A stretch of 63,974 nucleotides of DNA, filler included, from Collodictyon triciliatum (lineage: Eukaryota): assembly GCA_043381765.1 (NCBI GenBank). It is 10 parts of 10 records of this genome, joined end to end, with 100 filler letters (N's around TTAATTAATTAA, not from the genome) between each part and the next. Parts side by side here need not be neighbours in the genome. Positions count along the whole stretch, not along the records: positions 32,707 to 39,228 come from JBHJMP010004471.1; 9 more parts are not named here. One strand, 5' to 3'. The first letter of the stretch is position 1; the number at the start of each line of letters is the position of its first letter. The position numbers and the translations under genes are program-made. The notes under the pieces are model-generated. The model worked only from the letters and a program-made list of their open reading frames with translations, did no database searches and was not told where the DNA came from. Positions 1-63,974 of this stretch are shown here, in pieces.

Positions 1-3000
1 GATTCCTAAAGAAATACCAGACAAAGCTGTTGTTCTAGGATATTATACAAGTTTGATGACTTTTGGTGGAATGGATAAGAATGGAATCATATATAATGAC
101 TTTTGGATGAATGACAGTAACCCTCATATCTATCTCCCCTTTTGAGAAATGATTATAAAATTAGTATTGGAATTCATGCCTTTTAGATAAATTAATTTTG
201 GTTTCGAATCGGTGATTACAGTTGATACATGGAAATGGGAGAAGTTAACAGGACAACAAAGAACAGCCCCTATGATTGCCTTTTCAAGGGCTCTTATAAA
301 ATCAGGAACTATTTTTATGCTTTCAGGAAGTATCCGAAGATTTACGAAAAGAACAGCAACTGTCTATTCCATGTCTCTGAGTGAGTATTTCTTTAGAAAA
401 TATCTTTCAATATTTTTGAAAATTTTAATGGAATCTGATATATATATAAATAATTAGACGATTTCTGGTGTCGAGGTGTCGAAACGATTGATAGCTCCTC
501 TTATATCGTTTCTGATGGAAGTCGTGATTTTAAATACTTTCCTGGGACGGATTGTTCATGGAACATCCAAAAAACAAACTTCATGATAGTACGTAACCAT
601 TTTTATATCCTTTTTTTAATCGATTTTTTTTACTGGGTGGCGCTGATGTTGGCATGATATTACAGAAATATATATATTATATTTTTTCTTTATTTTGTAT
701 TCTAAAAAAGTTCTTGTAGATTAAAAATATGAAAGTCAGCGGAGGAGCTACATTATATCTAGAAACGACATCAGAATGTGATAAGGATATATTAGTAGAT
801 AATATGAATTACAGATCGGTTAGTTTACTTCCGTGTATATTAATAAAAATATTTTGATTTAAATGGATTATGTTGACTTCCGATTTTAATTTCATTAAAT
901 TACAAGAAAACGGTCAACAAAAAATCGGAATATTCAAAATCCATTAAATTTAATAGATCGATATAAGTAAATTGAAAATTAGTAGCCCAATACAAATACC
1001 ATCCGAAAATTCTCGCCTTACATTTAAAGTCCCTATCGATGCCATTAGTGACCAAGGATTTGATATCAAACTATTTTGTATACAACTTAATTACCCATCT
1101 TCGTGTAATACGATACTTCTAAATTGCGCAAATTTCTGAACATTTTATAAGTATTTCTTTTTTTTTTAGATTGCAACAAAGGATTCAGTGCAAGAGAGAA
1201 TGGTTGTTACTGCGAGAAAGAAAGATACATTAATTTCCGAAGAGATTGCGTTCCTTGTCCTTCAGGAAGTTCTCAACCCTTGACTGATCAGGTTTTCATT
1301 TCCACCTTTCTTTCATAATATCTTAGCGATATGAAAAGGTAATATAAATAAAACATGTATTTTAATATAATTTTTTGTTATTAAAAACGAATACAGACCT
1401 TCTGCGCATATCTGAATGAAACGGAGCCTGTAACTAAAAGTGGGTTTTTTATTATTGATTTTGACTTTTCTAACTTGTATCCTACATAAAATATATTTCA
1501 ACTAATACCATTTTCTACCCAACATCTCCGCCATCATCCAAAAAATTGAAAGGAGGAATAAAAAACTAAGAACTCTTTCTAATCCAATAGATATCGACAT
1601 TATTTCTCCAGGAGAAATGATGGAGATTAGCTCTTTTATCCCTCCCATTGCATACGGAAGGATGATATCTCTTGAGGAAACGATATTCCTCCTTGGTGGA
1701 AGTTCATCCATTGATTCTAATCTGATAAATCTTTACTACCCTATGGACATAGTTTACCAAACAAAAACCATAGGTACTTTTTTTTCTTTTTATTTATCCT
1801 TAAATTAAAAAATAAAAAATTATAAACTACATGTTTTCATATTTAAAATATTTTATAGTAAAATCTACATGGACAACAAAAAAAATCAAGGGAGATGTTC
1901 CATCAAGCAGAGTCCATTTTTGCTTGACTGAGAAAGGAGAATACGGGGTTTTAATGGGGGGCCAAACGAAATGGAAAGATGATTATATCTACCACTTCTT
2001 TCCAAAAACTGAGATGTGGAAAAAAATGTACAACAATCCATACCATCGGATTGGATCCTCTTGTGTAAACAACAAAGACGAAATTTTTGTTTACGGAGGA
2101 AAAGACGTAATTTTCGTTTACATGAATTAAGTTACGAGAAATTTGTATTCTGTATCCATAACGTGTACCATATTGCACCACCCACAATGGAAAATAAAAA
2201 AAACATGAAATTAATCATAGAGGAATGGAAGATATGACGGTTCTGTCTACATTTACAGTCCAGGTATTTTATATGAAAACAACCTCCCTAGCATATTATA
2301 TTTATCTAACTATATAATCAGATAAATATAATATCCTCTCTATTTGAGAACTATATTATTTTTTTTAAAAAAAAAGAGTAGAACGATTACGAAATTGATT
2401 ATAATTGAATTCAATATTTTATTTTCATACAAAAACTCAAAAAAAAATCATGCTTAGATAAAGGAAACTGGAGAGCTTTGAATGTAGCTGACGGATTGCC
2501 CAGATTATCATTCTCTTCTATGATAGTAAATAAAAACAGAATCGTTATATTCGGAGGTTTCGATGGTTCAAAGGAAAACGGATACGTTTATTATTTACAA
2601 TATGGTAAGAATTGTTTGAAAATCCAAACATATAAATAAGAAATACTTTGGAGCATTTTATGTGATAGAATTAATATTTTGTCAAATTTTTAATTGTAAG
2701 ATGACCAAGAGATCCAAGTAAAGAATTCTCTGGTGACATTGAATGAATGTAACATTTGCAATGAAGAAGGAGGTATTTGTGACTTTTCAAGACAATCATT
2801 TTCATATGGAGTTTATGAGAACGAACTTCATATTTTCGGAGGAATAAGAGAGGGAGAAGTCCTACAAGACCTAATAGTGATTAACACAGGTATAGTGAAT
2901 AATAATATTGCGAATCATAATGTAAAACCCTCGAAAAAAATATTTCCGTGTTTTACATATCTTGAAGCATTAAAAATTTTTTAATGTCAGAACACTTTTA

Positions 3001-6000
3001 ATTATAAAGAATCAATTCATTATAGAAACTTTCCAAGTGGATTACAGGATAAACTATGGACTGAAAAACCCAATTCTACCAATATCTTTTCCACCTCCGA
3101 AGCACGGAGCCTCTTACATTTCCAATCAATCATCCTTACTAATAATCGGGGGATCTAGTGCAAGCAATTTAGTAGGAAATGATGTCTGGACGTGGGATAC
3201 AAGTAATACGAATTAAAATAAAATTAACTGTTATTAAAAAAAAAAGAATTGTTTAAATAAGAATCAAATCATAAAATAATGTGAATTTCGTCTTTACATT
3301 ATAATTTCTAAATCTTCTGTACCTTTTTTTTTATTTCGGAAATAAAGGTATCAAGACTTGGTCTGACACATCAATAAGACTGACACCTATTCACAGGACC
3401 GAACCTTCTTTTGCGCTATTAGATAATTCAACATTCATAATATTTGGAGGGGTAACTGAATACCTTGAAGAGTTACTTCTTAATGATTTATGGACTTTTA
3501 ATATCGGTAACAGCTATTTTTCGACTATTCTATTTTTACCTTCTGAAAAAAGAATTTAATAAAACATATGAAAACATGTGTAATCGAAAAATACATCTTA
3601 TAAACATAAAATTTATTGAAGATTGTATATTTGAAATTAGATAATCAAGAATGGAAATGTCTATTCATTGAATCTGAGCTAGGCCCCCCACCAAGATCAG
3701 GAGCTTTAATTTCAGTCTATTCAAATAAAGTTTATCTTATATCAGGGAGAACAAAACTAAGAGATTTTGCAGAGAAATTATGGATATTTGATTTAGGTAC
3801 CTTTTAAAAATGGGTTTATTTTTGTAATTAACCATCTTTTAATAATATTTCTAATCTTATAATAATGGAACCTTTAGAAAAAATGTTTTGGATCCAAGAA
3901 AATTACCATCAAGACTTGTCAATATATCAGAGGCCTTTCTATAGAGACGGTTTAAGTTTTATTACTATAGATCAAGATATTTTTATATGGGGCGGTAAAG
4001 TAAGTGATAATATTATTATTGTTATTTAATCACCTTTGTAGTCTTCTTTTTTTTTCATTCGACTTGTAGCTTGGAAGAAACCTTGATAAAATAAAATCTA
4101 CCCTATGCCGACATTTCACAAGTTTCTCTATTTAGATTATATCAGGAACAGACACAAAAGAGTTCTATTCCGCTGTAATGATTTTTGACATCAAGAACAG
4201 GGAACTAAAATCTTCAATGATTGGTGGAATCATCCCTGTAAATTCTTCTTTTATATCATTTTAAATTTTAAACTTGAATTACATTCCCTTGAATATAATC
4301 CAGGAAATAAAATCAATTGAATTAATAAATGATTATCTGATCTTCCAGAAAAAAAGACTTTATCATTCCATGTGTGAACTGGATGTTGATAATATATTAA
4401 TGATTGGAGGCGTCGATTTTTCTGGAAATGTTTTAGATGATTATTGGATCTATAACAAAAGTAAAAATAATTCCTTTTTTTTTCATTCAATCATCGGATT
4501 TTCTCTCATTTTCTCTGTGCATCAAACTGTACCAAAATGATTTTTTCCTTTATTCGATAAATTGCATTCAAACGATAAAACATAAGCTAATATATTTTTT
4601 TTAAAAGGACAACAAAAATGGAGCCAGTTATTTTTAAATGGAAGTGATTCAATGGCACCAATATCCCAACAAATCTGTTCATACTTTGGAGAATATAATA
4701 CGATATTCGGGATTGATCCTGTCACAGGAAAGTCTGTATCGAAGATGATTCAAATCGGTAATTATATTGATCAAATCGATAGTATGAAATCTTCTCTTCT
4801 CTCTTTATTTATACATATATAGTGGAACAATTCTAAGTTGTAAGACTATACAGTAGAAATTTAAAAAAACTAACCCTTCATCTAACTTGATTTAGATTTT
4901 ATGGTTGAATCCATGCTTATACAATCGAATAGAATTATTGGTTATGATTCCATTTCAAAGAATAACGGAGGTGTGCTTAATGACTGCATGGTTTTCTTTG
5001 GCGGGAAAAATGATTATTCCAGGACCAATCAAGTTGTCATCTACAAACCGGGTCCTATATAAAAACTATCCCAAAAAATGAAGAAAAAAAAAAACAACCC
5101 TTTTTTAATAAAATGGCATCCAAGAACCATTTTTATTGACCAAATTAAATTACATTAGGTTTTTGCTCTTCTGTCTTAGTATCTGAAATTAATAGCAACT
5201 TCATTGCTGAAGAGTTTGAAGATGGAAGCGGGATAGCTATGTACCTTACAAATACCAATTGTACCTGGATACTGGCAAATGCGACACATATAATAGTGGA
5301 AAAAAGGATACGAAAGCAAGACATGTGAATAATCCACTTTTCCTTTCAATTATGAATACTAAATTACTAAAAGTTGATAAATTATTAAGATAAATATTAT
5401 AGTTTAGAGATAAAGTCATTGGATACCGGCAATCAAGTATTTGATCTTGATAAAAACAATGAGAATGTATATCATTCTACAAAGGGATTCCAGATAAAAT
5501 TCATTACAGCTTCTGATGAACATAATCTTAAAAATGTCCCATGTCAAGGATGCGAAGGATTTTCCATAATACATGCCAGTAAATATTCCCTTTAATATAA
5601 ATAGACAACTCAAAACGATACATTTTGATAAAAAAAACTGATTTCTATTGATGAAAAATAGAATGCCCAAAAAATGGATATTTAGATGCAACAACTAGAT
5701 CATGTCTATGTAACAACCGATATAAATTAAATCAGGTTATTCAATAAAACAGATACGTGTAATAGTATAATTTAATAAAACATTTATAGTCACTTATGAT
5801 TTTTTTTCAATCTATATAGGATGTATGCGAGGAAGGTGGTTAACCAATTTTTTATGTTAAATGGAAACAAATAACAATTCATTAAAAAATCAATTGAAAT
5901 AATTCAATGAGCAACAACATTAAACTAACGATTTAATGTCCTTATCATAGATCAAGACATTGAAAGATTTCCCTACTTTTTGGTGATTGGGTGTGTTGTT

Positions 6001-6502
6001 GGATTTACTACGGTTGGATTGATATGTGTTTTTTTGGTCTATCGAAAAGGTATTATTAAGAAGATGAGAGATGCCGAAAAAAAACTATACGGAGTTATCG
6101 ACCACAATGAGCTTGTATACGGAAAAATACTTGGTGCTGGTGGATTCGGGGAGGTATTGTCAAACTTGTATCTGAATGCTTTTTGTTTTACCAAACCAAA
6201 TTCATTGTAATGATCACTTTCTTAAGGTTTACAGAGGTACATGGAGAGGGACTGATGTAGCCATTAAAAAGCTTCTTAATAAGAATATAACCAAGGCAGC
6301 TATAGAGGAATTTGAAGCCGAAGTCAGTGTAATGGTGTAAGAATTTGAATCATCGACCCTAACCCAAAAAAAAACGATTCATATAATTATTGAATTTAAA
6401 TCGATTGCATTATTTATTCTATTTTTATTTAGAGAATTGCGACATCCAAACATTGTTTTGTTTATGGCTGCTTGCGTAGATCCCAAATTCTTATGTATTG
6501 TT
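1..6502 (+). CDS. Receptor-like TKL protein kinase, partial at both ends: Kelch repeats, CUB-like domain, Cys-rich unit, more Kelch repeats, second CUB-like domain, Cys-rich unit, one TM helix, kinase N-lobe
   Basis: More than 20 GT-AG exons join in frame. Kelch motifs (FGGMDK..YNDFW, IFGGV..LNDLWTF); CUB-like DGSRDFKYFPGTDCSW and DGSGIAMYLTNTNCTW; TM LVIGCVVGFTTVGLICVFLVY; kinase LGAGGFGEVYRGTWRGTDVAIKKL..EFEAEV..LRHPNIVLFMAAC. Includes a 16-nt micro-exon at 5820-5835. Confidence 0.9.
4524..4576 (-). mobile_element. Old ultra-short retroposon remnant (17 nt) with decayed 18-bp TSD, inside a kinase intron
   Basis: TTTTTCCTTTATTCGAT (4542-4558) matches the family 3' end. Flanks AAACTGTACCAAAATGAT and AAATTGCATTCAAACGAT are 12/18 identical, with mostly transition differences. 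Confidence 0.5.
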
Positions 6503-6602
6503 NNNNNNNNNNNNNNNNNNNNNNNNNNNNNNNNNNNNNNNNNNNNTTAATTAATTAANNNNNNNNNNNNNNNNNNNNNNNNNNNNNNNNNNNNNNNNNN
6601 NN
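6503..6602. other. Artificial contig linker (N44-TTAATTAATTAA-N44). Also at 13032-13131, 19559-19658, 26085-26184, 32607-32706, 39229-39328, 45748-45847, 52263-52362, 62372-62471
   Basis: Identical 100-nt spacers with stop codons in all six frames. Genes are cut at them. Intervening contigs are 6429, 6427, 6426, 6422, 6522, 6419, 6415 and 10009 nt. Confidence 0.98.
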
Positions 6603-6922
6603 AAAAGGAAAAAAGAGAAAAGAAAAAGAAAAAGAAAAAAAAGAAAAAGAAAAAGGAAAAAAGGAAAAAGAAAAAGGAAAAAAGGAAAAAGAAAAAGGAA
6701 AAAGGAAAAAGGAAAAAGGAAAAAGGAAAAAGGAAAAAGGAAAAAGGAAAAAGGAAAAAGGAAAAAGGAAAAAAAGGAAAAAAAGGAAAAAAGGAAAAAA
6801 GGAAAAAAGGAAAAAAGGAAAAAAGGAAAAAAGAAAAAGGAAAAAAAGAAAAAAAGGAAAAGGAAAAAAAGAAAAAGGAAAAAAAGGAAAAAGGAAAAAT
6901 AAAAGTAAAGGAAAAGGAAAAA
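6603..6922. repeat. Purine-rich simple repeat (GGAAAAA)n
   Basis: Direct reading; lies at a contig start. Confidence 0.9.
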
Positions 6923-6939
6923 TGAAAACAATCATGTAG

Positions 6940-7387
6940 ATACGACGACGACGATGGTGACTCTCGTGAAGATGAAGATGAAGATGACGGTGATGACGGT
7001 GATTTCGATGCCGAGGATGATTACGAGCTTGACGATGGCGATATTGATGATGATGCAGTCATTCTCAAACACCCGCGTGCAGTCAGACGGGGAAGACGCT
7101 CAAGTACGCAAGCTGACGATTCCCTGTCAGACTCAGAACCTCAGCCTCTCGAAGGGCTACATATCTCTCAAAAGACACCACCTCGCTACAGTTCACGTAA
7201 AGGATCCAAGGAAAGCCGGACTACATCAATACACGACGCGGAAGATGCAAGAACTGGAGAAAGCGGCTCCCACGGCACTAGCCCAAGCACATCAATTAGC
7301 AGCAATACGTCAAGTCTTCTGCTGGGTGACCGCAGACGCAGCTTCTCCTTCCATTTCCGTTCCACAGGAGAGAACACAAGCGCCTGA
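6940..7387 (+). CDS. Probable terminal exon of an unknown gene (acidic and Ser-rich low-complexity tail)
   Basis: After a TAG acceptor at 6937-6939 an open frame reads YDDDDGDSREDEDEDDGDD...RRSFSFHFRSTGENTSA*. It has no ATG and is absent from the ORF track; GC content is raised. Confidence 0.5.
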
Positions 7388-7804
7388 TAAGATATCTCCG
7401 CTCATTTGGTGGTGGTGGGATGCCAAAAGATTTTATTGACTGAAAAGCAGAGTGAAAAGGGGAAACTGGGTTGAAGACTAGAAAATAATTCACATCTGCA
7501 CTAACTTTTTTTTTGACGGCTGTACGCGAACTTCAAATCACTACACCAACTGACTTTTCTGAGGGGGTTATATCCGCATGCGCATATAAAGCTGGATTTT
7601 AACTTAATCCGTGCCAATCTAATCGGTTGTAGCTATTCGATTATTGAAACCTTTACAGACACCCAGACTGACACAACCTAAGAATGCAGGCAAAGGCTTG
7701 TCAAGCTCGCAAATAAATCATTTACCCTGTCTTCTATCGTATTGTCCTTGCCGCTCCTAGATAACTACTTAAAGCAATCCACAATCCCTGCTGGGTCATT
7801 CATT

Positions 7805-7903
7805 CATACATACATACATACATACATACATACATACATACATACATACATACATACATACATACATACATACATACATACATACATACATACATACATA
7901 CAT
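7805..7903. repeat. (TACA)n microsatellite
   Basis: Direct reading. Confidence 0.95.
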
Positions 7904-8135
7904 AAAGAGTTTCAAGCCAGGAAATTTTGGTTTTATTCTTTTCCATTGAGAAGCCTTCATGAATGAGCAAGTCCAAAGTTTGGACTACCCGTGGTTTTTT
8001 TTCTCTTTTCTTTTATCCGTTTCAGTTATAAAATTTTATCTTTTTTATCTTTTTTTTTTTTTTCGTTTTCATGGTTCATCTGGCTGTTTTGTGAGAATGA
8101 AGGAATCAGGAAAAGAAACCAAGGGAACGGTTACT

Positions 8136-10674
8136 TTACTTCTTGATGAAGTAGACCTTTCCCTTTTGCGAGGCGCTACTGTCAAACGGAGCAGAGACCA
8201 GGATATTGCTCCCCTCAACATCGACATCAAAGCCATATGCATCAGAGCCGTCGGCAACTGGAGACTCCACATAGTAGTATTCGCTCCAATCATTTCCACT
8301 CTTTGTGAACAGATGCATGGAGCCTATGTGACAAAGACGAAGAAAAAAATTGAGCAGGTGTGCAAGATGAAATAAATGTGAAAAAATCAGTAGAAATAAT
8401 GTCACAAACCCTTGATGTTGCAAGCTTGTCCATTTGCGCAGGGCTTGGCTCCAACAGCAAGTCGGTTTCCGTCTGTAGAAAAGCTGAAGCTGAATCCAAA
8501 GTGCTTTCCAGCAACGACAGTATTTGGCTTGATTGTGGATGCAAACGCATATTGGCCATTGCCGTTCGGGGTGTATCTCAGAATCGACCCGGCGTTCGCG
8601 TCAGTGCTCCCGTCATTCACAGCCGAAACATAGAGGGCGTTTGCATTGAACTCAATAGCCCATCCGAATCCGAGCTTGTTGGCGTTAGTGATGGTCTGAG
8701 AGACTTCCCACTCTTCATACTTGAATTCATACACAAATACTGCTTGGTCAGAAACAGTCTCGGGATTGTTGGAGACCGCCAGTTTTGTAACGCTTCCAAG
8801 GGATACGGACTGGCCGAAGCGGTCATTCAGCTTTGGAGTTGGAGCCATGACGGTGACTCTCATGCCCCACTTGCCGTTGTCCTTCTTTTTGTAGATGTGC
8901 GCACATCCGGCGTTTGTAGCAGCTTCAGAGTGGTCGTACACAGGCATTCCGATGGCTACGATACTGTCGATGTTTGAGATGGACGAGCCAAGTTCGTAGT
9001 TCTTCGATGTCTTTCGATAGCGGATGATGGAATCCTTCACGAACTCATCTTGTCCAGCGTTCCATGTGTACAAAACCACAACACCGATATCAGCGTTGAT
9101 GTACTTTGATTTGGGCACAGAAACTATCAAATAGTGAGCGTTCAGCAGCATGTTGAACCCAAACAAGTTGTCTCTGTTGAGGAACGGATTCTTGATTTTG
9201 TTGTGAGCAACCCATAAGCCAGAAGTCGCGCTCATTTTGTATGTCAGAATGAAACCGCCGTTGCACTTCTCCGGGGTGTTGGGTCTTAGGCAGAACGGCA
9301 CTGAAATCACTGCGATGTCGTTATAAATCTCGACTTCGTATCCAAACATTTCTGATTTCTTCTTGTCGTACCAGTCCACGGAGTGGATGGCTGGAGACTT
9401 TGAACGGGATTTGGATTTAGACTTTGAACGAGACTTCGATTTAGACTTTGAGCGGGATTTGGATTTAGACTTTGAACGAGACTTCGATTTAGACTTTGAA
9501 CGGGACTTTGATTTAGACTTTGAACGGGACTTTGATTTGGATTTTGAGCGAGACTTCGATTTGGATGTTGTTGCTGCTGGTACGATTTCTGGTGGATTCC
9601 AAACTTTCACTGTTCTGTCATCGCCTCCAGCAGATACAATAATAGTACTATCGGGGCTAACAGCAACACCATCGATGTAGCCAGTATGACCTGTCAAAGT
9701 TCGGACCAGAGTTCCATCAGCAACATTCCACACTTTAATTGTAGTGTCAGAGCTCCCTGAGATTATCTTGGAACCATCGCCGTTGAAAGCTACACTCAGC
9801 GCATGGTTTGTGTGCCCTGTGAACGAGTAAATCTGTGTTCCGTCACCGAGGTTCCAATACCGAACACTCATGTCATAACTTGCAGAAGCGACTTTGGTAC
9901 CATCGCGCGATATCGCCACTCCACGAATACCACCAGAGTGACCAGTTAGGGTTCGAATCAGGGTTCCGTCAGAAAAGTTCCAAATCTTGATGACGTTGTC
10001 AGTATTTCCGGACACAATCTTCGTCCCATCAGGAGTTATAGCGAGACGCCAGATAGCGCTAGATGGACTATTAATTGTTCGAACCCAACTTCCGTCGGAA
10101 AGATTCCAGATTTTGATCGTCTGGTCGAAACTCCCTGATACTATCTTGGTGCCGTCTGGGGATATGGCAGCGGTATACACATAAGTGTCGTGGGCATTGA
10201 TGGTCTGAATCAACCCTCCAGTCGAAAAGTTCCAAATTCTAACAGTTTGGTCCGAGCTGCCTGCAGACACCACTTTGGTCCCGTCCGGAGTAACAGCAAC
10301 ACTGTAAGCACCAGCAGTGTGACCTGTCAGCGACCGAATCAGGGTTCCATCGGAAAGATTCCATATTTTAATAACTCCGTCTCCACCGCCCCCAGACAGT
10401 GCTTTAGTACCATCAGGAGTTATGGTAACATGCCTTGTGTAGTAGCTGGTATCGGCCATCGAGCGCACGAGGTAGGTTTGGCCCATGGTTTGGTACATTT
10501 CTGCGCATACTAAAAGGCCTATGTCAACACATTAGAGGATGAGCTCAAAAACGGCTTCTTTTATCTTGTTTTTTGGCTTAATAAACCTGACATATTATTG
10601 ATTGATCTATGGATTATAGCTGCACCTATCAGCACGAAGGCCGCCGTATTCGCTCGTGTAAGCAACCCAATCAT
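8136..10674 (-). CDS. Secreted protein: signal peptide, 7 WD40 repeats, (SKSKSRSK)n linker, FG-GAP repeat propeller; 3 exons
   Basis: Exon 1 MIGLLTRANTAAFVLI joins GLLVCAEMYQ across a phase-1 GT-AG intron. GH..WN repeats follow, then FG..V/L motifs (FGYEVEI, FGFNMLL, FGQSVSL, FGWAIEF, FGFSFSF). Last exon (about 8324-8136) is GSMHLF...YGFDVDV...LVSAP...GKVYFIKK*. Confidence 0.9.
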
Positions 10675-11796
10675 TCTGCATAGTTAATGCTTAGTATTCA
10701 GTCGCAAAAAGATAAGTTTGAGGCATTTGTTTACTATATGTCCTATCATTATGAAGTTTGTTGGGTCAAGCTAACATTTTACTGCAAGAAAAAAAAACAT
10801 TCATCCATTATTATGACATTTAACTCGGTTTGATATTTCTAGAATTGATAAAGGTATCTATATATTAAGCGATTCAGAAAACCAAAGGACTATTATAAGA
10901 TATTCTTTCTAATATCAAGTGTGAATCATATAGGAAAGATGTATTAAAAGGAAGGAACGGTTTGTGATATCATGAAGCAAATTAAACACAATATATTATC
11001 CCTCTAATTTAGCTTTGATGTTAAATTGTTATCATTCAGGGGTGCCATCGATTTTGTGGAGAGCGGTTGTATTTTGAAGAATAATTGTGATGTATTGTTA
11101 CATTTAACCATATTAAAAGCATATTAAATGTTGCTAATAATAAAGCATTTGCTGCATAATATTGGGCATTCCCAGTTAAGCACGAAAGATGATATGATGA
11201 GATAGCCGTCAAGGTCGCCTCTAAAATCCTTCACAGATGAGAAAGTTTTGCCTTAAAAAACATTTGTGAGCACTCAAACTTAAACAGGGGTTCAAGTATC
11301 ACCGAGTAAAAAACGCATTTAAAAAGAAAGTTATTGGAAAGAGACAAACCATGGGTGTATAGTAATAAATTTGACATATCTACCGCACTACCGTGCGACA
11401 TAAATGTATAAAGCGCGTTCATTCATCATATTTTGGTCAAACGAAGTGAGAATCTGAGAACGGCATATCTTTCAGCATCAAATAAGCCTGCAGATGAATG
11501 AACTAATATATTGATCAATCATATTAACGAACGAAAAAGTGAATAAAAGGTGTCCATATTGTATTAGTCCACAAAAAACCATGAATCCGCTGATGAGCTA
11601 CTTACATCGCAATGCTGATGCACAGATGCTAGTGTAAAGCTGACCAATATATTTCTGATATAATTTATGAATTTAATGCAAACGAAAACTCTTCCACAAA
11701 CCCATAGTGTTGCGCTCATCCATCCTGATTTCGAGGTGATCGAACACCGTATTATCCTTCAGGTCTGTCGAACCTCTGGAGTCAAAAGGCCATTTA

Positions 11797-11911
11797 GAAA
11801 CAAACAAACAAACAAACAAACAAACAAACAAACAAACAAACAAACAAACAAACAAACAAACAAACAAACAAACAAACAAACAAACAAACAAACAAACAAA
11901 CAAACAGACAA
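11797..11911. repeat. (CAAA)n microsatellite
   Basis: Direct reading. Confidence 0.95.
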
Positions 11912-12515
11912 AGGGCAACACCATCCGACTGAAGACATTGCAGTGGCTCAAATGGCCAAGAAATATTGCGGGACATTATGAGATGAATGGGAAACAGCAC
12001 GAAGCTTTGTCGTTCTTATGTTTAGCAGCCAGCGCGCAGATTCCGTCCAGACGCCTGTTCGGCGAGAGGATTGTGAGTTTGAGGCCGACAAAAAGAGGAA
12101 ACAGGAGCGGACTGTTACAAGCCGCGGAGAATGTTGCTCGGGTGTTCGCTTTTATAAGCAGGAGAATCGCGGCTTTGGATGCGATGTGAAAAATTCGTCG
12201 ACTTATGCCATTACTGGATTGTACGCAATATTTCGACTTATATGATGAATTTTATTATATGTTCAGTATTAATTGATATAATAGCTCCATATATACGAAT
12301 TATCTGGTACTTTGGCTATCTGTCCCTATTGGGTTAATTGACTATATTTAACCAAAAATAGCTCTGGTCATTGAATAATTCTCAACTTAAGCCCAATAAA
12401 GCGATTTTCGCGCATTCATCCCCGAAGCAAACAAAAACCCTATTAAGATTATCTTAAGCTTTAGGAAGTCGTTTGAACAATTCTCACCAAATATCTATAT
12501 GTGGAATATATGTAA

Positions 12516-12588
12516 ATTCTTGTGGCTCAGCTGGACAAGCGATGGGCATACGAAATATCGGGAGGCTGTTCGATACCCGTTGAGCCTC
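12516..12588 (+). pseudogene. Degenerate tRNA-like sequence (pseudo-tRNA or SINE head)
   Basis: A-box-like TGGCTCAGCTGG and B-box-like GTTCGATACC at tRNA spacing, with TACGAA between them. Acceptor and anticodon stems pair poorly. Confidence 0.45.
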
Positions 12589-12639
12589 AATAATTTTGCG
12601 GATGATAAGCCAATTCACTGAATCCTTCGCGCTTTTCGC

Positions 12640-13031
12640 TTTTTAATCTTCGCTCTTTCCTGTCCTTTTCATTCTAGTTTTTTATTCTTTTTTATTCTTT
12701 TTTATTTTTTCTTTTTTTATGCTTTTTATTCCTTTTTATTCCTTTTTATTCTTTTTATTCTTTTTTATTATTTTTTATTCTTTTTATTCTTTTTATTCTT
12801 TTTTATTTTTATTCTTTTTTTACACTTTTTAATCTTCGCTCTTTCCTGTCCTTTTCATTCTTGCTTTTTTATTCTTTTTTATTCTTTTTTATTCTTTTTT
12901 ATTTTTATTGTTTTTTTTATTCTTTTTATTCTTTTTTATTCTTTTTTATTCTTTTTTATTCTTTTTTATTCTTTTTTATTCTTTTTTATTCTTTTTATTC
13001 TTTTTATTCTTTTTTATTCTTTTTTATTCTT
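12640..13031. repeat. (TTTTTTATTC)n simple repeat with a duplicated head of about 35 nt
   Basis: TTTTTAATCTTCGCTCTTTCCTGTCCTTTTCATTCT occurs at about 12640 and again at about 12826. Confidence 0.85.
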
Positions 13032-13145
13032 NNNNNNNNNNNNNNNNNNNNNNNNNNNNNNNNNNNNNNNNNNNNTTAATTAATTAANNNNNNNNNNNNN
13101 NNNNNNNNNNNNNNNNNNNNNNNNNNNNNNNTTTTTTTATATAAT

Positions 13146-13187
<42 letters not shown>

Positions 13188-13270
13188 GCGGCTCTTTGTT
13201 GTTCTAGTTTTTGGGGGGGGGGGGGGGGGGGGGGGGGGATTTTCATCTTTTTTTTTGTTTTTGTTTTCAC

Positions 13271-16200
13271 CTTTCCTATAGAAACTTGTATGCATTTATC
13301 GTCCGTTTTGTGGACTTCGGGGACATCAACACAAGGGGTCGATGTGGGATCATCTGATTTTGGCTCTGAATTGTGGGGTAATGAATCTCCAATCCTTGAA
13401 TCTTGATCTGAATCTGGGCCAACTGGATTCTCAGTAGCAAGAATATTCATGTCTTCTTCTAGTGTAGACGTATCAATGCTGACAGATCGAAAATCAGGTT
13501 TCGTAGGCAAGACCGAAATAACGTTGTTGGCAAGATTTCTCGTATCTCTCAACCTTGCTGTTAGGGAGAACATGTCTGTTGCGTTTGTGTCCAGTGTTTC
13601 CATATAATGAACTTGTTCCTCAACTGATAGTGATTGGTTCTTTTGAAAAAGAAAAAACAAGCGGGGGAGGGGAAGGGGAAATGGTATTATGATTCTTGAG
13701 CTTATTATCAAAAGAAAAATCACTGAATACTTTTAAATAAAACCAATCATGAAGAAAGTAGAATAAACTTTTATCGAGGAACATGGTATGAAGAAAGCCA
13801 AATTATCACAAGATAGGCTTTCGGTGGTGGGTCAAGGAGTCATCAAGACAGAAAAACTAAAGACTTACTTCAAATAGTAGCAAGCTCTCATGTAAACTCT
13901 TAATCGATCGCTGACATCCTTTTATTATTTCACTTACTGATTCCCAATCATTCTCATCCATAGATGAATCTTGTTGAGATTTCACTTTTTGTTTCAGTGA
14001 CTTAATTCTTTCTTCATCATTAAGGCTTCTAAATCAATTTACAGTGTATGTAATTATATATTCATTATCCCTCGTAAACTACAATGTCATTAACTAATTC
14101 ACCGATAATGGTTATAAATAATATCAATATATAATTGATATTAAGCACATATTGATATCGATAGATAAATAAATATATAAGCATTTAGTATGTAAAATCT
14201 TAAAATGATCAAATAAGATATCAAATGGCATGCAGGAGAGAGAGAGGAAAAAGGCAACATTAACAGATATACTGTAAATAAGATATTAAAAAAAAAAACT
14301 AACTGGTGTTTGGCTTGTAAGTTGTAAAAGGCCTTCAAATCGGCAAGGTCACGAGCACGCAAGGCTTCAGAGTCATCGGAATCACTTTCCTGTGAAGATT
14401 CGTAAATCACTTCCCAACCACCCACTCTCCCTCCAGAAGAAACATCGTCTTCTTCTTCTTCTTCCTCAAAATCATCCATCGCGTTATCTTCCATTTCCAG
14501 GGATGAAAGGGACTTGTTTTTGTCACCATCAAACTTTTCTCCGATGCCCGAAAAGGATCCCATGCTTGTGGTTCTTTTTCTAGATCTGCTTTCTCTCCTA
14601 GGCTGGTATTGACAAATGGAGAACATTTATGAGAAAATGTTTGAAGAGAAGGCTTCTTAAATGTTTTTTTTTTAAAAAAAAGCATATAGTTGTTTGTATG
14701 GAATTAATCATATATATACTCGAGAGGATGTGTCCCCGCCATTGAAATCCTGTGATGAAGAATTAATTTTGGTCCTAATAAAGAGGTTTTCAGGCATATA
14801 ATAAGATTGGTGCGTTTTTTTTTTTTGGATTTTTTTTTTGTTTTAGAAAAGAAGGATAGCAAAATGTGTTTTGAACATTCAACAAGAAACATCGGTTTTA
14901 TAAAAGCATTTGAATAAGATTGGTATTCTACTTAAGAACTTCAATTTCTCTCTTCAGTCGTTGGTAATCAGCGGTAAGGAGTGACCAAAGCTCACAGATA
15001 CGTGAATGGATGATCTCTAAAAGAATCCCCCGCTCAGAGCATGAATGGTAAACCTATAATTGCGTGTTTCTATTTCAATTTGCTATTATATATTCAGGGG
15101 TGGGCGTGGGCGTTATTCAGCATAAGGTTTTTTTTTTCTTTCCTTTACTTAATTCAAAACTTTAAAGCACAAGGTCCTTAGTCACATTCAAATTGTACAA
15201 CATACATGTCGGACGACCTCAGACATAATTAAGTCCCAAATTCTAAATTCTGGGAAAAGGAATGATTCCAAAACACCAGCAAATGTATGGGAATCTTTAT
15301 TTTCTGGACAGGAATCCCATAAACTGGATTGATTGTTTGTTTGTTTTTTTAAGTTATATTCATTTTCCATCAATTAACTATACTATGATATAATAATATT
15401 CAAAATAGAAAGAACTTTGAATAAAAATGAAGAGAATGAATATCTATAACACTAAGTAATACAAAAAACCAATCTATTGGGTGTGTTGCCTTGATAGCTT
15501 CTTCATTTGCTCTTTCTGAAATTCCCCTAAAATGACGTCAGCAGCGTGACAAAGATGAACAACTTCAGAGCGGGTGTTAGGAGAAGAGCTGGGGAAAAGG
15601 ACCGACTGCCAGACATGGTTTCTCCGGTCGTAAGTGACCTATCATGATAGAATATTATATATTCACAAATATCAGTTTTTTGATCAATCAAATATATAGA
15701 GATAACGTTATTAAAGAGTCACATATGATTTTGTCATTACAAAAATAAGGGAGACGAAGAAAAACCGAAGGCATCTATAAAATAACATTAAAGAACATAA
15801 ATGAATAAACCGACATCATCTGCCTGTGCTTCGTACACAACCGGTGTTGACTTATGTAAATGAAGTCTCTGTGGGATTCTTGACACGGGTGCGCCAATCT
15901 GATTTGCATTTCTATTTCAAGAAGATGACCGACATTTAGAAGAGAATGACAACGTGAAAGAGAAAAAGACAAAAAGAGAAAAGAAAAAGAAAAAGGAGAG
16001 AAGGAGAGAAGGAGAGAAGGAGAGAAGGAGAGAAGGAGAGAAGGAGAGAAGGAGAGAAGGAGAGAAGGAGAGAAGGAGAGAAGGAGAGAAGGAGAGAAGA
16101 AGAGAAAGAAAAAGGAGAGAAGAAGAGAAGGAGAGAAGAAGAGAAAGAAAAAGGAGAGAAGAAGAGAAAGAAAAAGGAGAAGAGAAGGAGAGAAGAGAGA

Positions 16201-16883
16201 GAAGAGAGAGAGAAGAGAGAGAAGAGAGAGAAGAGAGAGAGAAAGAGAGAAAGAGAGAGAAGAGAGAGAGAAGGAGAGAAAGAGAGAAAGAAAAAGGAGC
16301 TTCATTACGTTGTTACAAACGCCTCCAAGCCCGCTTGGAGCTTAGCCGGATCCTTCTTGCAATCGTCGATCCAGGAGACAGAGAGCCTGCGCTGCGCAGA
16401 CCCAAGCGAGGTAGGAATCCAAGCCAGATCCAAACGCGGCTGCCGCGGAACCCGAAAAGGCAGCTGTGTTTGCACGGGCACTTTGGCCTGACTTTTCTCA
16501 TGACCATGGCCGTGAGACTGAGACTGAGACTGAGACTGGGACTGAGACTGAGACTGAGACTGGGACTGAGACTGAGACTGAGACTGAGACTGAGACTGAG
16601 ACTGAGACTGAGACTGAGACTGAGACGGAGTCAGCGGTGCCGTGTGGGCGAGCGCCTGCAGAGTGCGCGGTGTGCGCGGGGCACGCGGAGTGACTCGCAC
16701 CGTTTGCTTCTCGGCCACGCTTCGCGCAAGAGGCGGACGTGGTGTCAGCGCGTGGGGCGATCGGCCCGAGCCCGAGGAGGGCAGCCCCGGCAGGTGCGGC
16801 AGGAGCGAGACGCCCTTGGAAAAGCCCACCCGCGGCATGGTGCTTGGCCGGCGGCTGCCTGCGTCTGCGATCCCCTGATCCAT
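13271..16883 (-). CDS. Axonemal dynein light chain domain protein (AXDND1/DNALI1-like) with an N-terminal (SQ)n tract; 3'-truncated
   Basis: Spliced exons give LFPSSSPNTRSEVVHL...IWDLIMSEVVRH|VYHSCSERGILLEIIHSR, matching the ELIRQV..C.ERG.LL signature of Ax_dynein_light. The model needs one GC-AG intron. Confidence 0.7.
15119..15175 (-). mobile_element. Decayed ultra-short retroposon copy in an intron
   Basis: T-tract plus TTTCCTTTACTTAATTCAAA (17/20 match to the family end), flanked by AGCATAAGGT and AGCACAAGGT. Confidence 0.5.
15957..16298. repeat. Intronic (GAGAAG/GGAGAA)n purine repeat
   Basis: Direct reading. Confidence 0.9.
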
Positions 16884-17160
16884 GGGCCCGGCTGCTTGTC
16901 TGCTTGTCTGCGCAGGGCGAGTGAGGTTGGGAACTGTGCGGCCCTGTGTTTGATTCTTGAGCGTGCGGTGTTGATTTTTAGCCCCTCTGATTCTTTTCTT
17001 TCGCACCCCCTTTTCCTTCCTTTTACTCTTAATCTTTTTATCTTTATTTTTTTAGTTATTCTATGTAAACGTAATTGACATTCGATCGCTGTGCACGAAA
17101 TTGGTTTCGTATTAAAAAGGGGGGACGGATGGGAATGGATCAACGCATGCGGGGTTTTAT

Positions 17161-19525
17161 TTAGTCATCTCCGTCGGGGGCTCCCTGGGGTGGGGCTTTT
17201 GGTCCGCCGGCTGGCTTGCTCATGATAATCTGGGCATGAATGCGCGGGGGTAAATATGTGTGTATGTGTGTGGCCTCTGGTCGATTCTGGGCTCACCTGG
17301 TTGACGCGAAGGATGGTGGTGGCCGCGTCTGTGGCAAGGCGCAGGGCAGACATCTTGATGGCCAGGTGGTCCATGATTCCAGCCTCCTGCGTAGAGACTG
17401 TGTCTCCGTCTCCCTGTGTATAATATTTCGATTGCTGAGAGGATGGTGGCATTCGATCTCATTTGATTTCATTCGATTCTTCTTCGTCGTATCCAGACAC
17501 CATGACAGGAAATGAGGTTGTGTCCCATACGTCAATGTTGACACCCTTGGCGGTTTCTCCTGCAGAGTGCGCGGCGTAAAGGCTGGAGATGACGTCGGTG
17601 GCGGTGAGGCCGGCGTTCTCAGCGAGGGTGCGGGGGACAACCTCGAAGGACTCGGCGTATTTGCGGATGGCGTACTGCTCCAGGCCGGGTGTGCTATCTG
17701 CAATCGACGAGAGGCGGCGAGCAATCTCGATTTCAAAGGCACCAGCACCAGGCACAAATGTTCCGTCGCGGGCGATTTGCTTCACCAGGTTGACTCCGTC
17801 GTCTGCGCAGGAAGGCATCAGCGATGGGTTTTGTGTTGGTGAAGATATCAAGTCATATGTGAGAAATAAAGTGCTATTCATTTCTATACCCGCGAAGTGG
17901 GTGGAGTGAAATAAAAGTAACACTTCCAGCGAGAGAAACGCTTACCAATTGCTCGTTCGACGTCATCCAGCAAATTCATTGTGCTACCACGTAAAACAAT
18001 TGTTGACACCTTTTTTTAATTTCATTCATTATGAGAAGAAAGTGACATTAGCAAATAAGGTTGTTGCAGGAACTGGTTGTGCGATGGATAGAATATCTTT
18101 TTTCTCAGTTTTTGATCTGGCTTGCAGACCTGACTATCCTCTTTCTCCTGTCTGAAGACGGTAACCTTCGTGCTTGCAATTTCACGGACAGATACTTCGT
18201 CACACTCTCCAACTTCTTCAGGTGTGGGTGCTCCCTATGGCGTGGAATGAATGATGATAAGGATAGCTGGTGGGTTTGACGAGCACGTCGTATTTACAAA
18301 CATGATAAGATTATCGGATTTGACTTTTACTTTTTAAATTAACTTTGCGGTATTTGGTTGAAATGGATAATAGTTACTTACTACTCGAACAAGGGGAATG
18401 GCACCGACGGTTTTGCAGATGCGTCGCAGATCGAATTTCGAGGGAACTTTGAGGACGAGGATTTTATTTCGCTCAAAGAAGTGCATTGCGAGGTCGCTGA
18501 TGGTAGAGCCACATACGACAACATTGACACCGGATTGACCAATACTGTTGATATTCTATGAAGGAGGATGTAAATAATGAAAGGTGGTTAATCATATAAT
18601 TCAAATGGTTGAAAACAGACTCAATTTTGGGTTCTATATTCATATATACATATATATACAATCTATGACATATATCGCAAAATTGTTGCTTTCGGAGCCA
18701 TACCCTCTCTAGAATTTGCTCTTCACCAATACTGTACTGCTCGAGTTCTTTCCCACTTTTGAGAAGAACAACTCCCTTTGTCTCTGTAGCTGCGATGTCA
18801 ATTTGGCAGGTGAAGACAGCAACTTTTGCGTTTGCGACACGTTTGATTGTTCCTAGCGATTATGATTTTGTTATGTCATAATAATCAAGTATGTACAAGC
18901 CATATACTTATTCATAAAATATTTAAGTAAATATGGAACAGGACGTCCTTTTGATAGAATAGTCACCTTCGACATCACGAAGAATTGCAAATCCCTTGAC
19001 AACATAGCTGTCACCCAGACCAGATCCAGGAATCTTAGCAACACGAACGTTGTCCACGTTGAAGTTTTTGACGTTCTTCGGCATGACTAGAAGGGCAGCC
19101 TAATGACGACGTCGGAGTTAAGGTTCATTTCAGGAATTTGTACCCAAAAGAAAAGAGAAAGTTAACATTTAAATGCTGTCATGTCAAACGAAACGTAAAT
19201 ATATATATATAAAAAAAGCTAGGTTGTCATAAATTAGATAGAAAAGCTTAATACATACCTCGGTCACCAAGCGGGCAAGAGTGTCCTCACGGCCGTAGAG
19301 TTTTGCTGCAAGTGCAGTTTTGATTCCTCTGCGAAGGGCAGCCTCATCACGGACAGACTCGATATTCTCGAAGCCAAGCTCAGGGGCAATCTTGAGGACT
19401 TGCTCCCAAGCCTTGTTATATCCAGCAATAATTTCACTGGGATGAAGGCCGGTCTTGAGAAGAGCTTCAGCTTGTTCAAGGAGCTCGCCAGCAAAGACCA
19501 CGACGAGATTGGTGGCATCACCCAT
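17161..19525 (-). CDS. CCT8: Chaperonin CCT subunit theta, 5'-truncated
   Basis: Spliced exons: MGDATNLVVVFAGELLEQAE, NFNVDNVRVAKI, KVPSKFDLRRICK, VPGAGAFEIE, GLEQYAIRKYAESFE, TILRVNQIIMSKPAGGPK. Confidence 0.96.
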
Positions 19526-19658
19526 CTGTATGAATGTGTACATTTGTCCATCATTTAANNNNNNNNNNNNNNNNNNNNNNNNNNNNNNNNNNNNNNNNNN
19601 NNTTAATTAATTAANNNNNNNNNNNNNNNNNNNNNNNNNNNNNNNNNNNNNNNNNNNN

Positions 19659-19803
19659 AAGGAGCAAGAGCCAAGGAACAAGAGCCAAGGAACAAGAGCC
19701 AAGGAACAAGAGCCAAGGAACAAGAGCCAAGGAACAAGAGCCAAGGAACAAGAGCCAAGAAACAAGAGCCAAGAAACAAGAGCCAAGGAGCAAGAGCCAA
19801 GGA
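19659..19803. repeat. 14-bp minisatellite (CCAAGGAACAAGAG)n
   Basis: About 10 tandem units at a contig start. Confidence 0.9.
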
Positions 19804-19948
19804 ATAGGGACAAATCAGACAAAGAAGATAGATGTCTCATTCATTCCACCATACTATAAAACTAAGTGACCTCGCATAGAGGCGGTCAAATGCTCGTATA
19901 TAAGAAAAGAGTATTCATTCACGTGTTAAGAGTGGTCAATTTTAAACC

Positions 19949-20120
19949 TTTTCCCTTTCTTCGAATCAAAGTGCAGCGAGGTTATGCCATACATAGGGGC
20001 GAGATATGTGCGCATGGTAGAGAGCAAACGCGAGTAAGAGAAGACACTACTGTGGAGAGGCTAGCACTGGAAACTAATCAGTGATAGTGAGACTATGATC
20101 AAAGTTATTGGGGAGATATC
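19949..20120 (-). mobile_element. 5'-truncated, diverged copy of the retroposon 3' end
   Basis: CAAAGTGCAGCGAGGTTATGCCATACA...GGAGAGGCTAGCACTGGAAA...AATCAGTGATAG is shared with 49818-50077 and with the reverse complement of 62472-62742. No clear TSD. Confidence 0.85.
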
Positions 20121-20210
20121 AGATGTTTATTCATTTCTGTGCGACTGTGCTGCTTCTTGGAAGGTTCTTTTTTCAAGGGTCACGCCTCGACTTTTTTTAT
20201 AATTTTTTTT

Positions 20211-23200
20211 TTACGATATTTCGAGCATTTCCTTGTCAACCTGAGGTGGCTTTCCAAAAAAATTTCGGGCATAGCGCATAAGATGCCTACCTACAATAAA
20301 GTCATAGATTGGATCTAAAATAGACATTACTCTTTCAAGAACCATTCTAACCACCAAAGGTCCTGCTTTTGAGAGGAAAATAAGACCAATCGCCCCATTT
20401 AGAGAGACAACCAAAACGACCAACCCTAATTCGGCTGTCTGACTGAGATTTTCATAGCGAAATAGCAGGCTCAGCATTAATGTAAAGTAAAGGGTTACTA
20501 GTGATTGAATTTGAGATTTCTTTAAGACATTTGACATAAAAGGCTTAAAGTGAATGGTTGAGGCTATCATTAGAAACAAAAGCCACAAGCCAAAGTAAAT
20601 TTGTAATGATGCAGAAAAGAAAACGCCAATCAGCACAACGACAAGTTTCTGCATCATCATAAGAACCTCCCAGTATAAGCATTTCTCGGTGTATCCCTCT
20701 ACCAAAAATGAAAAGATTGAATAAATACTTGATGCTGGGTCTTGCAAAGTATTTCTCTCTATGACTATTTTGATAAAAATGAGTAAAGGTCCGCCGATGC
20801 AATAAAATATCAAAAAGACCAAGGATATATTTCTCCAAAACAGATATGTCTCATCGTCGCATGATATTGACATGTCTTCCTTGAGATAGCTTTCATCTCC
20901 AAGTGTTTCGCATACAAAAATGGAAGAAATAGTAGAGGTGATAGAGGGATGAATAAAGAACAAAACGACTAATATGGACCGGATAATTTCTTGTCGGATC
21001 CGGACATATGTGATATCACTTTTTGAAATCTCATTTGTGCGAACTAACCATATTTTTTTCAGGAAGAGTGCAAAGATCACCACACATATTAGGAAAAGTG
21101 GGGTCAAAATGGAAGAGAGGATTTTTTCATATACACTCATGTCGAATTCACATTCTAAGGGGTAGCTATCTACAGATAATGAAAAAGATAGCAAGGCCGG
21201 AACTTTCATCACTGATATCATATTCGCACCCCAATTTACATCAAAATTAGCCAAAGATGATAGGACCTGATAATGAGTTGATAGGGACTTAAGTATTTGA
21301 ATGTTCCCGGTCTTAGAATGCTCAGACTGCTCTATCATGAAAAAGACAAAAGCCAAAGGAACCAAAACGATTAAAACCACTAAAAAAGTATTCGTTCCCT
21401 TTGAACTACACTTCAAACAGAGGTTTCCAGCTTTTCCATAATCTTCTTCACAGGTACTGCACAACGCACCTTTGTAGCCTTCAGCACAAGTATTGTTTCC
21501 ACCAGTACATGCTTCTTTGTTAAAGCATTTGTAAGCGACATAATTGCCGTCTGTACTTGGAGCCTGCCAATATCCAGGGATGACATACAGTTGACTACTC
21601 CCGTCGCATATAAAGCCACTTGGACAGTTTTTGCATTTACGGTCTTTTAAATCAAAATATGTGAATGAGAAACATTTGCAATCTTCAACCGATTCTGATC
21701 CTGTTCGATTAGAGAATGAGTTTGTCGGGCATTTTTCACATAATGTCTGCCCATAGGACGGATTAAATGTACCCGGAGCACATTCATAGCATTGGTCACG
21801 ACTAAGGTAAAATCCAGGCTTACATTTGCATTCAGAGTTGGTCAAATTGAATCCACGCATACAAACACAATCCTTTTTTGTGGTCGACCCGTTGTTATGG
21901 GTAGTAAATTTGTCTCCACATGCAATGCAGAAATTGGTATCATAAGAAGATTTGTACGAGCCGTATGGACAAGGAGCACATTTTTGGTTGTCCTCAAAGC
22001 TTCCAGGTTTGCAGGTACATACTCCCTGAAAGGAAACATACGTATCAATACAAAGGCAGCTATTTATATCTACCGAGCCGATACTAGTTGTGTTTGCACG
22101 AGTTGGACACTTATTGCAAATTGGGCTCCTTTCGAGGCTATAGGTCCCAACAGGACATGGCAGGCAAAATGATATGTGTGAAGAGCCGGTATTGTTATTG
22201 AACGTTCCTGCTGGACAGGACACACAGTTTGTTCTATCTTGATTGGAATATGATCCTTTCGGGCATGTAATACAACTCATTATGCTAGTGGCACTGATGT
22301 CGATGTTGTAAGTGCCTGAAGGACATAAAGTGCAGGAAGTTTGCCCGTATTTATCATTATATTTTCCAGGAAAACAACGCTCACAAAGCGATGCACCTTT
22401 TGAATTCGAATAGAAACCCGGTAGACAAGGCACACAACTCGTGTTTGATGCAGCCGCAACTTCAAAATTAGCTGTCCCAGGTATGCAGCTTTCGCATGAA
22501 GTTTGTTCAGATTTAGTTGAATAGGTCCCAGGGGCACACGGTGTTGCAAAATGCTCACCTCTGTTACGAACGAAGTACCCAGGGCTACTTTGAATGCAAC
22601 TCGATTGCCCTTCAATTCCGCTGTAGGTGCCAGGCCCACACTCGATACAAGAAGTGTTAGAAATGGATCTGGTGATTTTGCTAAAAGTTCCTCTGGGACA
22701 CAGAGTGCAATACTCGGAGCCAAACTTATCACTGTAAGACCCCGGTGGGCACTGAATACATGAAGAGTACAGCATGGATGATCTTGTCATTGGGTTGTAC
22801 GTTCCGAGCAAGCATTTTCTGCAAAATGTCTGGCTTGGAAATGGATTGTATGTTCCAACACTACATATGGTGCAATTAGACTCACTAATTGAGCCCTTTG
22901 CATTATTGAAGGTCCCGAAGGGGCAGTCATAACATGAGTAGGCATCCATCGGATTATGGAAAGTTCCCTCCTTGCACACTTTACAAGAGGCTGAGAACCA
23001 ATCGAAATAATGGCCAACATCACACAGACCATACCAAATTCTGTTTTTTGAATGTTCTGCATAAACAATTCTCGGGCCGCTTAAAGAAACTGCAAGGCTC
23101 TTAATCTCTGCATTACCTGTTAGAGTTCGTAATAAACTCCCGTTAGTGATGTCCCATATTCTTACGCTGTAACCTTCGTCTCCTGTTATAATCTTGGAAC

Positions 23201-25835
23201 CATCTGGAGAAACCGCAACGCTCAAGGCCCTTGAAGGCATATCTATGGCAAGTATCGGTTCATCGCTATGAATGCTCCAAACTTTGGTTTCGCCGAAGTA
23301 ACTGATAGACACTATCCTAGAGTCATCAGGGGTTACTACAAGGCTGCTAATCCCATCATATGCATCTCTCCAAACATGTATCAAGGTGCCATTGTAAAAG
23401 TCCCACACTCTAATAGTTTGGTCATCACTACCGGACACAATATATAAGCCGTCATGTGTGGTGGCCACAACATTAACAGCATTTTCGTGACCACTCAATG
23501 TTCGTGTTAAATTTCCGTCTGAAATATTCCATATTCTTATTTTATCATCATAGTGTCCAGATATGATACTGAGACTATCAAGGGTGATGGTTATGCTGAT
23601 GGGGAAAAACCACGAACAATCTAGTATCTGAATCAAGGTGCCATCTGAAAGATTCCAAATTGCAATTGAAGGATCATAGCTGCCAGAAACAATTTTTGAA
23701 CCGTCTGGAGTAACAGCAACGGAAGTGACCCCATACGTATGATTTTTCAAAGTATGAATCAACGCGCCGTCATAAATGCTCCAAATTTTGATGGTGGCAT
23801 CATCACTTCCGGATACAATTTTTGAGTTATCGGGAGTTATTGCAACACAGGTAATGTATGAAGTGTGATCATTAGCAGAAAAAATAAACTGGGTATCTAA
23901 CATGGACCTAAATTTTATTTCAGAATACATGCTCCAGGATACAATTTTTGTCCCGTCCGGGCTAGCAGCAATATTTTTAACCTCATGATCGAATTCAGCA
24001 AAAGTTCGAATCAAAATCCCATCGTAGATATTCCAGATTTTTATTTCACCGTCAGCGCTCCCAGAAACGACCATGGAGCCACCAGCAGAAAGGGTGACAC
24101 TGCATACTTCAGAAGTATGCCCCACCAGAATTTTAATGAGTTCACCTGTTTGGAAATCCCATATTTTTACAGTTTGATCCTCACCTCCAGACACAATTCT
24201 CAATACATCGGGACTTACAACAAGGCTTCTTACGGAATCGGTATGGTTTAATACTTTCCTCGTTTCTTTTCCATCCCGAAGACTTTGAACAATAATCAAT
24301 TTATCTTTACTTCCAGACACAATTCTATGACCATCCGGTGTGACAAATAGGCACCATATTGTATCTGTATGACCTGTTAGCGTCTGATTTAGTTGTCCGT
24401 CTAGCAAATTCCATATTTTAATTGTGCCATCGATGCCTCCAGCCGCAACTATGGAACTATCAGGACTCACAGCAATTGTTTGTATATGATATTCATGATC
24501 CATCAACTCGTGAATAAGTGTTCCATCGGAATAATTCCAAGTAATGATATTGTCGAAGCTTGCGGAGACAATTTTGGAACTATCAGGAGTGAATATAACA
24601 ACATTTATTGTTGTTGTATGCCCTTTCAAAGTCAACTCCAGGGTGCCGTCGAAAACATTCCATAATTTGATGTCATTACGCTCGCTCTGAGTCATAAATT
24701 TTGAACCATTCGAGTCAACATGAACATAAATGACTCCATCTTCGTGGCTGCATATCGTACGAGATAACTTTCCATCATGTAAACCCCAAAACCGCATCGT
24801 ATTATCACTGCTGATTGATATTATTGTGGCATCATCAGGAGTGATGGCTATATCATAGACACTGTCTGTATGGTCTGTCAGTGTTTGTATCAATTGGCCA
24901 TCTGAAAGATTCCAAATTTTGATGGTTTTGTCCCAACTGCTTGACAAAAAAACAGAACTAGATGAAGCGATGAAAACACTTGTTACCACTGCAGCATGGT
25001 CAGTGAGCATCATAATTGCAGTCATTTTTGACAGGTCCCATATAATGATTGTGCAGTCTTCACTTCCTGACACAATTTTAAATCCATCAGAAGTAACAGC
25101 CACTTTGGTTACGCTGCCCGTATGGCCTAAGAGTTCGCCAATGAGCGCATCGTCAGAAAAACTCCAAACTCTTACCACGTTATCGAATCCTCCGGATATA
25201 ATTTTAGAACCGTCAGGGGTAATAGCGACGCTATAAACATCGACTGTAGATCTACTATACTTTCTAATCAAATTGCCATCATAAATATTCCATATCTGGA
25301 TAGAGTTTGATTTTTCACTAAATGAATCACCAGAGACAATTTTGAATCCATCAGCAGATATAGCGAGGGAATTAATTCTAGCAGAAAGAGATGGCAATGA
25401 GAAAATCATAGCACCGTCAGACATATTCCAAAGTTTAATCACTCCTTCCGAATCACCCGACACTAATTTAAAGCCATCAGGGGAGATAGCAACAGCAAAT
25501 ACACGATTAGTATGACCTGCCAGGGTACGAATCAAATTTCCGTCATAGGTGCCCCATATTTTGATCGAAGTGTCATCGCATGCGGCGATAACTTTGGTAC
25601 CATCAGGGGTGATTGCAACAGAGTTGAAATATTCCGTCTTTGTAATAGCGTATGATTGGGCCTCCTGTCCTCTAGATGTCCATATGACTGATAATGTGAC
25701 TATTTTAAAATTAAATGAAATTAAACACGATTGTAATTTTGAGCAATATTAGTGGAAAATTGGAAAAGTGTCTTATATTTTCCTACATATTATCGAGTGC
25801 ATACCAATCACAATTAATGAAAAAAGCAAGTGCAT
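20211..25835 (-). CDS. Large receptor-like membrane protein: signal peptide, about 20-21 WD40 repeats, many Cys-rich (GCC2/ephrin-receptor-like) repeats, about 9 TM helices
   Basis: The 1774-aa ORF extends upstream in frame to an acceptor near 25700. Exon 1 ATG at 25835 gives MHLLFSLIVI|VTLSVIWTSRGQ. C..C..GT[YF] repeats follow; the C-terminal domain has FSFLVEGY..CLYWE, resembling TRP-like (PF06011-type) membrane domains of protist Cys-rich receptors. Confidence 0.9.
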
Positions 25836-26184
25836 TTGGTTAAGTGGGTCCTACGTTGGAATTACAATTGTAAGCAACATATTTCTGATATAATATATTT
25901 CTCTTAATTTTTTGGCCAAAAAAAAGGTCGAAATCCTTCGAGCAATCTCATCTGGTTCATATTTGCTCATGATGTACAATTTCTACTCTTTCATTTATGC
26001 TGTTTAGATTGACATGATATTTTTGGTAAGATTGAAGCATGCAAAAAAAAAAGAAAAAAAGAAAAAAAGAAAAAAAGAAAAAAANNNNNNNNNNNNNNNN
26101 NNNNNNNNNNNNNNNNNNNNNNNNNNNNTTAATTAATTAANNNNNNNNNNNNNNNNNNNNNNNNNNNNNNNNNNNNNNNNNNNN

Positions 26185-26377
26185 GTCCCTGGTGACGTCT
26201 TGCTTGCTTTGGAGTTGGATACTGATGAAGCAGTACATATGTGTATGCACTTTTTTTAACATCCTTTGAACACTCACATGCATGTGACTTTGAATTACCC
26301 CATGTTATTCCCTTCGCATTCACAGAGTATGCCTATATATACCGATTACATCCAATGTTCTCGATTATGTGTTGTTG

Positions 26378-26392
<15 letters not shown>
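26185..26392 (+). repeat. Near-identical duplicate of 28589-28793 (exon end plus intron of the GRAM-ELMO gene)
   Basis: About 205 nt align directly with a handful of substitutions. Confidence 0.9.
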
Positions 26393-26412
<20 letters not shown>

Positions 26413-26413
26413 G

Positions 26414-26453
<40 letters not shown>

Positions 26454-26618
26454 AATACCCGAAGGAAGATAAAAAAAATAGGAGGCAAATGAATACAAAC
26501 AATAAACCTTTTTCCTTTTGTCCTTATATTGTTAATGGATTAGATATATTTATTATAGCATTTTATTATAAACTTATATAAAGAAAGCGCAGTTGATGGG
26601 GACAACGCTGTGTCATCT

Positions 26619-26779
26619 AGAAAGTTTTTTTCCCTTTATTAGAGTCAAAGAACGTGGTGTCATACAGGCAATATAGCAAGGGCTTTGGGGCACAGCCGCA
26701 AGTCTCTGAATATCCGAACATAAGATTTGGTCGGGTTCATGGTCTGCGCCCCAGCTCGTGAGAAAGTTTTTTTCCCTTT
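26619..26779 (-). mobile_element. Short retroposon-like insertion of a sister family, bounded by 19-bp direct repeats
   Basis: AGAAAGTTTTTTTCCCTTT at 26619-26637 and 26761-26779. The minus-strand end CTTTGACTCTAATAAAGGG-A7 resembles the family end CTTTGAATCGAATAAAGG-An. Confidence 0.6.
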
Positions 26780-27425
26780 TGTTAGATTGAAGATTCGCGA
26801 GGAAAATTTAATGTATTTTCCACATTAGATTAAGACGCCCTTTGTTTGTCAGGTTACCTTTTCCTGGGCTTTGCATTTTCAAGAAAAATGCGATCATTGC
26901 GGAAGGAGAACACAATCGCATGATCGGACCGCGTTCTTGGGCTTCCTCAATAATATGGTCGCCTCTTTCTTTATATTCTTATTTTCATTTCTCTTATTTT
27001 GTTTTTATTTTGTTCTTCTTTTGTTCTTCTTTTGTTCTTCTTTTGTTTTTCTTTTGTTTTTATATTCTTTTCATTTTTGTTTTTGTTTTTCTTATTTTTC
27101 TTATTTTTTCTTCTTTTTCTTCTTTTTCTTCTTTTTCTTCTTTTTCTTCTTTTTCTTCTTTTTCTTCTTTTTCTTCTTTTTCTTCTTTTTCTTCTTTTTC
27201 TCATTCCTCTCATTCCTCTTATTCCTCTTATTCCTCTTATTCTTCATGGCTCTTGAGATTGAAGCGCACTATTTTTTGTAATTTCATTCCGATTAGAAGA
27301 GAGAGTGGTAATTTACGTAATGCCCAAGCATTAAAATCATCTTTTTCAATTACTTCATAAGCTCTTTGCGGATCGACACGGTTAGTGACTCTATTTGAAG
27401 ACTTACAGTCCTTTGCATATCTTCC

Positions 27426-30400
27426 ATGGAAGAATTCTTCAATTTGGTTCTTAAAGCCCCTGACGAGCAAGTGGTAAATGGTATGTTTGTGATGTTGATA
27501 TCATTTTACTTTCATTTATGTATTTTTTAGCGTTCCAATATACAGCAGTTGTGATAAAGTTGGACAAATTCAACTCGCATATATACACCCATACAATCTA
27601 TACGTAAAGTTTCGCGAGTATGTTTCATTAATAAATGTGGCTTGTCCACCCTTCCTTGGTCTAAACGTATCTATGTCTGGATAGAGTGGTCCAAACGACC
27701 ACCTCCTCTTCTCCAATCTTCAAAAAAAAAAAAAAGTATTATTTTTGTAATTCGACAAACATCTAAAATAAAATGTGTCATAATTTAGCTTTCGTCTGCA
27801 AAAAGAACCCAATGAACCCTGTGTCTGGGTGTCTATTTGTTTCAAATCGCCGTTGTTACTTCAATCCAGACTCACAAGGCTCCAATCAATCAGTAAGCAT
27901 TTCCTCATTTAGCAATAGCATTAGTCAAAGACGCTTAATTGCAGCATTTATTGCTGTTGGTATTATTGTTGTTACCATCCCTATTATTATCATCCCTATA
28001 CATGGAAGATCACCCACTTATATGGAATGTTAGGTTGAACTGTTGTTTTCTGACATAATTGACATGAGAAGAGAGACCTTCTTATTTTCCTCAAACACTA
28101 TAACACTTGTGACTGCTCGAGTCGAGGTATACATCCACTATTCTGTGAAGTATATCCTTTTGATTCTCATACTTGAACAAAGTCTTTCGATAAGTTTGCT
28201 CAACATTTTTAATTTGTTGCCTTTCTAGTATGTATTCTTCAACTTCAACTCATTCGACTCTGCCTTTCGGACGATTCAAGACGCAAGAAACATGCACATT
28301 GAAGAAATGCGAAGCAAAAAAATTGCATCCCATTCCCCGTCCCAAGCTGTCCCTAGTGGAATGCCTGTTCAGAAAAGTGTTCGACCCGCTATTAACTCAT
28401 CAAAGAGTGTTCCCTCGCTTCAATCTCGCACCATTCCTGCTGGAAGCCATACCAAACTCTTTTCGATGAGGAATTCCCGTCCTCAGTCCACCATGGGTAT
28501 GGGAGGCGCATCTAGACAAGGATTTGGTCAGATTCGGTCCCTCATTATGTCCAGCTCTGGCGGGCAATCATTTACCCAGGGAATCACTGTCCCTGGTGAC
28601 GTCTTGCTTGCTTTGGAGTTGGATACCGATGAAGCAGTACATATGTGTAAGCACTTTTTTAAACATCCTTTGAACACTCACATGCATGTGACTTTGAATT
28701 ACCCCATGTTATTCCCTTCGCATTCACAGAGTATGCCTATATATACAAATTACATCCAATGTTCTCGATTATGTGTTGTTGTTTTTTTTTAAAAAAAATA
28801 ATAATGATAGGCACTCCATGCTCTCTTCTACAAGGTCAAATGGTTATCACAACTGAATCACTAGTTTTCAGAAGCAGTTTCTTGGGGGCTAATGTTCAGG
28901 TTTTCTGACAAGAAAAAAATGACATTATAATGCGTTGATACATTTATTTTTAGAAAAGAACCGGCACTCATTACAATTTGTAATTTTATTAACGAAATTA
29001 ATTATTATACAGGAAGAAATCAAGATAAGCCAGATAATGGGCATTGATACTGAAAGGACAAAGTAAGAAAAGTCTATGTTACAGAACCTGACTTTTCTGT
29101 AATTTTCGATTTAGAGACAAATACGAAAATTTTAACTTACATCGAACCTACACTCTTTATTCAGGATATGCAACTATCCTGTGGAAGTCATACGCACGAG
29201 AAAGAAGAAGGTAATTTGATTCACTCTCAAATTATTATGCATGATAATAATATGCATCAATATAACAATTTCATCTTGTTGCAGCATATATTTTCCTTTT
29301 CCAAAGACCCAGGACGATTTCATGACATCATTTGCTCCACCTGTATCGAGTTGAAAGTAATGGATTTTTCATGGGATACTAATGTAAATTTTCTTAAAGA
29401 CTAATAATATTTTGTTTATTGTTATCAGCTACAGAGCAATACACCGACTTTCGAGCGACCTTTTCTAGAATCACCTTTGCGAAAGATATTGAAAGGAGAT
29501 GAGGAGCATGTTGAAAGTTTGTCTTAACTGATTTTTACTAATTGTTATAACATATAATTTCTGGACTAAATATAGGTATATACATAATCGATGTCACTGA
29601 GTCTCTGTGATTGTGTGGTTATTTTTCATTTCTGTTGGTCGTCATAGAAATATGTGTGTTATGAGCGTGCTCTAAATATTGTTAACAGCTGTCGCATGCG
29701 GTCAATATCCGGAGGTTCTTCTGGGTGGACACATATTCATTACAACCAAGAAGCTTATATTCTATTCCCAGTTATCAAATTATAAGAAAAAGGTGATCAC
29801 TCTAATTTGCATTTCATTTTAATAGTTCGTGCTATATGTACTAATTAATCTTTTCATATCATGAATTGTATGCTGATCTTATTTACACATTTTATGATGC
29901 GCATATGTTGAAAACAGATTGTCATTCCTTTCCATGAACTTTGGAATGTGAGCGAGGAAAATACATATGTTAGAATCAGGACAAAAATGGATGATGTATG
30001 TTGAAATTCCTATTTTATATTTGAATACGCAGCTATCTGTTTTTCGAAAATATCCCCCCCAAAAAAAACACGCTTATATTTACCTTTTAACCCTCAAAAT
30101 TTAGTTTGTATTCAGTTCTATCAGAGAAATCGAATTTTTTGAAACTACCATACGGCATAGCTGGAGAGAAGCATATGCTATCCCGGTTCAACTAATTAAA
30201 TTATCAAACGACATTTAAATGATTGTATAAATATTATTATAGTGACGTTTGCATATTATGTTTACTGTACGCTTTCATTAGTCGATTCGAACAGAAAAAC
30301 TTGAAGCATATAATACCCAAGCTTACAAAGAAGTCAATATGGCCGACCCCGATCATGCTGAATATCTTTTTCGACTGTGGCGAGCTTTATACAAAGAAAC

Positions 30401-30473
30401 TGCTCAAACAAATCGAAAAGCTGTATCCTCCGTCGTCAGTAAATTTGATTATCGGAAGGCAGGATTCTTGGTA

Positions 30474-30569
<96 letters not shown>

Positions 30570-32168
30570 TCGCACAACGTGCGAAAGTGCAACGCATATA
30601 AAAGCAATAAAATTGATAGAAAAAAGTATTGCATGATAATAATTACCTTATATTCATTATGCATAAATTATGTTTTACTCAGGAAATGAATCCATGCAAG
30701 GAGCTTCAGAAATGCGGAATATTTGGTCTCTCGATGGTAACATACTTTGCCGAAAAGGTTGGTCATTCTTATATAATTATTTACAAGGCCTAATCATGTG
30801 TGTCTTTTGGAGTGTGACCATTATTGCTGTATTACGGTCATTGCTAATATTTAATTATCATGCTCAGTACACCGACGAGTATATGAGAATTCTTCATATG
30901 CAGATAGATCCTGACATGGTGATACGGTCAAAGTGGGACCCTTACTCGCCTGGGGTGTTAGATGGGCACTTAAATCAAGGTTTGCCTCATCGCTGCATTA
31001 CGTGAATTTCAGTTGTTTTTTTTTTTTTAGTATAAATAATTTCAGAGAAAATATAAATGGTCTTGGTATTAAATATAATTATACTCTATTCTTACCCTAT
31101 CAAAACTAACTGGATGCAATTATTATGAAAAAAAAAACCAGCATCGAAGATGAAGAGTAAACAGCTGAACGGTATATATCTTTTATTTATGTAGATAGGA
31201 AATAATAGTGCTATATTTATGCGTTTTCTTTTCGTTTTGTTTTTGTTTGTTTTGTTTTGTTTGTTTTGTTTGTTTTGTTTTGTTTTGTTTTGGGGAGGGG
31301 GATTGTTATCTTTCATTCATATCCGTATGCTTTTTGTCATCCAGAATACCGAATAATCAACAGCTTTCCTCCTGGTCATACTGGAATTCATGTCTCATTA
31401 ATGGTTCTTCGAATGTTGGAGCTGCATATAGGTCAGATACTGTCTTGGGGTCAAAATCACAGAATATTGAATGTTTCTCTTTTGTTTCATTTGTTTTTTG
31501 TTTTTTGTTTTTTGTTTTTTGTTTTTTGTTTTTTGTTTTTTGTTTTTTGTTTTTTGTTTTTTGTTTTTTGTTTTTTGTTTTTTGTTTTTTGTTTTTTGTT
31601 TTTTGTTTTTTGTTTTTTGTTTTTTGTTTTTTGTTTTTTGTTTTTTGTTGTTGCGCCATTCATGCTCAATCATGTAAGGCGTAGTATCAGACCAGCTCAT
31701 GTATGATTAGAATATATATGTATTTGCATGTGAAGAAGCTAGCGAAGAAATAATAATGATTGATTTCGCAACATTTTTTAACTGGCAAGTTTCATCTGCA
31801 CAAGCATGTTCATTCTATGAGGTATTGAAAGCAACCACAAACCTACGTGCCTAGACCCCATGACAAGGTCCTCACCATCACCGTTCTTTGCTTTGGTGTC
31901 TTTGATGATTGCGGGAGAGGAGCATGTTCTGGAGGAGTTTTTCTGCGTCTGTATGCTCCTGTTTGACGGGCTATTTAAAGAGATGGAGGCCAACGAGACG
32001 AGCTTTTCGTCTGTGCTCAAGACCCTGGAAGAGCGCGCCACTGTGATGCTTCTGCAAGGCCCGCGGAATATCACAGACCTGTGGCTTGTGATTGAGAAAC
32101 TAAGGCGCCTTTCCACAAAGGCTGCAGGCACGCGGCCGTCGTCTTCTGCCTCTGCCTCTGCCTCATGA
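27426..32168 (+). CDS. Protein with three GRAM (PH-like) domains and a C-terminal ELMO/CED-12 domain
   Basis: GRAM-like segments AFVCK..SGCLFVSNRRCYF, CSLLQGQMVITTESLVFRSSFLG and GTLFITTKKLIFYS. ELMO-like segments HAEYLFRLWRALY..GFL|EMNPCKELQKCGIFGL and EEFFCVCMLLFDGLFKEMEA..FSSVL. Start codon is tentative. Confidence 0.72.
30474..30570. repeat. Intronic (TTA)n microsatellite
   Basis: Direct reading; similar (AAT)n tracts at 47529-47638 and 58675-58776. Confidence 0.95.
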
Positions 32169-33019
32169 CCGCCTTTGGTGCGGATTCCAGAAGCGAAGGG
32201 CATTTCTCATCCTTTTTTTTTTCCTTCTCTTTTTCCTTTTTTTCCTTCTTTTTTTCTTTTTTTCTTTTTTTTCTTTTTTTCTTTTTTTCTTTTTTTCTTT
32301 TTTTCTTTTTTTAGACTTCCATGAAGTCTGCGGTTTGGCTGTCTGGCATTCGGTCAACTCTTGTTGTAGTTCACTGATGCGCTGCTACGCTGCTGCGCCG
32401 TCTGCTTATGGGCGCGCCTTATCACTCTTTTTTTTTCTTTCTGTTTTCTTGTTTGTTTTTTTGTTTGTTTTTTTGTTTTTTGTTTTTTGTTTTTTGTTTT
32501 TTGTTTTTTGTTTTTTTTTGTTTTTTGTTTTTTGTTTTTTGTTTTTTGTTTTTTGTTTTTTGTTTTTTGTTTTTTGTTTTTTGTTTTTTGTTTTTTGTTT
32601 TTTGTTNNNNNNNNNNNNNNNNNNNNNNNNNNNNNNNNNNNNNNNNNNNNTTAATTAATTAANNNNNNNNNNNNNNNNNNNNNNNNNNNNNNNNNNNNNN
32701 NNNNNNTTCTTTTTTTTTTTTTTTCTTTTTTTTCTTCTTTGGTTTTTTTTTTTTTTTTAGTTTTTTTTTATTCTATTCAAACATGCCTCATGTCATTGTC
32801 TTTGTTATAACAATGAATACTTGTGTTAGAGCCCATTCTAGGATAAAGAGCATAAAAATAAAAAAATTGATATTATATTATTCTATATAGTTAGAATAAT
32901 ATAATATCAAAAATAAAAAAAATATAAAATGGCTTTGATGTCTTAGCAGAAGGTGAAAAGGGGGTAGGGAAGCGCATGGCAAGAAGGTGGAACTTCTGGA
33001 ACGATGGAGACCTTACAAA

Positions 33020-35872
33020 TCAGCCAATTGCAGGGACAAGTGGCATCTTGATAACCGGTCGAACAGAACTTAAACATCGAATAGGGTCGTTGAAGTGCGC
33101 CGCGATTCTGCGCACTTGAATCATAGTCATATTGAACACACACGACCTCATCACCCCCTTGGAATCAAAGGACGCAAACAACAAGTCAATGTCACGATTA
33201 TTAAACGACTGCATCAGATTAGAATCTATGGCAATCCAAATAGCGAGTGAGTATACAACGGATAATATCATGTGGGCAAGCCTCCCATTGGAAAAGAACT
33301 TATTTAGGTGTATCTTTCCTGGCAATCTATCCAAGAAACCAACATTACGGTCGTATGAGATAAACGGACATGCGTCCATTCCCCCATCTCTCGCCCGGGC
33401 CCATTTCTCTGGTGGTGAGATGCTTTGGTCCAGCAATTTGCTTTTGATTATGCGTACAAGATTGTAGATACATACCAAAACCTGATAGTCGATATGCTTC
33501 TTTCTTTTAATTTTGTCAAGAATATCTAAAAGCTTGCCGTTGAACGAAGTGAATGAAAGTGGCTCTGCGTCTCCCAAAATCAAACGAAGACTCTGAATAT
33601 AAAGAGCAAGAATTCCTGGGAGGAGAAACCAAGAGCCAAAAAATGTGTAGTCAAATAAAAAGGCATAAAACACAGAGCTATTTACAATCGAGTACCAGTT
33701 CTCAAAGGAGTACATGCAATGAATAATTTCCGAAGAATTATAATGCAGCAGTTCGTATATAGAAGACATTAATCCAGCGACGTGTATAGAGCTGAATCCG
33801 TGACTCCAGAAGACCCCTCCTATTGTTTGCACGAGGAAGAGTATTCGTGATAAGAGCATGAAAAAACTAGCTATTCTATGACCTATCCTAGGCATTCTTA
33901 TAGGATTTCTTAATGCTTTTTTCATAATTGAAAGTAGCAAAGTTTCATCCTGAGAATTGAGTCTATTATCCTCTATAGGTGTCATAAGAAGGATTATTCT
34001 ACTGGGCGAATTACTCAGCCAAAGACCAGGAATAATGCTATGTGAATTCCTAAGCGAAGAAGATGTTGAGTTTCTTTCATATATAACACGCAAAGCGCTT
34101 GCGAAAGGGTAACGACCTTCAAACCTCTTATGGCTTTCTCTGTTATGGCTTTGTTGACTTGTACTTAAAGATGATGATTTGATTGATGTATAATCTCTAC
34201 TCGAACCGTGGTTTTTGTTTTTTTGTGTGGTGTTCGGTGTCTCACCATGCAGCTGATTTTCGATATCAGCATACTGATTTAACGCTATTTTGTCATATCT
34301 ATTTTGTTTGGCCTCTATTTTATCTATTTCATCCTGTGAAAACTGAATAATGTTCGTCAATCTTAAGCGTTCAGAATCATTAGGATTATCTTCTAAGCCT
34401 CTTCCTGCATATTGATTCTCTCTCCTCCCCTGTTCCTGGACATCCTCGCCACCACCAGGGGGTGATGGTGACCTTTGAACGACCTGCCTTTCGATTTCAC
34501 CAAATACGTCATCCCCCAAAAAATGTATCCACCCTTTGGTTAAAGGAATCTTCATGACCTGTCTTGTTATGCATTGTAGCTTTCCTGGTCTATGGGCGTA
34601 TGTGATTGCTTTTTTCCAACAAAAGGCGAGGATATTCAGAGTAGAGGCTCGGAAAAGTGCATCTAGACCTACACGGCTACTCATAACATGAATATACCGA
34701 ATTTCGTGTTTGCTTGGCAACGAACTTAACATGATGACATACAAATATGTGGACGCAGTAATTCCGAAGAATAGTGCTAATCTTGATTCTATACTCAGTA
34801 ATAGCAGTAATCGTATTCTCCTGAGTAATCGCTCCGCAAGGAATTTTGGAGCTTGGTACCAGCCCACCATTTTAAGATATGCTATCTTACACGAGTAGAA
34901 GGAGGATGACATAGTCCGAAACCGATCAAAGTCTCCGTCATTCAATGAAGATAGGGATTGCGATTCAGACATATACCTCTCCCGGGCAGGGGACGAGGAC
35001 ATAAAGAAGCGAGGCCGAAAATAGCTCATTCCACCCGAAGAGGACGATTTCTTAACTTTCGAGTGGTTTGTGCCGCTGCCTATTATATTACTCTGTTCTC
35101 CTTCAACCTCCCCGACTTCATTTTGCAGCTGGCTGAGGGTCATAGATGAGTGTCTTTGTGAGTTCGCCTTTCTGATAAAGGATATCAAGATAGATTGCGC
35201 ATAGGAAAAACTGACCGGCCATGCATCAAGGAAGATAAATGCAAAGTAATATACGATGAAAGATACGGAACCGGTTATTGTGTAAAATTCCCAGCCTAAT
35301 ATATCGGCACACGATAAAATCGAAACATTTATATTCAACAAGAGAAAGATGCTATCAAAATCTAACATGTTCATTGCAGCGATTTCGTATTGATATTGAG
35401 TGATACAGAGTATTGGATAGCTGAGTCCAAGGAATGACAGAAACAGATACGGTATATAGAGACTAGGTCTTCGATCCGTCACCATGTAAAGGGTAAGACA
35501 GAGGTGTGCTACCATGCAAAGTATAAAAAGAACCCCGAATTTTCGAAAGTAATATTTTGATATTAGATATGTAGCACTAGGAGACAATAGCACGCTTCCA
35601 ATTGTCTTTGAGGCATTAACGGGGTAATATATATCCGTGTCCGTGTAAAAAACCCAGCGGCCTTGGAAGAGATGAAGCATAGAATTGTCTGACCGTGATG
35701 ATTCTTGCCTTGCCACCGACTCTGCATAGACAGACTCATCTGTCTGGTGGATGCCTATGTGATGTCTGTTTAAATGAAGGTCATACTCATTGTCTGAGAC
35801 AGAGACAGATACAGAGACAGCATTTTCCTCGCTTCGAGTGCTAGCTCCGCGATCCATCGATCTTCCTGCCAT
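33020..35872 (-). CDS. Uncharacterised multi-pass membrane protein (950-aa single exon) built from two homologous halves
   Basis: Long uninterrupted ORF with two hydrophobic clusters separated by a polar linker. An acceptor-like TAG sits just before the ATG, so upstream exons are possible. Confidence 0.85.
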   Translation of the reverse strand: MAGRSMDRGASTRSEENAVSVSVSVSDNEYDLHLNRHHIGIHQTDESVYAESVARQESSRSDNSMLHLFQGRWVFYTDTDIYYPVNASKTIGSVLLSPSATYLISKYYFRKFGVLFILCMVAHLCLTLYMVTDRRPSLYIPYLFLSFLGLSYPILCITQYQYEIAAMNMLDFDSIFLLLNINVSILSCADILGWEFYTITGSVSFIVYYFAFIFLDAWPVSFSYAQSILISFIRKANSQRHSSMTLSQLQNEVGEVEGEQSNIIGSGTNHSKVKKSSSSGGMSYFRPRFFMSSSPARERYMSESQSLSSLNDGDFDRFRTMSSSFYSCKIAYLKMVGWYQAPKFLAERLLRRIRLLLLLSIESRLALFFGITASTYLYVIMLSSLPSKHEIRYIHVMSSRVGLDALFRASTLNILAFCWKKAITYAHRPGKLQCITRQVMKIPLTKGWIHFLGDDVFGEIERQVVQRSPSPPGGGEDVQEQGRRENQYAGRGLEDNPNDSERLRLTNIIQFSQDEIDKIEAKQNRYDKIALNQYADIENQLHGETPNTTQKNKNHGSSRDYTSIKSSSLSTSQQSHNRESHKRFEGRYPFASALRVIYERNSTSSSLRNSHSIIPGLWLSNSPSRIILLMTPIEDNRLNSQDETLLLSIMKKALRNPIRMPRIGHRIASFFMLLSRILFLVQTIGGVFWSHGFSSIHVAGLMSSIYELLHYNSSEIIHCMYSFENWYSIVNSSVFYAFLFDYTFFGSWFLLPGILALYIQSLRLILGDAEPLSFTSFNGKLLDILDKIKRKKHIDYQVLVCIYNLVRIIKSKLLDQSISPPEKWARARDGGMDACPFISYDRNVGFLDRLPGKIHLNKFFSNGRLAHMILSVVYSLAIWIAIDSNLMQSFNNRDIDLLFASFDSKGVMRSCVFNMTMIQVRRIAAHFNDPIRCLSSVRPVIKMPLVPAIG

Positions 35873-36059
35873 TCCTAATATAGAAGAGCGAAGAATAATG
35901 AAGACATCTGATGAGTTCTCTATTTTACTCTTTTCCTTTTCCTTTTCCTTTTCCTTTTCAACTTTTAATTTTATTTGTTTCTTTTCTGTTTGAACATTTG
36001 TCTCCTAGAAAAGATCACATCTTTGCTTTATAAAAATATAGTTCACGGCAAGAAAAATT

Positions 36060-36136
36060 AAAGGCGTCAAACAGATTTTTTTTTTCCCTTCATTCGATTC
36101 AAAGTGTAGCGAGGTTATGAAAGGCGTCAAACAGAT
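36060..36136 (-). mobile_element. 43-nt retroposon insertion with perfect 17-bp TSD
   Basis: AAAGGCGTCAAACAGAT at 36060-36076 and 36120-36136 flank T9-CCCTTCATTCGATTCAAAGTGTAGCGAGGTTATG. Confidence 0.92.
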
Positions 36137-37387
36137 AACATGTGCCACAGGGTTTAGACTTGAGAAACAGACGAAATTATGACCCAAAAGAAGGATAGTG
36201 AATCGAAGAGATAATAACAAAAATAATTGAAAAGATTCCTTCTATTTGCGAAATATTGGGGTCCCTCGGCTCGGTACGCTGGGATTCGATATTATAAGAA
36301 GAAAAATACAAGACAATCAAAAGAATGAAAATAATGAAAAATGAAGGGATTACACAAATAAAAGGAATTGAAATAACAAAAGACCAAAAGGCCAAAAGGC
36401 CAAAAGAAGAAAAAGAAGAAAAAGAAGAAAAAGAAGAAAAAGACCAAAAGAAAAGAAGAAAAGAAGAAAAGAAGAAAAAGACCAAAAGACCAAAAGAAAA
36501 GAAGAAAAAGAAGAAAAAGAAGAAAAAGAAGAAAAAGAAGAAAAAAACCAAAAGACCAAAAGAAAAGAAGAAAAGAAGAAAAGAAGAAAAGAAGAAAAGA
36601 AGAAAAAGACCAAAAGACCAAAAGACCAAAAGACCAAAAGACCAAAAGACCAAAAGGCCAAAAGAAAAGAAGGAAAAGAAGAAAAAGGATAATATCAACC
36701 GAAGTAAGAAAGTGGGGTGAAGTGCCATCCCATAGTCTAAACGCAAATGCGCGACCGAGATCGTCAGAGCCCCTGCCAGTCAGACAAGGGGTGATATCAG
36801 TTACGGGTGCGAGCATGCTCTGATCTCTGCTTCGCGGGTGGTGCATCACACTTTTGATGTTGCCAGTTGCGATTTACCAACAGGGTTATTCCGAGGGCAC
36901 CTTTGGCGCCAACAAGCGACAGACAGAAATTTCAAATTGGGACGTCTAAACAGAAAAAATGAATTTTTCATGTGCTTTGGATGATTTGAGCGAACCTTCA
37001 GCTTTCTGTTCATCAAACACTAATGGAGGAATCTTGGACCTTATGGTGGATTGACCGCAATAATAAGACTATTTATTAATTATCTGCGTACTATACAGAA
37101 TTAGGGAGGTATCATAGATTTTCATACACATGTTTATGATTCAATTCATAAATTCCACATATGAATACCAACTCACCTTCCTGGTTTTCCAACGAAGCAA
37201 GGAGACTCTCATAATTTTCAAAGCAGAGGACGATCGATCAGGCCATCGGCGCGTTGGTGGGGCGCGGCGTCGCGCAAAAATCAACCATGTGTAAAGCCAT
37301 CTCGTTTAATCATGAAGGAGTTGTGTTCCAGTTTTGTTGCTGTCTCTTTCAAAGAATTAAGAAAATACCGGTTTCTGTGCGTTCTTT

Positions 37388-37457
37388 ATGTTTCCGCCAA
37401 AGTAGCACTTTGAGTCGAATAAAGGATTAGAAAAAAAAACAAAATGTTTCCACAAGT
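37388..37457 (+). mobile_element. Ultra-short retroposon copy with decayed TSD
   Basis: GCACTTTGAGTCGAATAAAGGA plus an A-rich tail, flanked by ATGTTTCCGCCAAAGT and ATGTTTCCACAAGT. Confidence 0.7.
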
Positions 37458-37548
37458 CTTTTCCCCTGTATATTACGAGAGCTGTGCACCGTCGCCTGGT
37501 TCCACACGGCTATGTTTTTGTTTTCAATAATTGCAAACATATTGAAAC

Positions 37549-38562
37549 ATGTCTATCCAGAGACAGGTCAACATTCAAGGTATGAACCATATCGTCGAGC
37601 AACTCAAGAGCGGGGAGCTTCAACAAGCTTTGCTGTCCCAAATGAAACCATGGGGATCCTTCTTTAACGCATCCATGATTCGACCGCCTCCCAATGGAGA
37701 ATGGATGACTAGGATCCAGCTCAACGTTTTGCACTTCCGAGTCAATTACGGTGTCATTAGTTTTGTCCTTCTTCTGCTCTTCGTGTAAGATGCATACATT
37801 CGCGATATACTAAGGAAACAAAGGCGAAAAAAAAGGGAAAAGAAAAAAGAAAAAGAAAACAAAAGGAAGAAGAAATATATATTCATGGCCAAGCCTATTG
37901 TCTTGCTTAATTTCTAATAAGAAGGCCAAAAATTATTGTCAAAATTCTAATTGCGATGATACTAATTTTCCTCCATCTTTCGAAATTAATACAAACACAC
38001 GCACCTATTACATCAAGTCGTTAATGAACTATCTGAATTACAAAACCATTTTTTTTTTACAAGAAACATTTGGTTTGGTGTGTGTTGATATTGAATTGAA
38101 ATGTAACATACTGATAGTTCCAAATTTAACCAAAGGATATCAAATCCCTCTTTCTTGATCGGTCTCTGCCTCATCGGAGGTGCGTGGTATGGATTTGTTG
38201 ACCAGAAGCAACCGATCACCATCGCAGGGCGCACTTTAAATGAAAACGAGCGACTAATGGCGTTTGGAATATGTATTACTTGGTTTTGATTTTGTCATGA
38301 CAAAATGGACACATACACAAAAATCCGATGAATATACTATTCTTATTGTTGATTGAATACCTTTCAGTGTAATCTAATTCTATCACAACACACAGCCGTA
38401 GTGATTACAGTTTGGTTATTTGGAGTTGGGACGAGTATTTTCTTCATCACTGGCCTGATTCTTAGCTTCGTTATTGTTCACGCAGCCATGCTAGAATCTA
38501 TGGATAGTTCAGCAGGCTTTGAGAAAGCTTATGGCGATAACTTCGGACGGTCTAAAGTCTAA
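37549..38562 (+). CDS. PRA1: Prenylated Rab acceptor (PRA1/Yip3 family), 3 exons
   Basis: KPWGSFF..RP...RIQLNVLHFRVNY, hydrophobic pairs, and VIVHAAM motif. Confidence 0.9.
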
Positions 38563-38735
38563 AATCGTGCGGACAATAAATCCAGCGAGAGAAAATCATA
38601 ATAATAAAAACACACATATATCGCTCATATCGTGACAAAATTATTTTGAATAAAAATAGTGGAGAATGAATTTAAGCTGAAATTTTGGCTGGTCAGCATT
38701 GATGGGATAGAGCAAAAGGCTTCTGTGTCATCAAG

Positions 38736-39228
38736 TTGAAAAAAGGAAACAGCTCCGTCATCCTGCAACAAGTCACATTCCAAAAGGATGGGAGCCTCGC
38801 ACCGTCGAAAAATGCACCGATATTTCACTCCTCGAATGCAACCCCAACCACAGCCGTCCTGAGCAACAAAGGAGAATGGCGCTCACGACGTCCCATCTCA
38901 TACGGAGCGCCGTCGCCATTTTTCTTTCGCCTGAAGAACCAAAGGCGGTCCATTACGCCCGACTCTCCGCAATTCTCGATGGCCATGGCGCACTCCAAGC
39001 TGTTTCGATATAAAATCATCAGTCCGAATCCCTACAAACCGGAGATGAGTTATTGGGCCGAAACTATAGGCATTATAGACCCGCCGATAGTCAAAAGCTG
39101 GAAGCAAGCCCGATTACCTCAGTTATTGCCGAAACACCGCGCCCTACTTCTCAATATCTCCAACAGAGAGCTGTGGATAGGTGCGCGCGTAGTCCATGCA
39201 GCAACGACCTCCCCAGAATGCACCATGT
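38736..39228 (+). mobile_element. L1/Tx1-like LINE ORF2 fragment, cut by the contig end
   Basis: About 39095-39228 is nearly identical to 60152-60285 (LLPKHRALLLNISNRELWIGARVVHAATTSPEC), which leads into a CCHC zf-RVT motif. The 5' limit is uncertain. Confidence 0.7.
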
Positions 39229-39589
39229 NNNNNNNNNNNNNNNNNNNNNNNNNNNNNNNNNNNNNNNNNNNNTTAATTAATTAANNNNNNNNNNNNNNNN
39301 NNNNNNNNNNNNNNNNNNNNNNNNNNNNCAAGAAAACAAGAAAACAAGAAAACAAGAAAACAAGAAAACAAGAAAACAAGAAAACAAGAAAACAAGAAAA
39401 CAAGAAAACAAGAAAACAAGAAAAAAATCAAAAAAATCAAAAAAATCAAAAAAATCAAAAAAAAAAGAAGCAAAAACCAGAAACCAAAAAGAAAAAAGCA
39501 AAAGACTAAAGTGCTAGCGCGAACGCGTTTTTCTTTCCAAAAAGATTTTTTTTTTAAAAAAAGAGTCTGACATATACGAAACAGTACTC

Positions 39590-41786
39590 ATGGATTTAGT
39601 TCATTCCGTGGAAAAGGCGTGGGGCAGTTTTGTGGACGCAGCAGACCCGTATGACTTTGGAGCTGTGATGCTGTGTATGTCGCAATTCACCTCTTACCCT
39701 GACCCAGCAAACCTAATATTTCATCCCAAATTCGCTAAACTATCACACTAACTCAGTATTCACAAAGAATAAAATATAATATTAATAATTACCAGTAATC
39801 TTCCTTCCTGCGAGTGCTGCCTTCTGGGCTATATCATTTCTACACTTAGTCGTCGATTTGGGCTTTGCTCCAGCCTGGTTTTCACGATACAAGATCCAAA
39901 AAAACTACAAGTGAGCGAATTTTTCTTAATGTAACTACTGAGAATCCCCGGGTATATTATTACAAGATTGTATTTTTCACTTCCATCCATACCTCTATTG
40001 CTTATATTTCGTGAAACGAAATTATAAGCGTAAAAATCGAATGATTTTGATTTGATTTGATTTTTTGAATGATTTTTTTGAATACCCTTTCCATACAAAA
40101 ATATCTTTTGGAGATGGTAAATACATATTTTGTACAAAAGACTCCTTTTTTTAATACTTTGTGTAGAGTAAGTACTCAGGAAGTCATACAATGTGCATTG
40201 AATGTGGTTATGAACCAATATATGATATGGACTCCAATTATTTACTTCTCCGGTCCTATTTTCCTTCGATGTGGACTCCATCTTTCAAAAGAGCTACCAA
40301 CTATGTAATTATACCCATTCAATTAACGGGATTCTTTCTTTCTACCCCCCTCCTCCTATGTTCATATGGCTTGCACATATTGAAACCAAAAACCATTCTT
40401 AAATAAATATTTTCGATCTTCTATGTTATGATTATTAGTTGTAAACTTTTTTATTACCATTAGCAAGGAATTAGTGTTTGACTTGCTGGCCATTTCTATA
40501 ATCGAAGAATTAGGGTTTTATTATAGTCATAGGCTATTGGTAGTTATTTATTTTTGAAAATTACAATTAAGCATATTTGTATTTAGAATCCCCTTTAAAA
40601 GGTTTCATATACATTCTAAATGCTTACTGTTGCTCACACTGATACCATAGCATTATGGCCCACTATACAAGCACATTCATAAGCAACATCATAATTTTGT
40701 TGCCCCTATTTCCATGGCTGGTACAAACAGATTGAAATAAAGCATAGCAATTTTCTTAATTCATCTTCTTAACTTGTATTAATATATTATTGTTGTTTTC
40801 TTATTCATCCATTCTGATTTACATACTTTTTTCTTATTCATACTGGTTAAAAACGAAAACATTTAAGGCCAAACTCACAGATGATTGAGAAATAAAATGA
40901 AAACATTACCAATAACGAATGCAATTTTACAATAGCTTTGTATTCTCACCCAATTGAAGGCCTTTTATCTAACTTTCTCCCGGTTGTCTTGGGTCCTTGC
41001 ATTATGGGATCACATTTATTTACGGCCCTAATATGGTTGGTTCATACTTTCCTGATAATCATCATAATGAATGATAGAATTCTGGTGACTTACCAACTTA
41101 TCAAATGATGAACGACCAGAATGCTCTTTTTTTTTTCCGGCCACCTGTAGTTTGTGTATTACAGTTCGAAAAACATATGCTATGGTCTGATATATACTTA
41201 TCAACAGGTTTACTTCCGCTTTAATTACAACTTCATGCCACCACAGTGGTTACAGATTTCCTTGGCTTCGTGGTCCACTAGACCCCATGGTACGGCATCC
41301 AATTCTGTTGGAGTACACTTATTTTTATACTACTAATTGCATCTTGTGAGCTTTGAAGTTGATTATAAAATTAATACTTAGAATACCCTCTTCCTCCCTT
41401 AAAAGCTCTGTAACCTTTTTTCGTTCACCACCAAATACACATTAAGGAAAAAAAAGCATGTAAAAGAAAAATAAGGAATGTTTTCTTCAACAATCTTTAT
41501 TAGCATCATTAATGTTATTTTTATACAACAGTTCCATGATTATCACCACCACGCGTTTAAGTATAACTATGGTGTCACTGGGATGCTTGACATGCTGCAC
41601 CAAACAAAAACGTAAATAATATTATATTTTGACTTTGACGATCTCAAGAAATCAATTATGCAGGGGGAGGGGGTTGTGTCCTCTTATGTTTTCTCAAGAT
41701 GTGACTTATTTTTAAAAATTATTAATCTTCGTAGTGGGTACGGAAACTACTTGAAAACGCACGGCCAATTCAACAAAATGGACTGA
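39590..41786 (+). CDS. Sterol desaturase / fatty acid hydroxylase superfamily protein (FAXDC2 or C4-methylsterol oxidase-like)
   Basis: Spliced exons give the His boxes FYYSHRLL|H, HIHKQHH, YSHPIE, HHSGYRFP and FHDYHHHAFKYNYG. Confidence 0.92.
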
Positions 41787-41992
41787 GTCATTTATCCAGA
41801 AAATAAGACAAATAAACCGAGACGAAAATATTGTTTATTATTTAGCAAAACTATAGTTCATTCTGGGCATTTTTATTTTATTTTTGCTGTTTTCATCGTA
41901 TATTTGATGACGATGTTGCGATTGGGTGAATCGGCGGCGCGATTGAGCCAATTTTATGGACTCAGGTTTGTTTGTCGATCAACTTTAATGCT

Positions 41993-44900
41993 CTATTGCA
42001 AGAATCTTGTCATGGGCGCGCGCTCGACCACACTCAACGACTTGTTGAGATTTTCCGTCGACTCCATAAGGTAGTTTCTTTCAACACCGAATTTGACATC
42101 AGAAGCTCCATGCTCAACTTTGTGGAAGGTGCTGGAGAATGCGTAGCTATCTGTTTTGTGGTGTATCAATATTAGATGTGTATGCATATTAAAAATCAAT
42201 CGATATGTATTTCTGTCTAAATCTGTTTGGGCTGGCGAGTGCTTAGTTACATGATAAATACGAAGTCGTTGCGATTATAGTGGGCACTCCTACAAACAGG
42301 AGATAGTACGGGACATCTGATGATGTGTGTATCGCACGCAGCATTGCACATAGCGAACCGAATGCAAGAGCAGTGCTGAGTGATATACGCTGTACCAACC
42401 ATATTGATCGTGTAAATCGGCATGAATGAACGAAAAGTACCACCAAATAGACAAAGTAAATGAACAAAATACAACTGTGTACACAACTCTCATTTCGATT
42501 CTGTCTTCGATCTTATGTCGCATTAAGTAAATATGATGAGTGGGAATATTACGAGGGATGAAATACGCTTGTCCATGTACGGCGGATAAAGAACCATTAA
42601 TCCAGAAAAAATGGAGTTAAGAACGAACAGAATGGCCGACATTGCGAGCATATTGCCTTTCAAAAAGACCGCGAATATGATGAAAATAATCTTCACTAAA
42701 ATCTCTCTGTATTTGAACAAAATGTTGAAAAGTAGTAAAATTAGCAAAGTGAATTAAATGGAAACATGTTGCATCGTGGTATATAATTGTATTTTAATTT
42801 AATTTTTTTTTTTAAAAAAAAAAACCAAATATTTAAATGCAAATATCAAGATATGGATTCGTCTGAAAGAAAAAAAAAGCTTAAATACATATGGACCTCA
42901 TGTACACAAAGTAATAGAGGAATTACATGATTTCATAAAGCTTATTGGACTTTGCCATAAGATATGGCGACGATGTTTCGTCAAATTCACCACTCAAAGG
43001 TTTGATAATGTTTGACATATATTTTTGAATTGCTTCTTTGCTAAATGAAACATCTTCAGGAACGTCTCTGCCGGGAAGAAAATATAAGTTTTTTTTTGAA
43101 AGTGATTTGTAAGAAATCAACACCCCATCCTCCTTTTTTTTTCAGACTTTTTTGAGCGACTAAGAAAATGCCATGCATAAAAAGGAGTATTCGAATGTAG
43201 CATACACGAGAGACAAGAATGGCTGATATGATTCACCATCTGATCGAGTTGCAACTAAATGTTACCTTTCATTTTCTGAGGATGCACTAAATTCCTTTTC
43301 AGGAAGAGATATCCCATGGTCAGAGAGGATGATTTTGATACAAGACAATACATAACCGACAAGAAAGAGCACAGCAATAACGATTATTGTGGTATGAGTG
43401 GCGTCCAAGCAGTCCATTTCTTCCTCCACAACAGAGCACTTAAACACTACATACACGCAATGATCGAAAATAATGTGGGCTACATCTCCATGAATTTAAA
43501 TGGAAAAAAAAAAAAGAAGAGAAGATGATACAAATACAAAATAATAATAATAAAATAGATAGGCCATATAAGCCTGTAGTCAACAACAACGATTTTGTCT
43601 CATGAATGGCTTTTGGTCCAATGAATTAATCAGACTAATTCAGCTTTAATACTTCATAGAGCAAAAGAAAAAAGAAAAAAGAAAAAAGAAAAAAAGAAAA
43701 AAAGAAAAAAAAAGGAAAAAAAGAAAAAAAGAAAAAAAAGAAAAAAAAGAAAAAAAAGAAAAAAAAGAAAAAAAAGAAAAAAAAGAAAAAAAAGAAAAAA
43801 AAGAAAAAAAAGAAAAAAAGAAACCTTTGAAACTCTGTGTAACCACAGGAACAAACATAGGTCCAGTTGAGATATAGCTTAAGAGAAACAGGAAAACTGC
43901 TATGAAATGCCAAGTGTAACCCTCACCAACTAAGAAAGAGATAAGAGAAGAGATGGAGAAAAAAATGGCATATTATAGACTGCAAATGATTAAAATTTGG
44001 AATAGCAGTGATGAATTTAATGACGTAAATAAAGGCACGTGTAATAATGTATTTACTTGTCCCACTGCTTCTCGCGCGAATAGAATTCACAGAACCGAAA
44101 AAACATAGCACGACGACAAGGCAAAATAAGACTATGGTGTTGTAAATCCAGAATGATGCTTGCACAGAGAGCTAATTTTTAAGCAGGTTATTTCAAAGAT
44201 ATTAAGCACTTCTCATTTTAAAAGTAATATGCATAGACGCTGGAATTACAAGTATATAGGAGCACCCCGAAATAANNNNNNNNNNNNNNNNNNNNNNNNN
44301 NNNNNNNNNNNNNNNNNNNNNNNNNNNNNNNNNNNNNNNNNNNNNNNNNNNNNNNNNNNNNNNNNNNNNNNNNNNNNNNNNNNNNNNNNNNNNNNNNNNN
44401 NNNNNNNNNNNNNNNNNNNNNNNNNNNNNNNNNNNNNNNNNNNNNNNNNNNNNNNNNNNNNNNNNNNNNNNNNNNNNNNNNNNNNNNNNNNNNNNNNNNN
44501 NNNNNNNNNNNNNNNNNNNNNNNNNNNNNNNNNNNNNNNNNNNNNNNNNNNNNNNNNNNNNNNNNNNNNNNNNNNNNNNNNNNNNNNNNNNNNNNNNNNN
44601 NNNNNNNNNNNNNNNNNNNNNNNNNNNNNNNNNNNNNNNNNNNNNNNNNNNNNNNNNNNNNNNNNNNNNNNNNNNNNNNNNNNNNNNNNNNNNNNNNNNN
44701 NNNNNNNNNNNNNNNNNNNNNNNNNNNNNNNNNNNNNNNNNNNNNNNNNNNNNNNNNNNNNNNNNNNNNNNNNNNNNNNNNNNNNNNNNNNNNNNNNNNN
44801 NNNNNNNNNNNNNNNNNNNNNNNNNNNNNNNNNNNNNNNNNNNNNNNNNNNNNNNNNNNNNNNNNNNNNNNNNNNNNNNNNNNNNNNNNNNNNNNNNNAG

Positions 44901-45290
44901 AAGAAAAAGAAGATTTAGCCAAAAGTGAGCAAACATATATACGTATAAAATATGGACAAAAAGATACACAAGAAACAAACAAAAGATAAAATGTATGAAT
45001 GAAATTAAATGATATTTTATCACTTGCCAACACAATCGGTATTTTTAATCCAGTCTTCTACTTTATCCTGCAGATTTCAAAGAATTTAATGAAAATATAC
45101 AACCAAAGGAAATAAGGGAGAAAAAGAAACTATTTCATTCATTCTGTTTATCATCATTGTAGTTTATTTCCTTAAATAAATGGAACTGTACTCGAAGTTC
45201 TAGAACGTCCGAAGTAGATAAATACTCTGGAAAACTTCCTTGCTTTTCTGCATTAACGTGTTCGATATATGCCTTAAGTTCAGCTATCCA
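41993..45290 (-). CDS. 3' part of an unknown multi-pass membrane protein gene, interrupted by a gap
   Basis: Hydrophobic exon-like frames bounded by GT/AG (FKCSVVEEEMDCLDATH.., ILVKIIFIIFAVFL..YPPY, TALAFGSLCA..). Full exon structure not resolved. Confidence 0.55.
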
Positions 45291-46375
45291 CAAGTTAGTG
45301 TTAATACACAAATAAATATGGAAATATGAATAAATAAAATGTACAAAGAGGACACTCAAAGAAAAAGGAGGCAAGGATACATGGGAAGACGTGATATTGT
45401 ATCAGGGGCAAAGATGACATATTGCACAGGCATTCTTTCAGTTTATTTAGCATGCATAAAAAATTACATGTCAGATATATAATGGCCTGCCGGAGTTTGT
45501 CGAAGGAATGAAGAATAGGAGACTTCAGCCATTCATTGATAATTATCTATATTGAAAACATGATGTCGATACAAATTCATAAGAGCTAATTAACTGTGAG
45601 AAGCATGCCAAAATCTTCACACATTGTACAAGTTGAAAGGAATAGGAAAAAAAAGAAAAAAAAGAAAAAAAAGAAAAAAAAGAAAAAAAAGAAAAAAAAG
45701 AAAAAAAAGAAAAAAAAGAAAAAAAAGAAAAAAAAGAAAAAAAGAAANNNNNNNNNNNNNNNNNNNNNNNNNNNNNNNNNNNNNNNNNNNNTTAATTAAT
45801 TAANNNNNNNNNNNNNNNNNNNNNNNNNNNNNNNNNNNNNNNNNNNNAAGTTGAATTGTGTTAAAAAAAAAAAAAAAGGATATTTGGCTTATCTTCAGCA
45901 ATTGGTGGCTGTATCAAGTTTCTGTCATTCGGCTGCGAACCCGCTCGGATCTCTACTCGCTGTTTTGGATCGGACGAGACTTGCTTAGGATATCTCTCTG
46001 GATTGCAGTCGATTAACCCATACGAAGGCGTAAGAGTTTCAAATTAGCTTTGGCCTGTGAGGAACAGTTCCAATGTTATTTCTAATTATGGAATATATCC
46101 TTCATGTGTTATGATAGCATCCTTTCTCCATCAAAATGTTTCTTTTGCACAAATTGATTAGCTGTTACAATATACTATTTGTAATATGAGAAACATAGTG
46201 AGCAAAAACAAAGTGAGTCCGTAATGTTTTCGTATTGTAGCGATCTGGCTTCCAATCAACAGGACATGAATCTGAATCTCAATCGAATGTGAATTTGTGT
46301 CGTCGTTCAAAGCCGCTGAAGAGTCCATTGTTGCTCTCCTTTCACCGCCCCCTTCGTACTACTAGACTCCGAACC

Positions 46376-47277
46376 ATGGGTTTTGAGAAGCAAGTCCATT
46401 CTGCCGGGAGCGGCCCGAAGCCTACCCGTGGCCAAACAGTCACTGTGCACTGCACTGGTATCGTCACCAGCACCGGGAAGAAGTTCTGGAGGTGATCAGG
46501 AATAAAGCTGCTCCTTTGCAAAAGCGCATTTCTCTCTCTCTTTCTCTTCTTTCTCTTTCTCTATTCGCATTCTATCGAAAAGGGTGATCAATATCCTGAT
46601 ATATCTTTCTCTTCTGTACTCCAGCACGAAGGATCCGGGCCAAACCACCTTCAGCTTCAAAATCGGTCTCGGCCAAGTCATCCGAGGTACGACCCACGCT
46701 CCTCACACACAGAGACCTCATTAATGTCTTTTTTATTTTATTATTATTTCTCATATACTATGAATACTCTCATAAATTTGTATTATTTACTGGCAGCTTC
46801 TTGTTACTTGTCTAAGAATGATGAATAAAACCTAAAACTCAAACTAACAAAACTAGACAGAAAAAAAAAAAGAAAAAGAAAGGAAAAGCTGTTGAACGAC
46901 TCATTCATAGCTCTCACTCATCCGAACGCATGCATCGAAAATATAACCAACATCAAACCGCTCATCAGCATTAACAATTGCTCATAGGATGGGATGAAGG
47001 CGTGGCCACAATGCAAGTTGGTGAGAGCGCCCAATTCGTCATGAGCCCGGATTACGCCTACGGAGATGGCGGCTTCCCTGCTTGGGGGTTGGGCCTTCCC
47101 TCACACAACGCTGTTTAACATACCGCCCAACCCATCTGCGCCTTAGATAGAAAACCCTCGCTCCGTCCTTCAATCTTTTTGATAAAACACAACATCATCC
47201 AAACTAACTCCCAACCACATAGAATCCCACCGAGGGCGCAGCTGACCTTTGAAATCGAGCTTCTCTCTGCAAAGTAG
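46376..47277 (+). CDS. FKBP12: FKBP12 peptidyl-prolyl isomerase, plant-type; 4 exons
   Basis: MGFEKQVHSAGSGPKPTRGQTVTVHCTG..KFWSTKDPGQTTFSFKIGLGQVIRGWDEGV..DYAYGDGGFPAWGIPPRAQLTFEIELLSAK*. Confidence 0.96.
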
Positions 47278-47528
47278 GCTGCCTATGTCATCGCATGCAT
47301 CTATGCAGATTGCTTGGATGAGAGAATGGCCGACTGGCACGATGAGAAAAAGATGATATGAAGGCACAACACATACAACTAGTTTCTCTGTCGCCAACAA
47401 GAGGCAAATACGATTCTTGCATTTTGCTCAAAAGAAGCAAGTATCTCTGCCTTTCCTGTCATCTTTCCTCTGTGGACAGGTTCTTTCACAGCCTGCTTAG
47501 CGAATAAACAATCGCGCGTTAAGATAGC

Positions 47529-47640
<112 letters not shown>

Positions 47641-48385
47641 TATTACTAAAAGTTCACTTTTATTTGTAAATCGATTCGTCCTCCTCTGATCAGCCTTGCC
47701 CGTCATGTAATAAGAAAATGTACTTGTGTATAGCGAGGCCTGAAAAACAATAAAAATATAAAGTGAAAGCCAATATACGCAGACCAAAAAAAAAAAAAAG
47801 GCATAGCCCTCATGAGATTCACATTCCCAACAAAAATGACGACGATCCTGGGGTATATGTTCAGATGAACGAGAGTGCTTCTTTACTTTTTTCTTTTTAC
47901 TTTTCGTCCCTCCTCCTTCTCTTAGTTCANNNNNNNNNNNNNNNNNNNNNNNNNNNNNNNNNNNNNNNNNNNNNNNNNNNNNNNNNNNNNNNNNNNNNNN
48001 NNNNNNNNNNNNNNNNNNNNNNNNNNNNNNNNNNNNNNNNNNNNNNNNNNNNNNNNNNNNNNNNNNNNNNNNNNNNNNNNNNNNNNNNNNNNNNNNNNNN
48101 NNNNNNNNNNNNNNNNNNNNNNNNNNNNNNNNNNNNNNNNNNNNNNNNNNNNNNNNNNNNNNNNNNNNNNNNNNNNNNNNNNNNNNNNNNNNNNNNNNNN
48201 NNNNNNNNNNNNNNNNNNNNNNNNNNNNNNNNNNNNNNNNNNNNNNNNNNNNNNNNNNNNNNNNNNNNNNNNNNNNNNNNNNNNNNNNNNNNNNNNNNNN
48301 NNNNNNNNNNNNNNNNNNNNNNNNNNNNNNNNNNNNNNNNNNNNNNNNNNNNNNNNNNNNNNNNNNNNNNNNNNNNNNNNNNNNN

Positions 48386-49427
48386 GACATATTTGCATCT
48401 CAAGACGAAGGCAGCGCCGGGGAGATAAATCCAAGAGGACTAAGAAACGCAATGAGTCTGGCTCACTCACAAAAACAAACAAACCTTTTATGCGTACATG
48501 AGTTCTAGCTTTTATTATGAATTATATTTTACACTATTTTCTTTGAAATTTACCTCTTTAATATCCAAAGATATTGGCGACCAAAACATAAAGTATATGT
48601 TTTTAGTCCAATCATGAGGAGTCGATGTGTTTTATTCCTTTTCTTTTAAATAAAATAATATTTTTTTTGGTGATATAGGAGGGATTAAATATAATTATGT
48701 ATGTATACATATAAACTATCTTATTGATAATTCCAAAAAAAAAAAAAGGCCAACTGGGACAAAAAATCTCATTAAATGACGCCAGAATACTAATGAGTCA
48801 AGTACAAACATCCAAGGTTGGTGTTGTAAATCTTGACGAATTTATCAAGGTAATGGTCCTGGCACAAATAATTTCGGTCTTTTATAATTAATTTTTTAAG
48901 CCTCTATATGAAAATTATTTTTTTCTTAAGCCTCTATATTTTCTATCGTAATATATATCTAATTTAACAAATTTCATACACGGAGATTGTACAACAACAT
49001 GTGAAAAGTGAAATTGATGAAGCAGAGGCTAGCCACATATTTCACGTAAGATGTAATTTTGTATTTTGTATAGTGGTTATTTGACAAGGAAACAAGAACC
49101 CAATGGCCGACTTTATCCTCATAAACATCAAAATTTAGGTACTCGATAAAGGAAATACAGGTTCATTATCAAAAATCGACATTAAGAGAGTATTGGACTC
49201 CGTTGGGTACCAAGTAAGCGATGAAATCAAGAGACTCTGGGGTTCTTGTAAATAAGAGAAATTGACGAGATAAACACCCTTTATTTAATTACCTATATAA
49301 TTGTTATCAGCTGACTGAAGGAGAAATCGAATTAATGATGTGCTATGTCCTTGGTGTCGATGGACCAATAACCAACGAACGGATTCCACTCAAAGATTTT
49401 CTGAAACTAACCAAATCTTCGTCATAG
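48386..49427 (+). CDS. Divergent calmodulin/centrin-like four-EF-hand protein; 5' end lies in or beyond a gap
   Basis: Five short exons missed by the ORF track: DIFASQDEGSAGEINPRGLRNAM|SQLGQ..VNLDEFIK|..EASHIFH|VLDKGNTGSLSKIDIKRVLDSVGYQ|LTEGEIELMM..IPLKDFLKL. Confidence 0.75.
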
Positions 49428-49799
49428 GTATATTCTCGCTATCACTAAATAACAACCACATGAAATGATTTAGCTATCCTAAAATTACGTACACGTGATA
49501 CTATATTTCATCTCAATAAATTGAAACAAACGATTTGCTGAAATTTAATCATAGCTACGTAGTTATATATATATATTGATCTTTCCCCTATTTATTTAAA
49601 TAAAGAAAAAAATGGACATCGCTATAACGTGCCCAAGATTATCCCAATGCAACATGACGGGCTCCAAATATTGACCTAGCAGATACAAAAGCTGATACGA
49701 AGTTAAATACGAATTTCATAGTATCTTTCACACACGGGCACAATAGCCAACAGATCTGTTATATAGGCTATTATAAACTTTAATCGTATTAAGGAAGAA

Positions 49800-50095
49800 A
49801 AAAATATATGCCATCATTTTTTTCCTTTATTCGATTCAAAGTGCAGCGAGGTTATGCCATACAAAGGGGCGGGATGGGAGCGCATGGTAGAGAGCAAACA
49901 CGAGTAGGAGAAGACACTACCGTGGAGAGGCTAGCACTGGAAAGAAATCAGTGATAGCGAGCTGGTCAGGCGGGCGTCCCAACTGGTTGATTGGTTGCGT
50001 GGGTAGCAGGGGTTGGATATGCTGTGGGAGATATATCACGACGCATTCCTACATCTCTCTTCGCTTGCGGTCAGAGTAAAAATATATGCCATCAT
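49800..50095 (-). mobile_element. 260-nt 5'-truncated retroposon with perfect 18-bp TSD
   Basis: AAAAATATATGCCATCAT at 49800-49817 and 50078-50095; AATAAA plus oligo-A on the minus strand; closely matches 62472-62742. Confidence 0.95.
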
Positions 50096-50710
50096 AAACT
50101 AAATAAACTAAAAAAAAACACACACACAAAAAACCCTCATTTCTATCGCAGAATCGAACCGCCTAAATTTTCATATTTTCTCGTATTGCCTGCATCGGCA
50201 AATAATGGGCGGGTTCAGAAGCCACGAAACAAATGAAGCCGAACGCTGCACACAAATCAAAAGCAACCACACAACAAGAATGCTCCAGCCAGATCGCGCA
50301 AGAATGCCGACAAAAAGACAGAAGAAGAAGAAGAAAAAAATAATCCCCTCCCACTTTGTCTTGGGAGTCGCATCGGAACCATCCAGCGTCCGAGGATTCA
50401 TCAATCTCCTGCGCCTTTCTTTTCTTTTCCTCGTCCATTTGCGTTGTCCCGCTACACTGAATCAAACTTATTCCTTTTCCATTCCCCACCAAAATTCTCA
50501 CCCTGCGGCGTTTGACCCCATAAGTAATGAATCAGACACACCCAAAACCTGTGACTAATCCTTCTGAATAAGACAAATATAGAAAGAAAACTCTGCTCTC
50601 TCGCGACATGAAGGTGGCTCAAAAGTCCATGGCATTGTCCTTCCTCAAATAACGATAACAACAATTATGATAATGTTGATAATGATAATGATAATGATAA
50701 TGATAATGAT

Positions 50711-50733
50711 TTTTTTTTCCTTTATTCGATTCA
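50711..50733 (-). mobile_element. Retroposon stub of about 23 nt inside an (ATGATA)n microsatellite
   Basis: TTTTTTTTCCTTTATTCGATTCA exactly matches the family end; ATGATAATGATAATGAT lies on both sides. Confidence 0.8.
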
Positions 50734-51118
50734 ATGATAATGATAATGATAATAATAATGATAATAATAATGATAATAATAATGATAATAATAATGATAA
50801 TAATAATGATAATAATAATAATAATAATAATAATAATANNNNNNNNNNNNNNNNTAATAATAATGATAAAGATAGTGATGAATAAATCAATACGTGATAA
50901 ACCGAGGCAGGAGAAGTATCCAGTGTATACACTTTTCTGGAGCTACAAAACTCAAATCATGAAGCACAGAATCGCCCAGGTTCTTTGTCTTTTTTTTTCT
51001 TCACACTTTTTCCCCCACCTCGACTCCCTTGCCCTACAGAACAAAGCACTTTTGCCAGCTTCGATCTCTGCCACATCGACCAGACACTGGGCTCAACCCA
51101 CACAAAGTGAGGCAAAGT

Positions 51119-51991
51119 ATGGATCGTTCCTGGCAGACAAAACTCGCGTCTATTGTGCTACTGTGTTCCTTTGCAAGGGCGTTTTATCTGCCTGGGGTGA
51201 CTCCCATCGACTATCCAAAGGATGCCAAAGTTGATCTCAAAGTCAACAAAATGACGTCTGTGATCACGCAGCTGCCCTATGAGTATTACTCTCTGCCTTT
51301 CTGCAAACCCTCGTCGGTGATATCCCAGGTCGAGAACCTTGGTGAGGTACTCAGTGGAGATCGTATCGAGACTTCAAAATACGAGGTACTATGATACTTT
51401 CAGCGTACACACGAAATATATATATATATATAAACGATAAATCTACTTATCATTTGCTTTTTATACCCCATGTTTTGTATTCTTGATTTTGCTATTGGTT
51501 ATAGCTCCATTAAACATTTAGCTTATACTCTATTTCTTTTTTTTTTTAATACCTACATCCTAATATTTATTTATATACCTTCTATTCCTGTTTAAACATA
51601 AGATGAATATTCAGAAAGAGCCCTGATCACCTTCGCTTATTCTTGTCTCAATAAAATGTGTAGATCTTTATGATGGCACAAGAATCGTGCAAGATTTTAT
51701 GTACTAGAAAGTATTTTGAGAAGCAAATATCTCGCTTCAATCAGCGAATCAAGGAGCAATACAAAATCAATTGGTTCTTTCCTTACGTTTTATCTTTAAG
51801 TTTCTTTGCGGATTTTCTACAGACGATAAAAGCTCCTGACGTATATATTCATATAAATCATAAATCATAGGATCCTTGACGGCCTTCCGGCTGCCGTGCC
51901 TAAAATTTTAAAGGATTTGAAAACAAACAAGATATTAAAATCATACGAGACTGGATTTCCCATCGGGTTTATTGGACGTAAAGGACTAGGG
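51119..51991 (+). CDS. Transmembrane 9 superfamily (EMP70/TM9SF2/4-like) N-terminus, 3'-truncated
   Basis: AFYLPGVTPIDY..VDLKVNKMTS..TQLPYEYYSLPFC..ENLGEVLSGDRIE, then NWILDGLPAA and GFPIGF. Confidence 0.95.
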
Positions 51992-52362
51992 GTAGGCAGT
52001 TCTTCTTAGCGACAACATTGTATCAAGAGAGAAAACAAACAAACAAAGAAACAAACAAACAAAGAAACAAACAAACAACTTAAAGTCCACGTTATTCAAT
52101 CTTTAACCATGCTGATAATTAACACGCTTGTGAAATGACATATGCGTCTCCATTTTAAGAAGACGAAAATTCAAACAAATTAAAAAAAAAAAAAACAAAA
52201 AAAAACAAAAAAAAAAAAAAAAAAAAACAAAAAAAATCGAAAGATATATTACAACCAACAAANNNNNNNNNNNNNNNNNNNNNNNNNNNNNNNNNNNNNN
52301 NNNNNNTTAATTAATTAANNNNNNNNNNNNNNNNNNNNNNNNNNNNNNNNNNNNNNNNNNNN

Positions 52363-52420
<58 letters not shown>

Positions 52421-52618
52421 AATAAAAAAAAAAAAAAAAACAATAAAAAACAATAAAAAACAATAAAAAACAATAAAAAACAATAAAAAAACAATAAAAA
52501 ACAATAAAAAAACAAAACAAAAAAACAAAACAAAAAAACAAAACAAAAAAACAAAACAAAAACACAAAAACAAAAGAAAAACAAAGATATACCCCATAAA
52601 AACTCATAGCGTTCGGGA

Positions 52619-55478
52619 ATGACGATCGGCCTTTCCTTTGCCCGCGCACTGGTTCAACAGTCTTCTGTGCGTTTGGGAAAGTCAGTTTTTTCGCCGTTGT
52701 GCAGAGAGCAGTATTACGCAACCCTCACAAACAAGGTAGAGTTCGTCTTTAGACATATTACTCCATTTTCTCTCTCTCTCTCTCGCTTTATTTTATCCTC
52801 CAATTAAAAAAAAACAACTGAAAGGTAAGCCTACGTATTCGTATACTTTATTTTTCTTCATCATCTAATTGCACAACATATATTGAGATCAAATTGCATA
52901 GCTTGTTATTTCCCATTTTCATTTATACGATCCAATTTGAGGGATATATCAAAATGCCCATTGAAATGCTCGGTGCCATTATTGAAAAAAAATATCACTC
53001 TATCAATTAGACACAACATCTTCAAGCCAAAGCAATATCTGTATCATTTGCCCGATTCTTTCATCAAAGCACACCTGGACTGAAGGAAATTGTCTTCAAA
53101 CTGACCGATGTTGGCGAAGGCATAGCTGAAGTTGAGGTTCTTCGTTGGTTTGTCAAGGAAGGAGATACCATCAAGCAGTTTGATAAGATTTGTGAGGTTC
53201 AGAGCGACAAAGCAAACGTGGAAATCACAAGTCGGTTTGATGGGAAAATACTTAAGCTTCACCACAGCAAAGGAGACATGGCCAAGGTGGGACAGCCGCT
53301 CATCACACTGGACGACGAATCAGAAAACGGCAATACCACTGATGGTTCTCAATCAACACAGTCATCTATCCACACAACACCATCTTTTCAATCCGACAGA
53401 ATCCACGCCCCAATGACCGGAAAGATTATTCCATTCAAACTGACCGATGTTGGCGAAGGAATAGCTGAAGTCGAGGTTCTCCGTTGGTTTGTCAAAGAAG
53501 GAGATGAAATCAAGCAGTTTGATAAGATTTGTGAGGTTCAGAGCGATAAAGCAAACGTGGAAATCACAAGTCGGTTTGATGGAAAGATTCGAAAGTTGCA
53601 TTACAACAAAGGTGAGATGGCCAAAGTGGGACAACCGCTTATCGACATCGAAAGCACAGAGCAAGTCCACACAACAGCCACAAGCGGCTCAGCCCACTCT
53701 TTATCACTTTCTCAATCTGGGGTGGATTTATCGTCTGCACAAAAGCTCGAGCAATCCTCAAAACATGGTAAAACACTTGCGTCGCCCGCAGTTCGTCGCT
53801 TGGCTCGAGAATATAAGGTCGACATTGCAAAGCTGAACGCAACTGGACGTGATGGTCGTGTTACAAAAGGGGATATATTAAACTTCGTCTCTAACCCTTC
53901 GGCCGTCATTGCTGCCTCTGACCAAACGCAATCATATATCGCACCAAAGGTATTCATCAAATTTATATTCCAATTTATCATTCATTAGCCCTTTTTTTTT
54001 CTTCTTTCAAGGGCATTTATCTTTTACTGGCTATTCGTTTTCAAAAAAAATATAAATATAAATAATATTGATGCTGGCAACAAATTATTTAGAAAAATGT
54101 TCATAGGATTATACATGTTTTTTTTCCCCTTAACCTTTATTTTTGTACCTACGAACAAATTCTATTGCAGCAGGTATCCAGTGTTATATCAGAACCTAAG
54201 TCATACCCAAGTGTGCAGACGTTTGTTTCTCAGAATTACGTGGCTCCCCCAGCACCGCAACCTGCACAGCCATCTAGTCAGCTATCAGTTTCGCCCGGTA
54301 TCAGTTTGGAGAAGGACCGAGTTATTCCAGTTCGCGGTTTGATGAGAACTATGATTAAAACAATGTCAGAGTCTCTGCAAATCCCTGCACTTGGATATTC
54401 TGATGAGATTAACATGAACGACCTCATAAAACTTCGGCTGGACCTGAAGCCAGTTGCCGAAAGCAAAGGAGTCAAAGTCACATTTATGCCTTTCCTCATC
54501 AAGGCCGTATCAATGGCTATCAACCAATATCCTATTATGAACTCGTCTATCTCCAAGGATATGGGTGAAATAACCATAAAAGTAAGCGTAATATTCTCTA
54601 AAAAAAAACAACATATTCATCAATTAATTAAACATATATTTTCCATACATATTAACGCTTTTTGTTTGTTTGTCTGTCAATATTCATTTGTGCATAAAAA
54701 TTTAACTTGAATCAGGCATCACACAATATTGGCGTCGCTATGGACACCCCAGCTGGGTTACTCGTGCCGAATATAAAGAATGTGCAATCAAAAAGCATCC
54801 TGGAACTTGCTCTGGAGCTAAATCGCTTGCAGAAGCTTGGAAAAGAAGGAAAGCTCTCCACGGCAGACCTTACTGGTAATAAAACAGCAATATATTGTTT
54901 AATATCTACATGAAGAAAAGAAAGATACAGGATGAGACTGAACGATTCGGTGTAGAATTTCTTTCAGATTTGCAGAATTTAATCATACGTGAATCATATC
55001 TTTATATACGCCTATCAAAGGGTGTCATAATTGCCGATTGCTTATTTTTCTCTCTGAATTCTTTAATTTACATGATTCAAACATTGTGAAGTCTCATACA
55101 TAAACATGAGCACACAGGCACTTTGTTGCTTGTTTATATCTTTTTCCCATCAAAAATATAAAATCTTTTTCTCATCTACCAATATTTCCTGGGTTGGCAC
55201 CATCAGGAGGCACACTCACTATTAGCAACATCGGAAACATCGGCGGGACTTATCTGCGACCGGTGATTCTGCCTCCCGAAGTCGCGATAGTTGCATTCGG
55301 CTCCATCCAGAAGCTTCCGCGCTACAACTCCAAGGAAGAAATCGTCCCACACCACATCATGACAGCCAGTTGGTCAGCAGACCACCGAGTCATTGAAGGA
55401 GCCACCATCGCCCGCTTCTCAAACGTCGTCCGTGACCTGCTTGAAAACCCGTCAAAGATGCTCCTTGAGTTGCGATGA
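52619..55478 (+). CDS. DBT: Branched-chain alpha-ketoacid dehydrogenase E2 (dihydrolipoamide branched-chain acyltransferase) with two lipoyl domains
   Basis: Transit-peptide-like N-terminus; two copies of [19 protein letters not shown]3-binding [23 protein letters not shown]; catalytic domain [23 protein letters not shown]. Confidence 0.95.
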
Positions 55479-56221
55479 AGCCTGCATGCAGACCCTCATT
55501 TTTAGGCGCTCGATACACAGACGGCTTTGCCAGCTTAACGCCCTTATGATTCTGCATTCTCGTTCTATGTTTCTGTTTCTGTTTCTGTTTCGTGTGTTGT
55601 GTTTCTTGGGCGATTCTCCTTGTCATCGGCTTGGTTAGAAAAATGAAAAGAAACACCGCCCCTGCTGTGCTTGTGAGGAGCGAGAGTCTTTGGAGCAGCC
55701 TCCCACTCAACACTTTCTCTTTCCTTTCTTCAGCTTCTGATTCTTTTCAATCCCTTCTAAAGACATGATAAAGTGGAAAAGGGTCGTAGTTCGCCGCTAC
55801 TCTCTCGATATAGAAGCAGATGTAGTTTTTTTTTTAAGACAGCGTTGACGTTTCAATAATCTTTTGCCTCGTAATAAGATGAAATCAACGGGTGAGTTTT
55901 AGGTGGTAGTACAGACAGCCACATCCTTTATTTAGTAATCTGCTTGGTTTGCAAGAGCTTTCCTATTTTTCATATTCTGCACCATTCCATCTAACAGACC
56001 AATCAATAATCACATCAGCCAGATTTATGCATTGGCGATGGAAAATAGCACCTCGTGGAACATAACACATCGTCGACTACAGGATTATGAATATGAGGGG
56101 GAACATACAAAGAATTTAACCAAATGCTTCATATTCATTTTATATATTTATTTATTTTTTTGGGTGGCATTCTGGGTTGATGGACAAGAGGAGGATAAGA
56201 AACATACACGAGCAAGATACA

Positions 56222-58668
56222 CTACGAGTCGACAGCCAAAGCAGACGAGTCTGATTTGCTCGCACAGGCGAAGTTTGAGGGAGGGAATTCGCTCACAGTG
56301 CTTTCTCCGTGGGATGCAGGATGTTCTTGCTCATCAGAAGCCTGTTCCTGTTTGCGGGTGGCCTCCAGTTTGACAAGGTATTCCTCGTGCTCTAGGACAG
56401 ACTGATTACGTCTGCGGAGCGCTTCCACCATCAAGTCTGCTGCACACTTGTCTCGGCTTCGAATCAGTTCCTCTCCCAAGTACCGGCGGAAGACTGCCAA
56501 GTGTCAAAATAAGTGCCGTTTAATTGGTTATATTATAACGAGATGGCTATAATTTTTTTTTTTATTAGACGAATTTCATTCTCGAATGGCAAGAGAGGGG
56601 GGATTAATACAAAAAACAAAAAGACAAAAAGACAAAAAGACAAAAAACAAAAATCATTTTAAATTAACAATAACAACAATGCTTGACGAAAATATTAGTA
56701 TGTACGTTTTCCTCCTCGTTGATTATAGAAAAGATTGAATGTTGGGCGAACGAGAATATGGTTGGTGATGCGGGGCTCGTCGATTTGAACTTGTCTGCAA
56801 TACTCGGCATATTTTTCAAGCACCTAACTCATTATTTAAAAGGGGAAATTACCAAAAAGAAGAGAGACATGGAGGCCTACAATTACTTAAATAAAAATAA
56901 TATATCCGAGATTCATGTAACTAAATACATATTTTTGAATATTTTTATCCCAAAAAAAAGTTGTGGTTGCGCTTTCACCATATAATAGAATCACGTATCA
57001 GGTTCATTTTCTTATGAAATGGAAACCTGTTACAAGTAAGGATAACTTACATCTTCTCGCCGAAGTCCGACAGAGTTTACATCCGGGTCGAGAACAGCAG
57101 GATTTCCGGGAAATCCATCATCCCTCAAGTAAAGTTCATCAAAGTGAGCAAAGAACCACGGATTTTCATAGGCCGCACGACCAATCATCACACCATTAAG
57201 GTTGGGAGATGACATGTGCTCAACGATTTGAGAATGCGATTTTATACCTCCATTAAGAGAAAACTAAGCAAGATAAATTGAGGTAAATTCAAGTGGTGTA
57301 TACTCCGACTGAAAGAAGATAAAGAAACAAGCACCCGAGATCTTTTGAGAAAAAATGGTGGTTCAAGGGTGAGTTGATTTACCTTTAAATGAGGGAAATC
57401 TCTTATGAGCTGATAAACAAACTCATATTTCAACGGTGGGATGTTTCGGTTCTATAAATATCAATGTAAGTCCTTGGGATTTTTGTTTTCATTTCATACA
57501 TACCTCACAAGATGAAAAAAAATGATGCAAATTTGTATTTGCCTGTTCTGGGCTGAGTCCCTTTAAATGTGCCTTTCTTGCATGAATTATAAAGTGATCC
57601 ACCAACCGGCCGCCATCTTATGAACCATCCCGAATTCATAAGGTTTGGAATCAAGATAAGACAACAGCACGACAAATACAAACACACATCTATGCAAAAC
57701 AATCGATTGCGTAAAAGTAACACCTGAGACCGTTTGAATAAAGTTATGAAGACTTTCATATGTATCGATATTGTCAACGCCGATTCTACACTTGACAGTA
57801 AAAGGTAAGTCGACACTCTGCCTTGCTTTTTCAGCAATCGACCGGACCAGCTTTAATATTGGATTGAAAGTTAATGAAATGTAAGAAGGTACGTATAGAT
57901 AATAAACAAGTAACTGAACTGGATGCACAAAGCACATCATCATACTCATAAATGATTGATTCAAATATGAAAGTATTTGACATGGAACATGAACCTCGGG
58001 TGTAAGCATAAGACAGGCTCCAAATCCACGCTTTCCAACTCTGTCACTTGGACAGCCACAGTTCAAATTGATTTCTCGATAACCTAGATCAAATGAATCA
58101 TTACTCAACATGAATGTCTTATTTTTTTTTTTTTTGGAAAAGGTCTGCTAGAGTTACAAAAATGAATTTCCTCTATTCTAATAAATATTTCTCTATATTA
58201 ATGTAATATTATGTAAAAAAAAAAGTGTTCATAGTCCAACAATATAACCACGTAAAGCATCTAATATAGGAGGGTGATAGTATAATTTTTTTAAAGAGAA
58301 AACCATAGTCACGGCAGATTTTTGCAGCCTCAGATATCTCATCAGGGTCATTTCCCCCGAGTTGGATGACAAGTGGCTCTTCCACTGGAGAGAAGGATAA
58401 GAAAGGGCGAAGATTGTGCCTTTGAAATAGTAGAGTTTGGTCGACAACCATCTGCATACCGATTGTTAATCATAAGTTGCAAGGTTTATATTACAAATGA
58501 GATAAGAGTTCTGTAAATGGACTGCATATTTTGATATTGAATACCAGAGTATTAACACACATGAAAGAACATAATGTGGTCACCTCGGTATACAGAATGG
58601 ACTTGCGAGTTATGAGCCGCATAAAAAAGCGAAAATGGCGGTCGGTGCAGTCTAGCATAGGTGCCACG
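56222..58668 (-). CDS. dusA: tRNA-dihydrouridine(20/20a) synthase, DusA-type; 5' exon unresolved
   Basis: [88 protein letters not shown]. Confidence 0.93.
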
Positions 58669-58674
58669 CTGTTC

Positions 58675-58776
<102 letters not shown>

Positions 58777-59114
58777 NNNNNNNNNNNNNNNNNNNNNNNN
58801 NNNNNNNNNNNNNNNNNNNNNNNNNNNNNNNNNNNNNNNNNNNNNNNNNNNNNNNNNNNNNNNNNNNNNNNNNNNNNNNNNNNNNNNNNNNNNNNNNNNN
58901 NNNNNNNNNNNNNNNNNNNNNNNNNNNNNNNNNNNNNNNNNNNNNNNNNNNNNNNNNNNNNNNNNNNNNNNNNNNNNNNNNNNNNNNNNNNNNNNNNNNN
59001 NNNNNNNNNNNNNNNNNNNNNNNNNNNNNNNNNNNNNNNNNNNNNNNNNNNNNNNNNNNNNNNNNNNNNNNNNNNNNNNNNNNNNNNNNNNNNNNNNNNN
59101 NNNNNNNNNNNNNN

Positions 59115-59194
<80 letters not shown>

Positions 59195-59799
59195 AACAAA
59201 GTGAAACAAAAAGAGAAACAAAAAGAGAAACAAAAAGAGAAACAAAAAGAGAAACAAAAAGAGAAACAAAAAGAGAAACAAAAAAATAAGGGCAAAGAAA
59301 TGAAGTAGGAACTATGTCACTCATTCGAGCCTAACTGAAAGGACTTTGATGCGCCTGTTCATTCATATAAATGCTACGTTTCTTTCAGGCAGCGCAAGTT
59401 CTCAGGACACGGACATAAGATAGGCACAAGACTTGTTGAGACGAATCCCGAGTGAAAAAAAAAGGTGCCTCTATTCATTCTTCATTGAACTATACACAGC
59501 TGGGGCTTATGTTATGTGGGCTTGAATTCTTGGCACGCGCTTCTTTTCTTTTTCATGCGTCTGGCATTGGTGCATAATCAAAGTTCTCCAACTAATATTA
59601 GTCTTGTACTGCTCGATAAGAAGCTCAAAACATGGCGATTATAACTGTGTTTATGATGGAGCGACTGCAATGCATCCAATATACCAAGATTCTATCGGCC
59701 GTTCTCTCAAATTCCTTATCGACACAGTGGTCGCGGACATATCTTGAGGCAACAGCCAAAAGACATATAAAGTGCAACTATCAGGGCAATGATAGTGTT

Positions 59800-60545
59800 A
59801 TTTCTGTGAGCGAATTATGTTTGGCTTTCAGGATGGACTTATGTTTCCAGGAAACATTGCGTGGAAGCCACCGTCATATCCACTCAAGTATCTTGTCATC
59901 ATATTCGGTCCACAATCGGATAGCAAATGGACAAGCCTGGTTGAGGACATCAAGTCGAAAATATCAGTGTGGAGCAACTTTCATCTTTCGGATGTCGGGG
60001 AAAGTAAGGTTGTGGAACCAAGTGATGGTGTCGACCCTTATCTACAACATGAAAGGCACTTTGCTGAATCTCCAGAGGCTGGAAGAGCTGGAAGACATCT
60101 GCCGCAACTTCATCACTACGAGTAATCAAAAATAAAAAAAAAAAATAAAAAAACTGAAAGCAAGTCCGAACATATCTCAGCTACTCCCGAAACATCACGC
60201 CCTACTTCTCAATATCTCCAACAGAGAGCTGTGGATAGGTGCGCGTGTAGTCCATGCAGCAACGACCTCTCCAGAATGCAACATGTGCCATAGTGGAGAT
60301 GACTATCGAACACACATTTGTGAAGTGCTCTCTGGCTCAAAAAATGACAGAATCTACCCACAAGATGCTCTCTCAGCTTGATTATGCTCCCAACCGACTC
60401 AGCGCGTCTGACATCCTGTTTGGCCCACAATATCAAATGACCCACAACTCTAGAGTACTCTGGACAGTCACAAGGGGACATATGCTGTGGTTCTTATGGA
60501 GTGTGCGTGCATTCTCTCGCTCCAATGCTTCGTCCAAACGAGAGG
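59800..60545 (+). mobile_element. Decayed L1/Tx1-clade LINE ORF2 fragment (RT thumb region plus CCHC zinc knuckle) with an internal deletion
   Basis: PLKYLVIIFG..WTSLVEDIKSKISVWSNFHLSDVG, then after a frameshift NQVMVSTLIYNM; PECNMCH, then after a frameshift TIEHTFVKC; MLWFLWSVR. An A-rich patch at 60126-60152 replaces the intervening part. Confidence 0.8.
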
Positions 60546-60812
60546 CAGAAGCATACAGATTTACGGATGCATAAACCATATCTGACTGTGTTTTCCTCAT
60601 CCGCCCGTTGCGTTTATGTTTCCTTGTGGGCGCACCTCCACCCGAACGCACAGTGTCAGTTACCTGTTTCAGGCTTCCTGCAAGGCGAGTCACTTTCTCC
60701 ACTCGAGTGTTACGGATACCACGCATTTCCATGGATTCGGAGCTAATCCTTATTCTTCTCCTGATATTTCCTTTATTTTCGTGCGTCCTGCTGTCCTTCT
60801 TCCGCACCTCGA

Positions 60813-62029
60813 TTAAGAAGAGGAGGGCTGGCTTTGTGCAGCCTTCTTTTCGCGCTCTTTTTGTTCCTTCTCCGCTTCGATCTCAGCGACATACTGGTCG
60901 ACCTAAAGATATAGCCATGGCATATGTCATGATTAAGAGTCAAATTCACAGAAGTAAAAAGAAGGAAGTGAATACATTAATACGAAAAAATAAGTAGAAG
61001 GAAAGAAGGAGGGGATAATATTATTACACATAGGCGCAGAGATTACATTCCACGGGAACAAAAGAGAGTGGGATGACTTTCGTCATTGATGATTAGATTA
61101 CCTTCTCATCCTCGAGAATGATGAGAGGCTGGTTGAACCGGACGATGCCAACTTCAATATTTTTGCTAGCAGACTCGACAACCTATTTAATTTTGATACT
61201 GTTATGATTAAAATAATTTAAATAAATAAGTAATCACACGTGATGTGAAAGGATATGGCTAGTGGCTGCTTTGTTGAGTTAATAGACATTTATTAACTAA
61301 AGTTATGATATGGTCACCTCCATGAGCGCCTGAATGGCAAGTTTGATTGTGCTTTCATCTCCTTCATCGGTATAGTTCTTTTCAAGGAATTCTCGGACAT
61401 TCTTCGCACTTCTGCCGATGACATTTGCCTAAAAAGCAAACAAATAAAATAAAAATAAAGAACAATGGAAGAGATCAATAATTATGCCAGCATCAGATTT
61501 CTTGTCATTTTTGTGTGTCTGTGTATGCTAATTGGTTACCTATTTCATTTTTTCTGAGCAAAAAGACAAATAAGAAAATGAATAACGAGCATATTACAGA
61601 GCTTTGAATCAAATAAAGGAAAAATAAATATATTACAGAGAAAAAAATATAGCTTAATGGGGGAGTATAGAAGACCTTCCAGGCAGAGTATGTACCAGCA
61701 GGATCGGTTTGGTACAGACGTGGAGTTCCGTCAGAATCGAAGCCCGCGATCAGGGTCGAAATACCAAGAGGCCGGACACCTCCACTCTGGGTGTATTTCT
61801 ACACGAAGAAGAGAGCAATGAGTATACTCTTAAAAGACTGATACATGATTATATGTCGCTTCTATATTGTCTTGCTGTTTTCTTTTGCATCAGTAAGCTT
61901 GTTATATTAAGACTGTCTTAATTCATCTCCCATATTACCTGCTGAACACCAGCCAGGTAGCGAGTAAGATAGTCGATGGATGGAGCATCTTCAAAACTCA
62001 GACGGTGGCTTTGGCATTCCAAACGAGCC
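60813..62029 (-). CDS. PSMA7: 20S proteasome subunit alpha-4, 5'-truncated
   Basis: Exons [14 protein letters not shown]..|[54 protein letters not shown]..|[11 protein letters not shown].. Confidence 0.96.
61591..61640 (+). mobile_element. 28-nt retroposon stub with perfect 11-bp TSD in a PSMA7 intron
   Basis: ATATTACAGAG at 61591-61601 and 61630-61640 flank CTTTGAATCAAATAAAGGAAAAATAAAT. Confidence 0.85.
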
Positions 62030-62108
62030 CTACACGGACAAAAACTCGGTTAACCCTTGACATCATAACCAGGAAGATTTGAACATTGCTAGAGCCAAGC
62101 ACTATGCG

Positions 62109-62371
62109 TAAGAGTGTAAGAGTGTAAGAGTGTAAGAGTGTAAGAGTGTAAGAGTGTAAGAGTGTAAGAGTGTAAGAGTGTAAGAGTGTAAGAGAGTAAG
62201 AGAGTAAGAGAGTAAGAGAGTAAGAGAGTAAGAGAGTAAGAGAGTAAGAGAGTAAGAGACTAAGAAAGTAAGAAAGTAAGAGAGTAAGAGAGTAAGAGAG
62301 TAAGAGAGTAAGAGAGTAAGAGAGTAAGAGAGTAAGAGAGTAAGAGAGTAAGAGAGTAAGAGAGTAAGAGA
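62109..62371. repeat. (TAAGAGTG)n grading into (TAAGAGAG)n tandem repeat
   Basis: 8-bp units read directly; intronic, at a contig end. Confidence 0.9.
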
Positions 62372-62471
62372 NNNNNNNNNNNNNNNNNNNNNNNNNNNNN
62401 NNNNNNNNNNNNNNNTTAATTAATTAANNNNNNNNNNNNNNNNNNNNNNNNNNNNNNNNNNNNNNNNNNNN

Positions 62472-62742
62472 CATTCTTCGCTACTCTGACCGCAAGCGAA
62501 GAGAGATGTGGGAATGTGTCGTAAGATATCTCCCACAGCATATCCAACCCCTGCTACCTACGCAACCAATCAACCAGTTGGGACGCCCACCTGACCAGCT
62601 CGCTATCACTGATTTATTTCCAGTGCTAGCCTCTCCACAGTAGTGTCTTCTCCTACTCGCGTTTGCTCTCTATCATGCGCTCCCATCCCGACCCTTTGTA
62701 TGGCATAACCTCGCTACACTTTGAATCGGATAAAGGAAAAAA
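62472..62742 (+). mobile_element. Longest copy of the retroposon 3' end (cut by the contig start): ORF tail, short 3' UTR, A-tail
   Basis: Open frame ILRYSDRKRREMWECVVRYLPQHIQPLLPTQPINQLGRPPDQLAITDLFPVLASPQ*, then about 95 nt ending CTTTGAATCGGATAAAGGAAAAAA. Confidence 0.88.
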
Positions 62743-62827
62743 CAAAAACAAATATAAAACAGAAAATGCCCTTCGGTTTCTTTTAGATTTTTGCTATGGT
62801 TTTTAACAATCTTTATAGTGGTTTTCA

Positions 62828-62893
<66 letters not shown>

Positions 62894-63020
62894 CTCATGG
62901 GAACGGGGTGCTATGGAGATGTTATTACAATATTCTTTATGCCTTTTCCTTACGTTCGAAAGTTAGGAATTGGGGCCTGAATAGAGAAGAGGAAAGATTG
63001 AGCGACGCTTCGAAAGCGCT

Positions 63021-63868
63021 TTAGCTCAAGAGTTGAACACTTGCTCGCTGGATGCGTTTGTCAGTGTGCGCTATCAATGCGAGAATCTGAGATCCATACT
63101 TTGTTACTGTTTCTATCTCTGCGTCAGTTATGAAAGAATATTGGTATTAATTAAAAAGGGAAGGGAGTATGGCCTCACATCATCACCACGAGTAGAAAAA
63201 TAGCGAGTAAATTTTCAGACACATATAAATGTCATATGCATATAGTAGTTATAATTGATGTACTATCCTAAGGGATTGTTCAGTACCCATGAGTGGAATG
63301 GCCTTAAGAGACTCCAAGTCTCGTGGAATTGCAGTGACAATGTGTGTGATAGCGAGGTCAGATAGTATAGGCGCTTTTCGGTAACTAGCAAACTACACGT
63401 TAAAGAATATGTGAAAAAAAAAACATTAATTGGTGAATTAAAAGGCGACAGTATGAAAAGAAAAAAAGGCAGATATATAGAATCTATCAGGAAAAGTTGT
63501 AAAATAAGCGCCTCATTGAAATTTACTCAATCTTGGTAATTGGTGCATACCTCGCTTTTTAATGCTTTAAACAATTCACTCTTAAAAAGCCCCTCCTTAT
63601 CATGCTGTTCCACTTTGAATGTATATATATATATATATTAAGTGATAACAGATAGTAATGATATTTTGAAATAATAATAATAACAACAATAATAAAGATA
63701 AAGATAAGAAAATAAAAATAATAAAGATAAAACTATTGTACGTGTGGTATAGCTCGGAAAAACTGAGATGGGAAGAAAAGACATAGCAGGATTACCTTTG
63801 GTTCTATTTTCACACATATCACAACTAGACTCACAATTGTGGCTTCTCCAGTGGTCATCTCCTAAGCT
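63021..63868 (-). CDS. 3' exons of a RecQ-like helicase (end of Zn-binding region plus HRDC domain)
   Basis: SLGDD..NCESSCDMC resembles the RecQ FGE..C..CDNC motif; ILSDLAITHIVTAIPRDLESLKAIPLM|EIETVTKYGSQILALI resembles HRDC. Confidence 0.55.
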
Positions 63869-63974
63869 CTGTGGAGTGTTAATGAAGTTAAAAAAAAAAA
63901 AAAAAAAAAAGGAAAAGTTAAAAAAAAAAATTACCAAAAAAAATTTTAAAAAAAATTGGAGAAAGTAAATAAAA

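Follow-up and report, generated by a model that had tools for sequence, protein, structure and literature searches.

A giant receptor-like protein of Collodictyon triciliatum with three WD40 propellers predicted to lie outside the cytosol

Introduction

WD40 is a very common eukaryotic domain and the textbook interaction platform of the cytosol and the nucleus. A gene of the protist Collodictyon triciliatum (assembly GCA_043381765.1), in which a long WD40 array is followed by a Cys-rich stalk and a multi-helix membrane domain, raises the question of whether this fold may also serve on the other side of the membrane. The window, i.e. the whole stretch of DNA that was analysed (63,974 nucleotides, filler included), is a chain of ~6.4-kb contigs joined by spacers of the form N44-TTAATTAATTAA-N44 and not one stretch of the genome. 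The gene fills its own contig (19659..26084), with simple repeats at both contig ends. A reading of the sequence alone had proposed a spliced signal peptide, nearly all coding sequence in one 5.5-kb exon, and an extracellular WD40 array grafted onto a protist membrane scaffold. Here, these proposals are considered from the gene model to the protein family.

Gene model and signal peptide

The stop-to-stop frame (20211..25748, minus strand) comprises 1845 codons in DNA of ~40% GC. Its first in-frame ATG occurs only at residue 109, within a WD repeat, and an upstream start exon is therefore required. The gene parts are the following, with the intron at the position given in the sequence-only reading:

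25805..25835, minus strand: proposed exon 1, 31 nt from the ATG, encoding the first half of the signal peptide (MHLLFSLIVI); from reading of the sequence and the best donor
25700..25804, minus strand: proposed intron, 105 nt (GTATGC...AAAATAG), in the correct phase
20211..25699, minus strand: exon 2, 5489 nt of uninterrupted frame that encode the second half of the signal peptide and all that follows, with the stop codon at 20211..20213
25668..25699, minus strand: second half of the signal peptide and likely cleavage site (VTLSVIWTSRG/Q); from hydropathy

The candidate donor is TTG/GTATGC at 25804 and the acceptor is TTTTAAAATAG/ at 25700, with an in-frame TAG 18 nt upstream of the ATG at 25835. 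All of the 32 enumerated combinations of ATG, donor, and acceptor need splicing. The donor at 25804 scores 8.1 and every other donor among them at most 3.2; each model that uses this donor begins with MHLLFSLIVI. Donor, acceptor, and length of the proposed intron agree with those of eight introns in a CCT gene, which lies on a different contig of this record and was the source of the splice-site matrix. That contig shows ~61% GC in its exons vs ~40% here and possibly stems from another organism. The spliced model encodes 1839 amino acids with the predicted N-terminus MHLLFSLIVIVTLSVIWTSRG/QEAQ; its best Kyte-Doolittle windows reach 2.01 (19 residues) and 3.08 (11 residues). Cleavage likely follows VTLSVIWTSRG, where the small residues S and G occupy positions -3 and -1. 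Since the contig ends 249 nt upstream of the ATG, additional 5' exons past this end are possible. GC3 is even over the parts of the gene (WD40 region 0.35, stalk 0.385, membrane region 0.396). The long open frame and the even GC3 speak for an intact eukaryotic (protist) gene.

Ectodomain: WD40 array and Cys-rich stalk

The following features make up the part of the protein that precedes the membrane domain:

23022..25652, minus strand: WD40 array, 21 units of ~42 aa (model residues ~27-903); from Pfam, repeat register, and AlphaFold2
23022..23897, minus strand: third propeller (sub-model residues 591-882), a closed seven-bladed WD40 fold
21402..23018, minus strand: Cys-rich stalk, ~530-540 aa, with 58 Cys, 10-11 Ephrin_rec_like repeats, and nine sequons
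21408..21530, minus strand: DUF7630-like Cys module (PF24633), adjoining the first membrane helix

About 20-21 repeats, in some three propellers, had been noted in the sequence-only reading. The repeat register yields 21 units, and PF00400 matches with E 2.5e-121 (391.5 bits, cutoff 27 bits) in 13 stretches. In the AlphaFold2 model the array is all-beta (pLDDT 82.4) and displays a closed propeller fold with four-stranded blades; the blade at sub-model residues 556-598 was modelled with low confidence. The 21 units are read as three seven-bladed propellers. The repeats share a mean pairwise identity of 33.5%, which marks the array as old and diverged rather than homogenised and hypervariable, and several of them have lost the GH or WD signature.

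The stalk is close to the ~550 aa of the earlier description and matches Ephrin_rec_like (PF07699) with E 5.4e-58 (193 bits, cutoff 23.1 bits). It has no signal peptide of its own. The DUF7630-like module adjoining the membrane stays under the 27-bit cutoff in this protein (E 1.2e-4, 22.6 bits) and is present in 13 of 29 relatives.

Membrane domain and its family

The C-terminal part consists of two features:

20367..21401, minus strand: multi-helix membrane domain (AlphaFold2 pLDDT 86.2, pTM 0.82)
20214..20366, minus strand: C-terminal tail, 51 aa with seven K/R, extending the last helix; predicted to be cytosolic

Nine transmembrane helices, the number put forward before, are a reasonable count. 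The AlphaFold2 model contains nine long helices (domain residues 54-80, 86-104, 143-174, 185-215, 237-267, 297-314, 317-338, 344-369, and 374-398) and a Cys-flanked beta-hairpin (217-234), and hydropathy reveals six clear peaks in this region. The nine-pass count hinges on helix 86-104, which is polar and not flagged by hydropathy. Across 29 sequences C217, C234, and W297 are invariant and Cys137 is nearly so.

A phmmer search against 1.84 billion representatives retrieved 7510 matches at E<=1e-3, 2067 at E<=1e-10, and 56 at E<=1e-30, which span query residues ~5-400 and nearly always fall in the C-terminal part of giant proteins. By sequence similarity, the domain of the query is a member of a very large family of modular protist receptors. 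The ectodomains of this family are swappable and include TIG, filamin, RCC1, FG-GAP, PQQ, and LRR modules. Among the best 12 relatives scanned, 11 carry IPT/TIG and seven a propeller module (RCC1 in four, FG-GAP in two, PQQ in one), and none carries WD40. Sister proteins share with the query the C-terminal membrane domain (28-34% identity), a Cys stalk, and a distal beta-propeller module, which is RCC1 in P0010, P0012, P0018, and P0019, FG-GAP in P0013 and P0030, PQQ in P0028, and Kelch in P0159, whereas none has WD40 of the PF00400 type. Canonical WD40 was absent from all 165 relatives that were tested; in P0293 (Tetrahymena malaccensis, 3126 aa) weak WD40-like Pfam matches occur in the ectodomain (E 8e-10 to 5e-5, all far under the cutoffs). 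The nearest 97 WD40 homologues are all of the WD40-only kind, and NACHT/NB-ARC or kinase domains occur in many of them; the homologue searches found no orthologue with the same junction of WD40 array and stalk. Because the N-terminal modules of the relatives are interchangeable and WD40 is lacking in 165 of 165, the description of an array grafted onto a protist scaffold is a fair one.

Topology and sequons

From residue 717 up to the first membrane helix (1448), no hydrophobic segment rises above threshold, and the weak hydropathy peaks inside the WD40 region correspond to beta-strand stretches only. As no membrane segment parts the array from the disulfide-rich stalk with its 58 Cys, the array is predicted to be exoplasmic. 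A strongly hydrophobic N-terminus is found in 55 of 136 long family members vs 11 of 91 WD40-only homologues. Within the modelled membrane domain, Cys217, Cys234, and Cys137 sit in acidic loops with few K/R, and K/R clusters are located at helix ends on the opposite side. This pattern of charge and Cys residues fits an outer N-terminus, nine passes, and an inner C-terminus.

The recurring hexapeptides WNMSDG, WNLSDG (twice), WNYSDG, and WNISDG, listed in the first description as sequons within several repeats, were all recovered. The protein contains 23 N-x-S/T sequons, 12 of them in the WD40 region and nine in the stalk. Density in the WD40 region is 1.36 per 100 aa (homologue median 0.26, 95th percentile 0.63); composition shuffles give 6.8 +/- 2.2 sequons where 12 are observed, an excess of only ~2.3 SD. 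The enrichment sits in one propeller loop: W-N-x-S/T occurs in five of the 16 loops found by regular expression vs 22 of 1151 (1.9%) in the 97 homologues, i.e. 16-fold more frequently. The ectodomain is probably N-glycosylated, in particular at the recurring W-N-x-S-D-G loop. Sequons, predicted signal peptide, loop pattern, and the uninterrupted course from array to stalk agree with an exoplasmic array, which had been suggested to be extracellular.

A second gene of the same assembly encodes a protein that combines WD40 with FG-GAP, is probably secreted, and has the W-N-x-S-D-G sequon loop as well.

Comparison with known systems

The closest architectural counterparts are the cysteine repeat modular proteins (CRMPs) of Apicomplexa and ciliates (TgCRMPa/b, PfCRMP1-4, and TtCRMP1/2), described with a signal peptide, Cys-rich EGF/Ephrin-receptor-like modules, and nine transmembrane helices; for TgCRMPa, an outer N-terminus and a cytosolic C-terminus were demonstrated, and a role in contact sensing that leads to exocytosis has been proposed (PMC9670195; PMC9815656). 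Like the query, CRMPs combine a variable, adhesive N-terminal part with Cys modules (EGF, furin, or Ephrin-receptor-like) and a C-terminal nine-helix block. Compared by description and at the level of architecture only, the Ephrin_rec_like stalk, the nine long helices, and the N-out/C-in pattern are all found here. In contrast, the modules described for CRMPs are MAR, Kringle, C-lectin, EGF, and parallel beta-helix, with no WD40 in these accounts (PMC9670195; PMC9815656). By this analogy, the scaffold resembles a published family and the novelty would be confined to the WD40 ectodomain.

The term 'TRP-like', also used in the sequence-only reading, holds in a narrow sense. PF06011 ('TRP') is detected in five of 29 relatives (best E 5.1e-8) and Ephrin_rec_like in seven of 29; P0300 reaches 25.6 bits against PF06011, with the cutoff at 28.5 bits. 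Atlas neighbours at 0.94-0.95 are automatically named 'TRP C-terminal domain-containing' or belong to Ephrin_rec_like+TRP clusters, and 11-15% of the members carry PF06011. For the query itself, PF06011 gave no match at E<=1, and no solved TRP channel matched the model of its membrane domain. Via its relatives, the family thus appears distantly tied to the fungal Flc/Pkd2 'TRP-like' domain. Pkd2p is reported to start with a signal peptide and an extracellular domain, which are followed by a TRP-like membrane domain and a tail in the cytoplasm (PMC6727746). As far as these proteins are described, Schizosaccharomyces pombe Pkd2 and Saccharomyces cerevisiae Flc1-3 share with the query the order of signal peptide, N-terminal ectodomain, multi-helix membrane domain, and cytoplasmic tail; unlike the query with its 1400-aa array of propellers and Cys repeats, fungal PF06011 proteins possess a small ML-like lipid-binding ectodomain.

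An ectodomain running from propeller to Cys-rich part to membrane is also described for plant CRINKLY4 (ACR4/CR4), in which a seven-bladed propeller, termed 'WD40' by the authors, precedes a TNFR-like Cys-rich domain and represents the functional part (bioRxiv 10.1101/2020.08.10.245050). A receptor of this kinase type was rejected, given that no kinase family was among the Pfam matches of the C-terminal 449 aa and that nine helices stand against a single transmembrane helix.

Long regular arrays from cyanobacteria, actinobacteria, and fungal NLR-type proteins with NACHT/NB-ARC-WD40 architecture (2ymu, PkwA 5yzv, HET-E type) are cytosolic and linked to N-terminal NACHT, NB-ARC, kinase, or caspase-like effectors; unlike the query, they have no signal peptide, Cys stalk, or membrane domain. 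Fungal sensor arrays carry near-identical repeats. The likeness to HET-E-type sensor arrays that had been drawn fails on this point with the 33.5% identity given above, and a HET-E or NWD-type NLR array was rejected, also for the lack of an N-terminal NACHT/NB-ARC domain. With WD units starting ~6 residues after the predicted cleavage site, there is no room for an NTPase domain.

Discussion

What sequence and models establish is the domain content, the folds, the assignment of the membrane domain to its family, and the lack of WD40 in the relatives tested; exon 1, cleavage, topology, glycosylation, ligand, and signalling are predictions. It is considered probable that the gene encodes a giant N-out/C-in receptor composed of three WD40 propellers and a stalk in the exoplasm on a nine-helix anchor, and that it belongs to a modular protist family of CRMP-like architecture. 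In this receptor, the signal peptide, split over the 31-nt exon 1 and the start of the 5.5-kb exon 2, would direct the chain into the ER, so that propellers and stalk would face the exoplasm, either on the outside of the cell or within a secretory compartment. In the mechanism held most likely, the propeller faces would bind a macromolecular ligand or a surface, and a rigid stalk would relay this binding to the nine-helix domain, which, by analogy with Ca2+ entry via Pkd2 and exocytosis triggered by CRMPs, could act as a channel or signalling module.

An exoplasmic protein need not be a sensor. It might reside inside the cell, in the ER, the Golgi, or an extrusome or secretory-organelle membrane, or form a structural or adhesive coat at the surface, with propellers that scaffold lumenal or matrix partners and a nine-helix domain that is a transporter or channel of the Flc kind. 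The PF06011-tied relatives are described as including fungal ER and internal-membrane regulators of calcium and flavin, CRMPs are reported to be mostly in the secretory pathway and only briefly at the surface (PMC9815656; PMC9670195), and family ectodomains are mostly of the adhesion type (TIG, filamin, FG-GAP). The sequence holds nothing that tells surface from lumen. Modular ectodomains of this great size and richness in glycans are found more typically in surface receptors and adhesins, and a non-sensor role is regarded as unlikely, though it is the most serious competitor.

The remaining objections concern the gene itself. To our knowledge, WD40 proteins are otherwise intracellular, which, along with the WD40-only nature of the nearest 97 homologues and the end of the contig 249 nt upstream of the ATG, would favour an incorrect 5' model, i.e. 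a cytosolic array without cleavable signal peptide, in a protein of unrecognised topology or in two genes or transcripts within one predicted frame. Against this, array and stalk are separated by no stop, no ATG with a signal peptide, and no hydrophobic segment, which would leave the stalk alone without a route into the ER; a cytosolic Ephrin_rec_like array with 58 Cys is at odds with the known biology of the domain; and all 32 of the 5' models are spliced, the only strong donor yielding the hydrophobic N-terminus. Such an error thus appears very improbable. Still slightly less credence is given to a recent non-functional fusion, a pseudogene, or a chimera in which the assembly joined a WD40 gene to a receptor gene. 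The assembly is fragmented into ~6.4-kb contigs that end in simple repeats, an orthologue with the same junction was not found, and the GH/WD signature is gone in several repeats. Yet a stop-free frame of 5.5 kb is unexpected in decaying AT-rich DNA, GC3 is uniform, the repeats are old by their identity and still fold as propellers with high confidence, and it is improbable that a chimera would be in frame and also have a signal-peptide exon that fits.

For the favoured receptor, a more specific proposal is put forward tentatively and is rather doubtful at present: canonical GH-WD40 would have moved to the exoplasm as a glycosylated binding module in two genes of this organism, here as a triple-propeller head on a CRMP-like/TRP-like sensor; touching prey, a mate, or a surface would, by way of the receptor, elicit Ca2+ entry or exocytosis; and eukaryotes would have their first documented case of a family of canonical WD40 domains that are extracellular.

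If true, the receptor would be a rare case of WD40 working outside the cytoplasm. A canonical, well-folding triple array in the exoplasm would demonstrate a tolerance of the fold for the secretory pathway and for glycosylation, and it would be a warning to annotation pipelines that WD40 need not mean intracellular in topology prediction. The protein may serve as a natural test of how binding at the ectodomain is read by nine-helix domains, which are distantly TRP-like and have no solved structure. Giant modular protist receptors, which have been little studied and include the CRMPs that act as invasion sensors in Toxoplasma and Plasmodium, would gain a new recognition module.

Composition of the window

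The window (63,974 bases) strings together about ten contigs or scaffolds, mostly of about 6.4 kb, and is not one stretch of chromosome. Its pieces are joined by nine identical artificial spacers, N44-TTAATTAATTAA-N44, which place a stop in all six frames. Because the contigs are separate and the spacers artificial, genes on adjoining pieces are not syntenic neighbours and share only the record; synteny of the receptor gene with the CCT gene and a second WD40 gene was rejected, as spacers lie between them. Besides the receptor gene, the window harbors the following features:

6503-6602, 13032-13131, 19559-19658, 26085-26184, 32607-32706, 39229-39328, 45748-45847, 52263-52362, 62372-62471: artificial spacers
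8136-10674, minus strand: second WD40 gene (P0005), on contig 6603-13031, separate from the receptor contig
15903-17078 (both strands), 19659-19840, 26040-26084, 26840-27360: low-complexity or microsatellite-like DNA (ERRREGEK, SQ/RL and FSS repeats, tandem and simple repeats)
17150-19543, minus strand: CCT/TCP-1 chaperonin gene with at least eight short GT-AG introns, on contig 13132-19558, cut by the contig end
33020-36004, minus strand: open frame of 994 codons (P0306), on contig 32707-39228
53011-53988, plus strand: frame encoding a pair of lipoyl domains and one E3-binding domain (Biotin_lipoyl E 2.5e-43, E3_binding E 3.5e-15)

Simple repeats terminate most pieces, and that of the receptor gene (19659..26084, 6426 bases) has them at both ends, with a ~24-nt tandem repeat closing the low end and (GAAAAAAA)n the high end. 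Low-complexity DNA, which yields long spurious open frames in several reading frames, is probably the reason for the small contigs of the assembly. No tRNA or Rfam matches were found in the window. One sampled exon stretch of the CCT gene has ~61% GC vs 40% in the receptor gene, a gap that reflects either strong compositional heterogeneity or contigs of more than one organism in the record. The domains of the frame at 53011-53988 identify it as the N-terminal portion of a 2-oxoacid dehydrogenase E2 subunit. Pfam assigns P0306 to no family at E<=0.001, but its several hydrophobic stretches point to a membrane protein with multiple passes.

The second WD40 gene encodes seven regular WD40 units, which share 47% identity among themselves and 38% with the units of the receptor; four of their five regex-found loops bear W-N-[LF]-S-[DT]-G sequons. 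These units are followed by an (SKSKSR)n linker and an FG-GAP_2-type propeller (E 6.3e-10), which is weakly similar to the ectodomain of P0030, a member of the receptor's membrane-domain family (E 7e-5). The last exon lies beyond a GTTTGT...TAG intron, and no membrane segment was found in P0005. Possible unspliced starts (ATG at 10498) give no signal peptide, and a spliced start at 10674 (MIGLLTRANTAAFVLIGAAIIHRS...) resembles a signal peptide. P0005 may be secreted and share its lineage-specific WD40 type with the receptor array.

Gene model of the receptor

The receptor frame (minus strand, ~40% GC) runs uninterrupted for 1845 codons, from 25748 down to its stop codon at 20211..20213. Its first in-frame methionine, residue 109, lies within a WD repeat, and the start must therefore be on an upstream exon. 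The first exon and intron proposed by the sequence-only reading are a prediction that is physically present in the sequence. An in-frame TAG precedes an ATG at 25835 by 18 nt. From this ATG, a 31-nt exon runs to TTG ahead of the donor GTATGC, and the predicted 105-nt intron ends with TTTTAAAATAG at 25700 in the correct phase; the contig extends only 249 nt upstream of this ATG. Combining every ATG, GT donor, and AG acceptor of the 5' region that keeps the frame open yielded 32 possible 5' models, none of them unspliced.

Donors were scored with a matrix built from eight introns (~60-160 nt) mapped in the CCT gene, on another piece of the window. Their donors are GTATGT, GTGACT, GTATGG, GTAAGT, GTCTGC, GTAAGC, GTATGG, and GTGAGC, and their acceptors TAG (four), CAG (three), and AAG (one). 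The proposed donor scores 8.1 vs at most 3.2 for all others, on a matrix whose source exons have ~61% GC vs 40% here. Every model using this donor starts with MHLLFSLIVI; if the AT-rich acceptor at 25700 is used, the N-terminal sequence is MHLLFSLIVIVTLSVIWTSRG followed by QEAQ, with an uncharged 15-residue core and small residues at -3 and -1. Exon 2 encodes half of the hydrophobic core, upstream of the first WD unit, which would be hard to explain without a preceding exon like exon 1. None of the protein collections searched contains the receptor protein itself.

The WD40 array

The N-terminal region matches PF00400 in 13 stretches (E 2.5e-121) along with many propeller-family models of Pfam, and its closest solved relative by sequence is a WD40 protein of Nostoc (2ymu, E 2.9e-108). 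Between residues 59 and 859, a tryptophan anchor returns every 42 residues, giving 20 full units and an N-terminal partial unit, 21 in all. An AlphaFold2 model of the 884-aa region (32-row alignment) is all-beta with ~80 strands (mean pLDDT 82.4), including a low-confidence blade at residues 556-598; its low pTM (0.47) is in keeping with a beads-on-a-string arrangement. Going by the blade count, the first 14 blades would form two further propellers.

The repeats are old. Their mean pairwise identity is 33.5%, no periodicity at distance 7 is seen, and GH or WD is lost in several units. Fungal HET-E/NWD sensor arrays consist of near-identical repeats with hypervariable positions. The likeness to such arrays drawn by the sequence-only reading fails on this trait, given the divergence of the receptor repeats. 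A compositional signal of recent horizontal acquisition of the WD40 part was not found (GC3 0.35 vs 0.385 and 0.396 in the other parts).

Stalk and membrane domain

The stalk (about residues 905-1443) contains 58 cysteines and 10-11 Ephrin_rec_like repeats (E 5.4e-58), and overlapping TNFR_ELAPOR1 and NCD3G matches reflect the same Cys pattern. Directly before the first helix lies a DUF7630-like module, which scores 22.6 bits, below the 27-bit cutoff. The C-terminal 449 aa, modelled with 28 relatives (pLDDT 86.2, pTM 0.82), show nine long predicted helices, in domain numbering:

54-80, 86-104, 143-174, 185-215, 237-267, 297-314, 317-338, 344-369, 374-398: helices one to nine of the membrane domain

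In the model, the last helix runs on into the tail to residue 435, and a beta-hairpin is placed at 217-226. Among the relatives, Cys217 and Cys234 are invariant and Cys137 nearly so; since Cys137 and Cys217 have two helices between them, the three cysteines face one side of the membrane. The loops of this side are acidic with few K/R, and the opposite side displays K/R clusters at helix ends (LKKIWLVR, YVRIRQEIIR, KPF..KK) and seven K/R in the tail. With the Cys loops outside, parity gives nine passes, an outside N-terminus, and an inside C-terminus, provided that the polar helix 86-104, which hydropathy alone does not flag, spans the membrane.

A HMMER search with the membrane domain, run in full over 1.84 billion representatives, returned 7510 matches at E<=1e-3 (2067 of them at E<=1e-10 and 56 at E<=1e-30), mostly giant proteins matched at their C-terminus. 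Named members include ciliate 'transmembrane protein, putative' entries (Tetrahymena, Paramecium, Halteria), a Thecamonas 'TKL protein kinase', and hypothetical proteins of Aureococcus and Cymbomonas. In 12 top matches, Pfam detects IPT/TIG (11), Ephrin_rec_like (5), RCC1 (4), FG-GAP (2), filamin (2), LRR (2), and PQQ (1), and WD40 in none; further relatives carry Chlamydia-PMP-type beta-helix repeats, Kelch, or EF-hands.

The Cys-rich/TRP-like scaffold suggested earlier is real and widespread among relatives, although the query domain itself does not reach PF06011 ('TRP', the membrane domain of fungal Flc/Pkd2). This model is matched by 5 of 29 short relatives (best E 5.1e-8), and DUF7630 by 13 of the 29. 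In a protein-language-model atlas, the domain adjoins, at 0.94-0.95, the automatically named 'TRP C-terminal domain-containing protein' and Ephrin_rec_like+TRP clusters; the whole protein reaches only an Ephrin_rec_like cluster in the ESM Atlas (0.81), a lead at most. An open-access literature search found no publication on DUF7630 and nothing relevant on Ephrin_rec_like/GCC2_GCC3.

Two papers on cysteine repeat modular proteins (CRMPs) describe a signal peptide, Cys-rich EGF, Ephrin-receptor-like or furin modules, and nine TM helices, with an extracellular N-terminus and a cytosolic C-terminus shown for TgCRMPa; rhoptry or mucocyst discharge is described as requiring CRMPs (PMC9670195, PMC9815656). 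On this description, the receptor scaffold equals CRMPs in predicted architecture. Pkd2p of S. pombe, as portrayed in PMC6727746, shares the overall layout but has a small ectodomain.

Side of the membrane

Neither a hydrophobic segment between the WD40 array and the stalk nor a signal peptide or internal start of the stalk itself was found, and the two therefore share one compartment. Ephrin_rec_like/TNFR-like arrays such as the one with 58 cysteines are disulfide-bonded extracellular modules, and relatives have classical extracellular modules at the stalk position. The best 5' model gives a predicted signal peptide; strongly hydrophobic N-termini occur in 55 of 136 long family members vs 11 of 91 WD40-only homologues. 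An outside N-terminus also agrees with how charge and cysteines are distributed over the loops of the membrane domain.

Of 16 regex-detected loops of the receptor, 5 have W-N-x-S/T, vs 22 of 1151 in 97 homologues. Sequons per 100 aa amount to 1.36 in the WD40 region, 1.70 in the stalk, and 0.50 in the membrane domain (homologue median 0.26), and the 12 of the WD40 region compare with 6.8 +/- 2.2 in composition shuffles. By general WD40 structure, the sequon loop would join strands C and D at the bottom rim, leaving the top faces free. Given the shared compartment, stalk type, predicted signal peptide, family N-termini, loop pattern, and sequons, the WD40 array should be exoplasmic.

A cytosolic array would presuppose a wrong 5' model and is improbable, as is a pseudogene or chimera. 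The evidence fits a position at the cell surface as well as one in a secretory lumen. The main rival keeps the topology and assigns the protein to an internal compartment or a structural role; we consider it unlikely, though the most serious alternative to the receptor reading.

WD40 propellers on a known scaffold

A combination of WD40, Ephrin_rec_like, and TM parts was not encountered among the proteins searched. When 303 fetched proteins were compared with the three parts by local phmmer, 97 matched only WD40, 87 only TM, 78 Cys plus TM, 23 only Cys, and 18 nothing; none combined WD40 with a Cys or TM part. A single-repeat HMM from the gene's own repeats gave no match in 165 membrane-domain proteins, even at E<=10. 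A word-index search with residues 700-1500, which span the junction, covered proteins of 1014-3229 aa sharing words with the query; among the 120 listed of 543 matches, either the WD40 or the Cys part was found, never both. The four metagenome loci recovered with the WD40-stalk junction (L001-L004) all match the WD40 side only.

A partial precedent is P0293, a 3126-aa protein of Tetrahymena malaccensis, whose membrane domain matches in a profile search (E 1.4e-37). Its ectodomain (residues ~690-960) gives weak WD40-like Pfam matches (E 8e-10 to 5e-5), far under curated cutoffs, and no PF00400 match. P0293 also shows a signal-peptide-like start and a region of PMP/beta-helix appearance after the WD40-like part. 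It may be a distant precedent for extracellular WD40-like blades in ciliates.

In the open-access literature, searches on extracellular or secreted WD40 found no description of a canonical extracellular eukaryotic GH-WD protein, those on WD40, signal peptide, and extracellular beta-propeller in ciliates nothing relevant, and those pairing 'TRP C-terminal domain', 'ephrin receptor-like', and WD40 no publication. The 'WD40' ectodomain of CRINKLY4 is described as a disulfide-stapled propeller followed by a TNFR-like Cys-rich domain, with secreted bacterial BLIP-II as nearest structure (bioRxiv 10.1101/2020.08.10.245050); on that description it is a close analogue of the receptor in layout, not a homologue.

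Relatives establish both the scaffold and its exchange of propellers (RCC1, FG-GAP, PQQ, Kelch); a canonical WD40 array in the distal position is, as far as the searches reach, undescribed. Anatomy and family placement are what the analysis establishes of the receptor, and glycosylation, ligand, and readout are proposed. The protein is probably a modular CRMP-like/TRP-like nine-helix receptor, in which three glycosylated WD40 propellers would have replaced the distal binding head, and the membrane domain would read out a ligand or contact as ion flux or signalling.

Follow-up and report, generated by a model that had tools for sequence, protein, structure and literature searches.

The insertions described here have their closest known counterparts in L1-type poly(A) LINEs, in the extreme truncations produced by the human L1 machinery and in SINEs with LINE-derived tails. 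According to the cited part of PMC13009371, human L1 insertions have a median length of 390 nt (somatic solo) or 1277 nt (germline solo). The shortest Alu insertion listed in the cited part of PMC4859970 is one of 6 nt, with a 40-nt tail, in SERPINC1, and a poly(T)-only insertion in NF1 is read as a severely truncated retroelement in that of PMC3219598. A limited literature search returned no paper on genome-wide LINE copies below 50 nt in protists, though such papers may exist.

The DNA analysed here, called the window, is a stretch of 63,974 nt including filler. It is made of ten pieces of about 6.4 kb each, except one of 10 kb and one of 1.5 kb. The spacers between them have the form N43-TTAATTAATTAA-N43, which bears out the earlier note on this DNA in treating the pieces as separate contigs. 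The window has 36% G+C and is interrupted by four internal gaps filled with N, 16 to 623 bases long. Most of the piece ends consist of A-rich or T-rich microsatellites or homopolymers (for example, 6603-6900, 12950-13032 and 26040-26085, and further 32540-32607, 39329-39410, 45660-45748 and 52363-52440). Its genes include long WD40 and ephrin-receptor-like ORFs, a TCP-1 chaperonin, a 2-oxoacid dehydrogenase E2, Dus, EMP70 and a proteasome subunit. In runs X1 and X2, contigs pass over two GT..AG-bounded stretches, indicating that the host is a eukaryote with introns.

One 3′ end recurs in this window in ten copies, all of which finish in ...AATAAAGG followed by A5-A14 or an A-rich tail. Nine of these sites, on seven pieces, had been named in the earlier note and are all present; the tenth, 26625-26650, is our addition. 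Most are very short and are called micro copies below. It is very probable, in our judgment, that the short insertions are extremely 5′-truncated copies of one poly(A) LINE, made by endonuclease-dependent target-primed reverse transcription. The copies, together with the other LINE pieces and the target-site duplications (TSDs) of the copy at 36077, are as follows.

36060-36076, minus strand: TSD copy downstream of the A-tail, 17 bp, identical to 36120-36136.
36077-36119, minus strand: micro copy of 43 nt, with 33-34 nt of the LINE 3′UTR end, an extra G and A9-10; its AATAAA is mutated to AATGAA.
36120-36136, minus strand: TSD copy at the 5′ junction, with no microhomology to the LINE base upstream of the truncation point.
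37405-37443, plus strand: micro copy with 20-21 nt of the LINE end and the tail ATTAGA9CAAA; 8-bp TSD ATGTTTCC at 37388-37395 and 37444-37451; nine unrelated bases (37396-37404) at the 5′ junction.
61602-61629, plus strand: micro copy of 28 nt, with 18 nt of the LINE end and a 10-nt A-rich tail; 11-bp TSD ATATTACAGAG at 61591-61601 and 61630-61640.
50710-50734, minus strand: micro copy of 25 nt, with 16 nt of the LINE end (100% identical) and A9.
4541-4558, minus strand: shortest candidate, 18 nt, with 12 nt of the LINE end and A6.
26625-26650, minus strand: diverged micro copy, with 18 nt (2 mismatches in the last 12 nt) and GA7.
15128-15161, minus strand: diverged micro copy, with about 21 nt and a 14-nt A-rich tail.
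19949-20091, minus strand: 5′-truncated copy of 143 nt, with 138 nt of LINE and a short tail, 90% identical.
49818-50077, minus strand: 5′-truncated copy of 260 nt, with about 158 nt of the ORF2 end, the stop codon, the 96-nt 3′UTR and the A-tail; its LINE part is 254 nt; 18-bp TSD at 49800-49817 and 50078-50095.
62472-62742, plus strand: LINE 3′ end of at least 265 nt, cut by the piece start.
38699-39229, plus strand: LINE ORF2 C-terminal fragment, cut by the piece end inside the zinc knuckle; loose contig ends place its 5′ truncation at 38699, and the whole copy is estimated at about 1.1 kb (~1130 nt).
About 60172-60570, plus strand: internal LINE ORF2 fragment with the zf-RVT region and a frame shift, 3′ part missing.

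The sizes claimed earlier for the copies at 36077 (43 nt, 17-bp TSD), 61602 (28 nt, 11-bp TSD) and 49818 (260 nt, 18-bp TSD) are confirmed. The positions of the other sites also hold, but 4541-4558 spans 18 nt rather than 17, and 50710-50734 spans 25 nt rather than 23. Two further micro copies are doubtful, each having no clear TSD: 49775-49800 (plus strand), head-to-head with the TSD of the 49818 copy, and 32761-32781 (minus strand), at a piece start before a long A-rich tract.

The recurrence of the 3′ end is far above expectation. The 17-base motif TTTGAATCGAATAAAGG, searched with up to 3 mismatches as the earlier note had proposed, gave 10 matches in the window, the scope of this search, against 0.89 expected, and none of 100 shuffles reached 10. 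The last 12 nt (up to 2 mismatches) followed by an A-tail gave 8 matches, where 300 permuted-motif controls had a mean of 0.55 and a maximum of 6. Suffixes of 9-12 nt are each found 3 times directly before AAAA, with at most 0.025 expected. Conversely, among 136 A-runs with ordinary upstream sequence, the LINE end is the sole 12-mer that recurs in front of a run. The site at 4541 is put forward as a candidate copy from these motif statistics. A de novo scan for TSD-flanked poly(A) micro-insertions found 4 pairs of proper polarity against 4 of improper polarity, with only 36060 convincing; it missed known copies and is too crude for use. Separately, we considered whether the A-rich microsatellites might be expanded LINE tails, and rejected this since only 3 of 59 A-rich tracts of at least 30 nt adjoin the LINE 3′ end.

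TSDs were assessed in an anchored test, in which the upstream repeat ends no more than 10 nt from the start of homology and the downstream repeat starts at the end of the tail. The null was obtained from random pseudo-insertions (4000 or 1500) in non-repetitive window DNA, because unfiltered random sites gave a null inflated by microsatellites. The copy at 36077 has a TSD of 17 exact bases, while none of 4000 null sites reached 13. The anchored test gave 17-18 exact bases for the 49818 copy, 11 exact for 61602 (null 0.0005), 8 exact for 37405 (null 0.0015) and 10 with 1 mismatch for 15128 (null 0.004). The 26625 copy has a TSD of 13 nt with 2 mismatches, starting 8 nt past its tail (null 1/1500); the eight bases in between, at 26617-26624, read CTTTCTAG on the minus strand. 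An (ATCATT)n microsatellite is cleanly broken by the 50710 copy, whose TSD is uninformative for that reason. No TSD was found in the anchored test for 4541 or 19949. In total, five of the seven micro copies and the 260-nt copy have TSDs that are rare at random sites (null at most 0.004).

Five of the six informative TSDs, including that of the 260-nt copy, start with AT, which points to one integration machinery and is the one indirect sign of a nick-site preference of its endonuclease. The 5′ junctions at 36077, 61602, 26625 and 49818 have 0-1 nt of microhomology. Endonuclease-independent insertion was considered and rejected as a general explanation, since every micro copy keeps the 3′ end and the tail and five of seven have a TSD; for 4541 and 19949 it is possible. 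Empty alleles, which the earlier note proposed to look for, did not appear among the contigs of runs X1-X4 aligned to 33000-39200: no contig bridges 36060-36136, and the sole covered site, 37405, is occupied in one contig (X1).

The identity of the repeat is revealed by a metagenome contig, L005, which has the LINE 3′ end and aligns to all the copies from one common 3′ end (for the 36077 copy, with 95% identity over 44 nt, E 4e-14). The first 11 bases of the 62472 copy, which lie upstream of where the 49818 copy begins, match L005. Since both the 62472 copy and L005 continue further upstream, the unit is longer than 260 nt, and the 49818 copy, whose length had been taken as that of the long form, is itself truncated. 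An open frame in L005, at least 105 aa long, enters the repeat and stops 96 nt before the tail. The peptide of this frame has 8 protein matches among 1.84 billion representatives. The Pfam domain zf-RVT (PF13966) is above the curated cutoff in four of the eight (P0003, P0004, P0007 and P0009) and in a further relative, P0010, which is the longest (345 aa) and has zf-RVT as its sole domain. In tblastn searches, these proteins detected two more ORF2 pieces in the window, at 38979-39227 and 60172-60562; P0004 is 98% identical to 39057-39227 and 84% identical to 60284-60544. The window ORF at 38703-39227, which is cut before the second Cys, has no Pfam match. Taken together, the frame in L005 and its zf-RVT relatives imply that the repeat is the ORF2 C-terminus plus the ~96-nt 3′UTR of a poly(A) LINE, and the separate "micro-retroposon" of the earlier note is thereby given up. 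Judged by their sequence, the micro copies are the 3′ tip of this LINE, all of them pure 3′UTR. In contigs of X1 and X2, the LINE is left at 39112 for the sequence that opens the 49818 copy; this junction resembles that of a LINE variant from which about 435 internal nt, including the zinc knuckle, were deleted.

A common 3′ end with poly(A), variable 5′ truncation, TSDs and zf-RVT place the element among the poly(A)/L1-like LINEs, where the putative label "L1-like" draws on zf-RVT and the poly(A) tail only. Neither a reverse transcriptase nor an endonuclease domain turned up in the 88 window ORFs, and a search for longer relatives of P0003 returned none. A C-terminal profile had no match among solved structures, human L1 ORF2p included (best E = 2). 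The 20-base pattern of the 3′ end had 12 loci in metagenome contigs, of which one is real (L005) and 11 are chance matches; 10 loci in prokaryote genome contigs, none of them real; and no locus in viral contigs. As far as these searches show, the family would be an unannotated one of a kind already known, namely extreme LINE truncation.

Two of the copies lie near gene features. The 37405 copy is about 150 nt upstream of the splice acceptor at 37558/37559, inside one unspliced X1 contig, and the 61602 copy lies antisense beside the proteasome-subunit exon. For the earlier claim of insertion into introns, these two positions are indirect support. At the same acceptor (region 37538-37560), an X1 contig has 21 bases joined at the AG; they are absent from the entire window, and may represent either a spliced leader or an exon that lies further upstream on another contig. 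An X1 contig also stops near 38620 (38603-38625), where 5 bases at odds with the window are followed by 23 A; an AATAAA lies about 12 nt before this end. The end is probably a host poly(A) site, which hints that the organism recognises AATAAA as a signal. An uninterrupted frame of 994 codons (33020-36004, minus strand), with no homologue among 8000 scored candidates and no Pfam family, has the 36077 micro copy in its own orientation no more than about 130 nt upstream.

Measured against L005, the LINE-derived lengths are 12, 16, 18, 20-21 (starting at reference position 397 or 396, depending on the alignment), 33, 138, 254 and at least 265 nt, with 18 nt (26625) and about 21 nt (15128) for the diverged copies. 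Seven of the ten copies that retain the 3′ end, two of these seven being diverged, keep only 12-33 nt of LINE. At other loci in the public runs X1-X4, copies of 27 nt (leaving at 36113) and 31 nt (leaving at 36117) are seen among the matches listed, each in a single contig that goes over into unrelated sequence, and the contigs sharing the LINE 3′ end mostly go on as LINE body at 36119 in the matches listed for the four runs. If the stop rate is fitted to the micro copies, whose mean is 19.9 nt, a fraction of 0.001 would reach 138 nt and 3e-6 would reach 254 nt. No single constant stop rate accounts for micro and long copies alike, and this misfit points to two phases, an early abort-prone step and then processive copying. 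The very low processivity of the reverse transcriptase proposed in the earlier note is therefore doubtful, given this misfit and the copies of 138, 254, at least 265 and ~1130 nt; the cited part of PMC4859970 likewise describes non-LTR reverse transcriptases as highly processive in vitro and indicates host factors instead.

The earlier note regarded an ordinary LINE length distribution as one outcome that would undo its reading. A single exponential over all ten copies gives P = 0.013 for at least seven of ten at 33 nt or less, but this value, like the other length statistics, rests on 10 copies in 61.6 kb of a repeat-broken assembly. It may well be, although we lean against it, that the LINE has an ordinary length distribution and that micro copies predominate only as an artefact of fragmentation, in an assembly whose contigs cannot accommodate long near-identical repeats. 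LINE sequence lies at two piece ends (39229 and 62472) and microsatellites at many others, and the four internal gaps could hide repeats; the count, moreover, covers only 10 copies. Long copies are under-counted because the assembly breaks at repeats and microsatellites and has internal gaps, and the high share of micro copies is probably inflated by such breaks at long repeats. Against a pure artefact, the 143- and 260-nt copies, at 90-97% identity, were assembled inside contigs, the single exponential fits poorly, and the human L1 medians in the cited part of PMC13009371 are 390 and 1277 nt. A preference for 12-33 nt is out of the ordinary if a complete assembly upholds it.

The signature of target-primed reverse transcription recognised earlier (one 3′ end in common, A-tails, 5′ ends that vary, and TSDs 8-18 bp long) stands. 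From these direct observations, and from the LINE identity, we infer the enzymatic steps. The target would be nicked by the endonuclease of the element, and the poly(A) end of the LINE RNA would be primed at the nick. Synthesis of cDNA would then halt after only 12-33 nt of the 96-nt 3′UTR, the short cDNA would be joined across the staggered break with 0-1 nt of microhomology or a few extra bases, and gap repair would create the TSD of 8-18 bp. The abort-prone early step of integration could reflect release of the reverse transcriptase, host interference or an RNA template that was already shortened, and events that pass this step would be copied for hundreds of bases. RNA structure at the 3′ end was considered as a cause of stalling and rejected, the predicted folding of the last 108 nt being no better than that of shuffles (z = 0.55). 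Only tentatively do we suggest a distinct, failure-prone first phase of about 35 nt, in which most events would end at 12-33 nt plus poly(A) with normal TSDs and from which a minority would escape.

It is conceivable, if on the whole unlikely, that the template itself was short: degradation or cleavage of LINE RNA would have left polyadenylated 3′ fragments, and target-primed reverse transcription would have run to the 5′ end of these. The blunt 5′ junctions with 0-1 nt of microhomology at 36077, 61602, 26625 and 49818 are consistent with this, and so are the nine unrelated bases at the 37405 junction, as run-off of the reverse transcriptase at a template end might give. The clustering of truncation points at 12-21 nt and the high processivity ascribed to non-LTR reverse transcriptases in the cited part of PMC4859970 also favour it. 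On the other side, its products would be identical to those of aborted synthesis, and the sequence of the copies fits both equally.

Chance matches to an A/T-rich AATAAA motif, or deletion remnants of longer copies, are very improbable sources of the short insertions. A genome of 36% G+C full of A-rich tracts offers room for such matches, and those at 4541 and 32765 are without TSD, but the motif counts are far above both shuffled and permuted controls. Moreover, TSDs abut the short inserts, and deletions would need to end exactly there in several independent copies. For the five micro copies with TSDs, and for the microsatellite-interrupting 50710 copy, this explanation is refuted; it applies, if anywhere, to 4541, 32761-32781 and 49775-49800. 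Least credible of all is a distinct tiny retroposon or SINE, whose short source RNA would share only its tail with the LINE and be mobilised in trans: the micro copies do have the LINE 3′ end, like SINEs with LINE-derived tails, and 5′ ends clustered at 16-21 nt could suggest a unit, but these ends vary (12, 16, 18, 18, 21, ~21 and 33 nt, with 27 and 31 nt in other runs), the window has no tRNA gene or Rfam family, the copies have no common upstream head sequence, and the supposed 260-nt unit, shown by L005 to continue upstream and to be coding, is refuted, and with it largely the SINE identity, which we rejected.

With the insertions recognised as truncated LINE tips, the supposed new class is removed, and the point of remaining specialist interest is how the lengths are distributed: seven of ten copies do not exceed 33 nt, and others range from 138 to ~1130 nt. 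If this distribution is true, a density of about one micro copy per 8 kb would mean tens of thousands of them genome-wide, each with an AATAAA signal and invisible to standard repeat annotation. They would form a natural record of the step from initiation to elongation in target-primed reverse transcription, or of host defence acting on it. Confirmation in a long-read genome would provide many natural products of aborted target-primed reverse transcription, in which early failure (release of the reverse transcriptase, host factors or a shortened template) could be studied. It would also reveal a sizeable layer of retroposon-derived DNA and scattered AATAAA signals, some beside or inside genes, below the detection limit of repeat finders.

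Among the known systems, SINEs with LINE-derived tails are similar in being short poly(A) retroposons with the 3′ end of a partner LINE. In contrast to them, the copies here have no promoter-bearing head, fixed 5′ end, tRNA or Rfam match, and the repeat continues into a coding LINE. In the extreme human truncations driven by L1, too, a few bases plus poly(A) were inserted by LINE machinery, as far as the cited parts of PMC4859970 and PMC3219598 go. Those, however, are rare single disease cases, whereas here such insertions make up seven of the ten 3′-end copies in 61.6 kb, a share that may carry assembly bias. L1-type poly(A) LINEs differ in that their human medians are hundreds of nt (cited part of PMC13009371) while most of the copies counted here are 12-33 nt, and in that the TSDs here start with AT and not with an A-run; the comparison extends to the ORF2 C-terminus and the 3′UTR, from which the element is known without its reverse transcriptase and endonuclease domains. 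Both have a 3′ end with AATAAA and an A-tail, graded 5′ truncation, TSDs of 8-18 bp, 5′ junctions that are blunt or contain filler, and a zf-RVT zinc knuckle at the C-terminus of ORF2.
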